From contig NW_021826031.1 in the NCBI RefSeq assembly GCF_006345805.1, positions 434,001 through 498,000 on the forward strand: DNA of 64,000 nucleotides. Direction: 5' to 3'. A program made the position numbers and the translations under genes. A model generated the notes under the pieces. It was given only the letters and a program-made list of their open reading frames with translations, was not told the DNA's origin and did not search any database. Numbering within the stretch: position 1 is the first letter of the stretch; the number at the start of each line of letters is the position of its first letter. The DNA comes from Octopus sinensis (Eukaryota). This document shows positions 1 to 64,000 of this stretch, in pieces.

Positions 1-714
1 ACCCGTCGATGACGTTGGGTAATCAATATTTTATTAAATGGATCTTTAGTTGAATTTGAGAAAAACCAAATTCCAATTTATCTGAAAAACAAAGAGGCTC
101 AATTCCTGTATTTCAAATATTAACAAGAGAGATCTCGGTATTCCAAATACGTCGTTAAACCGAGAATGAGTAATAAATTTGCAATCGAAAAAATTCTTTA
201 TGAATGTAAGAACGTGTGTTCAACAAAAGTCCGGCGGAGGACAAAGTCAACGCTATTAACCAGCCTCCGAAATGGCCCCGTGGTGGATTGGGAGGTTCGT
301 TTCTAGAACATGTTCCAGATCAATAGACGTATTTAAAATCACCGTCAACGAGCGGGACATGATGACATTAAGAATCAATAGAAGTTTTTCAAACCGATAG
401 TAAGGAGACAACCAGAGAAGAAAAATAAGATGTGGGATGAAAAGAAAATTCTTAGCACGAAGCAGTCAACCTACGATTGATTAAAATGTCGTTAATTGAC
501 TGTTCTGTGTGATTGATCGAATCAGCAATATTCAAAATGTTAGAGAAATCCTGGAACGCCGTTTTTAAACTTGCTGATCCAGTCTCCCGTGAATCCAAAA
601 GAATCAAATTAGGATTTAAAAAGTAAAATTAGTTAGATAGATAGTATGTCGCGATCCTAGAATCAAACAGTGTTATGAATTTTGACAGCCACCACAATTT
701 GGCATAAAATAATA

Positions 715-2155
715 TGTCGCGACCCACGCTGGCGACCATCCCACGCTGGCGACCAGAGCGACCTTCATTGTTGACAAGATTGACAGGGCGACCTACATAG
801 TTTGACACTAATTACTAACTAAAGATAATTGCTAAAAAATCAAAAAACTTAACATTTTTTATCTCTATTCATAGTAACTATTTCGTAATTCGAACTAAAT
901 GTTTGTTAGGAAAGACAACAATTAATCTGTATTTAGACATTATATTTTTTACTTTTCCCTTTTCTTCATATGGGGATTCAATGACGGATTCGTCCCACAA
1001 TCTTTTATTATTCATTTCTAAAATAAATACATCGTAAATTTACCATTAAGTTCATCTTCGACAAACGATGCCTCGTTATTTTCATCTAAATTATAAATAA
1101 GATTATAACCTGGGATCGCCGAGTGGTGTGTCGTATTATAGGAAAAAGTTACTTTGTCTAAAATTGTTTCCAATTTTTACGTATTTTTTTATCTAGAGAA
1201 ATTGTACAATAAGACCGGTTTCAGTAGCATTTTGTATATTTGATTTTTAGAGAGGTCGAAATTTGTTCGTAATATGTCCGCCGTATTGTTTCCAATTTTT
1301 AGTTCCTTCTTTATCCATCAGTTTTGCCATACCACGTGTCAATATTTAGTTAAAGCGCTCAATTACACCCTAATTATTTCAAATTTAATCCTCGCATAGT
1401 TGAGCCATAAGTTGGTTTTTGAATTCCAACCCGTTGTCCGTTTGCAAGATCTGACAATATCCAATTTGATAAAACAATTTTTGAAATTTATTCACCACTT
1501 CTTCAATTAAATTTCAAGTCTTACCAGAAGCAGTTTTATTTTTTAAAGATTTGCAGACAACAAATTCGCTGTAGATGTCAATAATTGTCAGTATCCAATT
1601 AGATCCATCGTTAAACTCTTTATATCTTCTAACATCAATAAGATCCGCCTGGAATCTTTCATTGGGTTTTCCTGCAGTTACATGGTAATTAGAATCCGAC
1701 ACCTAGGTATATTTTTTTAAATACTTTCAATGGTAGGGCAAATTTACAAATTTCGCAGTCTTTTATAATTTGTTCGATGATTGGACGTTTTACAGTGAAA
1801 TAGAATTCACTGCACTTTTTCTGAAGCTTTCGTATTCCCCAGTGGGATTCTTGGTGAATGGCGAATGCTAGTGTCCTCATCTCGATTTCATTGTCCAGAC
1901 AAATGACCAATTTGTGTTTTTGGTTATTCTCGTCTTTAGATAAAGACTGAGTTAGGAGTCGCAAATATACCGATCATTAATAATGATAAATTGAGTCGCT
2001 TTTTTCATGCTAACATCTTTTGAGAGGAACCATAATTTTTTTTTGTAAAATGACGCTAAACCATTTCTTAAAATGAATTTTTTCCGGTTTAAATCACCTG
2101 TCAAACTGAAGGTCATAACCTGTCAAACTGATGGTCGCCAGCGTGGGTCGCGACA
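715..2155 (-). mobile_element. Ginger2/TDD-like DNA transposon with decayed DDE integrase
   Basis: Perfect 26-bp TIR TGTCGCGACCCACGCTGGCGACCATC at both ends, 5-bp TSD TAATA (710-714, 2156-2160). Minus-strand fragments: H2C2 zinc finger (IHQESHWG...CEIC), FQADLID, LQTDNG, VIERFN; frameshifts and stops present. Confidence 0.85.
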
Positions 2156-3692
2156 TAATAATTTAAACTGTTGTTATTGCTTTAAAGGGGACAAAGAAAT
2201 TAAAATTATTGCTAGAGTTTCACCAAACAAACCATTATGAACATAATGCTCTTGATACACTTTGCAAAAGATTTTCTGTAATCAAGCAAAATATCATTGT
2301 CAAGTCGTGAGTGCATTATATATAAGTTTCTTATACCACAGAAACAGTTGACGATTTTGAGTGATATTGCCGTTGATTTAGTAATAAAAGGTTTCATGTT
2401 GTGGATTAAAAATAAAAACAGCCAATTTTTTGATTAATATCTTTAATAGACGGCTACTCCAAATATGAGTTTACGGGGAATCTAACAAATAAAAGTGGAA
2501 TAAAGATGGTGAAAAAATCTAAATAAATTTTTTTATGGATTTTGGTCCTTACTATTTTCATAGGACCAATTTTAGAACTTTTATGTGAAAAATTATGCGA
2601 AGAATTCTGTATTCGTCAAATATATAAAAGACAAATTAATCCCAAGCTTTCAAAATTGTCTAAAAGATAGTTAGGGGTCTGTCAAAAAATTCACTCCAAA
2701 AAGCTTTAAAAAGTGGTTAATTTTTAATTCAATGTCAAATTTGAAGGACACCTTGTCAAGCATGTAGACAACCAGGTCACAACCATAGTTGGAAATGTGG
2801 GGCGTGACAGAATTAAACATTGCTTTAAAAACATCTCGCATTCATGAAAAATCACAAATCATTAAATTTCATCAGAAAAATCATTGAAAAGTAAAAAATA
2901 CTGACAAAAAATACACGTCATGAATAAATAACAACAAAAACACATTATTTATGCAATTCAAAAAACCACTGGCATTAGTACCAAATTGTGGGAATGAGGA
3001 TGATTTCACTTAAACACAAGTTTAAAATACTTTTTTAATGTAGTGAAAAAAACATAAAATCTCTCATAATACTACTTAAACCCCGCACTAACGTAAATTG
3101 CCAACGGCCAATATAACTAGGGAATTTTTACGCGCACCAAATCTATCTCCATTTTGACAAATTCTTTGCCGTTATGATTTTTTGTAGGGCATAAGAAAAA
3201 AAAACTTTTAAACCGGCTGAAATCGATATTTTTTCTTTATTTGGAGTTGTTTTGAGGAAGAACAATTTGAAATTGACATTGATAACATTCATAGACAATT
3301 GTGGAATTGGTTGCATTGAACACGAAGTAGTTACTTGTCGTATGATGGTTTTTTAATGAAGAAAAATTTATTTCTGCAATATTCCTCCATTTTGTTTACC
3401 TCAAAGTGATATTCGGAATAAATCTTCAATGATAGCGAATGGTTTCCATAGCTGTTAAAACCATTACCAACATTCTTCCTCTGTTTATATCGTTATAATG
3501 AAGCACCCCTAACATAAGATTGCAATTTAGCTTAAAGTAAGCTAAAATTGCTGCATTTTTCAAAATCTTGATTATTTTAAAAGACACGCGTTTCACGTCC
3601 GGCGTAGTAAAGTTTAATCAGAAAACCTATTTTATCCAGATTTCTTTATAAACAAAACTGGTCTTATAAACAAACATGGAATTAAAAAAATC

Positions 3693-5084
3693 TCATTTTC
3701 GCTTGGCCTTTGTCGATTTCTTCAGCTCCAATTTGACAGGATCCTTAAATGGTCAATCAAACATGACCTTCCGTTTATGACTATTCACGACAGGAGTAAA
3801 AAACGAGTCAATCCGCTGCTGTACTCCCTTGTCTTGAGCTTTCTTCAGTCTGTTCACACAGCTTCTGATCTTTTCCTCACTAGCAATTGCCAGAAAGTCT
3901 GAACCCAAAGCCTTTCTCCGTCACCATAAACTCGATCAATCCATCAACCGCCGGAGGACTCCACTCAAATTTCTTTTGAGTAAAAAAATAATAATAACAG
4001 GAATCGAAGAAACATCCGACACGAGAGGATCCAAAAAGAGTTTTTTGGCCTCCTAAAATCAGTCAGTCTTCCAACCTGATAAGACCAATCCTCTGGGACC
4101 GAATATTTCTAAAATTAAAAAAATCAAAAACGTTTTTATCGAGGGCGGGAATCATTTCATCGATAGATTTGTGTTTTTTTAGGAGCTCTAATGCTCGTTT
4201 AGGACCAATTCCGCGAATAGAAGGACAGTAGTCAGTACCCATAAGAAGACATAGCTCCACAAACTGCTCTTGTCCCATATCCAAAGAACTGAGGACGTTC
4301 TCAAGTCTAATCTCAGTTAAGGGGGATTTCCTTGATATCTCAAAAGCCATACTTTTGGTTTGAAACAGTCATATGCCTCAGTAATACTTTCCCACCAAAT
4401 GCCAATGTATCCATGTCCTCACTCGCCACAGCAAAACAGCGATTTCCCTTCACAAGTGCCGCACACTGAGCCTCCGCTTCTCCGGGAGCCTATTTTGACA
4501 AAAATAATAAAACAGTTAAGAAAGGCACTCCGAGGAGACCCAGCAGCCTCTTGCAGTCGTCGGTCTCACTCTGAGAGACAGTTAGCAGTCGAAGTGACAT
4601 TTTCTCAACAGTTTCCGCATCTCCTAATTATTATTAGTTTTCAAGGAATTACCTAATTGTTCTGCCTCTTCTTTTTTAATTCTGGCTTCTTCCCTTCGGA
4701 TTTTTCTTTTATCGAGCTAATATTAATATTTGACTAAGGACCTGAAATTGTTTGGAATCTGGTGGTTTCCCATCAAAGACATAAACTGGTTTGATCCCTT
4801 TCTCCATGAGAGAAACCGTTCTATACATCAGGCCCATCAGATGACTAGAAAATGGTCAAAGAAAAGATACCCGGTGGGTTCCCCATCAGATGTGGTCATT
4901 CCTCCTCCGTAGTCATGTCTGATTGCCATCATGAACTGGTAAATAAACATGGACGCGTCGATTGCCACTATTCGGCCTTTACGTTAATTTTTTAGTTTTT
5001 ACCAAATAAATTGTTAAGTTGTGGGTGTTTAATAGCACTAGGGGCGTAATCTCCTATCAACTTTGTTAGTCCGGTGATGCCCAT
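3693..5084 (-). CDS. FEN1: Flap endonuclease 1, 11 micro-introns (22-29 nt), about 372 aa
   Basis: Spliced translation [15 protein letters not shown]...[11 protein letters not shown]...YVFDGKPP...[10 protein letters not shown]...[10 protein letters not shown]...[16 protein letters not shown]...QQRIDSFF (PIP box). Intron removal leaves 1119 nt. Confidence 0.97.
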
Positions 5085-5887
5085 AATAACTAAATAAATC
5101 AATTTTATGAGATATTGAACCACCAAAGTCAGTCCCACCAAACTTATTTCTTGAATCTAAAAATTTAAAAAAATTTAATTAATATAATAGTTAACTGCTG
5201 GATGGTTGTTAAATCTTTTTATAACCATTTCCACACAGTATGTATCGTTCGGCACAAAACAAAAATATTTACGTGGAGTGGCAGACACAGTTGGCACTGA
5301 GAATTCTTATTAAAAAATGCAATTTTAAAACAATCCAATAAAATTCGTTTAGACTAAAAAACTCAATTAAGCCAAGGAAGATCAGCAAATTATTAAAAAA
5401 ACAAGACTTTAAAAAAACGGGATTTCGCTCAGCCGCTAAATTACACTAATTTCGGAGAGTAATTGTAACTAATTATAAAAAGTAAAGTTGTTAAAATCCT
5501 CCAAATTCTTCATCATCATTGCCAGAATTCCCAAAGCGACTTTTTCAATTATCTAATCATTAGACATCAGATTCTAATGTATATTTAGAATTTTTGTAAT
5601 TGCACAATTTATCATTTTCATCTTCTTGCGTGTCTTTAAGGGTCTGTTTCGCATAGAATCTTGGAGTTGTAGCACTCGAGCTAACCCTTCCAATATGAAT
5701 GCTTGAACTGTGGTTTTGGTCATGTCACATATACATCTATGTCCCGTCTTTCTGATCCACATATATGCCGAATTCCATAATTTGAAAAATGTTTTTTAGT
5801 TTAAAGTCAGCCTATACGGAATATACACGGTAAATGGGTCTATAAAAGAAAAGTATCGTATTTTAGATAAAGAAATATCTGGAGTCA

Positions 5888-7181
5888 TTAGGTTTTTTGG
5901 GAAATTCGCTTCAAAGATATTTTTGAGAGAAATCCCTTCGACTTTTTTGAATTTTTGGCCTCCACATGATCAGTTTCCTTCCCGACCGAAGTCTTTTCCA
6001 CAATCAAAGATTTTATTTTTTGGTGAACTAAATTAAATTCCGTGGAATTCGAATCAATAGGAACAAAATGTTTCGACAGACCATTTTGTTGAGTAATTTG
6101 GCCACAATCTTTCCTGCCAAAGCCAATTGATGTCTTTAAGGCGGGAATTTTAACATCACTGTGTGGATTAACTTGTCCAGTATGAATTATTCGACTATTT
6201 TCTGACTAAAAACATAACTTGTTCCCGACTTACTTGTACATAGGAATTCCAATCAGAAAAATCGGCAAAAATTGGAAAATTCAAATTGGAATTACTCGGA
6301 GAAGCAAATGGAAAAGAATCTATCAATTTTTTAAGTGATATAAAGAGCTCGTCAGCTGTACGAGAAATGACTATTGCCCCGAGTCCATGAATTAACAACG
6401 CCTTAAAATGTATCAGATTTCGTACCGAAATAGAATATGACAATTTTGCTAGTATTTCAGTTGGTTCAAGGCCGATTCCTCCCAAATCGTTCATTTCAAG
6501 AATGGAAACGCCCGCCTGCATTCTCCGGGATTTGTCCATCGATGTCTAGGCGAGTAAATTTATCAAATATTAATTAAAATAATATCTCAAGTACTGACCG
6601 CGATAAACATTGGCGAACAAAGAAATGCAGCAAATTTCAATTCGGGAAAAGAGTGGAAAATAGATTTGTTTATTTTGTACAAAAGAGTATTATATCCACG
6701 AGAATTTGTCCTGTGGTCAGAAAGGCCACTTTCCGTCACACAAATTAGCTCTTGAGCCCTAAGAACCGACCAAGAAACACCACAGGGAGTGGTCAATATC
6801 GAAGAATTGTCTAAATTAAACTATTTAAAGAATGAATGGATTAATTAGTACAGCCAAAGTGTCACCAACACATTCAGAATACCCCAGACTCGAAATTAGC
6901 CTGCAAAGAGAAATGAGGTCGAGACTTTCTTGAGCAAAGTCTGGGCGGAGCGCTCCAATTGGTTCTAGGCCAATTTGATGTCTAAAATACTACCAATCGA
7001 AGGGTAGTTAGAAGAAAGGTCATGTTTCGACTGTTCTGTAACAGTCAGAGAATTAAATACTCTGCACTATAGACTCGAGTTCAGTAATAAAGCCTGAACT
7101 GCTCCTAACATAATCAACTCTGGCAAGTTTAGTGAGGTAGAGATAGTCCTGCTGAGTAGAAATGGGTCGAAAGGAGCTCAT
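5888..7181 (-). CDS. ADD1: Adducin (hts-like), class II aldolase-like head and basic MARCKS-like tail, 5 introns, about 375 aa
   Basis: ARVDYVRSSSGFITELESIVQ resembles adducin KRVSMILQSPAFCEELESMIQ; also PIGALR..LDLISLCRL, TPCGVSWSVLRAQELICV, FVPIDSNSTEF and a C-terminal KKSKGFLSKISLKR. Frame closes after removing introns of 25, 29, 31, 53 and 28 nt. Confidence 0.8.
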
Positions 7182-8042
7182 CACTGTGAAAAATTACGAT
7201 ATAAATCGGACCTACGAGCAGCAATCAAATAATATGTGCGCTTTTAACTGATAGTAATTAACACAGCGCTGTTGTCGGCAATCGATATAACTAAGAATTT
7301 ATGGTCGATACAAGTTCCACACATATTTTGGGCATGATGAAGCCTGTCTATATAACCACCCGCTGAATATGCTAATAGACGGTTTTAATCAGGTTAATCC
7401 CCACATTATTCCAATTGTTGGTAACCACCCCAACCAGATGCTTTATAATCTTTCATAGTATAAAATAAATTCAATTAGCTTCTCTATCCGTGACTTTGTG
7501 GTATTTCAGATGAGATTCCAATAATAAGAGAAATCTGGAAAGCCAGATTATGATCGGGTCAGTAATTGCAGTGCCAAAAACAATACCATTTATTGATTAT
7601 TAATTCAGTTCAAAGTAGAGAATTGAAATAAAAAATCAATCTCGCCTTTAATTTTCAAAATTTTGAAACAAATTGTTAATGAAACAATCACTTTAATGCT
7701 AATTGACAGGTCATTACAACCGAAATTCTCTCAACGAGATGTTGAGTTAACACGAATCACCGTGACTCTCCACATTCGTTCAAATTTGTTTGATGAAGCT
7801 TTTTGTTCAAAGTCTTTAACTCCAGAAATCGCAAATAATCTTAAAAATATTAAATATTTTTGGTTTAACCAAACATGAACACGTTTAAAAGTTTTCTGAG
7901 GTTTTGTGCTCGATATTAAAAATCAAAAAATTTGATAATTAAAAAAATAAATTCAGAATTTGAAAATATAGAATTAATTTATCTCAGTAATATTTTGATT
8001 TAAATTAAATAATATTTAAATAATACCACATTTTTGTGTCAG

Positions 8043-8865
8043 ATGTTGTTACCAACGGAATCATATTTTGAAGATTTCAACGAATCTCGTCCTCTCCGTG
8101 AAAACGAAGACAAAGGAGTGAGTCTAACTAGTACATTTACTCACACTAGACCACTCTCATTGCAATCCAATGCGAAAACTGTTTAGTTCTTGGTTCTGAC
8201 ACAAAAACGTCTTCAGGGTGAGTAAATAAACACAATAATCTCGAATAGAATTATCGTAAGCGAATATTACTCTCAAAAATTCACAAAAATAAGCGACAGA
8301 ATTGTAATAATGCGTGCAGGAAGTGCAGCGGACACTCAAATGATTGCCCGCATATTGGAGGCCACTCTGAACATGCACAGGTCACTTTTACCATCTGTAT
8401 TCCTAGAATAGAAAACAAATCTGAACTTTTGGTCGAGGTTGCTGCCCACAAGGCTGCCAATTTGGTCTACAAGTACAGAACTCGGTTGGGAGTGAGTCTT
8501 ATAGTTGCTGGGTACGATTCTATCAAAAAATTTCAGGTTTTATTATTTTATTTAATAATTAACAAGGTTTATGCTGTCTCTCCTTGTGGGTCTGTACTTT
8601 CCCGACCTTGGCACACGACGGGATCGGGGTCGTTGTACTTGTATAACAGCATTGACAACTTTTATACACCGGGAATGACCGAATCGAAGGCCATTGAATT
8701 GATTTTAGGAGGTCTTTACTTTTGTGAATGTTTTTTTTAGGAATTCGGTCTTCAGTATTGCATGATCGTGGAAGTGGAGGATTTGTCAGGATAGGAGTAA
8801 TGAAGGATTCGGGATTCGAAGTCAAGACATATCGAGTTCATGATCTCATTTCTTCTTTGTTGTGA
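8043..8865 (+). CDS. PSMB6: 20S proteasome beta1 subunit, 5 introns, about 224 aa
   Basis: Propeptide ...EDKG then mature TTLIAIQ...GSDT...RAGSAADTQ...LIVAGYD...GSGS...DRGSGG; catalytic Thr1 present. Confidence 0.93.
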
Positions 8866-8988
8866 TTTTTTTCAGTTTTGGGCTGAATTATTTGGTTCCT
8901 AATATATTGAAATGATTATTTGTGTTTTTTCCTTATTGTCGCAAGACTGGCTGGATAGGATGGATTATAAAATGAATAAAAATAGTGT

Positions 8989-11248
8989 TTAGTAATTATT
9001 GTCAATCATTTCCAACACAAAATGCGATGTAACGATTTTGTAATTCTGCGATTCGAACGATTTCAATCTTAAACAATTTCGATCGGCCACAATAAAGTTA
9101 GTGGAAGAGCCTGTGATAAAACTGATATATAAACCAGGGAGGATGACTGTTCTGCCTCCATTCTGATTGATGTGGTTCTCCATCCATTCTTTAGAAGTCC
9201 CCTCCTCTACATTCACCACACAAAATTCAATTCCATCAAGAATATTCTACCAGTTTAAATGCCACCAAAATACACTGTTTTAACAACCGGCGTAGAAAAT
9301 TGCTTTGAAGTGGTGGCACTTGTGAAATGATAATTACATTTCATTAAACTGGCCTAATTGACTATTTAAACACTTCTAACAGTTCCAATCAATTTACGCA
9401 GTTCTTCAAGCGTCAGACAATCACTCCACTTCTTGTCCAATCTTGTTTGTTGGATACGAGGGAACCGGAGAGTATGGTTAATCAACGGTTTGTAATGAGG
9501 ACTCGTCATGAATCCAGCAGCTCGGACCTTGGTGGTAAAACTAAGAATATTCACCTCCACAACAACAGTCAGATCGAGGGGCAATCCTTTGTCTGGAATC
9601 CTGGAACCCCAATCACAGTAATTCAGTTGTTCTGTCCTTTCCCAATGAGAATCAGTTGCCACATGCAATTCAAATTTTTGTTTGTATCCTAACCGCTTAG
9701 TAGAGACCTGTTCCAATTATTAATGTGGCCAAACTGTTGAGATGGCCACCAATGGAATGTTCTCGCCACGTGCGGCCAATAAATAGCGAGAAACTCTCCA
9801 ACTCCTTGATTTGAAAAACACCCCAACAATCACTAAATCCAAATCTGAGGCAGTCTCAGTCAGGTAATCAGGCTTCAATTTAATCCAATCTCTTCCCCTT
9901 CCATTAAATTGATATTTTGAAGTTCTGGACTTTAATACAACTCCCTCATAACCGCAGTGGACAGCTTGAGCTAATTTAGCAAACAGGGACTGTCTAGTCT
10001 GACTTTAACAAAATACTGATCAATGTTATCCCACAGAACAGAGTCTGCTAATTCGAGTCTTCCTGGAATTGGATTTACACAACCACAGAGAATTTCTTTT
10101 CTTTCCGACAAACCCAGACTGCTGAGACGTCTTCCATTAAGCAGAATAACATCAAACACGACAAAGCATGGCTGGACCCCACTCGATGTGTGCTTTACAT
10201 CCACACCATCAGCTTTGGTAACTATAACCAATTTTATAACAAAAATTAACCAAATCTGCCACTCTCTTGCTTCAATCCGATCATTTCTCCGTCAAGAACA
10301 CAGGAATGTGTCTTGTCAGGAAAGGCACTCTCAATGTAGGGAGATAGTGTCTCTTCAAACGAATAAATCTTTCGACTACAATATTCCTACATCACAATAC
10401 TGGCGAGAAAAGTATAGCAACTGGCCCCCATCCTTATGAAGTTGAAATCTCTCTCCGTCATATTTATACTCGATGTAGTAGGGAGTGTCACTCAATGCCC
10501 TCATCAACTCCCCGTCAGCTCTCTTGCACAACATGGGCTTAAATGGACTTTTAACACACGAAATGTCGGCCTCATCCAAACCATCCACAATACACTGACT
10601 AACCTAAATATGCCAGATAATATTTGCATACATGAATCAAATCTGCGTTGCTGTCGAGCCATGTATTGGCCAGGCGGTGACATAAAAAAAGGAAAGGCTC
10701 CAAGGGAAATTTGGAATTTCTTAAAATGATTGAAATTAAGTTTTTGTGTTGAGTTGGGGTCATTTTATGAAGGAGAAACAACTCAGAATTGACAGTCCCT
10801 TTCCGAACAATCGACTTGATTAAATCGAGCACGTTTTTAATGGAAATTGATAAATCGGGAGTTTCAGTGACTCGATTTTTAAGAATATTAAAAAGGAGGT
10901 CCTCGAATGGCTCATTTATTTCCTCTTTTCCCAATAATAGAGATCCTTCCCAACACTGAGGGGGGATTGAGAAGGCATTAAGATATATTCTTCCCAATTT
11001 TTTCTATTTTTGTAATTTAAAATATGTTTTGCCTTTGTGAAAGAGAAATTTGAGGTTAAGGAGTCTTCTGTGGCTAGAAATAGCTGGAGTAGATTATACA
11101 CATTCAAATGAGTAAACATTTGGTGATTTTTCAGATAATTTATAAAATTTTTAAGCAATTTTGTTTTTGTTCTTTTATTTTTAGTTTTGGTTGTTGATTC
11201 AATTAAGTTGCAAATTTTAGTAAAAGGGATTTCGCCGCTATTCTTCAT
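8989..11248 (-). CDS. LIG4: DNA ligase IV, 10 introns (one GC-AG), about 663 aa, single BRCT
   Basis: SPFKPML, EYKYDGERFQLHK (active Lys), LDGEM, FDVILLNG, EGVVLK, WIKLKPDY, TLRFPR, then NILDGIEFCVVN...NGG BRCT1 and a stop. Confidence 0.93.
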
Positions 11249-11763
11249 TGAATAATTAATTTGTAGCCCACCAAAAGAAATACATTTTAATTAAAAATTA
11301 TAATATTTTTTTCATTAATAAATATAACATGTTGCTATAAAATTTTTTTCTCGGCTCTCTACTTCGAAAAGAGATTTTTTGTCTTTTGTTTCGATCTGAG
11401 AACTACATTAATATATGATAGACGATGGGCCCCAAACATCAAGAAAGCATCAGACTCATATATGTGGATGATATGAATTGCGTATCTGACGATTAGAGAC
11501 TTTTAATTAGCACTGCTCAAATTGAGATTTTGGTTAGAAAATATAAGCTGAAAATAAATATTAAAAAAATGGAGGTATATAAAAACTAGATTTATTAATT
11601 GAGGGTTCCGACAATATTAGCAGAGGGCGAAAAATGTGTAATATATATATTAGAAAGACATATTTCAATTCCAATGGAAGTCCGAGACGCACATTACTAG
11701 TATAACTAGAAGAAGACAACCGGAGTATTGTGGGAAAGGTTCGAAACCTAGGATGACTTAGAC

Positions 11764-12120
11764 CAGTGGTTCTCAATTTGGGTTTCGAAAAATTTATTAG
11801 AAATTTTCTGGAGTTGTAGCAAAGATAAAGCAAATGGCCCTAAATTGTATTAGTAGTTACTGCATCTTCACCGCCATGTTCTAATGTCGAAAAATATTTA
11901 TTTTTATTAGGTCAAGTTTTGGAAGGTGCTATCAAAATAATTAATTTTGTTAAAAAAAACCTCTGTAGTCTTTTCTATACAAAATATTGTGCAATGAAAT
12001 TGAATGCAATCATACATCATTACTTTTTCATACTGAAGTAAGATAGTTGTCATGTCGAAGAATATTGCAACGTGTGTTCAAATTACGCATCGAGATTGTT
12101 GTTTTCTCAAGAATCAAAAT
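11764..12120 (+). mobile_element. hAT Buster/Charlie-type transposon remnant
   Basis: CAGTGGTTCTCAA terminus preceded by an nnnTAnnn site; decayed LFHTEVR*LS..RILQRVFKLR motif. Confidence 0.7.
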
Positions 12121-12525
12121 CCCAAGAATCTTTTGGCCAAAACGCATATCAAACAAACATCTCTACTCCAATTACAATGTACATCCGTTAGACGAAAAAA
12201 TAAGAAGTAATAGATTGAGTTTATTCGGTCACATCCTAAGAATGGACATGAAAACTCCCGCAAATCTCGCAATGGAACACCACTACGCTCCTGTCCAAGA
12301 ACGACCTTCCAAGGAAGACCAAGATTCACTTTAGCAACCATTCTCCATCAACACCTAACTTTAATTGGAATAGGGTTGAAATCAGCAGACGATCTTGAGC
12401 ACCTGAGGAAACTATCGAGGAACAGAGGGACTTGGAAGCGATTAAGAAAACGCATTGATGAGAGGGTGGCACAAGCGAGATAACTTTACTAACGTTATTT
12501 CGCGGTGTGCTTATTAATAATAATT
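12120..12525 (+). mobile_element. 3' fragment of an RTE-like LINE
   Basis: RLSLFGHILRMD..PANLAME, similar to 58122-58661; (TAA)n tail. Confidence 0.75.
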
Positions 12526-12701
12526 TCTGACTTACTTATGCAAGTCAGGGTTTTCAATATACCCTGAAATTAAAACAAAATATAGAAATGAATTTAATGC
12601 TTCAGCGGACACAGTTGTCAACAATAACTCCTAACATTACAAAATTATGCTATGATAAAAATTACTTCAATGTTCACATTAAAATTTCTTTTAATTTAAA
12701 A

Positions 12702-14017
12702 CAGGGGTGCGCAAGCTTTTTGGGTTTGCAGCCGCATAGCATTTTTTTCCTTCTCTTCCACGGCCGCACATTTTCTGCATTATTTTTTCGATATTAATAT
12801 AGTAATTTTTTTTAATTATTAAAAGTGACCGCATAAGTTGCCCATTGTCATCGAGACCGAATGAGTTCTTGGACAGGAAATGCTCTCGTTCATCAGGGAC
12901 ATCATATTATTAAAATAAATAATTATTTCATGGAAAAAAGATAAGAAAGAAGGAAAATTAATTAAAAGAAATTTATTATACAAGTTATTCTAATGACGGT
13001 CAGGATCTTTGGTATTTTTTGCGAGCTTATTGAAATCCACTGGTAGGGTAGATATCATTATGCGCGAACATGACTCTAAGTTTGCATCCGTTATCCGAGA
13101 TTTATATTGACTTTTTAAATATTTCATTTTGGAAAATGTAGACTCACATAAATATGTGCTTTCGAATAAAACGAGAATATTTCTTGCCATTTCACGTAAA
13201 TTTGGATAATCTGTCGCTGATTTCCATACATTCAACAAATCTTCGCTTTCATTAAATTTATTTATCAAAATTAAATCATTTTTTTAATTTCAATAATTCA
13301 ATTTGAAATTCGAAACTGTCTATGTCTCAATGCATTGTTTCGGATATATGATAATTTGTTTTACTTCATTAAGAGTATCTTCAAATTTTTTCATTTGTGA
13401 ACAAAGTGCTTGTTGGTGAATAATACAATGTACACCAATAACTGATTTATTGTTATACTCTTCTGAGACATATTCAATTAGGCGTGCAAGAAATCCTTGT
13501 TTTCTACCCAACATTGCTGGTGCGCCATCTGTGCATATTCCTTCTAGACATGTCATGTCCAATTTGAATTCCAAACAACATTGTTTAACTATTTCAAATA
13601 TATCTTAACCCCGTACATTTCCAGGTATTGACTTCATGGATAGAAAATCCACATGTATTTCAAAATCGAAGGATAGAGTACGAATAAATATGATCAGCTG
13701 AGCAGAATTACATATATCATTTGACTCATCAATGGCAAGTGAAAATAACGTAGTTTGAGAATTTAATTTTTGTAGGAGTGATAGATTAAGATGCTCGGCA
13801 ATATGTATTAAATAACTAACTGTATTAAGAGAAAACGTGAAAGTGGAATTGCTTCAAAGTTATGCTCCTTGTCGGGATCAATGCATTTAACTGATTCCAT
13901 GGGTTTTTCTTGATTAATTAACACTATGAGCATTATATTTAAGATTAGTTGCTCGATGACCTAATTGTGCCCACGGCCGCACATTCATCGACTCACGGCC
14001 GCACTTGCGCACCCCTG
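12702..14017 (-). mobile_element. hAT Buster/SPIN-type element, internally deleted
   Basis: TIR CAGGGGTGCGCAAG at both ends; FSLAIDES, CTDGAPAM, HCIIHQQAL, STYLCESTFS motifs. Confidence 0.85.
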
Positions 14018-14039
14018 CTCTAGCAGAACTTAACCCAGT

Positions 14040-14290
14040 TTTTGAGTTGATCTTTTAACTAACCAATCGTAATCAACCTTCAGTTTTTGCCCCGATCGCA
14101 GTGGAGACGTCGGGAGTCCTCGGTCTAAAAAATTCCTTATTAAACTGGGGGACCTGACAAGCAGAAGGAGAAATGATCATCGGGAACGGACATGGCTTTT
14201 CCAACGCATATCAATAGCCATCTTGCGTGGGAATTGTCATTCCATTTTATCCTCTGCTGTTAATTAAATAAATTGTAATCAATTAAAAAA
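14040..14290 (+). mobile_element. CRE-clade non-LTR retrotransposon, 3' fragment
   Basis: PIAVETSGV...WLFQRISIAILRGN followed by an A-rich end. Confidence 0.75.
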
Positions 14291-14550
14291 TATGGAAATC
14301 GTGGACGGTTATCGGAAATTTTTTTTAATCCTACAAAATTGAGTTGATCTATTCATGGAACAATATTTAAATATATGTGGATGATATTTTAGAAAAAGGT
14401 TGATTTGGTAATACGTTGCAGTAGACCACAAATCAAGGACAGCTATATTAGCTATAGCATAAATATATTCGGGTTTTTTGAGATAAAACGACTAATCTTT
14501 AGATAATTAGTGGTTAGTAGGATTAGTAAAATAAATTTTAAATAGACTTC

Positions 14551-15497
14551 TTAACTGTTTTGGGAGCAGGTATCACAGCAAAGAAGCTGGTTCCTCAAAG
14601 TGAACTTTTTATTTCGGAGAGAATGGTTACAGGAAAAGCAGTTGAAGCAGTCGGTATGCCAATTTTCGCCGTCTACATTGATATAACTGGAACCACCCAA
14701 AGCTAAATTTGATAAATGTGGTCAATGCAATTACCCGATATAACCTGCTTGCACTTTGAACATTTTTTACCAAATGACTTGTCATAGCAAGGAATGCAGT
14801 AGAAACTGGTGCCATTCATAGAAAAATTTTGATTCGAAATATTTCTACCACAAGTGGTACATACAAAACATTTTTCATGAAACTTTTTTTCGTTTGAAGT
14901 GACAATTTTGCCGTCAAGAAACTACACACGTTTTTCACTCCTGTACCTTTTTGCATCCGTGACAAACCCCTGCCTTCTTTTGATGACACTGCGTGCAGGT
15001 AGGACCGTTTTCTGTCACGTAAAATCTATCTGTCCCAATGGAATTCCTGCATTTTGAACATTTGAAGCATTTTTCGTGATAAAGTTTGTCGTTGTACGTC
15101 ATCTGGGATTCCCCTAAGAAATATTCATGTCACTCAACCTTCAGTGAATTTTTTATTGCAGCCACTGCACGACTTTGCAAATTTTTTTCGGTAGCATGCA
15201 TTGCAGCAAAACTCGTTTTCCTTCTCCAATGGGTAAAATGAATTTGTGTCTATCGAACTTCTGCATATTTTACAGCGGAAACAGGTCGCATGAAATGTAG
15301 AAGTTTTATAATTTAAAGACTATGAGATTTAAGTAAAAAAATTGTACGGATTCTCCAGGAGCTATTTTGGAATTGCACATACTACACTTTGTGGCGTATT
15401 TTCTGTCAAAGCATGACAAGCAAACTGATTGTTCGTCAATAGGTACATAGCTTTTTCCTGCCAACGATATCGAACATTCATTGCAAACTCTGCTCAT
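14551..15497 (-). CDS. FHL2: Four-and-a-half LIM domain protein, copy 1; 4 introns (28, 25, 25, 32 nt), 278 aa
   Basis: N-terminal half LIM (CNEC...CLSC) plus four complete LIM domains after splicing; length matches the FHL family. Confidence 0.92.
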
Positions 15498-16430
15498 TTT
15501 ACTGTGCGCCTCGAAATTACATTTTAAAAAGGTATTTTAACGCACTTGGGGCGTATTTTGATATGATAATATAAAAATAACATAATTTGTGCAAAAAATG
15601 AAATCACAAACTCATTCAAATTTCCACAATAATTAAACCACATAGAAACCTCATGAAATAACTGAGCATAAAAAAACGATGCACAACTTGCTTAGAAATG
15701 TAAAACATATTCAACTCCGGATTTTCTTTGCGATATTTTTAAAAGATTTTTTAGGAATCTTGACAAATGCTGAACAATTTATTCTTAACATAAATAAAAC
15801 AGTAAACTCCATTTTGACAGATTAGCTCATATTTTTTCTGATTGTAGTTCATTGATGTAAAATGTTTGACAGAACTGTAAAACAAACACGTGAATATAGA
15901 AATTAACCATAAATTTTGTGGGGAATGTTTAAACAATCAAAAACCAAAATATTCTCTTTTGGTCAGAAAATATAAGCTAAAAATAATGAATAATAAAAGA
16001 GAGTCGGCTGTTGCCCCTGTCAAGGAAAATTGAACGATTTGAATGAGGAGTAAGTACATAAATATCGCCTTCGAATTCGACTGTACAACTCGTTTATCAA
16101 ACGAACTCTGTTTTAAAACGCGGGAACTTAGGGTCTAGAACAGCTTAATTTTTTCCACAGAAAACATTAAGACTACTCATAGGTATTTGCTGGCCAAACA
16201 AGATGAGCGACGAAGAACTTTACAGAAATACTCATAAATCTGAGATTGCATAAATTTATGTTAACAAAGTAGATGCTTTTTAGACATTTCCTAAGAGCCT
16301 CGCAAAAAACGCCAGCCAATCAGGTCGTGGAATCTTATTTCTGCGTACCAAACATAACAAAATATTTCTGTCAAAACATGACAATCAAACTGATGTATCT
16401 GCTGAATAAGATTAAAACATTTTATCTTTT

Positions 16431-16744
16431 TTTTCAAAACACCCGAAAATAATTATTACAATCTAAAGCTACTGATGATCGAGAAGACGTTGCCCCTCAG
16501 GATCGCAATGGATATTCTTTGGAACAACCATTGCTTCTCCCGAGGCTCTCTCCGTCTTCTCGAGATCAGATTTCCGATTTTCCCGACGAGTTCGAACGAT
16601 TTTTGGCTCATGACCCCGGAGGTTTCTACGGATATTGGGGAGAAGATGAAGTTGTCCAACAGGTTGGAATATTTCTGAACTTTATGTGCCTCAGCCTTCT
16701 CAGCGGCTGAGCCTGGACTGATCGCGGAGTCAACTATATTGGTC
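16431..16744 (-). mobile_element. CRE-clade 3' fragment with TSD
   Basis: SVETSGV...WLFQRISIAILRGN; about 12-bp TSD TTTTATCTTTTT; empty site in the paralog at about 36060. Confidence 0.85.
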
Positions 16745-17823
16745 TTTTTATCTTTTTAAATGCGTAAATGAACTAAATCGATTATATTCATCCAGACCAA
16801 ATCGATATAATCGATTTATATTCCTCTTCAGAGTGATAATCTAAAGGCATAATGACCCATGAAGCAAAGCATTGTAATGTTTTTTGTAAATAGAAATCCG
16901 TTTTCCGCATCTATCGTGTCGTTATGAAATCATAATTCAAAAAGCCAAAAAAACTGTTGACTATTTGACCACTCAGAGTGGTAAAATGTTGAACAGTATT
17001 ACCTTTTAAGACACAATTAAGTTTTAAAGTGTATTCATTTGGGAAGAACCTATAGTTAAAAAAAAGAAAGTTTAAGTGATATTCAGATCAGTCAATACTG
17101 CTAACAAAATGTTAAAATCAGAGTTAATACGTCGTTTCTTAGTGAAATGAATGGTCAGTTCAACAAATCAGAGATTTGTAAAAACAGTACAATTCAAAAT
17201 AAGATAAATTAGTTGAAATGCGTATTAAAACAAGATCAGTTAAAGTAAGATGAAAAATCTCGTAAATATGATTATAAAATTGAGCTTCCGCTTATGTAAG
17301 ATTTTCAAATAAAGATAATTAAAGAACTACATTGAAAAAGACTTTCGAAAGCATGATGACTTAACCACGGGTAAAGAGATATATAAGTACGTCTCTGCTA
17401 CTGACTTGTGAAACTGGCCTGCTGCAAGTGAAGTGTAGTTAGCAATAAACCATTTGTTTATTTTTGTAGAGATTTTATTGACCAAAGGACCAGAGTAAGC
17501 CAGCTAATTAAAATCCTCCATGATCCCCGATTCATGTCGCAAGCGAAGTAGATCCTTCTGAAAGGTTCGAGCCTGTCCACAATGATCGGACTGAGACGAC
17601 CATGTCTCAGGGTCAGAGTTCTAGAAGTCCTTTTTTGATAAGCATTAAGTGCCTCCTGAGCGTTTCCATATCCGATTGGAAGTTCCAACTGACATGGTGG
17701 ACCCATAACGGCACGCTAAGACCGGAAGGAAGGTAAGAGATCCCCATTTTTCAACTGTGTCGTGCCAGAAGTACTCATTGCCTCACGGGCAGGGGAACGA
17801 GAATTGACCTCAGCTGAAATATA

Positions 17824-17880
17824 GCCTCCTTCGGATTCGAACCCACGACTGTTCATATCAATAGCTTCAGCCAAAGAGGC
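17824..17880 (-). ncRNA. Degenerate 57-nt tRNA-like sequence (pseudo-tRNA or SINE head)
   Basis: 7-bp acceptor stem GCCTCTT/AGGAGGC, A-box TGGCTGAAG, B-box GGTTCGAATCC, 4-bp anticodon-like stem; D-arm truncated. Confidence 0.45.
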
Positions 17881-18015
17881 TGTTTATAAGAAGGCAACTA
17901 AAAATCTGAATTGAAAGCTTTAATTAGATAGTTTAATTAACCTATTCTAATTTTAAATATAAATTTGAGAGGATAATAAACTAAGCATTCATCCTAGTTG
18001 ATACACGTGCAAATA

Positions 18016-19625
18016 ATGAACGGAAAAGAATTAGCAGATATAAACACTCAAGTACTGGACTACATTTCAGAAATCACTGATTCTGTGTCTTCCCTTGAGA
18101 TAGCTACCTCACTGAATGTAGAGCACCAGAGAATAGTGGGATCCATCAAGAGTATATCATCCACCGACTCAGAAGTATTGTTTTATAACCACCACAGTTG
18201 TTAAACTATAAAACAGAAAACTATTCTACACTTAAATTGACACCAGAGGGACAACTTGCTTTATCGAATGGAAGTTTGGAGGCCCGAGTGTTTGATCTCT
18301 TTTCTCAGAAGGAGTCATGGACTAGAGAGGAGATCAAGGTTGGTGATGTTAAATTTTCAGACATCGTTCCCTAATGCCACGATTGGACTAAATATAGCCA
18401 TTTCTCTCGGATGGGTTGGAATGGGGGACGACAGTCAGTTCCGGCGAAGAGTCGATGAAATTTCGGACTTGATTCCCCAAAGACTGAGCAGATTGGGACC
18501 CGAAGAGAACGTCGATGACCTGATAAAAAGGAAATTGGTTGCTAGGACAAGAGTGAGTCACATTCTGGTCACCAGGGGACCTGCCTTCAGGAAAGAACTG
18601 ATTAAAGCAAAAACCGATTTAACCAGTGATATGATAGCAGAGTATTCCCTTTATTTGATTCCAGTGGCTCATGGGAATCTTCTGTTCTAAAACCCTTCAA
18701 TTTTGATGCTTTGGGGTTGAGTGTGGGGGGAGGCAGTCTCATGCCTTTGATGAAGGTGAGGACTGCTATTCGATCCATATTCCTGGAAATGGGGTAATGA
18801 TTGTTCGGTTATTCAGGTTCCGGGAAATGGAGACCCATAATTATGTTGAGAATTCATTCTGGAACTTCGACACTTTATTCCAACCACAGAAACATCCCGC
18901 AAGGGATATGCACGACACGTTTTTTCTTTCAGACCCTGCCAATAGCGATGTTCCCGAGGGAAACTATTGGCAGCAAGTCCGGGACGTTCACATGCGTGGA
19001 TATCAATCGGACTGGGATGTGAGGGAGTCTCAGAAGAACGTGTTGAGGACCCACACGACAGCAGTGACTGCACGGACACTTTTTAATTTGGCCGGAAAGG
19101 AGTTTAGACCTTCAAAATTCTTTTCGATTGACCGGGTATTCCGAAATGAGACTTTGGATGCGACCCATTTGGCCGAATTCCACCAAATCGAAGGTTGTGT
19201 GATTGACTACGACATGTCTCTCGCTGATCTCATCGGACTCGTCACTGTTTTTTTCAATAAGTTGGGTTGTCTTCATTTCTGTAATGGCAGGGATCACTGA
19301 CCTCCGATTCAAGGCTGCTTACAACCCATACACGGAGCCGAGTATGGAGATATTTCATTACCATAAACAATTGGATAAATTGGTGGAGATTGGGAATAGT
19401 GGATTGCTCCGAAGGGAGGTTCTAGCACCGATGGGGTTCCCGGATAACGTGAATTGTATTGCCTGGGGCTTTTCATTAGAGAGGTTTGTTTATTCGAGTT
19501 ATGGTAGACCCACCATGATATTGTATGAGATGAAGAACATCCGAGATTTGGTGGGATCGCGAGTTGGGTTGCAGAACATTAGAAGTAGTCCAATTTGTCG
19601 ATTTAACGATCTTACCGGAAATTAA
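18016..19625 (+). CDS. FARSA: Phenylalanyl-tRNA synthetase alpha subunit, 6 introns (22-25 nt), about 489 aa
   Basis: [78 protein letters not shown]. Confidence 0.97.
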
Positions 19626-19723
19626 TTTCTTCTTTATGTTTATTTTATTTACTGAGCATTTCCTAACGATTTTTCTACGCGGTTTTTTAGATGAAATCTA
19701 TTGATGTCGTTTGCTTTCGTATA

Positions 19724-21262
19724 CAGTAAAACCTCTGGTGCTCGCCATTTTTGGGACCGAAGAAAAAATGGCGAGCAATAGAATTTGGCGAGCAATGGAA
19801 ATAATCAATAAATTTTTTGACTTTGAAATTTTGAAAACATCTCGGTTTTCGATACTTTCCGATCATAAGTGATCCTTCCAAGTCATATTTGAGCAAAGAA
19901 ACAAAGAGAATCGAAAGAAATTAAAAGGAAAAAATTAACTAAAAAAATCTTTAATAGTTTTTTTTAATTCAGCCATATTTCTAATAACTGTGTCGATTAG
20001 TTCCAACGAATTTATATCAAAATTTTCATTTTGATAAAAGAATGACTTTATTCTTTTCAACATTTTCAAAGCCTCTTCTAAATTCACATGAGATTCGTCA
20101 TTATGAGTATCTTCATCGTCATATTTTTGTGGGAAAGAATCTCCAGCAATATTAAGGTAATCATCAATTTCATCTATTTCGGTAAATTCATGATTAATAA
20201 AATCATCTTTATCCACCTGGTCCAATATTTTCAAGATATTTACCATTTGATCATAATTATCAATTTCAACAGTTGGTCTTTCGAGTTGATTTTCACATTC
20301 GATCCATTTTGAATGTCCGAAACACTTTGTAATTGTTTTGGTCGTTACTTTTTTCCAGGCAAAATATGTAAAAAGAAGACCGTCTTTTAAGGTTAATTTT
20401 TTATGAGCTTCCAGTGGATTTTCTTCATTTTCAATTTTTTCTAACATAAACTCAAATTTGAGTTTATTAAAAGGTCCTTTGAAGAATTCCATCCAAGTTA
20501 ATAGTTCGGTGTCAATAACAGAATAAGTTAGATAATCTCTTCTTATTGGAGAAAATGGGATCAGTAGACATTATTTTCTCTTTTCCAAGTCTTAAATCGT
20601 TCACAGCCCTTCGAGATATTTTTTTCTTCAAAACAGAAGAAAAAATGTAAGCTATACGGTCCATCGTGAGACTTTTGTTCTCCTCCATGTACGCAATAAT
20701 GCGACGTTTTTCATTAAAAGACAATCTTGTGCACTTACGCATGTTGAATTTAGCGTGGTTGAAACAACAACAACAAGAAGCCCTGCCGCAAGATGAGAAC
20801 GGTATGTTAACATCTCGCTTGGGCCAGCCACATAAGATCAAGACAGAGAGAACATGTTATTAGGAAACTAACTAATCCAGAGGAAGACGTCCCGAACGAA
20901 GACATGTATCTCTGCTCCATCTAATTTTTCTTTTCGAGTGTGGCTAAAGTAGACATCCGGTTCCGCAGTGCTTGAAGAACTTAGTAGTTTTCCGAAGCTC
21001 CTGGGTTCAAATCTCACTGTTATCATTTCGGCGGAAGGTTCCATGCATATTACATGCATTCCGGATTGACGAGTGACGCCGTCAACAGTGGTTAAAATAT
21101 TTTATGAAAAAATAGTTTAACCAAAAAATATTTTTAAAAATTAATGGCGAGATTTAGAAAATGGCGAGCAATAGAATATTTATCAAAATTTACTAGAAAT
21201 TTTTAATTTTTTGAAAAATATGTGGCGAGCAATAGAGGTGGCGAGCACCAGAGGTTTTACTG
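19724..21262 (-). mobile_element. pogo/Tigger-like element, internally deleted
   Basis: TIR CAGTAAAACCTCTGGTGCTCGCCA, TA TSD; HTH-psq start (MRKCTRLSFNEKRRII) and C-terminal DDE_1 remnant (AWKKVTTKTITKCF). Confidence 0.9.
20761..21087. mobile_element. SINE-like insertion containing a tRNA-Ser-like sequence (20934-21025, +)
   Basis: Flanked by GTGGTT direct repeats; (AAC)n at the left end; A-box, B-box, CTTGAAG anticodon-like loop and long variable-arm hairpin. Confidence 0.5.
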
Positions 21263-21354
21263 TATTTTAAAATTAGTAAACTTTTATGACAAGCTTTTGA
21301 TACTAAATTAACTATTTTGTTACGAAATATTTAATGAATAATAAAGAAGAGGTA

Positions 21355-21520
21355 CTCTACAAAATGAGCAAACACCGTTAAGCTTATAGAGATTGGAATC
21401 ACTTCCCAAAAGTGCTGAAACATGTTAAGGCGAAAAAGCACCATAAGTATGACCTGGTTACCAATGAGCTGAGAGTAATCAACAATGCCAAAGTAACTCT
21501 AGTACAGTTTTTCTCAAACT
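21355..21520 (+). mobile_element. R4/NeSL-like RLE retrotransposon fragment
   Basis: IEIGITSQ..LKHVKAKKHHKYDLVTNEL, similar to 56740-56830. Confidence 0.55.
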
Positions 21521-22697
21521 AAGTTCCGCGGTCCTTTTTATTTAGAGTCTAAAATATTGATACTGGAACATTGTTTTAAGTAAAGTCCATAAACATTGGT
21601 CTAGAAGGACTTACACAAACTTACATTTAGTCTGTTCATCCGGAGAACATTGGAGAGTGTGCGTGTAAAACATAAGATGGAATGATTCCGCCGAAGAATG
21701 CCAAAACATTCGGTTTACAAACGAAACAACGGAGGAAGCTTTGCCGAACTTGAAAAAGACCTCAGAAGAGGCCATCCCTGTGAGATGGATGTTTGTGCCA
21801 ATTGATAGATCGAATCTGCCTCGAAAAGGAGAAGAATCGACTGCGAACAGACGCATTAATTATAAACTAAAAGAAACTTTTGGTTTATTTCTTGACATTC
21901 GTTTTCGTGATGAATTTCACAGAATTATTGCTGGTGTTATCAAGTTTAATTTTGTATTTAATCGCGTGATTAATTCCGGCCAATATTTTGCAAAATTTTG
22001 TATTTAATTAAATTGTTGTTTTTGTTAAATTAGATCATTCATAGAACATATACGTGCCTTACTGATTACACAATAATCGATTTTTTCTTGTTAAAAAAAT
22101 CTTGATTTTTTGTCTGAAATGAATTCGGAGTATAATTCACGATTCTTAATTAGGAAGAATATTAATCAATGAAAAGATTTCAATATATGGAATATCTGGA
22201 AATTATTTATTATAGATAAATCATGTTTTTATCATTAGTAGTTATAAAGATACTTGGTTTCGCTTGGATACATCTAGAAATTTAGATTCACAGTTAAAGT
22301 TACAAGAACAAATATTTTTAATAGGTAATTTATATGAAGCACGTATGTTCTAATTAATGTTTATCCACCTGTTATATCATAAATTAATTTTACCAGCTAT
22401 TTTTGGAATTTTCCGATATTTAATTATATATAATCTATCTTTAGAAACACATTCGTTCCATCATTTGATACATTTTCTAATAACAACATATAAATAGTAA
22501 CAATATTCAGCTTTATAAAGTATAAAAAGGTGAACTATTGTCATTTTATAATTTTTGTTTAACTTTTATTGTCATTAAATTGGATGCAATTATTTTACAA
22601 TTAACTTATTAGTAATACTAAAAGTTGTAATATGTTATCAATTAAAAATACGTCGATTTAGACGATATAAATATACTTCTATTTAGATCACACATTT

Positions 22698-23309
22698 ATG
22701 GGTAGGAGGAAGATCAAAATAGAAAGAATAGCCGACGATCGAACAAAGCAAGTACTATTTTGGGTTTATTTATTTCAATTAGGTGACATTCGCAAAGCGA
22801 AAAGCTGGGATAATGAAAAAGGCATACGAACTAAGTGTTCTCTGTGGATGTGATATAGGAATTATCATCTTTAGCGAATCTGGTAAAATTTTTAGATACT
22901 CCAACACTAACCTCGATCAGGTCACTCAAAGATACAGGAAATGTAACTATTATAGTCTAAACTATATTTTAGACAGAGAAAGTAATTGTTCTATGGAATC
23001 TAATAGTGGAAATTCGACTGATTATTCAAATGAAACTGTATATGTGTTTACATTCATTTCAGGCACATAATCATCAAAGTATCTTTCCCAGCATAGAAAA
23101 ACCGATTAACGCTACTTTTAATCAACATATATGCACTTTCCAGCCCTTTGACGGCCAAATATATGGTTTATGCTTGACAATATATAGCAGAACCCGGAGA
23201 AAATTTATACCACGCCAATCAAATGTACAATTCTGGATTTGGAGTTCCTGAAACTGGACCATCACAACAAGACTATAATACTTCAATGTTCTCATTATTC
23301 AAAAAATAA
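22698..23309 (+). CDS. MEF2: MEF2-type MADS-box transcription factor, 4 introns, 167 aa
   Basis: MGRRKIKIERIADDRTKQ|VTFAKRKAGIMKKAYELSVLCGCDIGIIIFS...LDQVTQRY; intron after codon 18. Confidence 0.92.
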
Positions 23310-23569
23310 AGCAACAGGAACATAAATCATTATCGTCGATTTCTGGAAGACTACAATCTAACAAAAAAGAAAATTTCGGCAAACAATAAGTACTGGCATT
23401 TATTTTTTAGCTCAAGAAATTACAATTATTCGAATTCTTTTTCTACACCTAAAAAATTTTAATTTAAGGATTTTTTACTTTTAAATAATCTTTTAATGCT
23501 AACGTTGTTAGTAAAATTGACGTTTTATTCTTTTTTTCGTTCGCGTTCAACCTTTTAAATAGTTTGTGA

Positions 23570-24059
23570 ATTCAAAGTATTTTCCGATCCGCAAAAAGGA
23601 TTCCTCTAACAGTTTCGAGCCATTCGATTCCTATATTTTTGATTCTGACACACAGACATGATATTCTGCTTATAGTTTTCTTATAAGGAAGATTTTGGTC
23701 ATCTACTTTTTGTCCGCTGAGATCTCTCCCGATTGTGTTGGAAAGAAGCGTCTGCGGCAAGTTTAATAACCAAATTCAAAATTGAAAATTTTGATGATAA
23801 TTCTGTCATCACTGTCAACATTGAGTCCTCAAATCACCCGCAAAAACGAGGAGTGAGAAAGACTTTAAGCAAGTTATAATTTTGGTGACCCCTTGTAGAG
23901 AAAATCTAGTTTTTTAACGCGACATTGAGAATAGGTGTCTAAATTTGTCTATTGATCCAGCAAGTATTTTAATCACATTTATGGATCATTTCAATCAGAT
24001 TAGAGCAAAATCAATCTGTAGTTCCAGAGCATTCTTCAAGTCCCTCTTTGACTTTTATC
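23570..24059 (-). pseudogene. Possible decayed LINE endonuclease region; appears to continue at 29805-29880 across the inserted IS630-like element
   Basis: TFNIRGLN motif at about 29860 and an FAGDL-like motif at about 23830; heavily decayed. Confidence 0.35.
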
Positions 24060-27000
24060 TATACTATTTTCCATACTAAATGGGATTAACACCAAACTAA
24101 GTGGGATTAGCAGAAAACTAAATTAGAAAAATTTTGGGGCCACGTTAGACCCCTTTTGGGTATTTTTATTATTAAGTTTATGAAATATCTGATTAGGGTG
24201 GATCCCTTCAAGCCTGAGGATCCTTTAAAGCCTGTGACATTTATTTTTCTAGAATCACATTATTATTTTTCATTTAAAAAGCGTGAAACATGAAATTTTA
24301 AATATTTTTCAATAAATTCCTTTCTCTTGATTTCGTTAATTTCGCAATTAGCTTTTTCAGGCTCGAATCTCACTTTCTTTAATGTATACAAACTTAGATC
24401 GAGATGTCGAGCGATACTTGATTTTGATATTGATAATTTTGGAAAAACTAATTCAAATTTTCGTTTTATTCCATGAAGGGTAATTGTGCTATCGTCTTCA
24501 ATGCATGATATAAAAAAGTCGACATGTTCTTTGTCAAACTTTTTTTTATAATTTCCACCTCTCGTGTCAGGTTTAACTCCATCCCTTATCCAACGATATG
24601 CTGTTGTTCTCTAGATATTGAGTTCAATTGCTGTTTTTTTTCAATCCCCACCTGATTCTGCAGCTGAAATTAAATGTATTTTATTTCTATGCATTTGATT
24701 TTTCTCTTCAATGATTTACGTGGAATTTTTATTTGCTGCGTCGAAATATAATATTTATAAGACAAGAGAGACAAGACAAGTTTTATTTCCCAACAAACCC
24801 ATAAATTAATGTTAGGGAAAAAGCCAAGAGCAGAACAAGAGGCTAATGAATGTGGGTTTGATTTCATTGTATAGGGTCATTTTATGAGACACCACATGTC
24901 TCTTCTTTGCATATACCCAAAAGAAAAAATTACATCATAATTTCCACAAGTGATGTAACAAATCTTCTATCCTTCTGACTTTAACGTCATAAGCATCTTC
25001 GATTTTTGAATTTAAGTCCAATCCAAATGCCAATTTAATAGCAAATCTTATGGTCTTTTCCAATTTTTTCACAAAAATGCTACTTTCTTCGGACTATACC
25101 ATCCTTGATAGCCATATATCAAGAATGGCTCAATACTTGTAGAATACACAAAAAGGAAAGTTTCAGGCTCCAAATGAATTGAGTAAGGATTTCAACATCC
25201 TGTAGCTTTCTCTCTTCGTGATCCTTAAAAGATCCTCTTCGATCTATCGATACTCCGAGATACTCAAGTTTTCCAGAGTTTTTATATCTCCTGTATTTAC
25301 ATATTCATCGATATTTTTCTTTTACTTGCAATCCATGTGACTGTGATTTTCTTTGACAGAGTCAACCCATTGTTTTGGCACCACCTCCAATATTTTTTAT
25401 ATGGGTTTCTACCCTTTTCATGAAATTTGCTTACTTATGCTTGAATCAAGCACACAAAATGTCATCAACATAAATAATCATACGACTATTTATGCTCTCG
25501 GTTTTTGGTAACTCACTCATTACACAATTTGAGAGTAGCGGACTGAGAATTGACCCTGCGGAACCCTCTTCGTAATTCAATTTTCTTAGAAATTAGATTT
25601 CAACACGTATATACGACCTCCTTCTTGAAAGAAAGTTTTCTATCCATAATAATGCGGTTTTCCCAATTCCTGCTTTTGACAACGTATCAAGAAGTCCGTA
25701 GTGCCAAACACTGTCAAAGGCCTTCGTTATATCCAAGCACGCTATTGTAAGAAATTCCTTTTTTCTCCTCGAAATATCAATTGCAGATCTTAGCTCTCTG
25801 AGACAATCTCCAGTCCCTTTTTTATGTCGAAAACCCAATTGATTGTCAGAGAGAAAATTATTATCCTCAACAAGCCTTGAGAGACGATTGAAAACAATTT
25901 TCTCCATAATTTTCGAAATTGAGCAGATTAAGCTAATTGGCCTATAGCTATCTGCTTTTGACTTAGGCTTTCCTTTTTTCACGACCTTACGTACAATTGT
26001 TCGTTTCCAGGTAGACGGAACATGTCCAAAACTCCACGAAGAATTGTATAATATATTTAGTAATCCAACTAAAATCTGGTCCGCATTCTTGAAGATATTC
26101 ATTGGGATAAAATCCCATCCTAGTGCTTTATTTTTGCAATCTTTTATCGCAGTATTTATTTCTTCTTGTGCTATAGCTTGGCACAAGGGACTATTCAGTT
26201 TCGACGTTTCTTTATAGTTACTTCTTGTATTTTGCACTACTTGTAGAATAAAGGTGGCTGGATCAGTCTCTTGAATTCTGGACAATTGTTTACGTAATAT
26301 ATCCGGTATTTCTTCCTTTGGAATAGTAAAACCATCATCTGATTTCAGAGAAATTTCTTCTTTTTTATTACTTGGCAAAACCATTCTTGCAAATAGTTTC
26401 CAAAATTTTTGATTCTGTCGATGTAGCTTTGAACATTCTCTTTTCCATATTTTTTTCATATTTACAACATCCATTATTTTCCTCTTTATTAACTTGATCT
26501 GGATTTTAAGTTCTTGGGAGTCAAAGAAATCCCAACACCTCTTTAACTTATTTTCTAATTTATTCTTCTCCTGACGTAGAGAACGTTCTTCTGCTCCTAT
26601 TATTATATTCTCCTGCGGTAGGAGATTTTTTCTTTTTCCATAATTTTCCAGATAATTTAGTAATAAGCATCTTAATTTGTTATCCAGGTTATCGATATCT
26701 TTCGGTTTCGAGATCCTCAAAGAATCTATACCACCAAGTTTCATTCTGATGAAAAAATTGAAGTGATTCCAATCAATTCTACTAATATCATATCCAACGA
26801 ATATATGCTGTGTGTGAACCGGGCCAGTTCTTAATTCAATCGTTTGTGGAATGTGATCACTTCCTACGTCATTTTCAATATATGGAGGATTGCACATTTC
26901 ACTCATCTTTTGAGGCATTATGAACAGTCCAAGTCTATCACCACTATAAGTTGCATAGTGATTTATTTCTGCCGACGTCAATATTTTCAGTTCTCCTGAT

Positions 27001-27170
27001 TTCATCCACTTTACAAGACATTTTCCATTTTGATTTGTTGTAACACATCCGTAATCAACATGCTTCGAGTTCAAATCCCAAACCAAAATCGGATTCACGT
27101 TTTTGTTAAAGAATTCGTCAATAACCTATTGTTATCCATCCAATATTTGTTTGTATTTGAACGCTGACTA

Positions 27171-29543
27171 ACCATTTACAAGTCAATTTTGCAGCTGAGA
27201 ACATCATTTTTGCAATCTGGAATTAAATTTGCAGTCAAGAATGGCAATTTTGCATGTAAGAATCCGGTTGCGGTTAGGAAATCATTTTTGCAAATAGTAA
27301 ATGAATTTTGCGACTGGGGAAAACCAATTTTGCAATCAAGAAAATAAATTTGCGGTCATGAAAACCATTTTTGCAAGTGAGAAATTCTATTTTGCAAGAA
27401 ATTTTTATTACAAATAAGAATTGTCAGTTAAATCTTCACATCGAATAACTGAGGGGTAATATCTCTCCACATGATTCGAGAATTCCATTAACTTTTGTGG
27501 AGTTAATACTTCTTTTGCCTCAATTGCAATCCTTTCCAAGATTCTCATTCTGAATTCGGTTATTGACAGTCCTCTGCATTTTTTTTATAATTTATAATTA
27601 TATCCATATTTTCACGAATTCTCTTTTACTTCAGCTTTGAATGAACTCCAAGCAAGTTCTATGGGGTTGATTAAATAAGAATATGGCGCTAGTCTTAATA
27701 ATTCACTATTTTCTCCTGGATTTATTACAGACTCAAGTTGACTGTGAATAGGAGCATTATCAATTACGAATGTTGGATGTGTAACTCCTGATGCATCACA
27801 TTCATTAATAAGTTGCCTAAACCATGTTTTACAGGACTCCCCTGTATATGAGCCTCTTCTGCACTTAAAATTATATATTTGTGACGATGACATTGCAGCT
27901 ATACAATGTAAATTTTGACCCTCTGACTGGGTGCAAGAACAATAGACCGACACCAATTTTTGAACGTCCTTCTTTTACGACGACAAAATAAATTAAAATT
28001 TGACTCATCTATCCAAATTATAGTTCTTCCTTTAGATCTCGCATTCAAAGGACGTGTAAATACTCCATTCTTTTATTTTATTCCTCTGTATTCATGTTTA
28101 TTGTGACTGGCCGAATTGATTTCAATGAAATAAATGTCCATCAAGCCAATTTTTTACTGTATTTACACAAAAGTAACATTGAATTGAGCTTGAATTTTTT
28201 CAGTACATTCGACCAATGAGATCTGGCAATCGCATTCAATCCAAGTTAATAGAGCAGATATAATTTCTTCACTTTTTTACTCCAAATCTTTCCTCCTTTA
28301 GGAAAGTAATTCAATTTTTTTATTTTAATCCAATAATATGCGGTCCTTTCTTTCACTCCAAAGACCTGCATAAAGAGCGCCAATCTCCATCTCTATCGTG
28401 TGGTCTATGATCAATTCCGTTTTTCCATTGAATATTCCGTAATGTCCTCTCCTTGTCTGTTTATGCAAATGTCTTCTGTACCATTTTCTTGTGAATTTTC
28501 GGAGACTTCTCGATTTTGTGTTATTTTTAATTAATTTAAACGCAAAAATACTTTATATATTGTTTAAAACGCATTAATGTTGCGTCAAGGTTTACAAAAG
28601 AATTTGCAAAATTGGAATTTCCTGCTAGCAAAGGTAGTATTCCTACTAGCAAAATCGATTTTCCTAGCCGCAATTTCATTCCCCACTTGCAAAACTTCCG
28701 TTGGCGTCCAATGGTCTGCTTATGGAAGACGAAACTATACGTATCGGAGTGTGTCTTCGACTTGGACTTGAAATCTGCAACCTCACCGTTGTCGCTGTGG
28801 TTTTTTGATTCCTTCGAACGGTTTACACGCATTGTCCTGTAGGAGGAGTGCTGGCCGATTTCCCCGCCACGTCCTCCTCAATGAAGTGGTGAAAAGGGCT
28901 TTGGATTCTGCGGGATTCCATCGACCCTTGACCTATTGGGCTCTGCCGCAGTGACGGAAAGCGTCCTGACGGGATGACTATATTCCCCTTTAGAGGAGGA
29001 AGGGATGTTTTGGATGTAACTTGCGTCGACTCCTTTTCAGATACTGTGCTCACAGGAACAGCCAGTACACCAGGCTACGCATGTGCGCTGGCAGAAGAAA
29101 GGAAGTTGACGAAGTACGCTGTGCTTCCGAAACGTCGTTGAGTTTGTCCCCCTAGCCTTTGAGACCTCCGGTGTGGTTGGAAAGAAGGTAGAAAATCTGT
29201 TGCGGGTTGTGGGAGGAAGAATCTCACAGAATACAAATGACCGGAGGGAGACGAGCTGGCTTTTCCAGCGCATCTCGGTTGCAATTCTTCGCGGGAACTG
29301 CCTCTCTATCCGCAGTGCTTCGTCGTCGGACTAACCCTCAAGTTCACGACATTAATTCTCTATTAATTATATTGTACATTAAAAAAACTTGTTTTACTTG
29401 CAAAACCGATTTTATGACCGCAAATTAATTTTCTTGATTGCAAAATCGATTTTCTTAACCGCAAAAATCATTTCTTATTTGCAGGAATGAGTTTACTGAC
29501 CGCAAATAAATTTCGTACTTGCAAAATAGAGTTGTAAATGGTA
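27171..29543 (-). mobile_element. IS630/Tc1-like element (TACCATTTAC subfamily) with decayed DD34E transposase
   Basis: TIRs (T)ACCATTTACAAGTC / GTTGTAAATGGTA; subterminal TTTGC repeats with about 21-bp period; WIDES, IDNAPIH, LAPYSYLINPIELAWS. Confidence 0.85.
28698..29387 (+). mobile_element. CRE-clade retrotransposon 3' end (zinc knuckle plus RLE endonuclease)
   Basis: LRLGLEIC...HALSCRRSAGRFPRH...DGKRPDGMT...DVTCVDS...FETSG...WLFQRISVAILRGN, poly(A). Confidence 0.9.
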
Positions 29544-30117
29544 TAGTTCACATACATCTTCTTAAATATTCTAGCCCTCTTTGTCTTCAAATTAGTTTCT
29601 CCTTTATAAATCCCATTTAGTTCGTTATTAATCCCATTTAGTTTGATGTTAATCCCATTTAGTTTTCTGCTAATCCGATATTGTTTGATGTTAATCCCAC
29701 TTAGTTTGATGTTAATCCCATTTAGTTTTCTGCTAATCCGATATTGTTTGATGTTAATCCCACTTAGTTTGGTACTAATCCCATTTAGTATGGGAAATGG
29801 TATAGTCAGGATATCCTATTCTCAGTTGTTATCTCTGTGTCTAGTAATTCAATCCTCTGATATTGAATGTTAGAGTAGAGAACCAGATAAGATTAGTCTA
29901 ACGTAAGAAAGAGTCATGATAGTTATCTAAAGCTAATCACTAAGGAACAGACACAATCTCTAACGGGCAGGAAGTGAGATACTTATGATTGTTCTTGCCC
30001 GGTATTTATAGGATTGTCGATCATGATCCTGTTTATGCTGCTCATAATAAAGTTGACCTACTGAGGATAGGCCAAAAAATTCTCTAATTAGTAATATGTC
30101 CTAAACTCGTGTATATA

Positions 30118-31589
30118 CACCCCTCGTCACCGAAAACCGGACAAGCCATTTTTTATGATTTTATTAATTAAATACGAAAAATCAAAAACTTACGCTTAAT
30201 ATTTTTACTTAATAATAATAATTGTGTAATAATTATTAATTATACTATTATAGAACTAATATTTAAAGCAGAATTTCAATTTACTTAAGACATGTAAAAC
30301 CGGACAAAACTTTTATAGATCTAAAAGTCGTTGAAAAGAAGCTAAAAATGTATAGTCAAAGAAGAAGTCACCTTTCAGATTTCCTGAAAGGACAAATTAT
30401 TGCATTTTATAATCATAATATGACTTATCAAGTGATTTCTGCAAGTATAGGAGTCCCAAAATCAACTGTATCAGATGTGATTCAGAAATTCAAAAAACTG
30501 GATCAATTAACATACATTCGGGAACTGAAAGAAAGAAAATATTGATAGAGGAAGAAATTTTGATTTTAGTAGAACTATCAAATAATACCCCTCATAAAAG
30601 TGCCAAAACTCTTAGCATCGAAATTAAAACTATGTTCAAAAAAAATTTCAACAAGAATAGTATCTCGAATTTTAAATAAGAAAGGATTATATGGTTGAGC
30701 TGGTAAAAGAAAACCTCTTTTATCCACAAAAAATATAATTTTAAAACGTGAAATTACGAAATTATTTTTAAGCATTTCCGACGAGACATGGAAGTCGGTA
30801 ATTTTTATTGATGAATGGTCTTTTGATATTTTTAATATCAATAAGCATCAAATAGTGTATAGAGAAAATGGTTCTGCATACAAAAAATGCAATATTATCC
30901 CAACTGTAAAATTCGGTGGCGGAAAAGTAATGGTCTGGGGCAGTTTCTCGTATAACGGAGTCGGTAATCTTGTTTTTATTGATGAAATTCTTAATAGCGC
31001 AAAATATATTAATATTTTATCTAATAATATATTCGAATGTGCCAAAAAATTCGGGATAGACTTATTTATTTTACAACAGGATAATGCACCTTGCCATAAA
31101 TCTAAAATGATCTAAAATGATACAAGATTATATTAAAGAAAAAAAACATTATTTAACTTCAATGGCCTGCTCGATCACCGGATCTAAACCCGATAGAACA
31201 TCTATGGACAGAAATGAAGAGAGAATTATCAAAAAATGTAGTCAAAAACAAAAATGAACTAAAGGAAAAATTAACAGAAATATGGAATAATATATCACCA
31301 GAATTATTGAAAAAACTAGTAATGTCTATGAAAAATAGATGTTATAAATTTTCAGTGCAAATGGTGGACATATTAACTACTAAATGACTTGTTTTTATTT
31401 TGTCCGGTTTTTACATGTCTTAAGTAAATTGAAATTCTGCTTAAATATAAGTTCTATAATAGTATAATTAATAATTATTACACAATTATTATTATTAAGT
31501 AAAAATATTAAGCTTAAGTTTTTGATTTTTCATATTTAATTAATAAAATCATCAAAAATAGCTTGTCCGGTTTTCAGTGACGAGGGGTG
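30118..31589 (+). mobile_element. Tc1 element with about 195-bp IR/DR-type TIRs; frameshifted transposase
   Basis: TIR CACCCCTCGTCAC..AAAACCGGACAA with TA TSD; FIDE, QQDNAPCHKS, WPARSPDLNPIEHLW. Confidence 0.92.
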
Positions 31590-31785
31590 TATTTAACAAT
31601 TTGTTAGCCATGTTGTTGATAAACTTGTAAAATATTTTTTTATAAAAAATTAGTAATTTAATACAATAAAGTTCCACCATACATTTAATACAGTGAACAT
31701 AACAATTTAACTGAATTTTGAAAGGATTCAATTTGTCTAATATATTTGATTATTATTTAAAAATAAAATATACCGACGTGGCCTT

Positions 31786-33770
31786 ATGTTCTGGTTCTAT
31801 TGTGGTACTCTTGATTTGCCGAATAACCTTTAGTTACTCTGACTATCCTTACGTGGGTACTTCCTTCGAAAGGCAGTACAAGAACCAATCAGTTTCTGTC
31901 TCAGTCTGACATTGAGCGTATCCAAGGAGTAGTCGAGACTAACATACGAAGTGGTGACATTAACAAAATATTCCATTCTATACTCGCAATCAACACAGGA
32001 CTGATTAAACTCCCCAAATATTCTGTTTTGATTTGTTTTGAGTATTTTAGTTAAATAAATCTTCACTCAATCTCAATGGCACTTCAGCCTCGATGTACGG
32101 ATAATTGTGACCCTTGGTACCTATTTTAGTGATAAATCTATGCTCAAGGTATTTAATTAACTAATTAGCTCTAATTAGTCGCTGGATATGCCAGGAATGA
32201 TGGCGAATGCACTGGCATCTAATGATCTTCAAGAAATGTTGGATGCCTTTATCGCGTATGACCAAGCTGGGTTGAAGGGTTTACTTTTTCTCTATATTTT
32301 AGTCCCTTTGGATAAATTTCAAACAAGTTTGACCAAACTCAGTCTTGCTGACTCTCAGAGGTTATTCTACGCTAAATTATGTTTTTAGAATTGTCTCTGC
32401 TTTACTTTTATCAAGCTATCTTCCCAATATGGAAGAATTTGCTTCTGGAATTTTCGAGAAGTTTCTTTCAAAGTTTAAAGACTTTTCACAAATTCCTCTG
32501 ACTTTAACTCCTCAATTGGTCCAAGCTATTTATCAAAGTCCGTATCTCTCACCTTCCCCTCAATTTGTTATTTTTTTGGTGAGGAATCTCATTTCCACTC
32601 GATATTCGATTTCTCCGGCTGTTTTGGCCTCATTGCTCACATCCGTTGGCTCAATCCAGCAGTCTCGAGTATTCCTTAATGTAATCAATTCCCAGATCAA
32701 CCAACCTGTTGACATATCTGTACAATTTTTGGAAAGTAGTCGTATTAGTCTGTCAGTTGTTGATATTTTGGGAAAACGTGTTGATATATCCAAAGTTTGT
32801 AGTTTTGGTGATCAAGTTACTCAACTAGTGGATAGTGGTAGTGGGTATGTCTTATATATTACTCTCAGTATGTTTGTGGGAGTCCTTTCATCTACTGAGG
32901 AGATCTCGTGTAATGTTATTCCCAATAGTACATTCATTCCATTTGATCGGACCTTCAAGACGAATTTGGTTTATACTCCTTCATTGGATTTGGTGAGTTT
33001 CCGTGTCGGGGGAAAGAATGTGGTGAATAGAGGAGAGATAGTGACGATGGGGGAGTCAATTAGTCTATCCTTCAGTGTGCCTCTTCCATTCAGGCTTGAA
33101 CAGACATTTGTGCAGTTTGTAAATGGAAATAGTCAAATAACATATTTGCCTGACTTCCGTTCCCAAATTTTCTCGTTTAATTTGGTTTGTGTTGTTTCTT
33201 GACTGAGTAGAGTTATGAGAATGCAATGGACCAGTTTCGGGGTCGTTCGGGAGAATATTCAATGCGAGTTATTGTTGGAGGAGTCGACATGGATTCCCAA
33301 CTAATCCAAAATATTGCGACTATTCGCTTTGATTTGAGTGAAATAAACGTCGGCAGAGGGAGGTTTGAACCTGGGAGACTGCACACGCATACGTTCAAGC
33401 AGCCACACAAACAGCCACCTATTTCTGCAGCTATTTTCTTTTCGGCTGCGGCGTGTGTCCCTGCACTTGTTTTGCTTGTTTATGTTTGCTTGGGTATTTA
33501 TTAATTTAGTGGTGTTGTGTGGGGTTGAGGATTGTCTTTATCCCTTCATTTTTGTCGTTTTATGTGTCTTATGGAGGTTTTGGTTTCTATTGTTAGATGT
33601 GTAGCTATTTTGTGCTTGTATGGACTGTATTGGACGTCTCTCAACATGTTTGAGACGCTCAGATATCTCGTCGTCTTGTCAATGCCTACTGTCTTTTTTG
33701 GGTCTCGTGTCTTAAGATATTTGGCCACTAGGAGGTTTGCTTTTAATTATATTCTTTTAGGAAAGTCTAA
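31786..33770 (+). CDS. RPN2: Ribophorin II (OST subunit), 10 introns, about 568 aa
   Basis: Signal peptide, FLSQSDIERIQ..IFHSIL, three C-terminal TM segments, YWTSLNMFETLRYL. Confidence 0.88.
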
Positions 33771-33825
33771 CTATTTTGTTTAATTCGTTAATCGGCGATT
33801 TTCATTTTTTGAGTTTAATTAGTAA

Positions 33826-34130
33826 TACTTGTTTAAATTGGTTAAAGTTTGTTGATCGGAAATTATGAGATGTTCTATAATTGTGGGGGACAATTAACTG
33901 TTTTTGACGTCTGAGTTAAATGTGTTTAAGTAAATTTATTGTAAGTTATGGAGTCCTATACTTCGGATTTGTATTAATTAGCACACAACGAAATATTTAT
34001 GCATCTAAAAGATGTTTTTAATCGCAAGCTTTGGGAATATTTACAGCTTTAAATTATTCTAGGGCCTAGACTCTAGGCGGATTAGTGCACTCGCTATCGT
34101 GAAGAACGTCTACTAATTGTTGATAAAGTC
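33826..34130. repeat. Direct repeat A (paired with 37728-37972)
   Basis: TGTTTAAATTGGTTAAAGT..GATCGGAAATTAT...GCGGATTAGTG...TACTAATTGT.GATAAAG shared by both copies. Confidence 0.85.
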
Positions 34131-34255
34131 CACAAATCAAGGACAACTATATTCGCTATAGCATAAATATATTCGGGTTTTTTTGAGATAAAACGACTAA
34201 TCTTTAGATAATTAGTGGTTAGTAGGATTAGTAAAATAAATTTTAAATAGAATTC

Positions 34256-35202
34256 TTAACTGTTTTTGGAGCAGGTATCACAGCAAAGAAGCTGGTTCCT
34301 CAAAGTGAACTTTTTATTTCGGAGAGAATGGTTACAGGAAAAGCAGTTGAAGCAGTCGGTATGCCAATTTTCGCCGTCTACATTGATATAACTGGAACCA
34401 CCCAAAGCTAAATTTGATAAATGCGGTCAATGCAATTACCCGATATAATCTGCTTGCACTTTGAACATTTTTTACCAAATGACTTGTCATAGCAAGAAAT
34501 GCAGTAGAAACTGGTGCCATTCATAGAAAAATTTTGATTCGAAATATTTCTACCACAAGTGGTACATACAAAACATTTTTCATGAAACTTTTTTTCGTTT
34601 GAAGTAACAATTTTGCCGTCAAGAAACTACACAGGTTTTTCACTCCTGTACCTTTTTGCATCCGTGACAAACCCCTGCTTTCTTTTGATGACACTGCGTG
34701 CAGGTAGGACCGTTTTCTGTCACGTAAAATCTATCTGTCCCAATGGAATTCCTGCATTTTGAACATTTGAAGCATTTTTCGTGATAAAGTTTGTCATTGT
34801 ACGTCATCTGGGATTCTCCTGAGAAATATTCGTATCACTCAACCTTCAGTGAATTTTTTATTGCAGCCACTGCACGACTTTGCAAATTTTTTTCGGTAGC
34901 ATGCATTACAGCAAAACTCGTTTTCCTTCTCCAATGGGTAAAATGAATTTGTGTCTATGGGACTTCTGCATATTTTACAGCGGAAACAGGTCGCATGAAA
35001 TGTAGAAGTTTTATAATTTAAAGACTATGAGATTTAAGTAAAAAAATTGTACGGATTCTCCAGGAGCTATTTTGGAATTGCACATACTACACTTTGTGGC
35101 GTATTTTCTGTCAAAGCATGACAAGCAAACTGATTGTTCGTCAATAGGTACATAGCTTTTTCCTGCCAACGATATCGAACATTCATTGCAAACTCTGCTC
35201 AT
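34256..35202 (-). CDS. FHL2: Four-and-a-half LIM domain protein, copy 2, 278 aa
   Basis: Same four introns and open frame as copy 1; differences are largely synonymous. Confidence 0.92.
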
Positions 35203-36141
35203 TTTACTTTGCGCCTCGAAATTGCATTTTAAAACGTATTTTAACGCATTTGGGACGTATTTTGATATGATAATATAAAAATAACATAATTTGTGCAAAA
35301 AATGAAATCACAAATTCATTCAAATTTCCACAATAATTAAACCACACTGAAACCTCATGAAATAACTTATCATAAAAAAACTATACACAACTTGCTTTGA
35401 AATGTAAAACATATTCAACTCCGGTTTTTCTTTGCGACATTTTTAAAAAATATTTGAGAAATCTTGCGAATGCTAAACAATTTATTCTTAACATAAATAG
35501 AACAGTTAACTCCGTTCAGACAGATTAGCTCATATTTTTTCTGATTGTAGTTCATTGATGTAAAAAGTTTAACAGAACTATAAAACTAACACGTGAATAA
35601 GGAGATTAAATTAACCATAAATTTTGTGGGAAATGTTTAAACAATCAAAAAACCAAAATATTCTCTTTTGGTTTTTAAAAATAAAAGATAGAGTCGACTG
35701 TTGCCTCTTTCAAGGAAAAGTGAACGATCTGAATGAGGCGTAAGTACATAAAAACAGCCTTCGAATTTGACTGTACAACTCGTTTATCAAACCAATTTTG
35801 TTTTAAAACGCGGGAACCTGGGGTCTACCCGCTAAGGAACTAGAACAGCTTAATTTTTCCACAGAAAACAATTGAGACTACTCATAGGTATTCGCCGGCC
35901 AAAAAAGATGAGCGACAAAGAACTCTCTAGCATAAATTTATGTCCACGAAGTGGATGCTATTTAGACATGTCCTAAGAACCTCGCAAAAAACGCAAGCCA
36001 ATCTTATTTCTGCGTACCAAACATAACAAAATATTGTATCTGCTGAATAAGATTACGACATTTTATCTTTTTAGATGCGTAGATGAACTTAATTGATTAT
36101 TTTCTTCCATGCCAGTCGATATTTCTTTTCAGAGTGATAAT

Positions 36142-37561
36142 TAGGGCAACCCAAAAATTGCATTTTAATAAAAAAAATTGCAAAAATGAATTTTAAAAAT
36201 TGTAAAAAATTGCAAAAATAATTTTTTTTAATTGTAAACATTACAGTATGCAAAAAATTAACGAAATTATTTATTGTAATAGGAAATCAAATATTCCTGA
36301 ACATTTTCAGGTTTAAAGTTCCTCTCTTTACTAAGAATTTCGTCAAAAAGAGTATTGCCCTTCGATAGATGCTGAACTTGCGCTACATTTTCTGAGATGT
36401 GAATAAACTTCTGGCGATAGATTCTTATTTGAGAATTCAAGAATACTTAGTATCCTGATTTCTCAAGCTTTTTTGATATATAGGATTTTATGTCGCATGG
36501 ATCTGATGTAAAGTCTAGGGTGTTTAGATCACCATAAGCTGTGCAATGGAGTAATCAAGCAATTCAGTATTTGAAATCATTTCAATTAATCCCAAATAAT
36601 TGAACTGATTTGGTTAAGCTTGGAAACAACGTAGGATTATTCACTGATTTTTTTTTGCCTAAAATAATTAAAAACTAAACATTTGGTATTAAAACTCCAT
36701 CTCCTTCAAATTCAGATACGATTTTAATAATTTCTGAAGAAATTCTGGGAGTAATATTTTGCTGCTTTTAGCCAGCTTCCCCATCTGTAACCACAACTTC
36801 GGGTGGATTTCCGATTCGTAAAAATCTCCAAACATCTCCAAAAACACATTCCCCACTATTGAATAACTTAAAAAAACAACAGTAAATGAGTCTGAATGGT
36901 ATTAATTTTATATTTTGATATTCTTTAACATTTAACCTGCAAGATGATTCAGATGGCAAAGGATATGTTTCCTGCTCAAAAGCCGTATGAGGGAAGGATG
37001 TCTGATTTTATAAATTGGTATGTTTGCCTCCAAAAACGCTTGTGTTACTTGATCCCCCAATCCTTTCGAGTATCCGTTATCGCCGAAAGAATGTTTGTGA
37101 ACTCTGAGATGAATTTGTCCATTCTATAAATTTAATTCAAAGAAATACTGTGTGCTTTTAAATGTTTTTTTGAAGAACGGTGCGCATCAACAAAAAATTT
37201 GTGTCACCCCGTACAACAGTGAGCAATTGGAGCAAAATAAATTCCCTTCACTGTCATAACAAACTCGGGGAATTTCTTTGCATAAAATGAAATTTTCTGT
37301 GACACTGTCCTTTACCCATTACAACAAACAACTAAACCACGTTTTAATAATCTTTTACTTATAATTATATTATTTTTAATAAAAAAATTTTTTTTTAATT
37401 AAAAAAAATTGCAAAAAATGTAAAATGACTACAAAAATTGCAAAAATTGCAAATTTAAATCGAATAAAATATAATTAAAATAATGTCTATTCATTACTTT
37501 ATTATTTATCGAATTTTAATTAAATTATATTTAATTGCAAAAATTGCAATTGGTTGCCCTA
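36142..37561 (-). mobile_element. hAT element (CGGBP1-like transposase family), deleted and decayed
   Basis: TIR TAGGGCAACC, perfect 8-bp TSD GTGATAAT, empty site at about 16832 in the paralog; QAFLEANIPIYK and ILSKERNFKPEN remnants; AAAATTGC subterminal repeats. Confidence 0.9.
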
Positions 37562-37727
37562 GTGATAATCTAAAGACATTATGGCCCACAAGCAAAGCAT
37601 TGTACTGTTTTTTGTTAATAGAAATTCGTTTTCCGCATCAATCGGGTCGTTATGCAATCATTATTTAAAAAGCAAAAAAAATGTTGATTATTTGGCCACT
37701 CAGAGTGGTAAAATGTTAAACAGCGAT

Positions 37728-37972
37728 TACTGTTTAAATTGGTTAAAGTATGCTGATCGGAAATTATCAGACGTTCTATAATTGCGGGGGATAATTAACT
37801 ATTTGTAAATGCTTAATTAAATGTGTATTTATTAACACACGACGAAATATTTATGTACCTATAAAAGGTTTTTAATTTAAAGCTTTAAGGATATTTACAG
37901 CTTTAGATTACTCTTAGCGGATTAGTGAACCTGTTGTAGTAAAAAACGATTACTAATTGTAGATAAAGGCCA
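37728..37972. repeat. Direct repeat A' (paired with 33826-34130)
   Basis: Diverged copy of repeat A with an internal indel. Confidence 0.85.
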
Positions 37973-38095
37973 TGAAAGGGGCCACTGAACTAATTAATAC
38001 AATTTTTATTTTTCATGATTTCTAAAACAAAGGATTTATTTTCAGTAAGATTAACAAATTACTTTGAAATATTACCAAGTTAACTCGATGTGGCA

Positions 38096-38653
38096 ATGAT
38101 AGGACTTAGTACTGTGCTTCGCAAAATAAGGAGAAAGGAGAAGCAATTGAGGGTCTTGGTGCTAGGACTGGACAATGCTGGAAAAACAACGATAATGAGA
38201 AAGTTGTGTGACGAATCTCTGGACACTGTCGCACCTACTTTGGGCTTTAATATTGTCACGATTGACTACAAAGGCTACAAGTTGAACATATGGGATGTCG
38301 GAGGACAAAAGTCTCTTCGTTCTTACTGGCGAAACTATTTTGAAAAAACTGATGTTGTCATTTGGGTGGTAGACTCAGCCGACAGAGCCCGAATGGTGGA
38401 TTGTGCGACCGAACTAAGCTCTTTGCTCTTGGAAGAAAGATTGTTGGGGGCCTCCCTTTTGGTTTTTGCCAATAAACAGGATATTGAGGGGTCTATGTCG
38501 TGCAAGGAAGTGGAAGGGGTCCTCAATCTCGCAAACATGCAATCACATAACTGGAGTATCCTCCCATCTTCTGCTTATACGGGACTCAATTTAGTCGAGG
38601 GAATGGACTGGATTATTGATGACGTGTCTTCCAGGATATTTTCTCTTTATTAA
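38096..38653 (+). CDS. ARL2: ADP-ribosylation factor-like protein 2, intronless, 185 aa
   Basis: [45 protein letters not shown]; colinear with ARL2 without insertions. Confidence 0.97.
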
Positions 38654-39070
38654 TTCACAATTTGTCTGACGGCGAAAAAAATCTAAATTCTTCACTTTCT
38701 TGTTCGCTTCTTTACCCTTTGAGAATATTGTAGTTGTAAAAGACTATATAACTAATAAAGACAGGCGATAGTATCAAGGAAGAGATAAATGTTGTGATCC
38801 TCAGAGGAAATTGTCTCTTCAAATACTTCTGAAGATGGACAGGCTGAATTTAATTAGGCTAACCGCTTTTTTTAAAATATTGCCATTCAGAAATTAGATA
38901 GCTGTCAGCAACAAATTGTTAGACTCAACGACAGACACCCTGAATGATAAACAAGACATTTAAATCAATATGCGTGAATCAGAACTAAAAATTTCTAATG
39001 CTAATTGACTGGCTCTCTATTAATGAAAGTGTGTATTCAAAACTATTAAGTATAAAACCAATAAACACGA

Positions 39071-39477
39071 TTAATCGGACAATTGTTGTTCCAATTCGAT
39101 AATCCGTTCTGCCAAACTGCTTACAACTCCTCTCAGTTCCCTGATTTCAGCGATAAACTGCAATTGGCCACAAGACCACTCACCTCCTCATTCTCGATGA
39201 GTGCTTCTTCCAGAGCTAGTCGTCTCTCTTCTGCCAATTCTCGCCAATAGGTCAGGTCTTTCTGCTTATTTTCTGTGATATCTTCGATCTGTAACTGTTT
39301 GGGAGAATTATCTTCCAAGATAACGTCAGGAGTTGCATCATTGGGGATGGCTATTGCACGTTTATTGTTAACACATTTTCGAATCTTTTTCGATTCGTTT
39401 ACTGAAGAGATATTTTCCTGGAATGTTTAGCTTTGAGGTACTTTTTCAGATAAAATTAATTCAGAATTGCTGCTCAT
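39071..39477 (-). CDS. GMNN: Geminin-family protein, 2 introns, 118 aa
   Basis: Coiled-coil signature YWRELAEERRLALEEALIENEE|FIAEIREL. Confidence 0.8.
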
Positions 39478-41342
39478 TCGATTTGAAGACCCAATCTAAT
39501 GATATATAAAATCAACCAAACAAACCCGCACTTGATTAAATTATTATTTAAATAAAATTTATTTCATATAATCTATTAATAAAGTTTATTAACTTAATAA
39601 GATTTATTATGACGAAATTAGTTAAATCACAAATAATTTCCCCCGGTCCAACCAAGCAGAGTTTCACAACCCAAATGCTTTTTTTCGCGGAAATTGAGAA
39701 TACACCTTCCACAATCACCCTGTCCCCACCACCATGATCTACTTCATCAAAAATAGCGTTAACTGAAACCCTCGAAATACCTGAAATTGTGAATTACTTA
39801 AATATGCCGTCCACCAGGCGTCATAATTCGCTCTGTCCTGCACTTTCCGATTACTGGAGACCGTCTTTTTTTAAACATTCCCTAAATTATCAATACCAAG
39901 TCATTAGACTTTTAGTTAGGTGAAAAAAGATGAAATTTCTTGACTACTTCTAAAAAATCATTCACATAGACCAAATGCTCGCAGCATTGGCACGATAGTT
40001 TGAATAAAAAACGATTATGTTGTACATCACTGTTGTATCTGATAATAATCTGACAGATTTAACAGAACAAGTTTTAGAAAGCATGGAAGAATGTAGAAAT
40101 TCTTCTGACGGTGTTCAAAATAAAAAGATGAAGATTAGTGAATTGAAATAATCAGTTTTAGACATTGCTCCAAGTTGGTTAAAAAAATTTTATTGCTTCA
40201 AACAAAGTTTATTCAAAATTGGTGATTATTATGTTGCGAGGGATGACAGGTAATTTTACAGGTGCCAACAGAGGATTTCGCTTACAATCGTGCCCGGCCC
40301 TTGGCCGAAATCTAACCTCAATTACTTTTATGTAATCTAATCAATGACTTTTACATCGTCTTATGTAATCTGACGGTAGAATAAAATATCACGTGTAATC
40401 TGCTGTGATCAATGAAAATGCCAGATGGAAAATAAAGAACGAAAAGAAGACGAAGTGCGAGGAACAAAGCCAGTAAGGACAATTCAGGCATTTCACATAT
40501 ATGGACAATCAAAAATCGGGAAATTTTGAATTAACTGCACGCAAATGTAAATCATTCGTCCATTTGGGCTGCATAAAATGAGTAAACCTTGCGCTGAGAT
40601 GCTGTCGAGTTGACTGTGCCCCCCTTGTAGTGGAAAGAAGATCTCCAGGTGGAAAAAAATCGCCCATCCAAATTTTACACTGCCACATAGAAGAAGAAGA
40701 ATATGGTTTATTTAATACAATAGCTCCAAAAGAAAAGTGGCCGAGGAATTAGAGCTTAGGGGGCTTGATAACGAGAGCCACGAAGGTCTCAACTTCGGTT
40801 TTGCCCCGGGAGACTGTCTTATCTCCCTCAGCGAATTCGAGTTTTTGCCAGGATCGCGTCTATCGTGTCAACACTCCGCTCATGCAGGTCCTCCAGCGGA
40901 CTGCTGAGCTCCAGGCCGAATGCCAGTTTGATGGCAAATCGTCTGGTTTTTTCGAGTTTGGCGATTAGAAGGTCCCTTTCATCAGTTTGGTACCAGCCCT
41001 CCGAACCATAGATTATTAGTGGCTGAACACAAGTCTGGTAGATGTGTAGAAACGTTTCTGCGCTTAGACAAAAACGCCTCAGTCCTTTTAGGATTTTCGC
41101 TCCTTGTTTCCGCTTTGCATGCACATGGGGTTTGTATGACCCGGTGGGGTCTATAGTTACTCCCAGGTAACGTAGGTTCTTTGATATAATCAGGTTCCCA
41201 TAATCCTCGAAAGTCGGTTTTTTGTCACGACCCATTGAAATCCAACAAATGGTACTTTTGTCCCGAGCGAGATTCAAGCCTTTACCATTGCACCAGATTT
41301 CAAGTTCCTCCAAGTACCGTTCTATACCATTTCCTATACTAA

Positions 41343-41629
41343 ATGGGATTAACGTCAAACAAAGTGAAATTAAGGTCAAACTATGTGGGATTAACGTCAA
41401 ACAAAGTGGGATTAAGGTCAAACTATGTGGGATTAACATCAAACAAAGTGGGATTAAGGTCAAACTATGTGGGATTAACGTCAAACAAAGTGGGATTAAG
41501 GTCAAACTATGTGGGATTAACGTCAAACAAAGTGGGATTAAGGTCAAACTATGTGGGATTAACGTCAAACTAAATGGGATTAAGGTCAAACTATGTGGGA
41601 TTAACGTCAAACTAAATGGGATTAACACC
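41343..41629 (+). repeat. Tandem 21-bp array GGGATTAACGTCAAACAAAGT / GGGATTAAGGTCAAACTATGT (about 14 units)
   Basis: Direct reading. Confidence 0.95.
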
Positions 41630-41911
41630 AAAAATTCTTTTTTTAAAATTTTATGTTAACCATATCTGCTCTTTTTTAAAAGCTCCCCTTCGGATTTTAC
41701 AGTAAATGAGTCCTAGATTTGAGATGCATCCAATTATATTGTTCTCGTTGTTCTCGGGATATTGAGTTCAAGTGCTGTTTTTTTCCAATCTCCACCTGAT
41801 TCTGCAGCTGAAATTAAATGTATTTATTTCTATGCATTTGATTTTTCTCTTCCAATGATTTACGTGGCATTTTTATTTGCTGCGTCGAAATATAATATTT
41901 ATAATAAACGT

Positions 41912-42112
41912 AATCCACTTAGTTTGACGTTAATCCCACATAGTTTGACCTTAATCCCATTTAGTTTGACGTTAATCCCACATAGTTTGACCTTAATCCC
42001 ACTTTGTTTGACGTTAATCCCACTTTGTTTGACCTTAATCCCACATAGTTTGACCTTAATCCCACTTTGTTTGACGTTAATCCCACTTTGTTTGACGTTA
42101 ATCCCATTTAGT
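41912..42112 (-). repeat. Inverted 21-bp array (about 9-10 units)
   Basis: Reverse complement of 41343-41629. Confidence 0.95.
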
Positions 42113-43759
42113 ATAGGAAATGGTATAGTCTGCTCCAGGACAACCTTCTTCTGTGTCGGGGTCCCCACATCGAGACATCCGTAATCAAGATATCATCCGC
42201 GTAGATAATTAGTCTGCTCGTAGGAAAATGTGGTTTCGGGACGTCGGCCAGAAATATATTGAAGAGCAAGGGGCTGAGAACCGATCCCTGAGGAACACCT
42301 CTCCTCAGATTCACGGCCTTCGATAACAAATTTCCACAACGAATGAACGATTTTCTCTCGCACAAGAAGCCCTTTAGCCATCTGACAGTTTTTCGCCCAG
42401 CACCCAACTCCGCTACTTTATCTAACAACCCCAAGTGCCAGACACTGTCAAAGACATTGCAGACGTCCAAGCAGACCGCCGTTAGGCAGGCTTTATGGAG
42501 TTTGGCCCGAGACAGTTCTTCCTCAAGAAGCGAGAAACAGTGACCGGTTGATCGACCAGGTCTAAAACCCCACTGTTCTTCCGCGAGTATATTATTTTGT
42601 TCCACGTAAGCCGATAAACGATTGAAAATAATTCTTTTTATTATCTTCGACGTTGTGCAGATAAGGCTAATTGGCTTATAACTTCCTGCCTGCGTATTTG
42701 GTTTTCCAGGTTTTGGGATCATTCGGACGATTGTTCGTTTCCAGCTAGATGGGACGTGACCATTGTCCCAACTGGCATTGAATAGTTTTACCAGAATACG
42801 AAGCAAGCATCCGGGTGCCTTCTTGAACACCTCCATAGGGATGAAGTCAAATCCAGGAGCGTTGTTCTTGCAACCTCTGATTGCTTCGAACGTCTCTTCC
42901 GTGGTTATTTCCCTGCACAAGGGTCCATCCAAAACAAATTTTGAGCGGGAATTTCGGGTCGACTCCTCGAATATTTTCAGAGGCAGGATTGACGAAGGGT
43001 CCACCTCCTGAATCCCTGCTAGCTGCTGGCGGAAGACCTCCGGGACTTCCTCAGTAGGAACAAAGCCTCCATCCACCGATTTAAGAATGATTTCTTCACC
43101 TTTCGCCTCCGTCCCGTTCATTATTTTGTATAGTTTCCAGAATTTAGGATTTTTCTTGTTGAGTTTTAAGCATTCTCTCTTCCATGCCTCATCTGTGTTA
43201 GCTTTAGTCAGCTCGTCGATCCGACTCTTCAGGGTGTTGATTCGGGCCTTTAGACTTCCAGAGTCCTCAGATTCGAAACACCTTCTTCTTTTGCTTTCCA
43301 GTCGCGCTTTGTCTCTGACTAGCTCAGATAGTCTAGTTTCGGTTCTCTTCGCGCAAGATCCCTGGGATTTCATATGTTTTTTAGAAGCAAATCTGTCCAG
43401 AAAGGCCACCACATGCTTTCGTATGGCCATTTACACTGCCACATATTGACCATATTCTTTTTAAGATTTTGAACCTCTGGAAAGCCAAGAAGATCCCAGT
43501 AAAAATTCCTAAATGAGTAAGAATTGCCGCATTGATCACCCACTGTTTTCTGAGAGTTGGGAATCCTGGCTATACTTATACGTACTCTGAATACCCACGA
43601 CGGAATCTGATAACAATAATAAAGAAACAAACTCTCGGCTCAATCTAACCGGGAAACTGAAAGGAAGCATAATGAATTTTAGCAGTCATAACATAAACGG
43701 AATACTTGAGCAGCCACTTAATGTCAATGAGGAGAATACACCAATTACGGCTTCAACAA

Positions 43760-44400
43760 ACTGAAGGAGAGAGTAAACCGGAATCTTTTGGAGGGCGACG
43801 AACGGGCAGCCTTACGGCTTATCGCGTCCAATGACACAGTACTGTCTAGTACTCCTGAATTCCAGAATACCTTAATACTGAAGCACTCAGATGCACCGAC
43901 TCATTATGAAAAGTGCATTCGAATGCATTTGAATTAAGTTGGAGATAAAGAATGCATTCAGTCCTTTAACGAACCGCTTCAGTCAATAAATTATATTTCC
44001 TCGGATGTCCACTAGGCGAAAAAGAACTTAAGAACCATCTACTTTCCAAAAATGAGAAATTAACACGCCCCGTGAAAAGATTGATATGTTTCGACCCTTA
44101 CAGATCATTCTTTCTGATGAGAAACAGCATTGGACTTCTTATATTTACTCCGATGTTTATCCTGCTAAGAACAATACGACAGTTTACTTTCGATAAACAA
44201 ATCTCTCAAACAAACTGTTGAGTCACTAATTAACGTCCTTTTGGACAAACTTGGTTATAAGCAATGTAGACTTCCCTCTGGATTTGGGAATATCGGTCTA
44301 AGATTGGCGCTGGAGGTCGCGTACCTGGCATATCTATCGTCTCTCTCAAAGTGCAGCCATTTGACACCACAAATCTTTTATCAAACTATTGGACTTCGGT
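43760..44400 (+). mobile_element. Decayed CRE-clade fragments
   Basis: LLEGDERAALRLIAS...KH and LPSGFGNIGLRLALEVAYLAYLSS. Confidence 0.6.
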
Positions 44401-44500
44401 GGGATAAGTAATATTGTCTGCTCCAAAATTAGTCTTATTAAATTGATTTTTATTAACTCAAAAAAGTAAATGAATGAATAAATTTAAATAAGGTTTCTGT

Positions 44501-47500
44501 CTAAAGTTTAAAGTCTACGGTTATTTTCCATCCTTGCTGTAACTCTTCAATCACAGAATGGTCGTTGAGAGAAGAAAGGTCTCCAAATTCGTTACTCCCA
44601 CGCACGATTTGACGGAGTATCCGTCTTATGATTTTACCCGAACGAGTCTTGGGCATATTGGGAGCAAGCTGAACATGTTCCGGAGTAGCAAATGGACCAA
44701 TCGTATTTCTAACTACAGAATCGAGTAAAAATACAACCTTCTTGTTTGATTTCTTTCTCGAGTTGATGAGTAAATTGAGCGCCCTAAAATGTCTTCCAAA
44801 TGAAACAACCTGATGTAGTGAAACAAAGCAGTAAACACAACTTCCTTTTACTTCATGAGGAGCAATGATTGCTGCAGCTTCGACGACACTGGGATGTTGT
44901 ACAATGGCAGATTCGATGGTACTTTTGTCGAAGTGGTCGCAGTTTTTTTTGAGATAATTAAAATTAATTAATTTTTTAGTGAAAAATAGATTATTTAATT
45001 TATAACCCTCTATCAATAATTTAAATGGTTATTAAAATTATTTAAAAATTTATTTAACCAATTTAGTCATTTTAGTACGCGGCATCCAAATTCCAGGACT
45101 GTAGAAGGAATTTATGTCTTTTACAATCTGTGCAAAAGATTCCTTATAGTTCTGTATTTGTTTTCGCCACATAAATTCTGAAAAAATAACTAACTAAAAA
45201 AACCGGTACTTTTGTCGAAGTGGTCGCAGTTTTTTTAGGCCTTTTAAAAAATCTAATAATTTTTGAGGTGGAATATATTATATTTTATTTAAGTCGCTCT
45301 ATCAATAATTTAAAATATTATTAAATTTTTTACTAATTATTTTCTAATTTTGTTTAATATTATGGCGAGCATGTACCTAATATTGATATAAACAGGCACT
45401 ATAGGTCACATGGAAAATTCTGTTGTGGACTTATGCAACATCAAATTCCGACAGCTCCCAATAAGTAAGGAGGATGCAGTGCATTTCTGTTAATAATATT
45501 TTAAATTATTGATAGAGCGACTTAAATAAAATATAATATATTCCACCTCAAAAATTATTAGATTTTTTAAAAGGCCTAAAAAAACTGCGACCACTTCGAC
45601 AAAAGTACCGATTCGATTTCTATTGTACTTAAGAGATGTCCTGAGACGTTGAGCATATCGTCGATTCGTCCTGTAATCCAGTAATGCCCGTCTTCATCCC
45701 GAAAAACTCCTGGGAATATTCAGATTAAACATAACCATCTCCCGTTATATAATAGCCAGGAATTCTGTCGAAATATGTCTCTCTAAATCGATCATAGTCT
45801 TCGTAAATATTGCGACAAACGCCCGGCCAGGCTTGTTTGATAGCCTAAATGAAATTAAGTTGTAATGTTACCAAATATCCATCCGCTTTGCCTATAATCT
45901 CGTTTCCGTTTTTGTCCAAAACTGCTGGGACGATTCCAAAAAACGGAAATGCCTGTAAATATTTCCGAAAAATATCTACAGCGGATCCTGGCTTGGTTTT
46001 GAAAGATGGAAGTGGAGTCAAAACTGGGCCGGACTACGAAAATTACTTTTAATCACTCACAGTTTCGGTCTGCCAATATGTGTCCACTAAAGCACATCTT
46101 GATTTACCAACAACTCGATGATACCACTCCCAAACAATGGGATTTATTGGTTCTCCAGCTGTACCGATTACTCTCAAGGACTCTCTTGTGCTTGTTCTAC
46201 TCATAGTAAGAGCCATTAACTCTGTGATGTATTTTTCGTCGTATCCCATTAGTGATCGTATAGCAGTGGGGGCAGTGTAAAATTGAGTAACTTTATATTT
46301 GTCAATTATTCTCCAATATCTGCTTACGTCGGGAAAAGTCATGGTCCCTTCATACTACGAGGTAAGACCATAGTTATTTACCAGCACACTCGTAGCGCGG
46401 TTTAGAAGAGGGCCATAACAAACGAAGCTATGTCCCGTGATCCATCCAAGGTCGGCAGTACACCAAAAAATGTCTTCCGGTCTGTAATCAAAACAAAATT
46501 TAAAAGTAGTGGATGCATAGAGCATATAACCACCAACGGTGTGCAGAATTGCTTTAGGAATGCCAGTTGAACCACTAATTCATAAATATTCAGAGATGCC
46601 TAGTGTGAAGCATAAATAGAGGGTCTTCAGAATCCATCCAAACCGGCTCACAGCTTGTACTTGCGCTTTCCATTACTTCGTCCCACGAAATATCTCTTTC
46701 TGGGTGGATTCTATACTAATATTCACAGAATCCAGATTTTATACGTCAATTGGAAATGGTCTACTCCCAATCTCTTTTTTGGCCTTATTATTGGCGGTTG
46801 ATGATAAATGTTGTTTCCATATTACTTTTGAAATTAAATATCCCCTAAAATATAATTTTTGTAACTACTGTTCTTTACAGATGTCGATTCCTTCGTCGCA
46901 TATATTTTTAAGGTTGATGAGTTTGTTTCCTCTCCAGAATCCATCTAATTTAAATATTTAAAATATTTTTAACCCGCTGTTATGACAAGTTTGGGTTTCG
47001 CTGTAAGAAAGCGAACGGAAAGTGATTTGGAAGAAAATCCAGCAAACTAAAACTAAAGAAATCATTAATCACAATGATCGAATGTGTAACTCCCAGCCTG
47101 GCACAAGCCATCATTGCGATGATCAGTTCAGGAATCACAGGCATATAAATTGAAACCGTGTCATTTTGTTTGACATCTAAATATATTCAAGGTGTGGCAA
47201 TATTGCACAGAAAACCACAAATTGAAAATTTTATATTGCTTACCATTATTCTTGAGCACATTTGCAAGCTGGCAGACTTTTTGATGGAGTTCAAAATACG
47301 TAAGACTAGATGTGTCATTTACGTCGTTCCCTTCCCTGAACAATACGCATTAGATATAACCAATAATATGCAATTTGGTTGCCATGTCCTTCCATAATAT
47401 GCTTATCCAAACAATTGAAAGATATGTTTGTTTGTGCCCCTTTGAACCATTCAGTAAAAATCGGCCCCTTCTTTACGTCGAAATTCCATTTAACTTTTTT

Positions 47501-47782
47501 ATTCTCTTCCAGGGACTTCCAATAGAATTGCTCTGCAATCCGCCCCCAAAAAATTCCTGGATGAGATATGGATTCTGTGTACATTTTTTGGTACTCTTCT
47601 ATTCCAGATATGTGACTTTTCTTTGTCACTCGTTCTTCCGGGGAGTACCATTCTTGACTTGAATGTACTTTGTGGGATTTTCGATTAAATTTAACATTTA
47701 TTCCCGCACAATTTCCGATTGTATTTCTTTCAAACAATTGGTTATTTTGTAAGATGAATTTTCTAAGTGTTGGAAATAACAT
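44501..47782 (-). CDS. ACSS2: Acetyl-CoA synthetase, about 15 introns (one GC-AG), exon interrupted by a Merlin element
   Basis: [15 protein letters not shown]|[67 protein letters not shown]; no other lesions seen. Confidence 0.93.
44918..45609. mobile_element. Composite Merlin (IS1016-like) non-autonomous element
   Basis: TIR GGTACTTTTGTCGAAGTGGTCGCAG at 44918, 45205 and inverted at 45585-45609; perfect 8-bp TSD GATTCGAT; Merlin-like peptide remnants [12 protein letters not shown] (+) and [18 protein letters not shown] (-). Confidence 0.9.
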
Positions 47783-48444
47783 TTGTTGTGTCAACGTAAG
47801 CACGTAAATAAACTAATTAAATACGCATAGACCACAAAATAATCTCAAATCAAATCGTATGTTTATTGTAATATAAGAGTAACATGTACTATAATGAGAG
47901 TTGATCTTTGTGTAGTTAAATTAAAAGATATTAATTTTTTCGAACATTAATGACACAATTATTTCAATTTCTCACTTTCAGGTTTTCAATTCTCTCTGCG
48001 GGAAGTCCCTGATTGCCTTTTGTTTCTTTGTTTATTAATTCAAGTATTTTTGCAAAAAAATAGTTCAATTAATGCAATTTTACATTATCGACCAGTGATT
48101 GAGATGTAATTAGTTAAAAAAATTCTAAACCCCTAAAAATTACAGGGGTTCATCTCCCTTTGTCGTTTCAGTTATTCCCGCTGAATGATGAGCATTCCAG
48201 ACACAAGCCCAGAAGAGGAAACCACATTACGCTTGAAGAATACCTAAGAAAAACGGCTCCGCGCCCAGTAAGAAAGTTTGTTAGCTCAGAAGTTCAACAA
48301 ATAGAAAAGCTGATGACCTTTTTTCGGGTTTTTGGGATCACCTAATTAATTTATTTAATTAACTGTTAGTGATTTTGAGTTAAATAAAAAACGACCTTAA
48401 TCAGAGTGTGCAAATAACAGATTTCGGAAAACACTTTAACAGTA

Positions 48445-49790
48445 GTAATTTTTTTAATTTAATTTATTGAGGAAAAAAGGGCACGGTTAAAAAGCACTTG
48501 CATTTGCATGCATGATGGAGTGTGCATTGCCGCAAAAGACAACTATTCCGATTTGTTGGAACAACCATGACACTTCCCGAGGCTCCCCACGTCGCATAGC
48601 GACTTTTCCAATGACATCTTTTTTAAAAGAAGTCGTTAGAGGGCCAGGTGCCCCAGATGTTTTCATAGAGACAGGAATGAAACGACACGATTGTCCAAGA
48701 TTTGCGTATTTCACGATTTTTCTTTGTTCCTCAGCATTTGCTGCAGAACCCGGAGAAACAGCCGAAAGGACAATGTTTGTTTTGGAATGAATGTCAACAC
48801 ACGTTGAATCTCAAACCAGTAAGGAAAGGTGGTCACCCCATCGGGTCTTATCCCATCTACACGATCTAGATCCACTGGCTTTAGCACCGAAGGGAAGCCA
48901 ACTGACTCAAGAGCTCGTAAGATAACATTGTTGAGAGCGGAGTCGCCCAGCACTTTGCAAGAAAGTAGGTAGACACCTTTGACGTCAACCGAGGTCTAAT
49001 AATGTTCCGAGGCCAGCAATTGACATTCAGATATGACTCGCTGTGTGGCACAGCTGCAGAGCGTAAACAGGCAAGCCGATGTTGGTTGAGCCTCATTGCA
49101 AGGTTGTCTGAGGTGGATTTGCAGCGTAAATTGTTCCAGCTACGTATAAATTTTAATCCTAAATCCTTCCACAGCATACATCCATCTTCAAAAGGCTAAC
49201 CTTCGGCAGGATGAGCGAGAGGACAGTAAGGCCGAAAGGGCAAGGTCCGAGGCAGATCTTAGGCCAGCTCCGCCAGAATTAAGTGGTGGTTTACATTGAG
49301 TCCACCCATCATTATCGAACTGAATTTTTAGGGTCGACTCGGCACACAATCTAAACTCATCGATAGAATGCAGTATTTCATCTTGAATATAGAAGGGCAA
49401 GTATAATAGTTTGGGGACATGGATGCAATTTTGCATGTGAGCCTCCAGAAGACATTACCGACTGCGATAGGACGGACTCCTCCATCATTTTTTCGGAAAG
49501 CAATAAGGTGTGAACTGAAAAAAAGATCCCTAGCCAAGCCTGAGATTTCAACATTGACAATCTCTTCGGCAAGCTTGGTAATATTGAAGCGTTCCGTGCA
49601 TATTACTGGCCGAAACAATGCAAATGTTCGAATTGCTTGCGTGCTCGTAATTACAGCGAGATAACTCCCAATTCTTGTTGACAATTCCAGATCCTGTCAA
49701 AACCGGGAACAAACCCGTACGGAATAGTAATGTATTCTTCCATAACTTGGGGTCCAAGTCTGTCCGAATCCCGTCTTTTTTTAGTCAGAA
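48445..49790 (-). mobile_element. CRE-clade retrotransposon with RT core deleted
   Basis: GGVRPIAVGNVFWRL, GGAGLRSASDLAL, LDRVDGIRPDG, WLFQQIGIVVFCGNAHS. Confidence 0.88.
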
Positions 49791-50576
49791 CATAAACAAG
49801 TCAGCGTGGTTTTAACTGGGTAGGTCAATCATCTCGACTAACTACTCTACGCCTCCCAATGTGTGGGTAATGTGACCTAACTATTTGAACTATCACTTCT
49901 TAATAACATCTCTTGTGAGTTGTCATTCTAATCGTCGGTTTCTTTTAATATACTTTTATTCAATATCGACACATTAATTATGAAAAGAAGCTGATTAAAC
50001 TGAATAAATTCAATTTCCTGACTTATTTCATGTCCGGTCATATAAACCTGTTTATTAACCTCAAATTTTATCTCTCCGACAAGTCAAGACTTACGCGTAA
50101 ATATTGTCTTGTGTTTTATCGCTTATGAGCGAATTCTCTAGATGCCAACAAAAACTCAATTGCTGGCTACACTTTTATCGAAACGTAGGATAGTTCGAGG
50201 ATTAAACGTCTAGGACTGTTTTCACAGAAAATCAATGTCCCTTCGGAAAAGAATAATTATTTTTGGTTAAATAGATAGAACTATAGTTATGAAAACAATT
50301 CGACTTTGTTTCTCTAAAATTTCATCGATTTGGAAATTTATAATGGAACTCTGTTGAAACTCAAAAAACAAATAATGTTTTTTAGTAGGAAATGAAAATG
50401 AGTAAAGATAGCCCCAACCTTGACATTTCCAAAAAGGAAGGAAAACTTCGTCACGATCTTATGTTAAAGATTGTGCTATTTGCAGTTGCCATTCAAGTAA
50501 AAAATAACTTTAATGTTAATCTCGATTTATTAACCAAAGAATTAAATCCCCAATATTAGCGAATGTTAGTTTATCA

Positions 50577-51126
50577 TTATTTTATCTCATGTTTTATCCA
50601 TTTGACCAAATCGTCCGGCCTGTCCTTAATGAGTTGATTGCTATATTTTGTGTATTTGCCGTATTTGAATAAAAATATTTTTGGGAATTCAGTTATCTAA
50701 ACGCAGGATAGTTGTAACAAGTCAACTTCAAATTGACTAAAATACGTAATATTCTTGGAAATATCGACTGTTCCAATTTTTTGATCAACTTGTTCGCCCA
50801 CACTTTCCAATGTGTCTTTAATGTAGGTGCAATTTTGTCCTGAATTCCTGTCCCAGAAATAGATAACCCAAATCATAATGTCTGGTTGAACATAGTTCAC
50901 AAAATCATCAAAAGACAATTCGAATACGTGTCCCAACTTTCAAAATAAAATAAAACTGACTTACTATAGATTTTTGAATTAATAAAATTTTCATTTCACG
51001 GAAGAGAGCGTCTGAATTTGGATGACCTGGAAAATAGAATTCAATATTATTTGTGTGCTTTCCATCTAGATTACTGTGTAGATCAGCACAGTTCGACAAC
51101 ACGGACAAATATAACACAAATAACAT
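50577..51126 (-). CDS. Secreted or ER thioredoxin-fold (PDI-like) protein lacking CXXC, 2 introns, 163 aa
   Basis: Hydrophobic N-terminus; ELSFDDFVNYV..IWVIYFW..SGQNC..IGTVD...ITEFPKIFLFKYG...DLVKWIK; frame closes with 28- and 30-nt introns. Confidence 0.65.
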
Positions 51127-51299
51127 AACTGACGAATAATTTACATAAATTTATATCATTCAATATTATAGGCCAGCCAGTCTAAAATTATTATTTTGTC
51201 TAAACTAATAAAATATACAAAGCATATTCGATTTAAATAAGTCCTCAAGTAGCTGTGAGGTTTTTAGAAAAACACAAAGCTTCCGTTCCCGCTCCTATT

Positions 51300-51700
51300 A
51301 CCGACGAAAGCAAATAGCATTTTAAAAGGTTTATGAGCAAAGTCCCAGACGAGAGACTTGCCTTTACTCAAAATATAGGTACTTATTTCAACTAGGAGTT
51401 TTCCGTCGTACCTGTTGACTCCAATGGGTTGCAGTATCAACGAAAAAAAGCAAATCAGAAAGGCCTATGGACAACGTGGTTTGGGGACAAAGAATTCTTC
51501 CGGCACACATAAGCGGCCGTAGGTACCGTACGCCAAAACTACCGCCCCATAACGGCAGCGATAAGGGCGGAAAATCTTTATTCTCAGCCACAATCATACA
51601 CCAAGCCCAACCCTCTCTTTGAGTGTAGTTCGGAAAAGACGGCAAGTGATGCAGCTCAAGCTGTACAACACTGGATCTTGGTTCTACAAGAAAATGATTA
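51300..51700 (-). mobile_element. Decayed CRE-clade fragment
   Basis: RPYRCRYG...ILQPIGVNRYDGK...KGKSLVWDF. Confidence 0.6.
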
Positions 51701-52089
51701 CTGACGCATTAATGCCAAGTTCTCTGAATTAATATCATTTCAGACACCCGGCTGTAGAGGCAACCATGACTCTAAAATGATGAAGTCTCCAAGAACCTTC
51801 CACATAAAAATCTAACATATCAAGAATATTTTTGATGGAGAAGTTTTTAAAACCTTCTCGCCAAAAAATTATTTTTATAAGTATTTTTTTGTTTCTCAAG
51901 CCTGATATCAAATTGAAGAAAAAACAGCAATAATTTTTACAATCTATTCGATCTAATATCTTCTTCTACAAAAAGTATTTATTCAATCACACGTTGTATT
52001 TGTTATCATTAGGGCAACCAAAAGTCATATAAGTCATATTATTTTTTATTGGTCATATTGATGTTATTTCTATAATTAATAAACTATTA

Positions 52090-52886
52090 TGTCACATGGG
52101 TGATCAGACCCCTATGGGCAACCTGGCCTTTACGTGTTTCCATGGCAACTACATAGCAAATATTTACTAAAAAACCAACTAAAATAAAGGCAAACGATAC
52201 GAACTAATGATTGAACTTTAAATTTTTGAGAAAATGATGTTTTATATTTGAACCATGCTTGCTTTAAAATAGTAAAATTATTTACAACATTAGCAAATTA
52301 TAATTTACATCAAATTTTTTGCAAAGTTTGTAACAACTTTAACTCTAACCTAAACCCAAACCCTAACGTTGGCAAGTGACAACATAAATATATTCAAAAT
52401 CTAACCCTAACCTTAACCCAAACCCTAACGTTGGTAAGTGACAACATAAATATTCAAAATCTAACCCTAACCCAAACGTAACCCTAACTCGAAATTAAAT
52501 GATGTTTCTGCTGACGATTCTACAGTCGTTTTTGACAAAAATTGGAAGCCTTTTTGGCCAACCGGTGTTTGCTTCGAACATTCATATCCTCCGGGAATAT
52601 CCCGATTAACGCTTCCTTAATTTGAATGTATTCGTTAATATTTCTGACGTAACCATAAACCCAGACATCACAAAGTGTGAGTAACCACGCTGTTAAAATT
52701 AATATACTTTTGGGTAAGCCATTTTTAAAAGATAATTCAAATGTAATTTTAAATTAAAATAATTGATTAATCTACACTCTTCCATATATAAATTGCTATA
52801 TTCAATATTTAATACCTTTTCTGCGGTTTCCATAGAAACACGTAAAAGGACTGGCTGCCCATAGCGACATAGTCGCCCATGTGACA
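52090..52886. mobile_element. Ginger-type (TGT...ACA) MITE
   Basis: Imperfect TIR of about 60 bp (TGTCACATGGG...CTATGGGCA...TTTACGTGTTTC); 5-bp TSD TATTA; empty site visible in the inverted copy at about 57370. Confidence 0.8.
52341..52490 (-). repeat. Interstitial degenerate telomere-like (TTAGGG)n clusters in a 62-bp tandem unit (about 2.5 copies)
   Basis: CTAACCCTAACCTTAACCCAAACCCTAAC blocks separated by GTTGGYAAGTGACAACATAAAT(AT)ATTCAAAAT. Confidence 0.85.
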
Positions 52887-52906
52887 TATTATTATATTTT
52901 TTAATA

Positions 52907-54531
52907 CAGTGCTGGTAGAAAAAAACCGGTTTGGCAGTTACTACTTTTTTTGGCGGATAGCTATTAATTTTCTAATGAAATAAAGAGTTTGAAGTTGATT
53001 ATATGTACAATCTTTTTTACTTTTAAAAAATTTCAATAATCGGCGGAAATTTTAAAAATTTAAATTTTTGCTTGTGAATAAAAAACCGGTTTAACAAAAA
53101 GAGTTAACAAAATCAACAGTTAATATGTTGTGTGGTATCCTCGATTAATAAATAGCTCGTATGACCTGTTAGGCATACTATCAATTAACTTCTGAATACT
53201 TTCAGACGGCAATTCGTTCCAAATTTTTGTTAATTTGACTTCCAGATCCAGTTTATTTTTGTAGGATCTAGAATACTTCTGCTTCATCTTTCCCCAAACA
53301 TGTTCCATTGGGTTCAGTCTGGAGATTGCGGAGCCCAATCAAAAATTGGAACTTTATTTTCTTCAAAAAACTTGGTTGTCAATGCAGATTGATGACAGGG
53401 AGCCAAATCTTGTTGGAAAGTGAACTGATTTAGTCCCATTTTTCGCGCCGAAACGAACAAATTATTCGTTATTACATTTATATATTTAGCGGAATTGAGC
53501 GTTCCATTAACAAAAACTAATTGCCCACTCCTTGATAGGAGATACAGCCCCAACCATAACACCTGCCCTCCACCAAATTTTACTGTCGGCGTAATATGGC
53601 TCAATTCATAACGTGAACTTTTTTTTCGATAACTGTATTGCCTTTTTTAGTATGAAAAATCTCAAAGATGCTTCATCAGAGTAAATAATAGTTTTCCATG
53701 CGTCATTGTTCATCCGAATAAAAATTTTTGACAATTCATATCTTTTTATTATGTTGTTCTTCGAAATCAACGGTTTACATTGACATCTCTTCCGAAGAGA
53801 AAATTGGAATTTAAATAAGTTCCAATTTTCTTTCTACAGACACTCTTACCGGTTAAATAATTTATTTCATTCCTCAGCGTGTTAGAAGATTTTTTGGATC
53901 GCACTCAACAAGATGCAATAAAATTTCAACGTCTGTTTTTTGAAGCTTTTTAGGACGTCCAGAACCAGGAATCCTATCAATAGTTCCATATTTTTTGAAT
54001 TTCGAAGAAAATCTCCGATTGTCGATTTTGGAGTATTTAGATGATCTGCGATATCTTTTATCGTCCAATTTAACTCATAAAGAGCAAAAATCTTCCCTTT
54101 AATTATTTTATTTAACATTTGCTTATAAAACTAAAAATTCAACTACTAAAATATCACTCAATAATGAAACCGGTTTTTTATACACACTCTAAAATTTAAA
54201 TCTTCAGAATTTAAAACGATTAATGGAATTTTTTATAAATAAAAAAAATTATAAATCTAATCAACTAAAAGAGTTCAATTCAGTTAAAAATACGCAAATC
54301 TTGGACAACGGTACCGCTTCGTACCTATCGCTGTGGAGACTTCTGGGGTAACCGGCCCTCTTACGACTTCTTTCATCAGAGAAGTCGGAGGAAAAGTTGC
54401 TAGGCGACGTGGGAGCCTCGAGAAGTGTCATGGTTATTCCAACAAATTGGAATAGCTGTCGTTCGCGGCAATGCACACTCCATCATGCGTGCAACCGCAA
54501 GTGCCTTTTAATCATTGACTAACTTATTTCA

Positions 54532-54573
<42 letters not shown>

Positions 54574-54644
54574 AAAAAAAATAAATGCTATCCGCCAAAA
54601 AAAAGTTAGTAACTGCAAAACCGGTTTTTTTTCTACCAGCACTG
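52907..54644 (-). mobile_element. Tc1 element, frameshifted transposase
   Basis: TIR CAGTGCTGGTAGAAAAAAACCGGTTT, TA TSD confirmed by the empty site in the inverted copy; FQQDLAPCH, WAPQSPD, NPMEHVW. Confidence 0.92.
54291..54570 (+). mobile_element. Young 5'-truncated CRE insertion
   Basis: RFVPIAVETSG...GNAHSIM; uninterrupted poly(A) of about 34 nt; GTTAAAAA TSD. Confidence 0.88.
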
Positions 54645-54839
54645 TAGTTTTATTATTTTTTTTAGGTCTTATAGGTCATATTTTATGCCGTTAGGTCATA
54701 TTATTTTTTTTAGGTCATATTTTTTTGTTAGGTCATATTTATTTTATTAATCATATATTTTTATTAATCTTTGTTTAAATTTTGACAATAACACGTTTTC
54801 ACCGTTTTGGTATTGGCCGCTTAAATATTATAGATTTTT

Positions 54840-55936
54840 ACATGCCGAAACAAAAGCAATCCAACAATCAAAAGTTAAATAAAATAATTAAACGATACCC
54901 GTCTGAATTTCAGATTGATTCAGCTGGACGTTTATTTTGTTTGAAATGCTCAGTTTTTGTTAATTTTACGAAAACGTTTAATGTGGTGTAGCACAGGGAA
55001 GCTACCCGGCATAAAAAGGAACAGACAAAATTTCAAACGCAACTCAACACTCTTCAGAAACTTGAAGCAAAGAAAAATTTCGGAATTTGCTTAGTCTAAA
55101 TGATGACGAAGGCGAATATACCTCTTTACAAAATAAGAAATGAACACTTTATTAATTTTTTTAATAATCTCGGATTTACTGTTCCCAGCGAAAGTTGGTG
55201 CAGAAATATAGTTCCAGATTTGCAATATCAATTGATTGAAATGCTTAAAACAATTATTTCTGGAAAAGATATATTCATACTTGTTGATGAAACGGAAATC
55301 AATAAACAGAAATTTGTTAACGTTCTTGTGGGACTATGAAGTTCTGAAAAAATTTATTTATTAAATTGTTTGGAAATTGAAATTTGTGATGCATCTGCAA
55401 TTTGTAGAATTGTGGATGACACAATTCGAATTTATGATATAAAAAGGGAAAATTTTTTATTATTTATTTCTGATGCTGCCCGTTATATGACTTTAGCAGC
55501 GAGTACATTGAATATATTAAAATGATTCATATAACTTGTTTTGCTCATAATGCTGTTAGCTCTGAAAATTTGGAGAAATCAGAAAAATGCTGTTAGCTCT
55601 ATTATTGATGAAATCAGAAAATGTCAAGAAAAATTTTACACAATTAAAGATGTAATTGAATTCATTGATTCCGTTAATTTTGGTGAGGATAATTGTGACA
55701 TTAACAAGTATTTTTTAAAGCGGATAAGTATGTTACCATGGACGAATATTAAAAATGCTAGAATTTCTAGTATTTCTCCAGAAACATTTATTTACTTATG
55801 GAAATGTCCTTCAACATCAATATCTGCAGAAAGAAGCTTTTCTATGCTGAATAAATTGCTCGAAAAGGATAGAAACTTCAAGCCAGAAAATATTAAATAT
55901 TATATGATGCAATATTATAATAAATTCATTGATTGA
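54840..55936 (+). pseudogene. CGGBP1-like hAT transposase, decayed
   Basis: LFCLKC...HK zinc finger, KANIPLYK, ILVDET, LFISDAARYM, TSISAERSFSML. Confidence 0.75.
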
Positions 55937-56102
55937 AATGTTTAATTTTTTCATATTTTCAAATTCAGAATATCTAAAAATCAAAATTCGATAGATCATA
56001 TTTTGATTTTTTAGGTCATATTTTAATATTTTTAAGTTATATTTTAGAATTTTAAAGTCATAAAGTCATATTTTTTACGGTCATATTTAGTCATATTTTT
56101 TA

Positions 56103-56306
56103 CGGACTCGTTGGGATCTTTCGTGGCAACCACGAGCTTAGATCCAAGGCGGCGGAGAAACGATAGCGTCTGCGGGCCGATGACTCCAGAGGTTTCCACC
56201 GCGACTGCAGTGAATTGGTGATTCTTTGCCAGGACCCGGTACTTCTTCTGTTTTGTTAGTTCCGCCTGCTTTGCAACTGAGCCCGGTTCCGCAGCGGAGA
56301 CAATTA
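56103..56306 (-). mobile_element. CRE-clade fragment
   Basis: AAEPGSVAKQAELTKQKKY...AVAVETSGVIGP. Confidence 0.75.
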
Positions 56307-56830
56307 GATTCTTGGCGAGGTTGATGAAGTTGATGTGTATGAGGCTTGCGGGTGGTTAATTCATGGAAACAATTTTCCCCGAACTGAGGCAAATTTGTGC
56401 CTGTTGCAAGATCGAAACTTGTTTTTCAGCAACAGAAAGAATAAACGCAGCTACTGCAACTCATCCAAGAAGACCTTCGATCACCTTGCTACCAGATGTA
56501 GACGAATGCTTAACGGCTCCTACCATAACGAAGTGGTTAAATGCTTTCATTTACATCTATGTCGCCAATATGGAATTCAAAAGTCGACAAAATTAAAAAC
56601 CCATTCAGTCCAATCTGTTACCACCAATGAATTTGTGGAAATCCGAGTCAATACAAACTTTTCGACTGATAATGCTATCCCGAATAACAAGTCAGACGTA
56701 TTTGTTCATGACAAATCGAGCAACACAATTACTCTTATCGAGGTGGGGATCACTTCACAAAATTGTCTTAAGCAGATCGAAATGGAAAAGTTCCATAAAT
56801 AAGACTTCGTGGCGAATTAACTGGGAGCGT
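56307..56830 (+). mobile_element. R4/NeSL-like RLE retrotransposon 3' fragment
   Basis: WLIHGN..EANLCLLQDRN...DHLATRC...HNEVVKCFHLHLC...NNKSDVFVHD...LIEVGIT...EKFHK. Confidence 0.75.
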
Positions 56831-56879
56831 GGCGAATTAAAATTAATAAAGTGTTCATTTCTTATTTTGTAAAGAGGTA

Positions 56880-57400
56880 TATTCGCCTTCGTCATCATTT
56901 AGACTAAGCAAATTCCGAAATTTTTCTTTGCTTCAAGTTTCTGAAGAGTGTTGAGTTGCGTTTGAAATTTTGTCTGTTCCTTTTTATGCCGGGTAGCTTC
57001 CCTGTGCTACACCACATTAAACGTTTTCGTAAAATTAACAAAAACTGAGCATTTCAAACAAAATAAACGTCAGCTGAATCAATCTGAAATTCAGACGGGT
57101 ATCGTTTAATTATTTTATTTAACTTTTGATTGTTGGATTGCTTTTGTTTCGGCATGTAAAAATCTATAATATTTAAGCGGCCAACTACCAAAACGTGTGA
57201 AAACGTGTTATTGTCAAAATTTAAACAAAGATTAATAAAAATATATGATTTAATAAATATAAATATGACCTAACAAAAAAAATATGACCTAAAAAAATAA
57301 TATGACCTAACGGCATAAAATATGACCTATAAGACCTAAAAAAATTAATAAAACTATTAAAAAATATAATAATAGTTTATTAATTATAGAAATAGAAATA
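56880..57400 (-). repeat. Inverted duplicate of the hAT left end (52066-52089 plus 54645-55100), without the MITE and Tc1 insertions
   Basis: Near-identical reverse complement. Confidence 0.9.
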
Positions 57401-58700
57401 AATCTACGCCCTATAATCTTGCTAAACACCTTACGGAAACTTTTGGGATTAGTTACACTGACCGAATAAGAGAACAAGTGGACAACTATCTATCCCCGAG
57501 TCATAGTGGATTTAGGACAGGAAGATCCACCGCCGATGCTGTCTGGGCCCACAAGTGGTACTGCGCTTTCACCCAGAGATACAAAAGTGCAACAACAGTC
57601 CTGGGAATAGACCTGTCTAGGGCCTTTGACACGGTACGCCGTGGTCTACTCCTCAAAATACTGGAACAATTCCTGGACCCTGACTCTGTCAATATGATAA
57701 GAGTACTACTATCGAACACAAAGCTCAAGGTGCGGGTCGGCACGGCGTTTTCCCGTGAATTCACGTGCAACGTCGGTACCCCTCAGGGAGACGCCCTCTC
57801 GCCGTTGCTATTCGTGATCTATCTGGAGACGGCACTACGAGACCTTCGAAAATTCTATGCTGGCAATATCGTCGAAATTGTATATGCAGATGACGTCGAC
57901 TTCGTGTCAGACGACAAATCGGCCTTACTTCGACTCCTTGAAGTGGCACCTGCTGAGCTGAACAGATGGTTCCTTAAAATGAACGTTGGAAAAACCGACA
58001 TCGTTGAAATCATGAGGATGGAGAGCAGCTCAAGTGAAGCCTGGCGCAAAACGAACAAACTCGGTCTCTACTTGGGGACGGCCATGATATTGTCAGAAGA
58101 AAGGCTCTCGCTTGGGCCACGATGAACAAGATAAAGAAAGAGTGGATCGGCAAACGACGACTCTGTACGTCACTTCGTCTGAAGATGTATGAAGCCTTTG
58201 TCAAACCAATCCTGACATATAATTCGGCGACCTGGGGAATGTCTAGTACTGAACAACGTGGACTCGATTCTTTTCACCGCAGGCAACTTAGATCCCTACT
58301 GGGATTGAACTGGCCTATAAGAATCAACCAGGAATCGCTATACAATAGATGCAGAACTGGCCCTCTGAGTGTGGAAATCGTCAATATGCGGTGGAGGTTA
58401 TTTGGCCATATTCTACGAATGGACATGCTTGCCCCAGCTAACATAGCAATGGAGGGCTACTTCCTGAAAGAGGGATCGAGCTTCCGTGGACGTCCACGTG
58501 TTACGCTTCCGGAAACACTTGACGGAGACCTGAAATGTGTGAAGAAAAGGCTAAGGAGTGGTGAGGATCTGGACGAGCTGAGGAAACTCGCTCACGACAG
58601 AGGAGGTTGGAGGAGGCTGGTTCAAAGGATTGTTTTTAATGCTGCACGAGTAAAATTATAACTAATATGATTCTACGTATGTTGCAAATAATAATAATAA
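57400..58700 (+). mobile_element. 5'-truncated RTE-like LINE
   Basis: SGFRTGRST, IDLSRAFDTV, GTPQGDALSPLLF, YADD, LFGHILRM, GRPR; one frameshift; (AAT)n tail. Confidence 0.88.
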
Positions 58701-59377
58701 TAATAAATAACATCAATATGACCAATAAAAAATAATATGACTTATATGACTTTTGGTTGCCCTAGTGATCACATACTTATATGGGACAAGATAAGGAAAG
58801 CGTTCAATATCGACCTACTAAAACATTATGTCAATGAAAGCTTATTAAATTAAATAAGTTCCAAATTTATGTTGGTTGGTCTCGATTCCGTTAAAATGTA
58901 AAAAATCCGAATAAATAACATGTTTAACAAGTTTCCATGACCAAAAGGAGGAGATGGTTGAGGCTGGATAAGGTGAATAATACAGTCGTCAAAAGAGTTA
59001 GTTTTTTATTGAAAGTCTTTGCCTAAAGTAAATTATGACTTGTTGATTGTAGGGCGATCCTTAACGAGTTACGTATTTTAAAACCAGCATGTAATGCAAA
59101 ATTCAAACCTTGATGAATTGTTAATAAAAATTCCTAATGAAGTCCTTTTTTCATAAAAAACGAACGTTGAGCGCCGATCTAGCAAGATAGAAAAACTATT
59201 TTTAAGTTTTTACAACATTTGTTTGGGCATTTTATTAATATTTATGTATATTAAAAAAATATATTTTTTTTATTTTCAAAATATTTATTTTATTGGAAGT
59301 ATTGATACACTGTTCTTTGTTGTTCTTGTTATATCTGTAAATATTAATAGCAATAATATATTAAGAGAGTTCATTGA

Positions 59378-62300
59378 ATGCCTAATTTGACTCTTAATGA
59401 AACAAAAATATCATTGACTCTTGAAGAATATAATTTATTACCCATTTCCATAAGGAACAAATTTTCAAATCAATCCGACATCTTCTTGACAATGGAAGAA
59501 AATTTTGATAGTAATCTCATTACTTATTTTTAGAAAAAAATTACCACAATCATGAAGCTGTACAAAAAATTACTTCCGAAAAATTTGAATTGCTTACCAA
59601 ACTTGAAGTATTAGAGAGCGAATGCACGTCGGCCAAAGTAATATCATCCGTTTTATTTTAGTACCAAATTGAACGATACGAGTCTGAGAAATCGAATCTT
59701 CGCTCACAAGTTGACTTTTTCCAGCAAAAGTTATGTGAAATGAGCTCAGAATTGCTGAAATTTCGACAACAGCAGGTATTATATATTTTTATAATGTTTT
59801 TGAACAGAATTCTGATTCTATGAACCTCAGAATTGAATTGGATGATCAAAAGAATCAAGTATCATTTTGTTAAATAAAATTTAAATCAATTAGAACACCT
59901 TGCTTAAACACAATTTGGATGCTGCGACTTCAAAATATCAAGTTCTTGATAAAGCCTATCAGGAGTGTGTGAAGCGGATTTCTGAATCACAGAATTTACA
60001 AAATCAACTTGAAAAAAATTTTCACGAAGAACTTAGTGCTCAGAAAAAATTAACTCAAACATATCAATCATCTGCTTACGATTCTGAACAAAAAAATATA
60101 CAATTGTTTGCAAAAATAACTCAGCAAGAGGCGAACCTCAATTCTCAAATAGAAAGTAAGTCATCTCAAGTTTTTTTAATTTATGTAGAATACAACATAC
60201 TGGAAAACGAGTCTAGCAATCAGATAAAGAATCTTTTACAAAATGAAGAAAAGATGGGTAACTATTTTTTACATAATATTTATTTTTCGTACCAATTTTA
60301 TATATTTTCCTTCATTATATTATGTTTTTACTGTTAATCTTAGCCTTTGAAATATCTCGACTTAATGAAAAACTAAATACAGCTAACGAACTATCTAAAA
60401 AATTAAGTAACGCATATATTATTTAGTTTTTAATAGTTGTCTCGGAAGAAGTTATGGAAAGTCATTATCCAACTGCATTTTCAAGTCTGAACACGATCGG
60501 GTCGTCCGTAACCTTAACTGATGTAAAATTTCTTGATTTATTTTCTAGATTTATTCTGAGCACAATAATTTGAATGAGATATTTATTAAAGAAAGAAATG
60601 ATAATATTAAATTAAAGGATCGTGTTTCTACCCTAATGAATGTTTGCTTGAATATATTTTATTAATTAAAGGAAGTCGAGGAACGTACTCTTCAATATAA
60701 AGAAGTTAAAAGAGAAAATACAAAACTTGTAGAAATGGTAAATACCACTCAGATGAATCTCGAAAATTACATTAGTGTATGAGTAGCATATTTAAATATA
60801 GCAAATTGAGCAAGAGAAAATTAAGTCAAACAATATTTCATTAAAGTGCAATAAAATGAAATCTGAATTTGAACTTTTAAGAGCCGAAAACAGCGATCTT
60901 TCATTACAAGTTTTTCATATTTTGTATAATAAAGGTTCGTATTCTTCTCAAACAAATTCACGAATATCGAGGAGGCGAGGTGGTTGATGATATTGATGAC
61001 AACAAGTCGTTGGATAGCGTTGACTCTGGCACCGTAATCACATCTAATCTCGTTAAATTCAAGTAAATGTTATAAATTATATTTTTTAGAACAATTGAGG
61101 AATTGCAAAAAAGAAATCTGCAGCTATTATCAGTTGTCAGATTTATGTCGACTGAAAATGAAAAGGCTGAAAATATTCAAAATAAAGATAAAATAAATGA
61201 CTACATCGAGCAAAATTCAAAATTAATAAAAACTAACGAAGAGCTGACACTTTTCAGAGCTCGAGACCACGATTTGGTTGATTAAAATTTAATATTTCTT
61301 TAGATCGACGTTATTACAAAACAGCGCGATCTATATCATTCAATGCTTTTGAAATCAGAAAATATTAAAAATTCAACGGTTTAATTGAAATTAAAATTGG
61401 GATTTAGATATCTGACACTATAAACATCCCTCTATCAAGATCAAAAATATCCGAAGTTAGCAACATTCAAGATGAAAATACGAATTCATCCCTTCTGATA
61501 AGTAAAGATGCAACAATTGCAGATTTACAAAATCAACTAGATAATTTATCAGAAAAATTCAAGCTCTATAAGCAAAACAAAAAGGATAATGACATGTATA
61601 TTTTAATTTTTTAAATTTTAGAGTTCTTTTTAACGAGTCTACTAGCTTGCGTGATGAAAATTTGATTCTTAAACAGAGTAACAGTGAATTAGCGTCACAG
61701 GTTGAGGATTTTATGTTATATATATCAGATCGAATTTCAAATGATGCGCTTTTCTACCGTGCAGACTGAAATTAAATCTTATCAGGATGATATAAATGTT
61801 TTAAGACAACAATATAACGAGAAAAGGTCGGAGAATATCATTCTCGAGGAAAAAATATGTAAACTAAACGAGGTTCATATCAATAATGATAATTTATTCA
61901 TTAATAGGATATTTGTATTTTAAAAAAAGAACTTGATAAAGAAAAATTAACTGTTATTTCTGTTAATAACGTGAATGAGGGATTATGTAACAGTAATAAT
62001 AGACTATCATCTGAGAACACATCTCTGAGGGCTCAGCAAAGAGCTTATAATACTATTGCAGATGATATTTTGCATATAAAATCTGCAGTCAATAAGTATT
62101 ACATTTATGGGTATTATCCTTAGAAACGATGATAATGACCGTAAATTTTACGAGAAACGATCGAATGATCTATCCTGCGAGCTTCTTGAATTACGAAATT
62201 CTTTATCAAAACTTGAAAAACAAAGTGCAATTGAAAAATTTGATCTGACAGTATTTTTATAATATTTATCTTTTTAGAATCGTGTTGAAGAATCAGACAA

Positions 62301-64000
62301 AGAACTTATAAAAATCTGTAGTGAATTAGAAATAGCGAAATCTGACATTGTCAAATATCAATCTGAGGTTTTGTAACTTAAAAATATATTTAGATTTCCG
62401 CTCTCCGTATTCGATTTGGTACTGAATGCGACATTGGTTTATTTTTGTGAATTAATTGCAAAATAGGTGAAGTCGAGGAGCAGATGAGAAATGAGAAACT
62501 ACAGATGACTAAAGAATTGAAAGAAATGAATATTGAACTTGACGGTTTGCATTATTTATTTTTAATTGATTAGGGGTTAGATCTATGTTGAACCTATCAG
62601 AACAATCATTACAAGAGTTCAAAGATTTATCAAATAAATATGAATGTGCATTACACGAGCAACTTAAAGTTTGTTAAATTACAATTATTAATTTTTTGAA
62701 ATGTTGCTATTTGTGTTATTTTAGGCTACCAAAATGATGGAAGAAAAATATGAAGTTAAAATGAATACCCTTGTTGCTGGTTGGTTTTATTTAATAATTG
62801 TTTAAGATTTAACCGATGCCAAAAAAGATCTTAAGACTGTTTCAAACGAACTTGAGAAATCACAATTTGAGAAACTACAGAAAGATGATGAAATACTCAA
62901 ATATGTTTGCTTTATCACAATAAACAAAATATATAGAAAAATAAACTCGACGAAATAAAGACTGAATACTCTAGTATTCAACAATTAAAAGAAAAATTAA
63001 CCCTTCAAGAATTTGAAATGGTCAAACTACTTCAATCACGTGATGAAATAATTGCACAAAAACAAGAAAGATATCAAGAAGAAATAAAAAGACACGCAGA
63101 GCACGTAAATGAATTAGATTTGTTAAAAAATGAAGTTATTTTGATTTTAATTATTTTTATAGCTGGAAACTACATTATCAATATGTGCAGATATCATATC
63201 CCAGCTGAATGCAACTAGATTCGATTTCACAGTTATTAATGTTTTTTTATTATTAATTAAATTCTAGACTAAATTTCAAAATTCGGAAAATAATTTCAAG
63301 TCCACAATTGGTGATTTAGAAAATAGAAATTCTGAATTAACTGATATTAATACTTCTTTATTGTTACAATTGGAAGAAGTTTACATAATAGCGAAATGTT
63401 TAGGCTGCTAATCACTATTCGAAGACTAATACCGTAAAAACTTATGATGGAGTTCAGAGTGACGAATTGTTTAACACAGATGTCAGTTCTTCACCTGATA
63501 AATTAATGGAAGTGATCAAGTAAGTAATTCAGTTTTATTTTTTATAAAATTAAATATTTATTTAATTTTCTAGATATTTGAGGAGGAGGAAAGATCTCTT
63601 AACCGCACAGTATGAATTATTATCTTCCGAGAACAATCGAAATGTCACAAACCTCTCTATTGCTAATAAAGAAATTGAATTAGCATATAAAAGAATAGGT
63701 GAATTGACATCAGAAGTTGAGGTTTTCTCTTTTGTGTAATAAACTTTATAGTCAAATTCTCTATATATTTCTGAATTTCTAAAACAAAAGAACGAGACCG
63801 AAGAGTTCAAAAATCTTCGTAGTCGTAACGATATCTTAATTGGTGAAAAGAAAATAACTGAGGATATAATTTCTAATAACAAAAAAGAAGTATTTCTCAA
63901 ATTTTACAGAATTTCGCTTTAGATTGAAAAGTTACAAGCAAATTTACATGAAAAAGAATTACTCTATCATCAGACTTTGGCATTAGTGGAAGCACTCAAA
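59378..64000 (+). CDS. TPR: Nucleoporin TPR/Megator, 5' part, many micro-introns; runs off the window
   Basis: Long heptad coiled coil; FHEELSAQKKLTQTYQSSAYDSEQK, VRILLKQI, VKF.TIEELQKRNLQLLSVVR, ITKQRDLYHSML. Confidence 0.85.

Follow-up and report, generated by a model that had tools for sequence, protein, structure and literature searches.

A young Merlin-like composite transposon splits a coding exon in an ACSS2 gene without other lesions in a probable dicyemid genome

Ordinary exonic transposon alleles, such as those made by spontaneous MITE and P-element insertions, combine a fresh target-site duplication (TSD) and identical TIRs with a premature stop in a gene that is otherwise intact. 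The Introners of Aureococcus are likewise DNA transposons that carry TIRs, lie in coding sequence between the copies of an 8-bp TSD and have a GC content below that of the exons (PMC9860276); Introners in general occur as many similar copies that are spliced from unrelated genes. Merlin elements are recognized by a TSD of 8 or 9 bp and by TIRs that start with 5'-GG (PMC8101967), and their published TIRs range from 24 to 462 bp. Here we describe an element found in a 64-kb window, the whole stretch of DNA that was analyzed. Set beside the ordinary exonic alleles, nothing material differs; only the context, a host with ultra-short introns, is unusual. With Merlin MITEs the element shares the 8-bp TSD and the 5'-GG TIRs; it is likewise small, AT-rich and non-coding, and its long TIRs fall inside the published range. 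It differs from them in that one and a half units are fused, and no autonomous partner with matching ends was seen in the window. Its likeness to ciliate IESs and dicyemid circles is that of a TE-derived segment lying in a coding exon between short direct repeats. The parts of the element are as follows.

44918 to 45609, no strand assigned: composite non-autonomous DNA transposon, 692 bp, 73% A+T, no notable ORF
44910 to 44917, no strand assigned: TSD copy GATTCGAT, downstream in gene sense (repeat search, 8/8 identical)
45610 to 45617, no strand assigned: TSD copy GATTCGAT, upstream in gene sense (8/8 identical)
45205 to 45609, no strand assigned: complete inner MITE unit, 405 bp (arms 120/120 identical)
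44918 to 45204, no strand assigned: half unit of a related, diverged MITE, 287 bp
44918 to 44949, plus strand: 32-nt terminus GGTACTTTTGTCGAAGTGGTCGCAGTTTTTTT, the same at 45205 to 45236 (plus) and 45578 to 45609 (minus)

The first-pass annotation had described a 692-bp composite element with a perfect 8-bp TSD, and this description was borne out: the element fills the interval between two copies of GATTCGAT, and its ends read GGTAC...GTACC. Shorter than 800 bp, non-coding and equipped with TIRs and a TSD, it has the structure of a MITE. The arms of the inner MITE (45205 to 45324 and 45490 to 45609) are 120 nt each, are 100% identical and enclose a loop of 165 nt. This inner unit is flanked by AAAAAACC and GATTCGAT and has no TSD of its own, and its nesting into the outer unit was therefore rejected. 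The half unit consists of a terminal arm of ~138 nt, which is ~78% identical to the inner MITE arm, and 149 nt of unique sequence; its right-hand TIR is absent. Joined head to tail, these two related MITE units make up one and a half units. At all three termini the first 32 nt are identical (32/32), though the adjacent sequence is only ~78% alike, and this terminus is a putative transposase-binding end. Three copies of the terminal 25-mer GGTACTTTTGTCGAAGTGGTCGCAG are present, at 44918 plus, 45205 plus and 45609 minus, and there are none elsewhere in the 64-kb window, with no occurrence expected by chance. Exact and 3-mismatch searches and a whole-element blastn of the window returned only the three termini, the element pattern gave 0 matches in metagenome and prokaryotic genome collections, and neither Rfam nor tRNA searches gave a match in the window.

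The element had also been named a Merlin, and of this claim the diagnostic ends stood up: GATTCGAT on both sides has the Merlin TSD length, and the TIRs start with 5'-GG. A DDE_Tnp_IS1595 transposase was not found in the non-coding element or among the ten window ORFs of at least 150 aa that were scanned. The name is drawn from TSD length and GG termini, and we refer to the element as Merlin-like. Judged by the element ends, a MULE could also be the parent, and a hAT or P element is less likely; against a hAT speak termini that do not follow the YARNG type and the lack of similarity to the hAT-like ORFs in the window, and this parentage was rejected.

The element lies within the following features of the gene.

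44501 to 47782, minus strand: coding region of an ACSS2-type acetyl-CoA synthetase, 16 exons in the empty-site form, 715 aa from the first in-frame ATG
44810 to 45709, minus strand: split exon, 200 nt with the TSD counted once, 100 nt upstream (45709 to 45610) and 100 nt downstream (44909 to 44810)
45576 to 45578, minus strand: first in-frame stop (TAG) on read-through

When the element and one TSD copy were removed in silico, giving the empty-site sequence ...GAAATCGAATCTGCCATT..., the conserved motif across the join was restored and a 715-aa ACSS2 model resulted. This model is 55% identical to Aplysia ACSS2 over 668 residues and has every adenylate-forming motif as well as the full ANL-superfamily architecture (N-terminal ACAS, AMP-binding and a C-terminal domain that includes the A10 lysine motif); the best database matches of the ACSS2 query carry PF16177, PF00501 and PF13193. 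Apart from the insertion the gene shows no lesion: its 15 introns are 24 to 29 nt long, with one of 67 nt, and those on either side of the split exon (45735 to 45710 and 44809 to 44784) have a normal 26 nt. The annotation's split at ...STIEIES|AIVQHP... in an otherwise lesion-free ACSS2 was thus confirmed. The model aligns with Salmonella Acs residues 466 to 643, PKTRSGK being conserved, and places the insertion between the equivalents of S534 and A535, upstream of that motif. In the modelled C-terminal domain this point lies midway along helix 65-73, beside the A8 loop. The assembled exon is longer by 700 nt, and translation stops 10 codons into the element, so that the read-through product loses residues 598 to 715 (the last 118). 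With them goes most of the mobile C-terminal domain and, within it, the catalytic lysine motif PKTRSGK.

Full-length ACSS2 and the empty-site-exon ORF were each queried against a collection of 5.8 billion proteins for an empty-site or spliced protein or ORF of the same species; nothing near-identical was returned, and the best matches of both queries were ~52 to 66% identical and came from other animals. An exact look-up of the neighboring ARL2-like ORF gave no match. A transposon inside an ancestral intron was rejected, as exon-level ORFs of other animals are continuous here and the flanking 26-nt introns are intact. A ciliate origin or a non-standard code was likewise rejected, since all genes can be translated cleanly with the standard code and the window contains LINE reverse-transcriptase ORFs. 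The host animal, whose introns measure ~26 nt, is probably a dicyemid: the window, with a GC content of 36.7%, 49% repeats, many LINE ORF2 copies and tiny introns, fits the published description of Dicyema japonicum (PMC6736024). The D. japonicum assembly drew on a pool of animals, had a heterozygosity of 1.24% and involved the merging of haplotypes (PMC6736024); of the splice signals in this genome, only GTa and AG remain (PMC13644364).

Taking these observations together, we favor a recent loss-of-function insertion allele, probably polymorphic or heterozygous, that was captured by the assembly. A young cut-and-paste transposon without a transposase gene has inserted in the middle of the 200-nt coding exon of an otherwise intact ACSS2, presumably once a transposase encoded at another site had mobilized it by the two outermost ends; the assembled allele carries an early stop and would yield a truncated ACSS2 with loss of function. 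The youth of the element is supported by the 120/120 identity of the inner arms, the 32/32 identity of the termini and the unblemished rest of the gene. An insertion fixed in a gene that the parasite can spare is less likely. ACSS2 is not essential in mice; as a counterpoint to a null allele, however, the high conservation of ACSS2 argues that it is under selection, and a homozygous null would therefore be surprising. As it stands, the event is an ordinary one, in which an active MITE family struck an exon. The annotation had offered three readings, a transposon tolerated as an intron, a germline-limited insertion and a fresh null allele. The evidence favors the last of these, while the first, which it had headlined, gained nothing from the tests.

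Removal of the element at either the RNA or the DNA level is unlikely even when both routes are taken together, and that such removal leaves ACSS2 functional is a shade less probable again. The better of the two routes, though itself unlikely, is splicing, in which the element would leave the pre-mRNA as an intron of ~680 nt that uses a GT in the entering TIR together with the AG that precedes the exit end by 4 nt, and so would be an introner in the making. The candidate sites are these.

45584 to 45608, minus strand: candidate donors in the entering TIR, GT starting at 45608, 45600, 45594, 45591 and 45585
44922 to 44923, minus strand: candidate acceptor AG (CAAAAG|TACC), 4 nt before the element end, PWM score -7.0

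The arithmetic of this scheme is right. On the sense strand the donors are element positions 2, 10, 16, 19 and 25, and the exiting TIR ends in CAAAAG|TACC, as annotated. Joined to that AG, four of the five donors (10, 16, 19 and 25) keep the frame, as had been proposed, and what is retained (4 nt, the 8-bp TSD and 9 to 24 nt of TIR) amounts to 7, 9, 10 or 12 extra codons free of stops. The Introners of Aureococcus that have 8-bp TSDs likewise add 4 + 8 = 12 nt (PMC9860276), and the element's AG would retain the same 12 nt on that side. Because the termini are identical (32/32), the scheme is independent of orientation, in agreement with the symmetry argument of the annotation. Part of the helix sequence would be regenerated, because the TSD re-creates ...IES ahead of AIVQHP. 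The base composition of the element also resembles that of introns (73% A+T against 72% in introns and 59% in exons), and about one-third of the introns predicted for dicyemids have a length of at least 30 nt (PMC6543705), so longer introns are handled.

A reference set of 33 homology-supported introns in the 64-kb window, from which a PWM was built, weakens this picture. The individual signals are real ones, as had been claimed, with GTC donors in 1/33 introns, GTT donors in 15/33 and AAG acceptors in 6/33; one real AAG acceptor has the context CTCAAAAG|A, much like that of the element. Only two of the candidate donors score like real donors, and the stronger of them, position 2 (45608), would add 13 nt and break the frame. 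The other, position 25 (45585; CAG|GTTTTTTT), lies at the 45th percentile of real donors and is the most plausible for this route. The acceptor scores below all 33 real acceptors and resembles 88% of exonic decoy AGs, although 33 introns make for a PWM of low power where splice signals are as degenerate as they are here. In-frame GT/AG pairs in the TIRs are not above chance: with shuffled TIRs, 65% of the trials produced one or more stop-free pairs that restore the frame, and 11% produced at least four.

Structure and length argue in the same direction. Every candidate donor is paired within a predicted RNA hairpin, a perfect stem of 124 bp with a minimum free energy of -282.6 kcal/mol, against -131 kcal/mol in shuffles. 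The proposed intron of 663 to 686 nt is ~25 times the normal length and outside the host range, as 32 of the 33 introns measure 22 to 32 nt and the remaining one, at 67 nt, is the maximum. The 7 to 12 extra residues would split the conserved helix that adjoins the A8 loop. Whereas Introners are many similar copies, here one copy is visible, known from DNA alone, with no second one within the 64-kb window; the element differs from the Aureococcus Introners also in the frame given by its terminal donor, in its predicted hairpin and in its length relative to host introns. The introner-like headline of the annotation therefore found no support. Because these tests are not RNA evidence, the splicing reading is weakened, not refuted.

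Less probable still is that the element is present in the germline and removed from somatic nuclei at the DNA level. It could be excised by a transposase, or the flanking 8-bp repeats could recombine, setting free a circle of 700 bp and reconstituting the exact ORF. Direct repeats do flank the element, and both the elimination of chromatin and the formation of extrachromosomal circular DNA have been reported in dicyemids (Noto et al. 2003, as cited in PMC6543705). In Dicyema sp., 3,220 'circular' contigs have a median of 702 bp and a length periodicity of 10.44 bp; the element plus one TSD makes 700 bp, or 67.05 helical turns, and so equals the modal circle size of ~700 bp, but a match with a periodicity peak has a chance probability of ~0.3, and the comparison presupposes a host that is only probably a dicyemid. 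The published Dicyema circles are mostly unique sequences that carry motifs common to mitochondrial minicircles and look unrelated to transposons, and their read coverage speaks against diminution. Excision of this element is hypothetical. Ordinary cut-and-paste excision, moreover, leaves the TSD and a footprint and would not restore the frame.

An assembly artefact, such as a repeat that was collapsed or wrongly joined to the gene, is very improbable, for although the genome is repeat-rich and the window holds several other transposons and long inverted repeats, a perfect 8-bp TSD exactly at matching TIR ends and a join that restores a conserved motif are the signature of real transposition, and the window contains zero Ns.

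The preferred reading, a recent gene-breaking insertion, provides some evidence for currently mobile cut-and-paste transposons in an ultra-compact parasite genome, and the allele is a possible population marker. Its significance would be much greater if the transcript or the somatic DNA were repaired. The spliceosome of this host is tuned to introns of 22 to 32 nt with GT/AG-only signals, and how it handles a 700-nt insert bears on the policing of intron length. Introners are, to our knowledge, almost unknown in animals, and we know of no animal that excises intragenic sequences precisely. If true, the RNA route would be the first birth of a TE-derived intron caught in a dicyemid, and the DNA route the first IES-like precise excision caught in one; precise somatic excision would also connect transposons with the 700-bp dicyemid circles, which have long been a puzzle.

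An ACSS2-type acetyl-CoA synthetase gene carries a 692-bp element inside a coding exon, an observation that we confirmed. Spliced alignment gave the same gene model from each of three animal orthologues, with fifteen introns of 24 to 29 nt and one of 67 nt, all of them GT-AG except for one GC-AG at 46599-46575. Removing the element and one copy of its target-site duplication (TSD) gives an empty-site form whose 715-amino-acid product is 55% identical to Aplysia ACSS2 over 668 residues with 11 gaps and keeps every adenylate-forming motif. The empty-site join restores the conserved .../AIVQHP, which aligns with GHRLGTAEIES/ALVAHP of Salmonella Acs and puts the insertion between S534 and A535 of that enzyme. 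Because of these alignments and motifs, the statement in the first-pass annotation that the rest of the gene has no lesion is correct. If the insert is simply read through, the gene gains 700 nt and a stop, TAG, at 45576-45578, with loss of residues 598 to 715, PKTRSGK included.

The composite structure and perfect TSD described in that annotation also held. An 8-bp direct repeat, GATTCGAT, at 44910-44917 and 45610-45617, brackets the element (44918-45609), and its terminal 25-mer is present at just three places in the 64-kb window, where none is expected by chance.

Host gene and parts of the element
About 47782 to 44501, minus strand: ACSS2-type acetyl-CoA synthetase (spliced alignment)
44918 (+), 45205 (+), and 45609 (-): terminal 25-mer GGTACTTTTGTCGAAGTGGTCGCAG
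44918-45204: left half of a related, diverged unit, with an arm of about 138 nt and then 149 nt of unique sequence
45205-45609: complete inner MITE (nonautonomous unit), 405 bp, with 120-nt arms 100% identical and a loop of 165 nt

The arm of the half unit is 78% identical to those of the inner MITE, and the half unit has no right-hand repeat. The inner MITE has no TSD of its own, and therefore the whole 692 bp moved as a single piece via its outermost ends. Because 32 nt are identical at all three termini while the adjoining sequence has diverged, this 32-mer is presumably what the transposase requires. About 90 nt inward from the termini there is another conserved box, CTCTATCAATAATTTAAA. 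With 73% A+T, the element codes for no protein. Merlin elements are recognized by GG termini, an 8- to 9-bp TSD, and an IS1595-type DDE transposase (PMC8101967). The first two of these three are present; the third is beyond the reach of a noncoding element, and none of the larger ORFs in the window turned out to be a transposase of this type. The element is fairly labeled a Merlin-like MITE; the earlier identification as Merlin proper is unproven.

The window combines the standard genetic code, LINE reverse transcriptases, Tc1/mariner and other transposable elements (TEs), about 35% GC, and 22- to 32-nt introns. The animal groups known for such tiny introns are two, dicyemids and myxobolid myxozoans (PMC13644364), and these features together point to one or the other. 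Dicyema japonicum (67.5 Mb, GC 36.7%, 49% repeats with LINE ORF2 in many copies, and introns averaging 38 bp [PMC6736024]) fits better than Henneguya (29% GC and few TEs), and the closest ACSS2 relatives in a protein search, which found no protein of the species itself, are molluscs and other bilaterians, not cnidarians. We infer that the DNA is probably dicyemid. Merlin transposase is unusually abundant in Octopus bimaculoides, with 191 sequences (PMC8101967). Dicyemids live in octopuses as their hosts, which makes horizontal transfer a possible source.

Elsewhere in the window, two Tc1/mariner-like elements (30112-31595 and 52993-54266) both contain transposase-like ORFs and have long terminal inverted repeats (TIRs), one pair of 155 nt (95%) and one of 100 nt (81%). 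A large inverted-repeat structure at 54645-57356, with arms that are 100% identical over as much as 233 nt (54927-55159 and 56839-57071), adjoins LINE reverse transcriptase ORFs at 56308-58661 and has ends unrelated to the ACSS2 element. Arrays of a 21-nt tandem repeat (41322-41632, 41915-42128, and 29471-29870) read as GINVKQS-type heptads, and two of the three are inverted beside a LINE reverse transcriptase ORF at 42108-43430. LIM-domain ORF sets form a near-identical pair about 20 kb apart (15309-15536 and 35014-35307, both minus strand), which suggests a recent segmental duplication. There are also hAT-like C-terminal ORFs (12993-13853, minus strand), a pogo-like ORF that matches DDE_1 weakly (19938-20856, minus strand), and additional DNA transposon remnants. 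The intact neighbors FEN1 (10 introns of 22 to 29 nt), DNA ligase IV, PheRS alpha, and an intronless ARL2-like GTPase have no TE insertion in any of the four.

Intact neighbor gene loci
3768-5084, minus strand
9384-10570, minus strand
18660-19607, plus strand
38096-38653, plus strand

The insertion belongs to a known class, the exonic TE insertion. The D. japonicum assembly was built from a pool of animals showing 1.24% heterozygosity, and its haplotypes were merged (PMC6736024); a source of this kind bears on how the insertion is judged. We favor, with moderate confidence, a recent loss-of-function allele, probably polymorphic, from an active Merlin-like MITE family.

The first-pass annotation had proposed that the TIRs could act as frame-restoring, introner-like splice sites, the element leaving as a roughly 680-nt intron. 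Its geometry was borne out. Recomputed, pairing the AG at 44922-44923 with the donors that begin at element positions 10, 16, 19, and 25 leaves 7, 9, 10, and 12 extra stop-free codons, while position 2 adds 13 nt and breaks the frame. Among 33 homology-supported introns pooled from ACSS2, FEN1, PheRS-alpha, and LIG4 (22 to 32 nt in 32 cases, 67 nt in 1), the donors are GTT (15), GTA (12), GTG (4), GTC (1), and GCA (1) and the acceptors TAG (21), CAG (6), and AAG (6), so that GTT, GTC, and AAG are in real use, as had been claimed. The one GCA, in the 25-nt ACSS2 intron at 46575-46599 (minus strand, GCATCTCT...AATTAG), is the sole non-GT donor. A real FEN1 acceptor, CTCAAAAG/A, resembles the element's GACAAAAG/T. 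The sole long intron seen (67 nt, 47177-47243, minus strand) also has the most canonical donor, GTAAGC, which hints that longer introns in this genome may need stronger signals.

Five results speak against splicing as a design. Shuffled TIRs, with GG fixed at the start, gave at least one in-frame, stop-free GT/AG pair in 65% of trials and at least four in 11%, which is chance level. A position weight matrix built from the 33 introns, with the invariant dinucleotides left out of the score, clearly separated exonic decoys from real sites; the sole strong donor was frame-breaking position 2 (82nd percentile of real donors), position 25 was average (45th percentile), and positions 10, 16, and 19 were decoy-like. 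The proposed acceptor scored -7.0, lower than any of the 33 real ones and no higher than 88% of exonic AGs. In the predicted sense-strand RNA fold (minimum free energy, -282.6 versus -131 kcal/mol for shuffles; z = -18.9), the entering TIR, met first in the sense direction, lies with every candidate donor within a 124-bp perfect stem whose partner is the inner MITE's other arm. The intron would be 663 to 686 nt, against 24 to 67 nt for other ACSS2 introns. The C-terminal 188 residues were modeled with AlphaFold (40-sequence alignment; mean pLDDT of 77, and 79 to 95 around the site); in that model the insertion separates S70 from A71, midway along helix 65-73, which directly follows the A8 loop and holds an invariant glutamate. 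On this model, 7 to 12 extra residues would probably be harmful, though duplicated IES codons would rebuild part of the helix sequence. The closest parallel is an Aureococcus Introner family in which both splice sites belong to the element and 12 nt are added, 4 nt and an 8-bp TSD (PMC9860276), a geometry shared by the exit end of the ACSS2 element. Introners are defined by many similar copies spliced in many genes, and this is one copy, with no others in the 64-kb window or from public collections; Introners have so far been reported from only two animal groups. The matrix draws on few introns with very weak signals and the fold is a prediction only; these results lower splicing to an unlikely reading.

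Removal of the element from somatic DNA is quite improbable. Dicyemids are reported to eliminate chromatin and form extrachromosomal circles, and in a Dicyema sp. assembly 3,220 contigs are "circular," their median length being 702 bp and their lengths following a 10.44-bp periodicity (PMC6543705). Together with one TSD, the element (44910-45609) comes to 700 bp, the modal size of those contigs and 67.05 turns of that periodicity, and recombination between the 8-bp repeats would free a circle of that kind and put the gene back in frame. Against this, most of the circles described there are unique sequences; they have motifs in common with mitochondrial minicircles and show no deficit in coverage (PMC6543705). 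The size match, which we treat as a coincidence, keeps the idea alive. An assembly artifact is very improbable.

As an exonic insertion, the element is of modest interest; that interest would be high if RNA or read data revealed repair.
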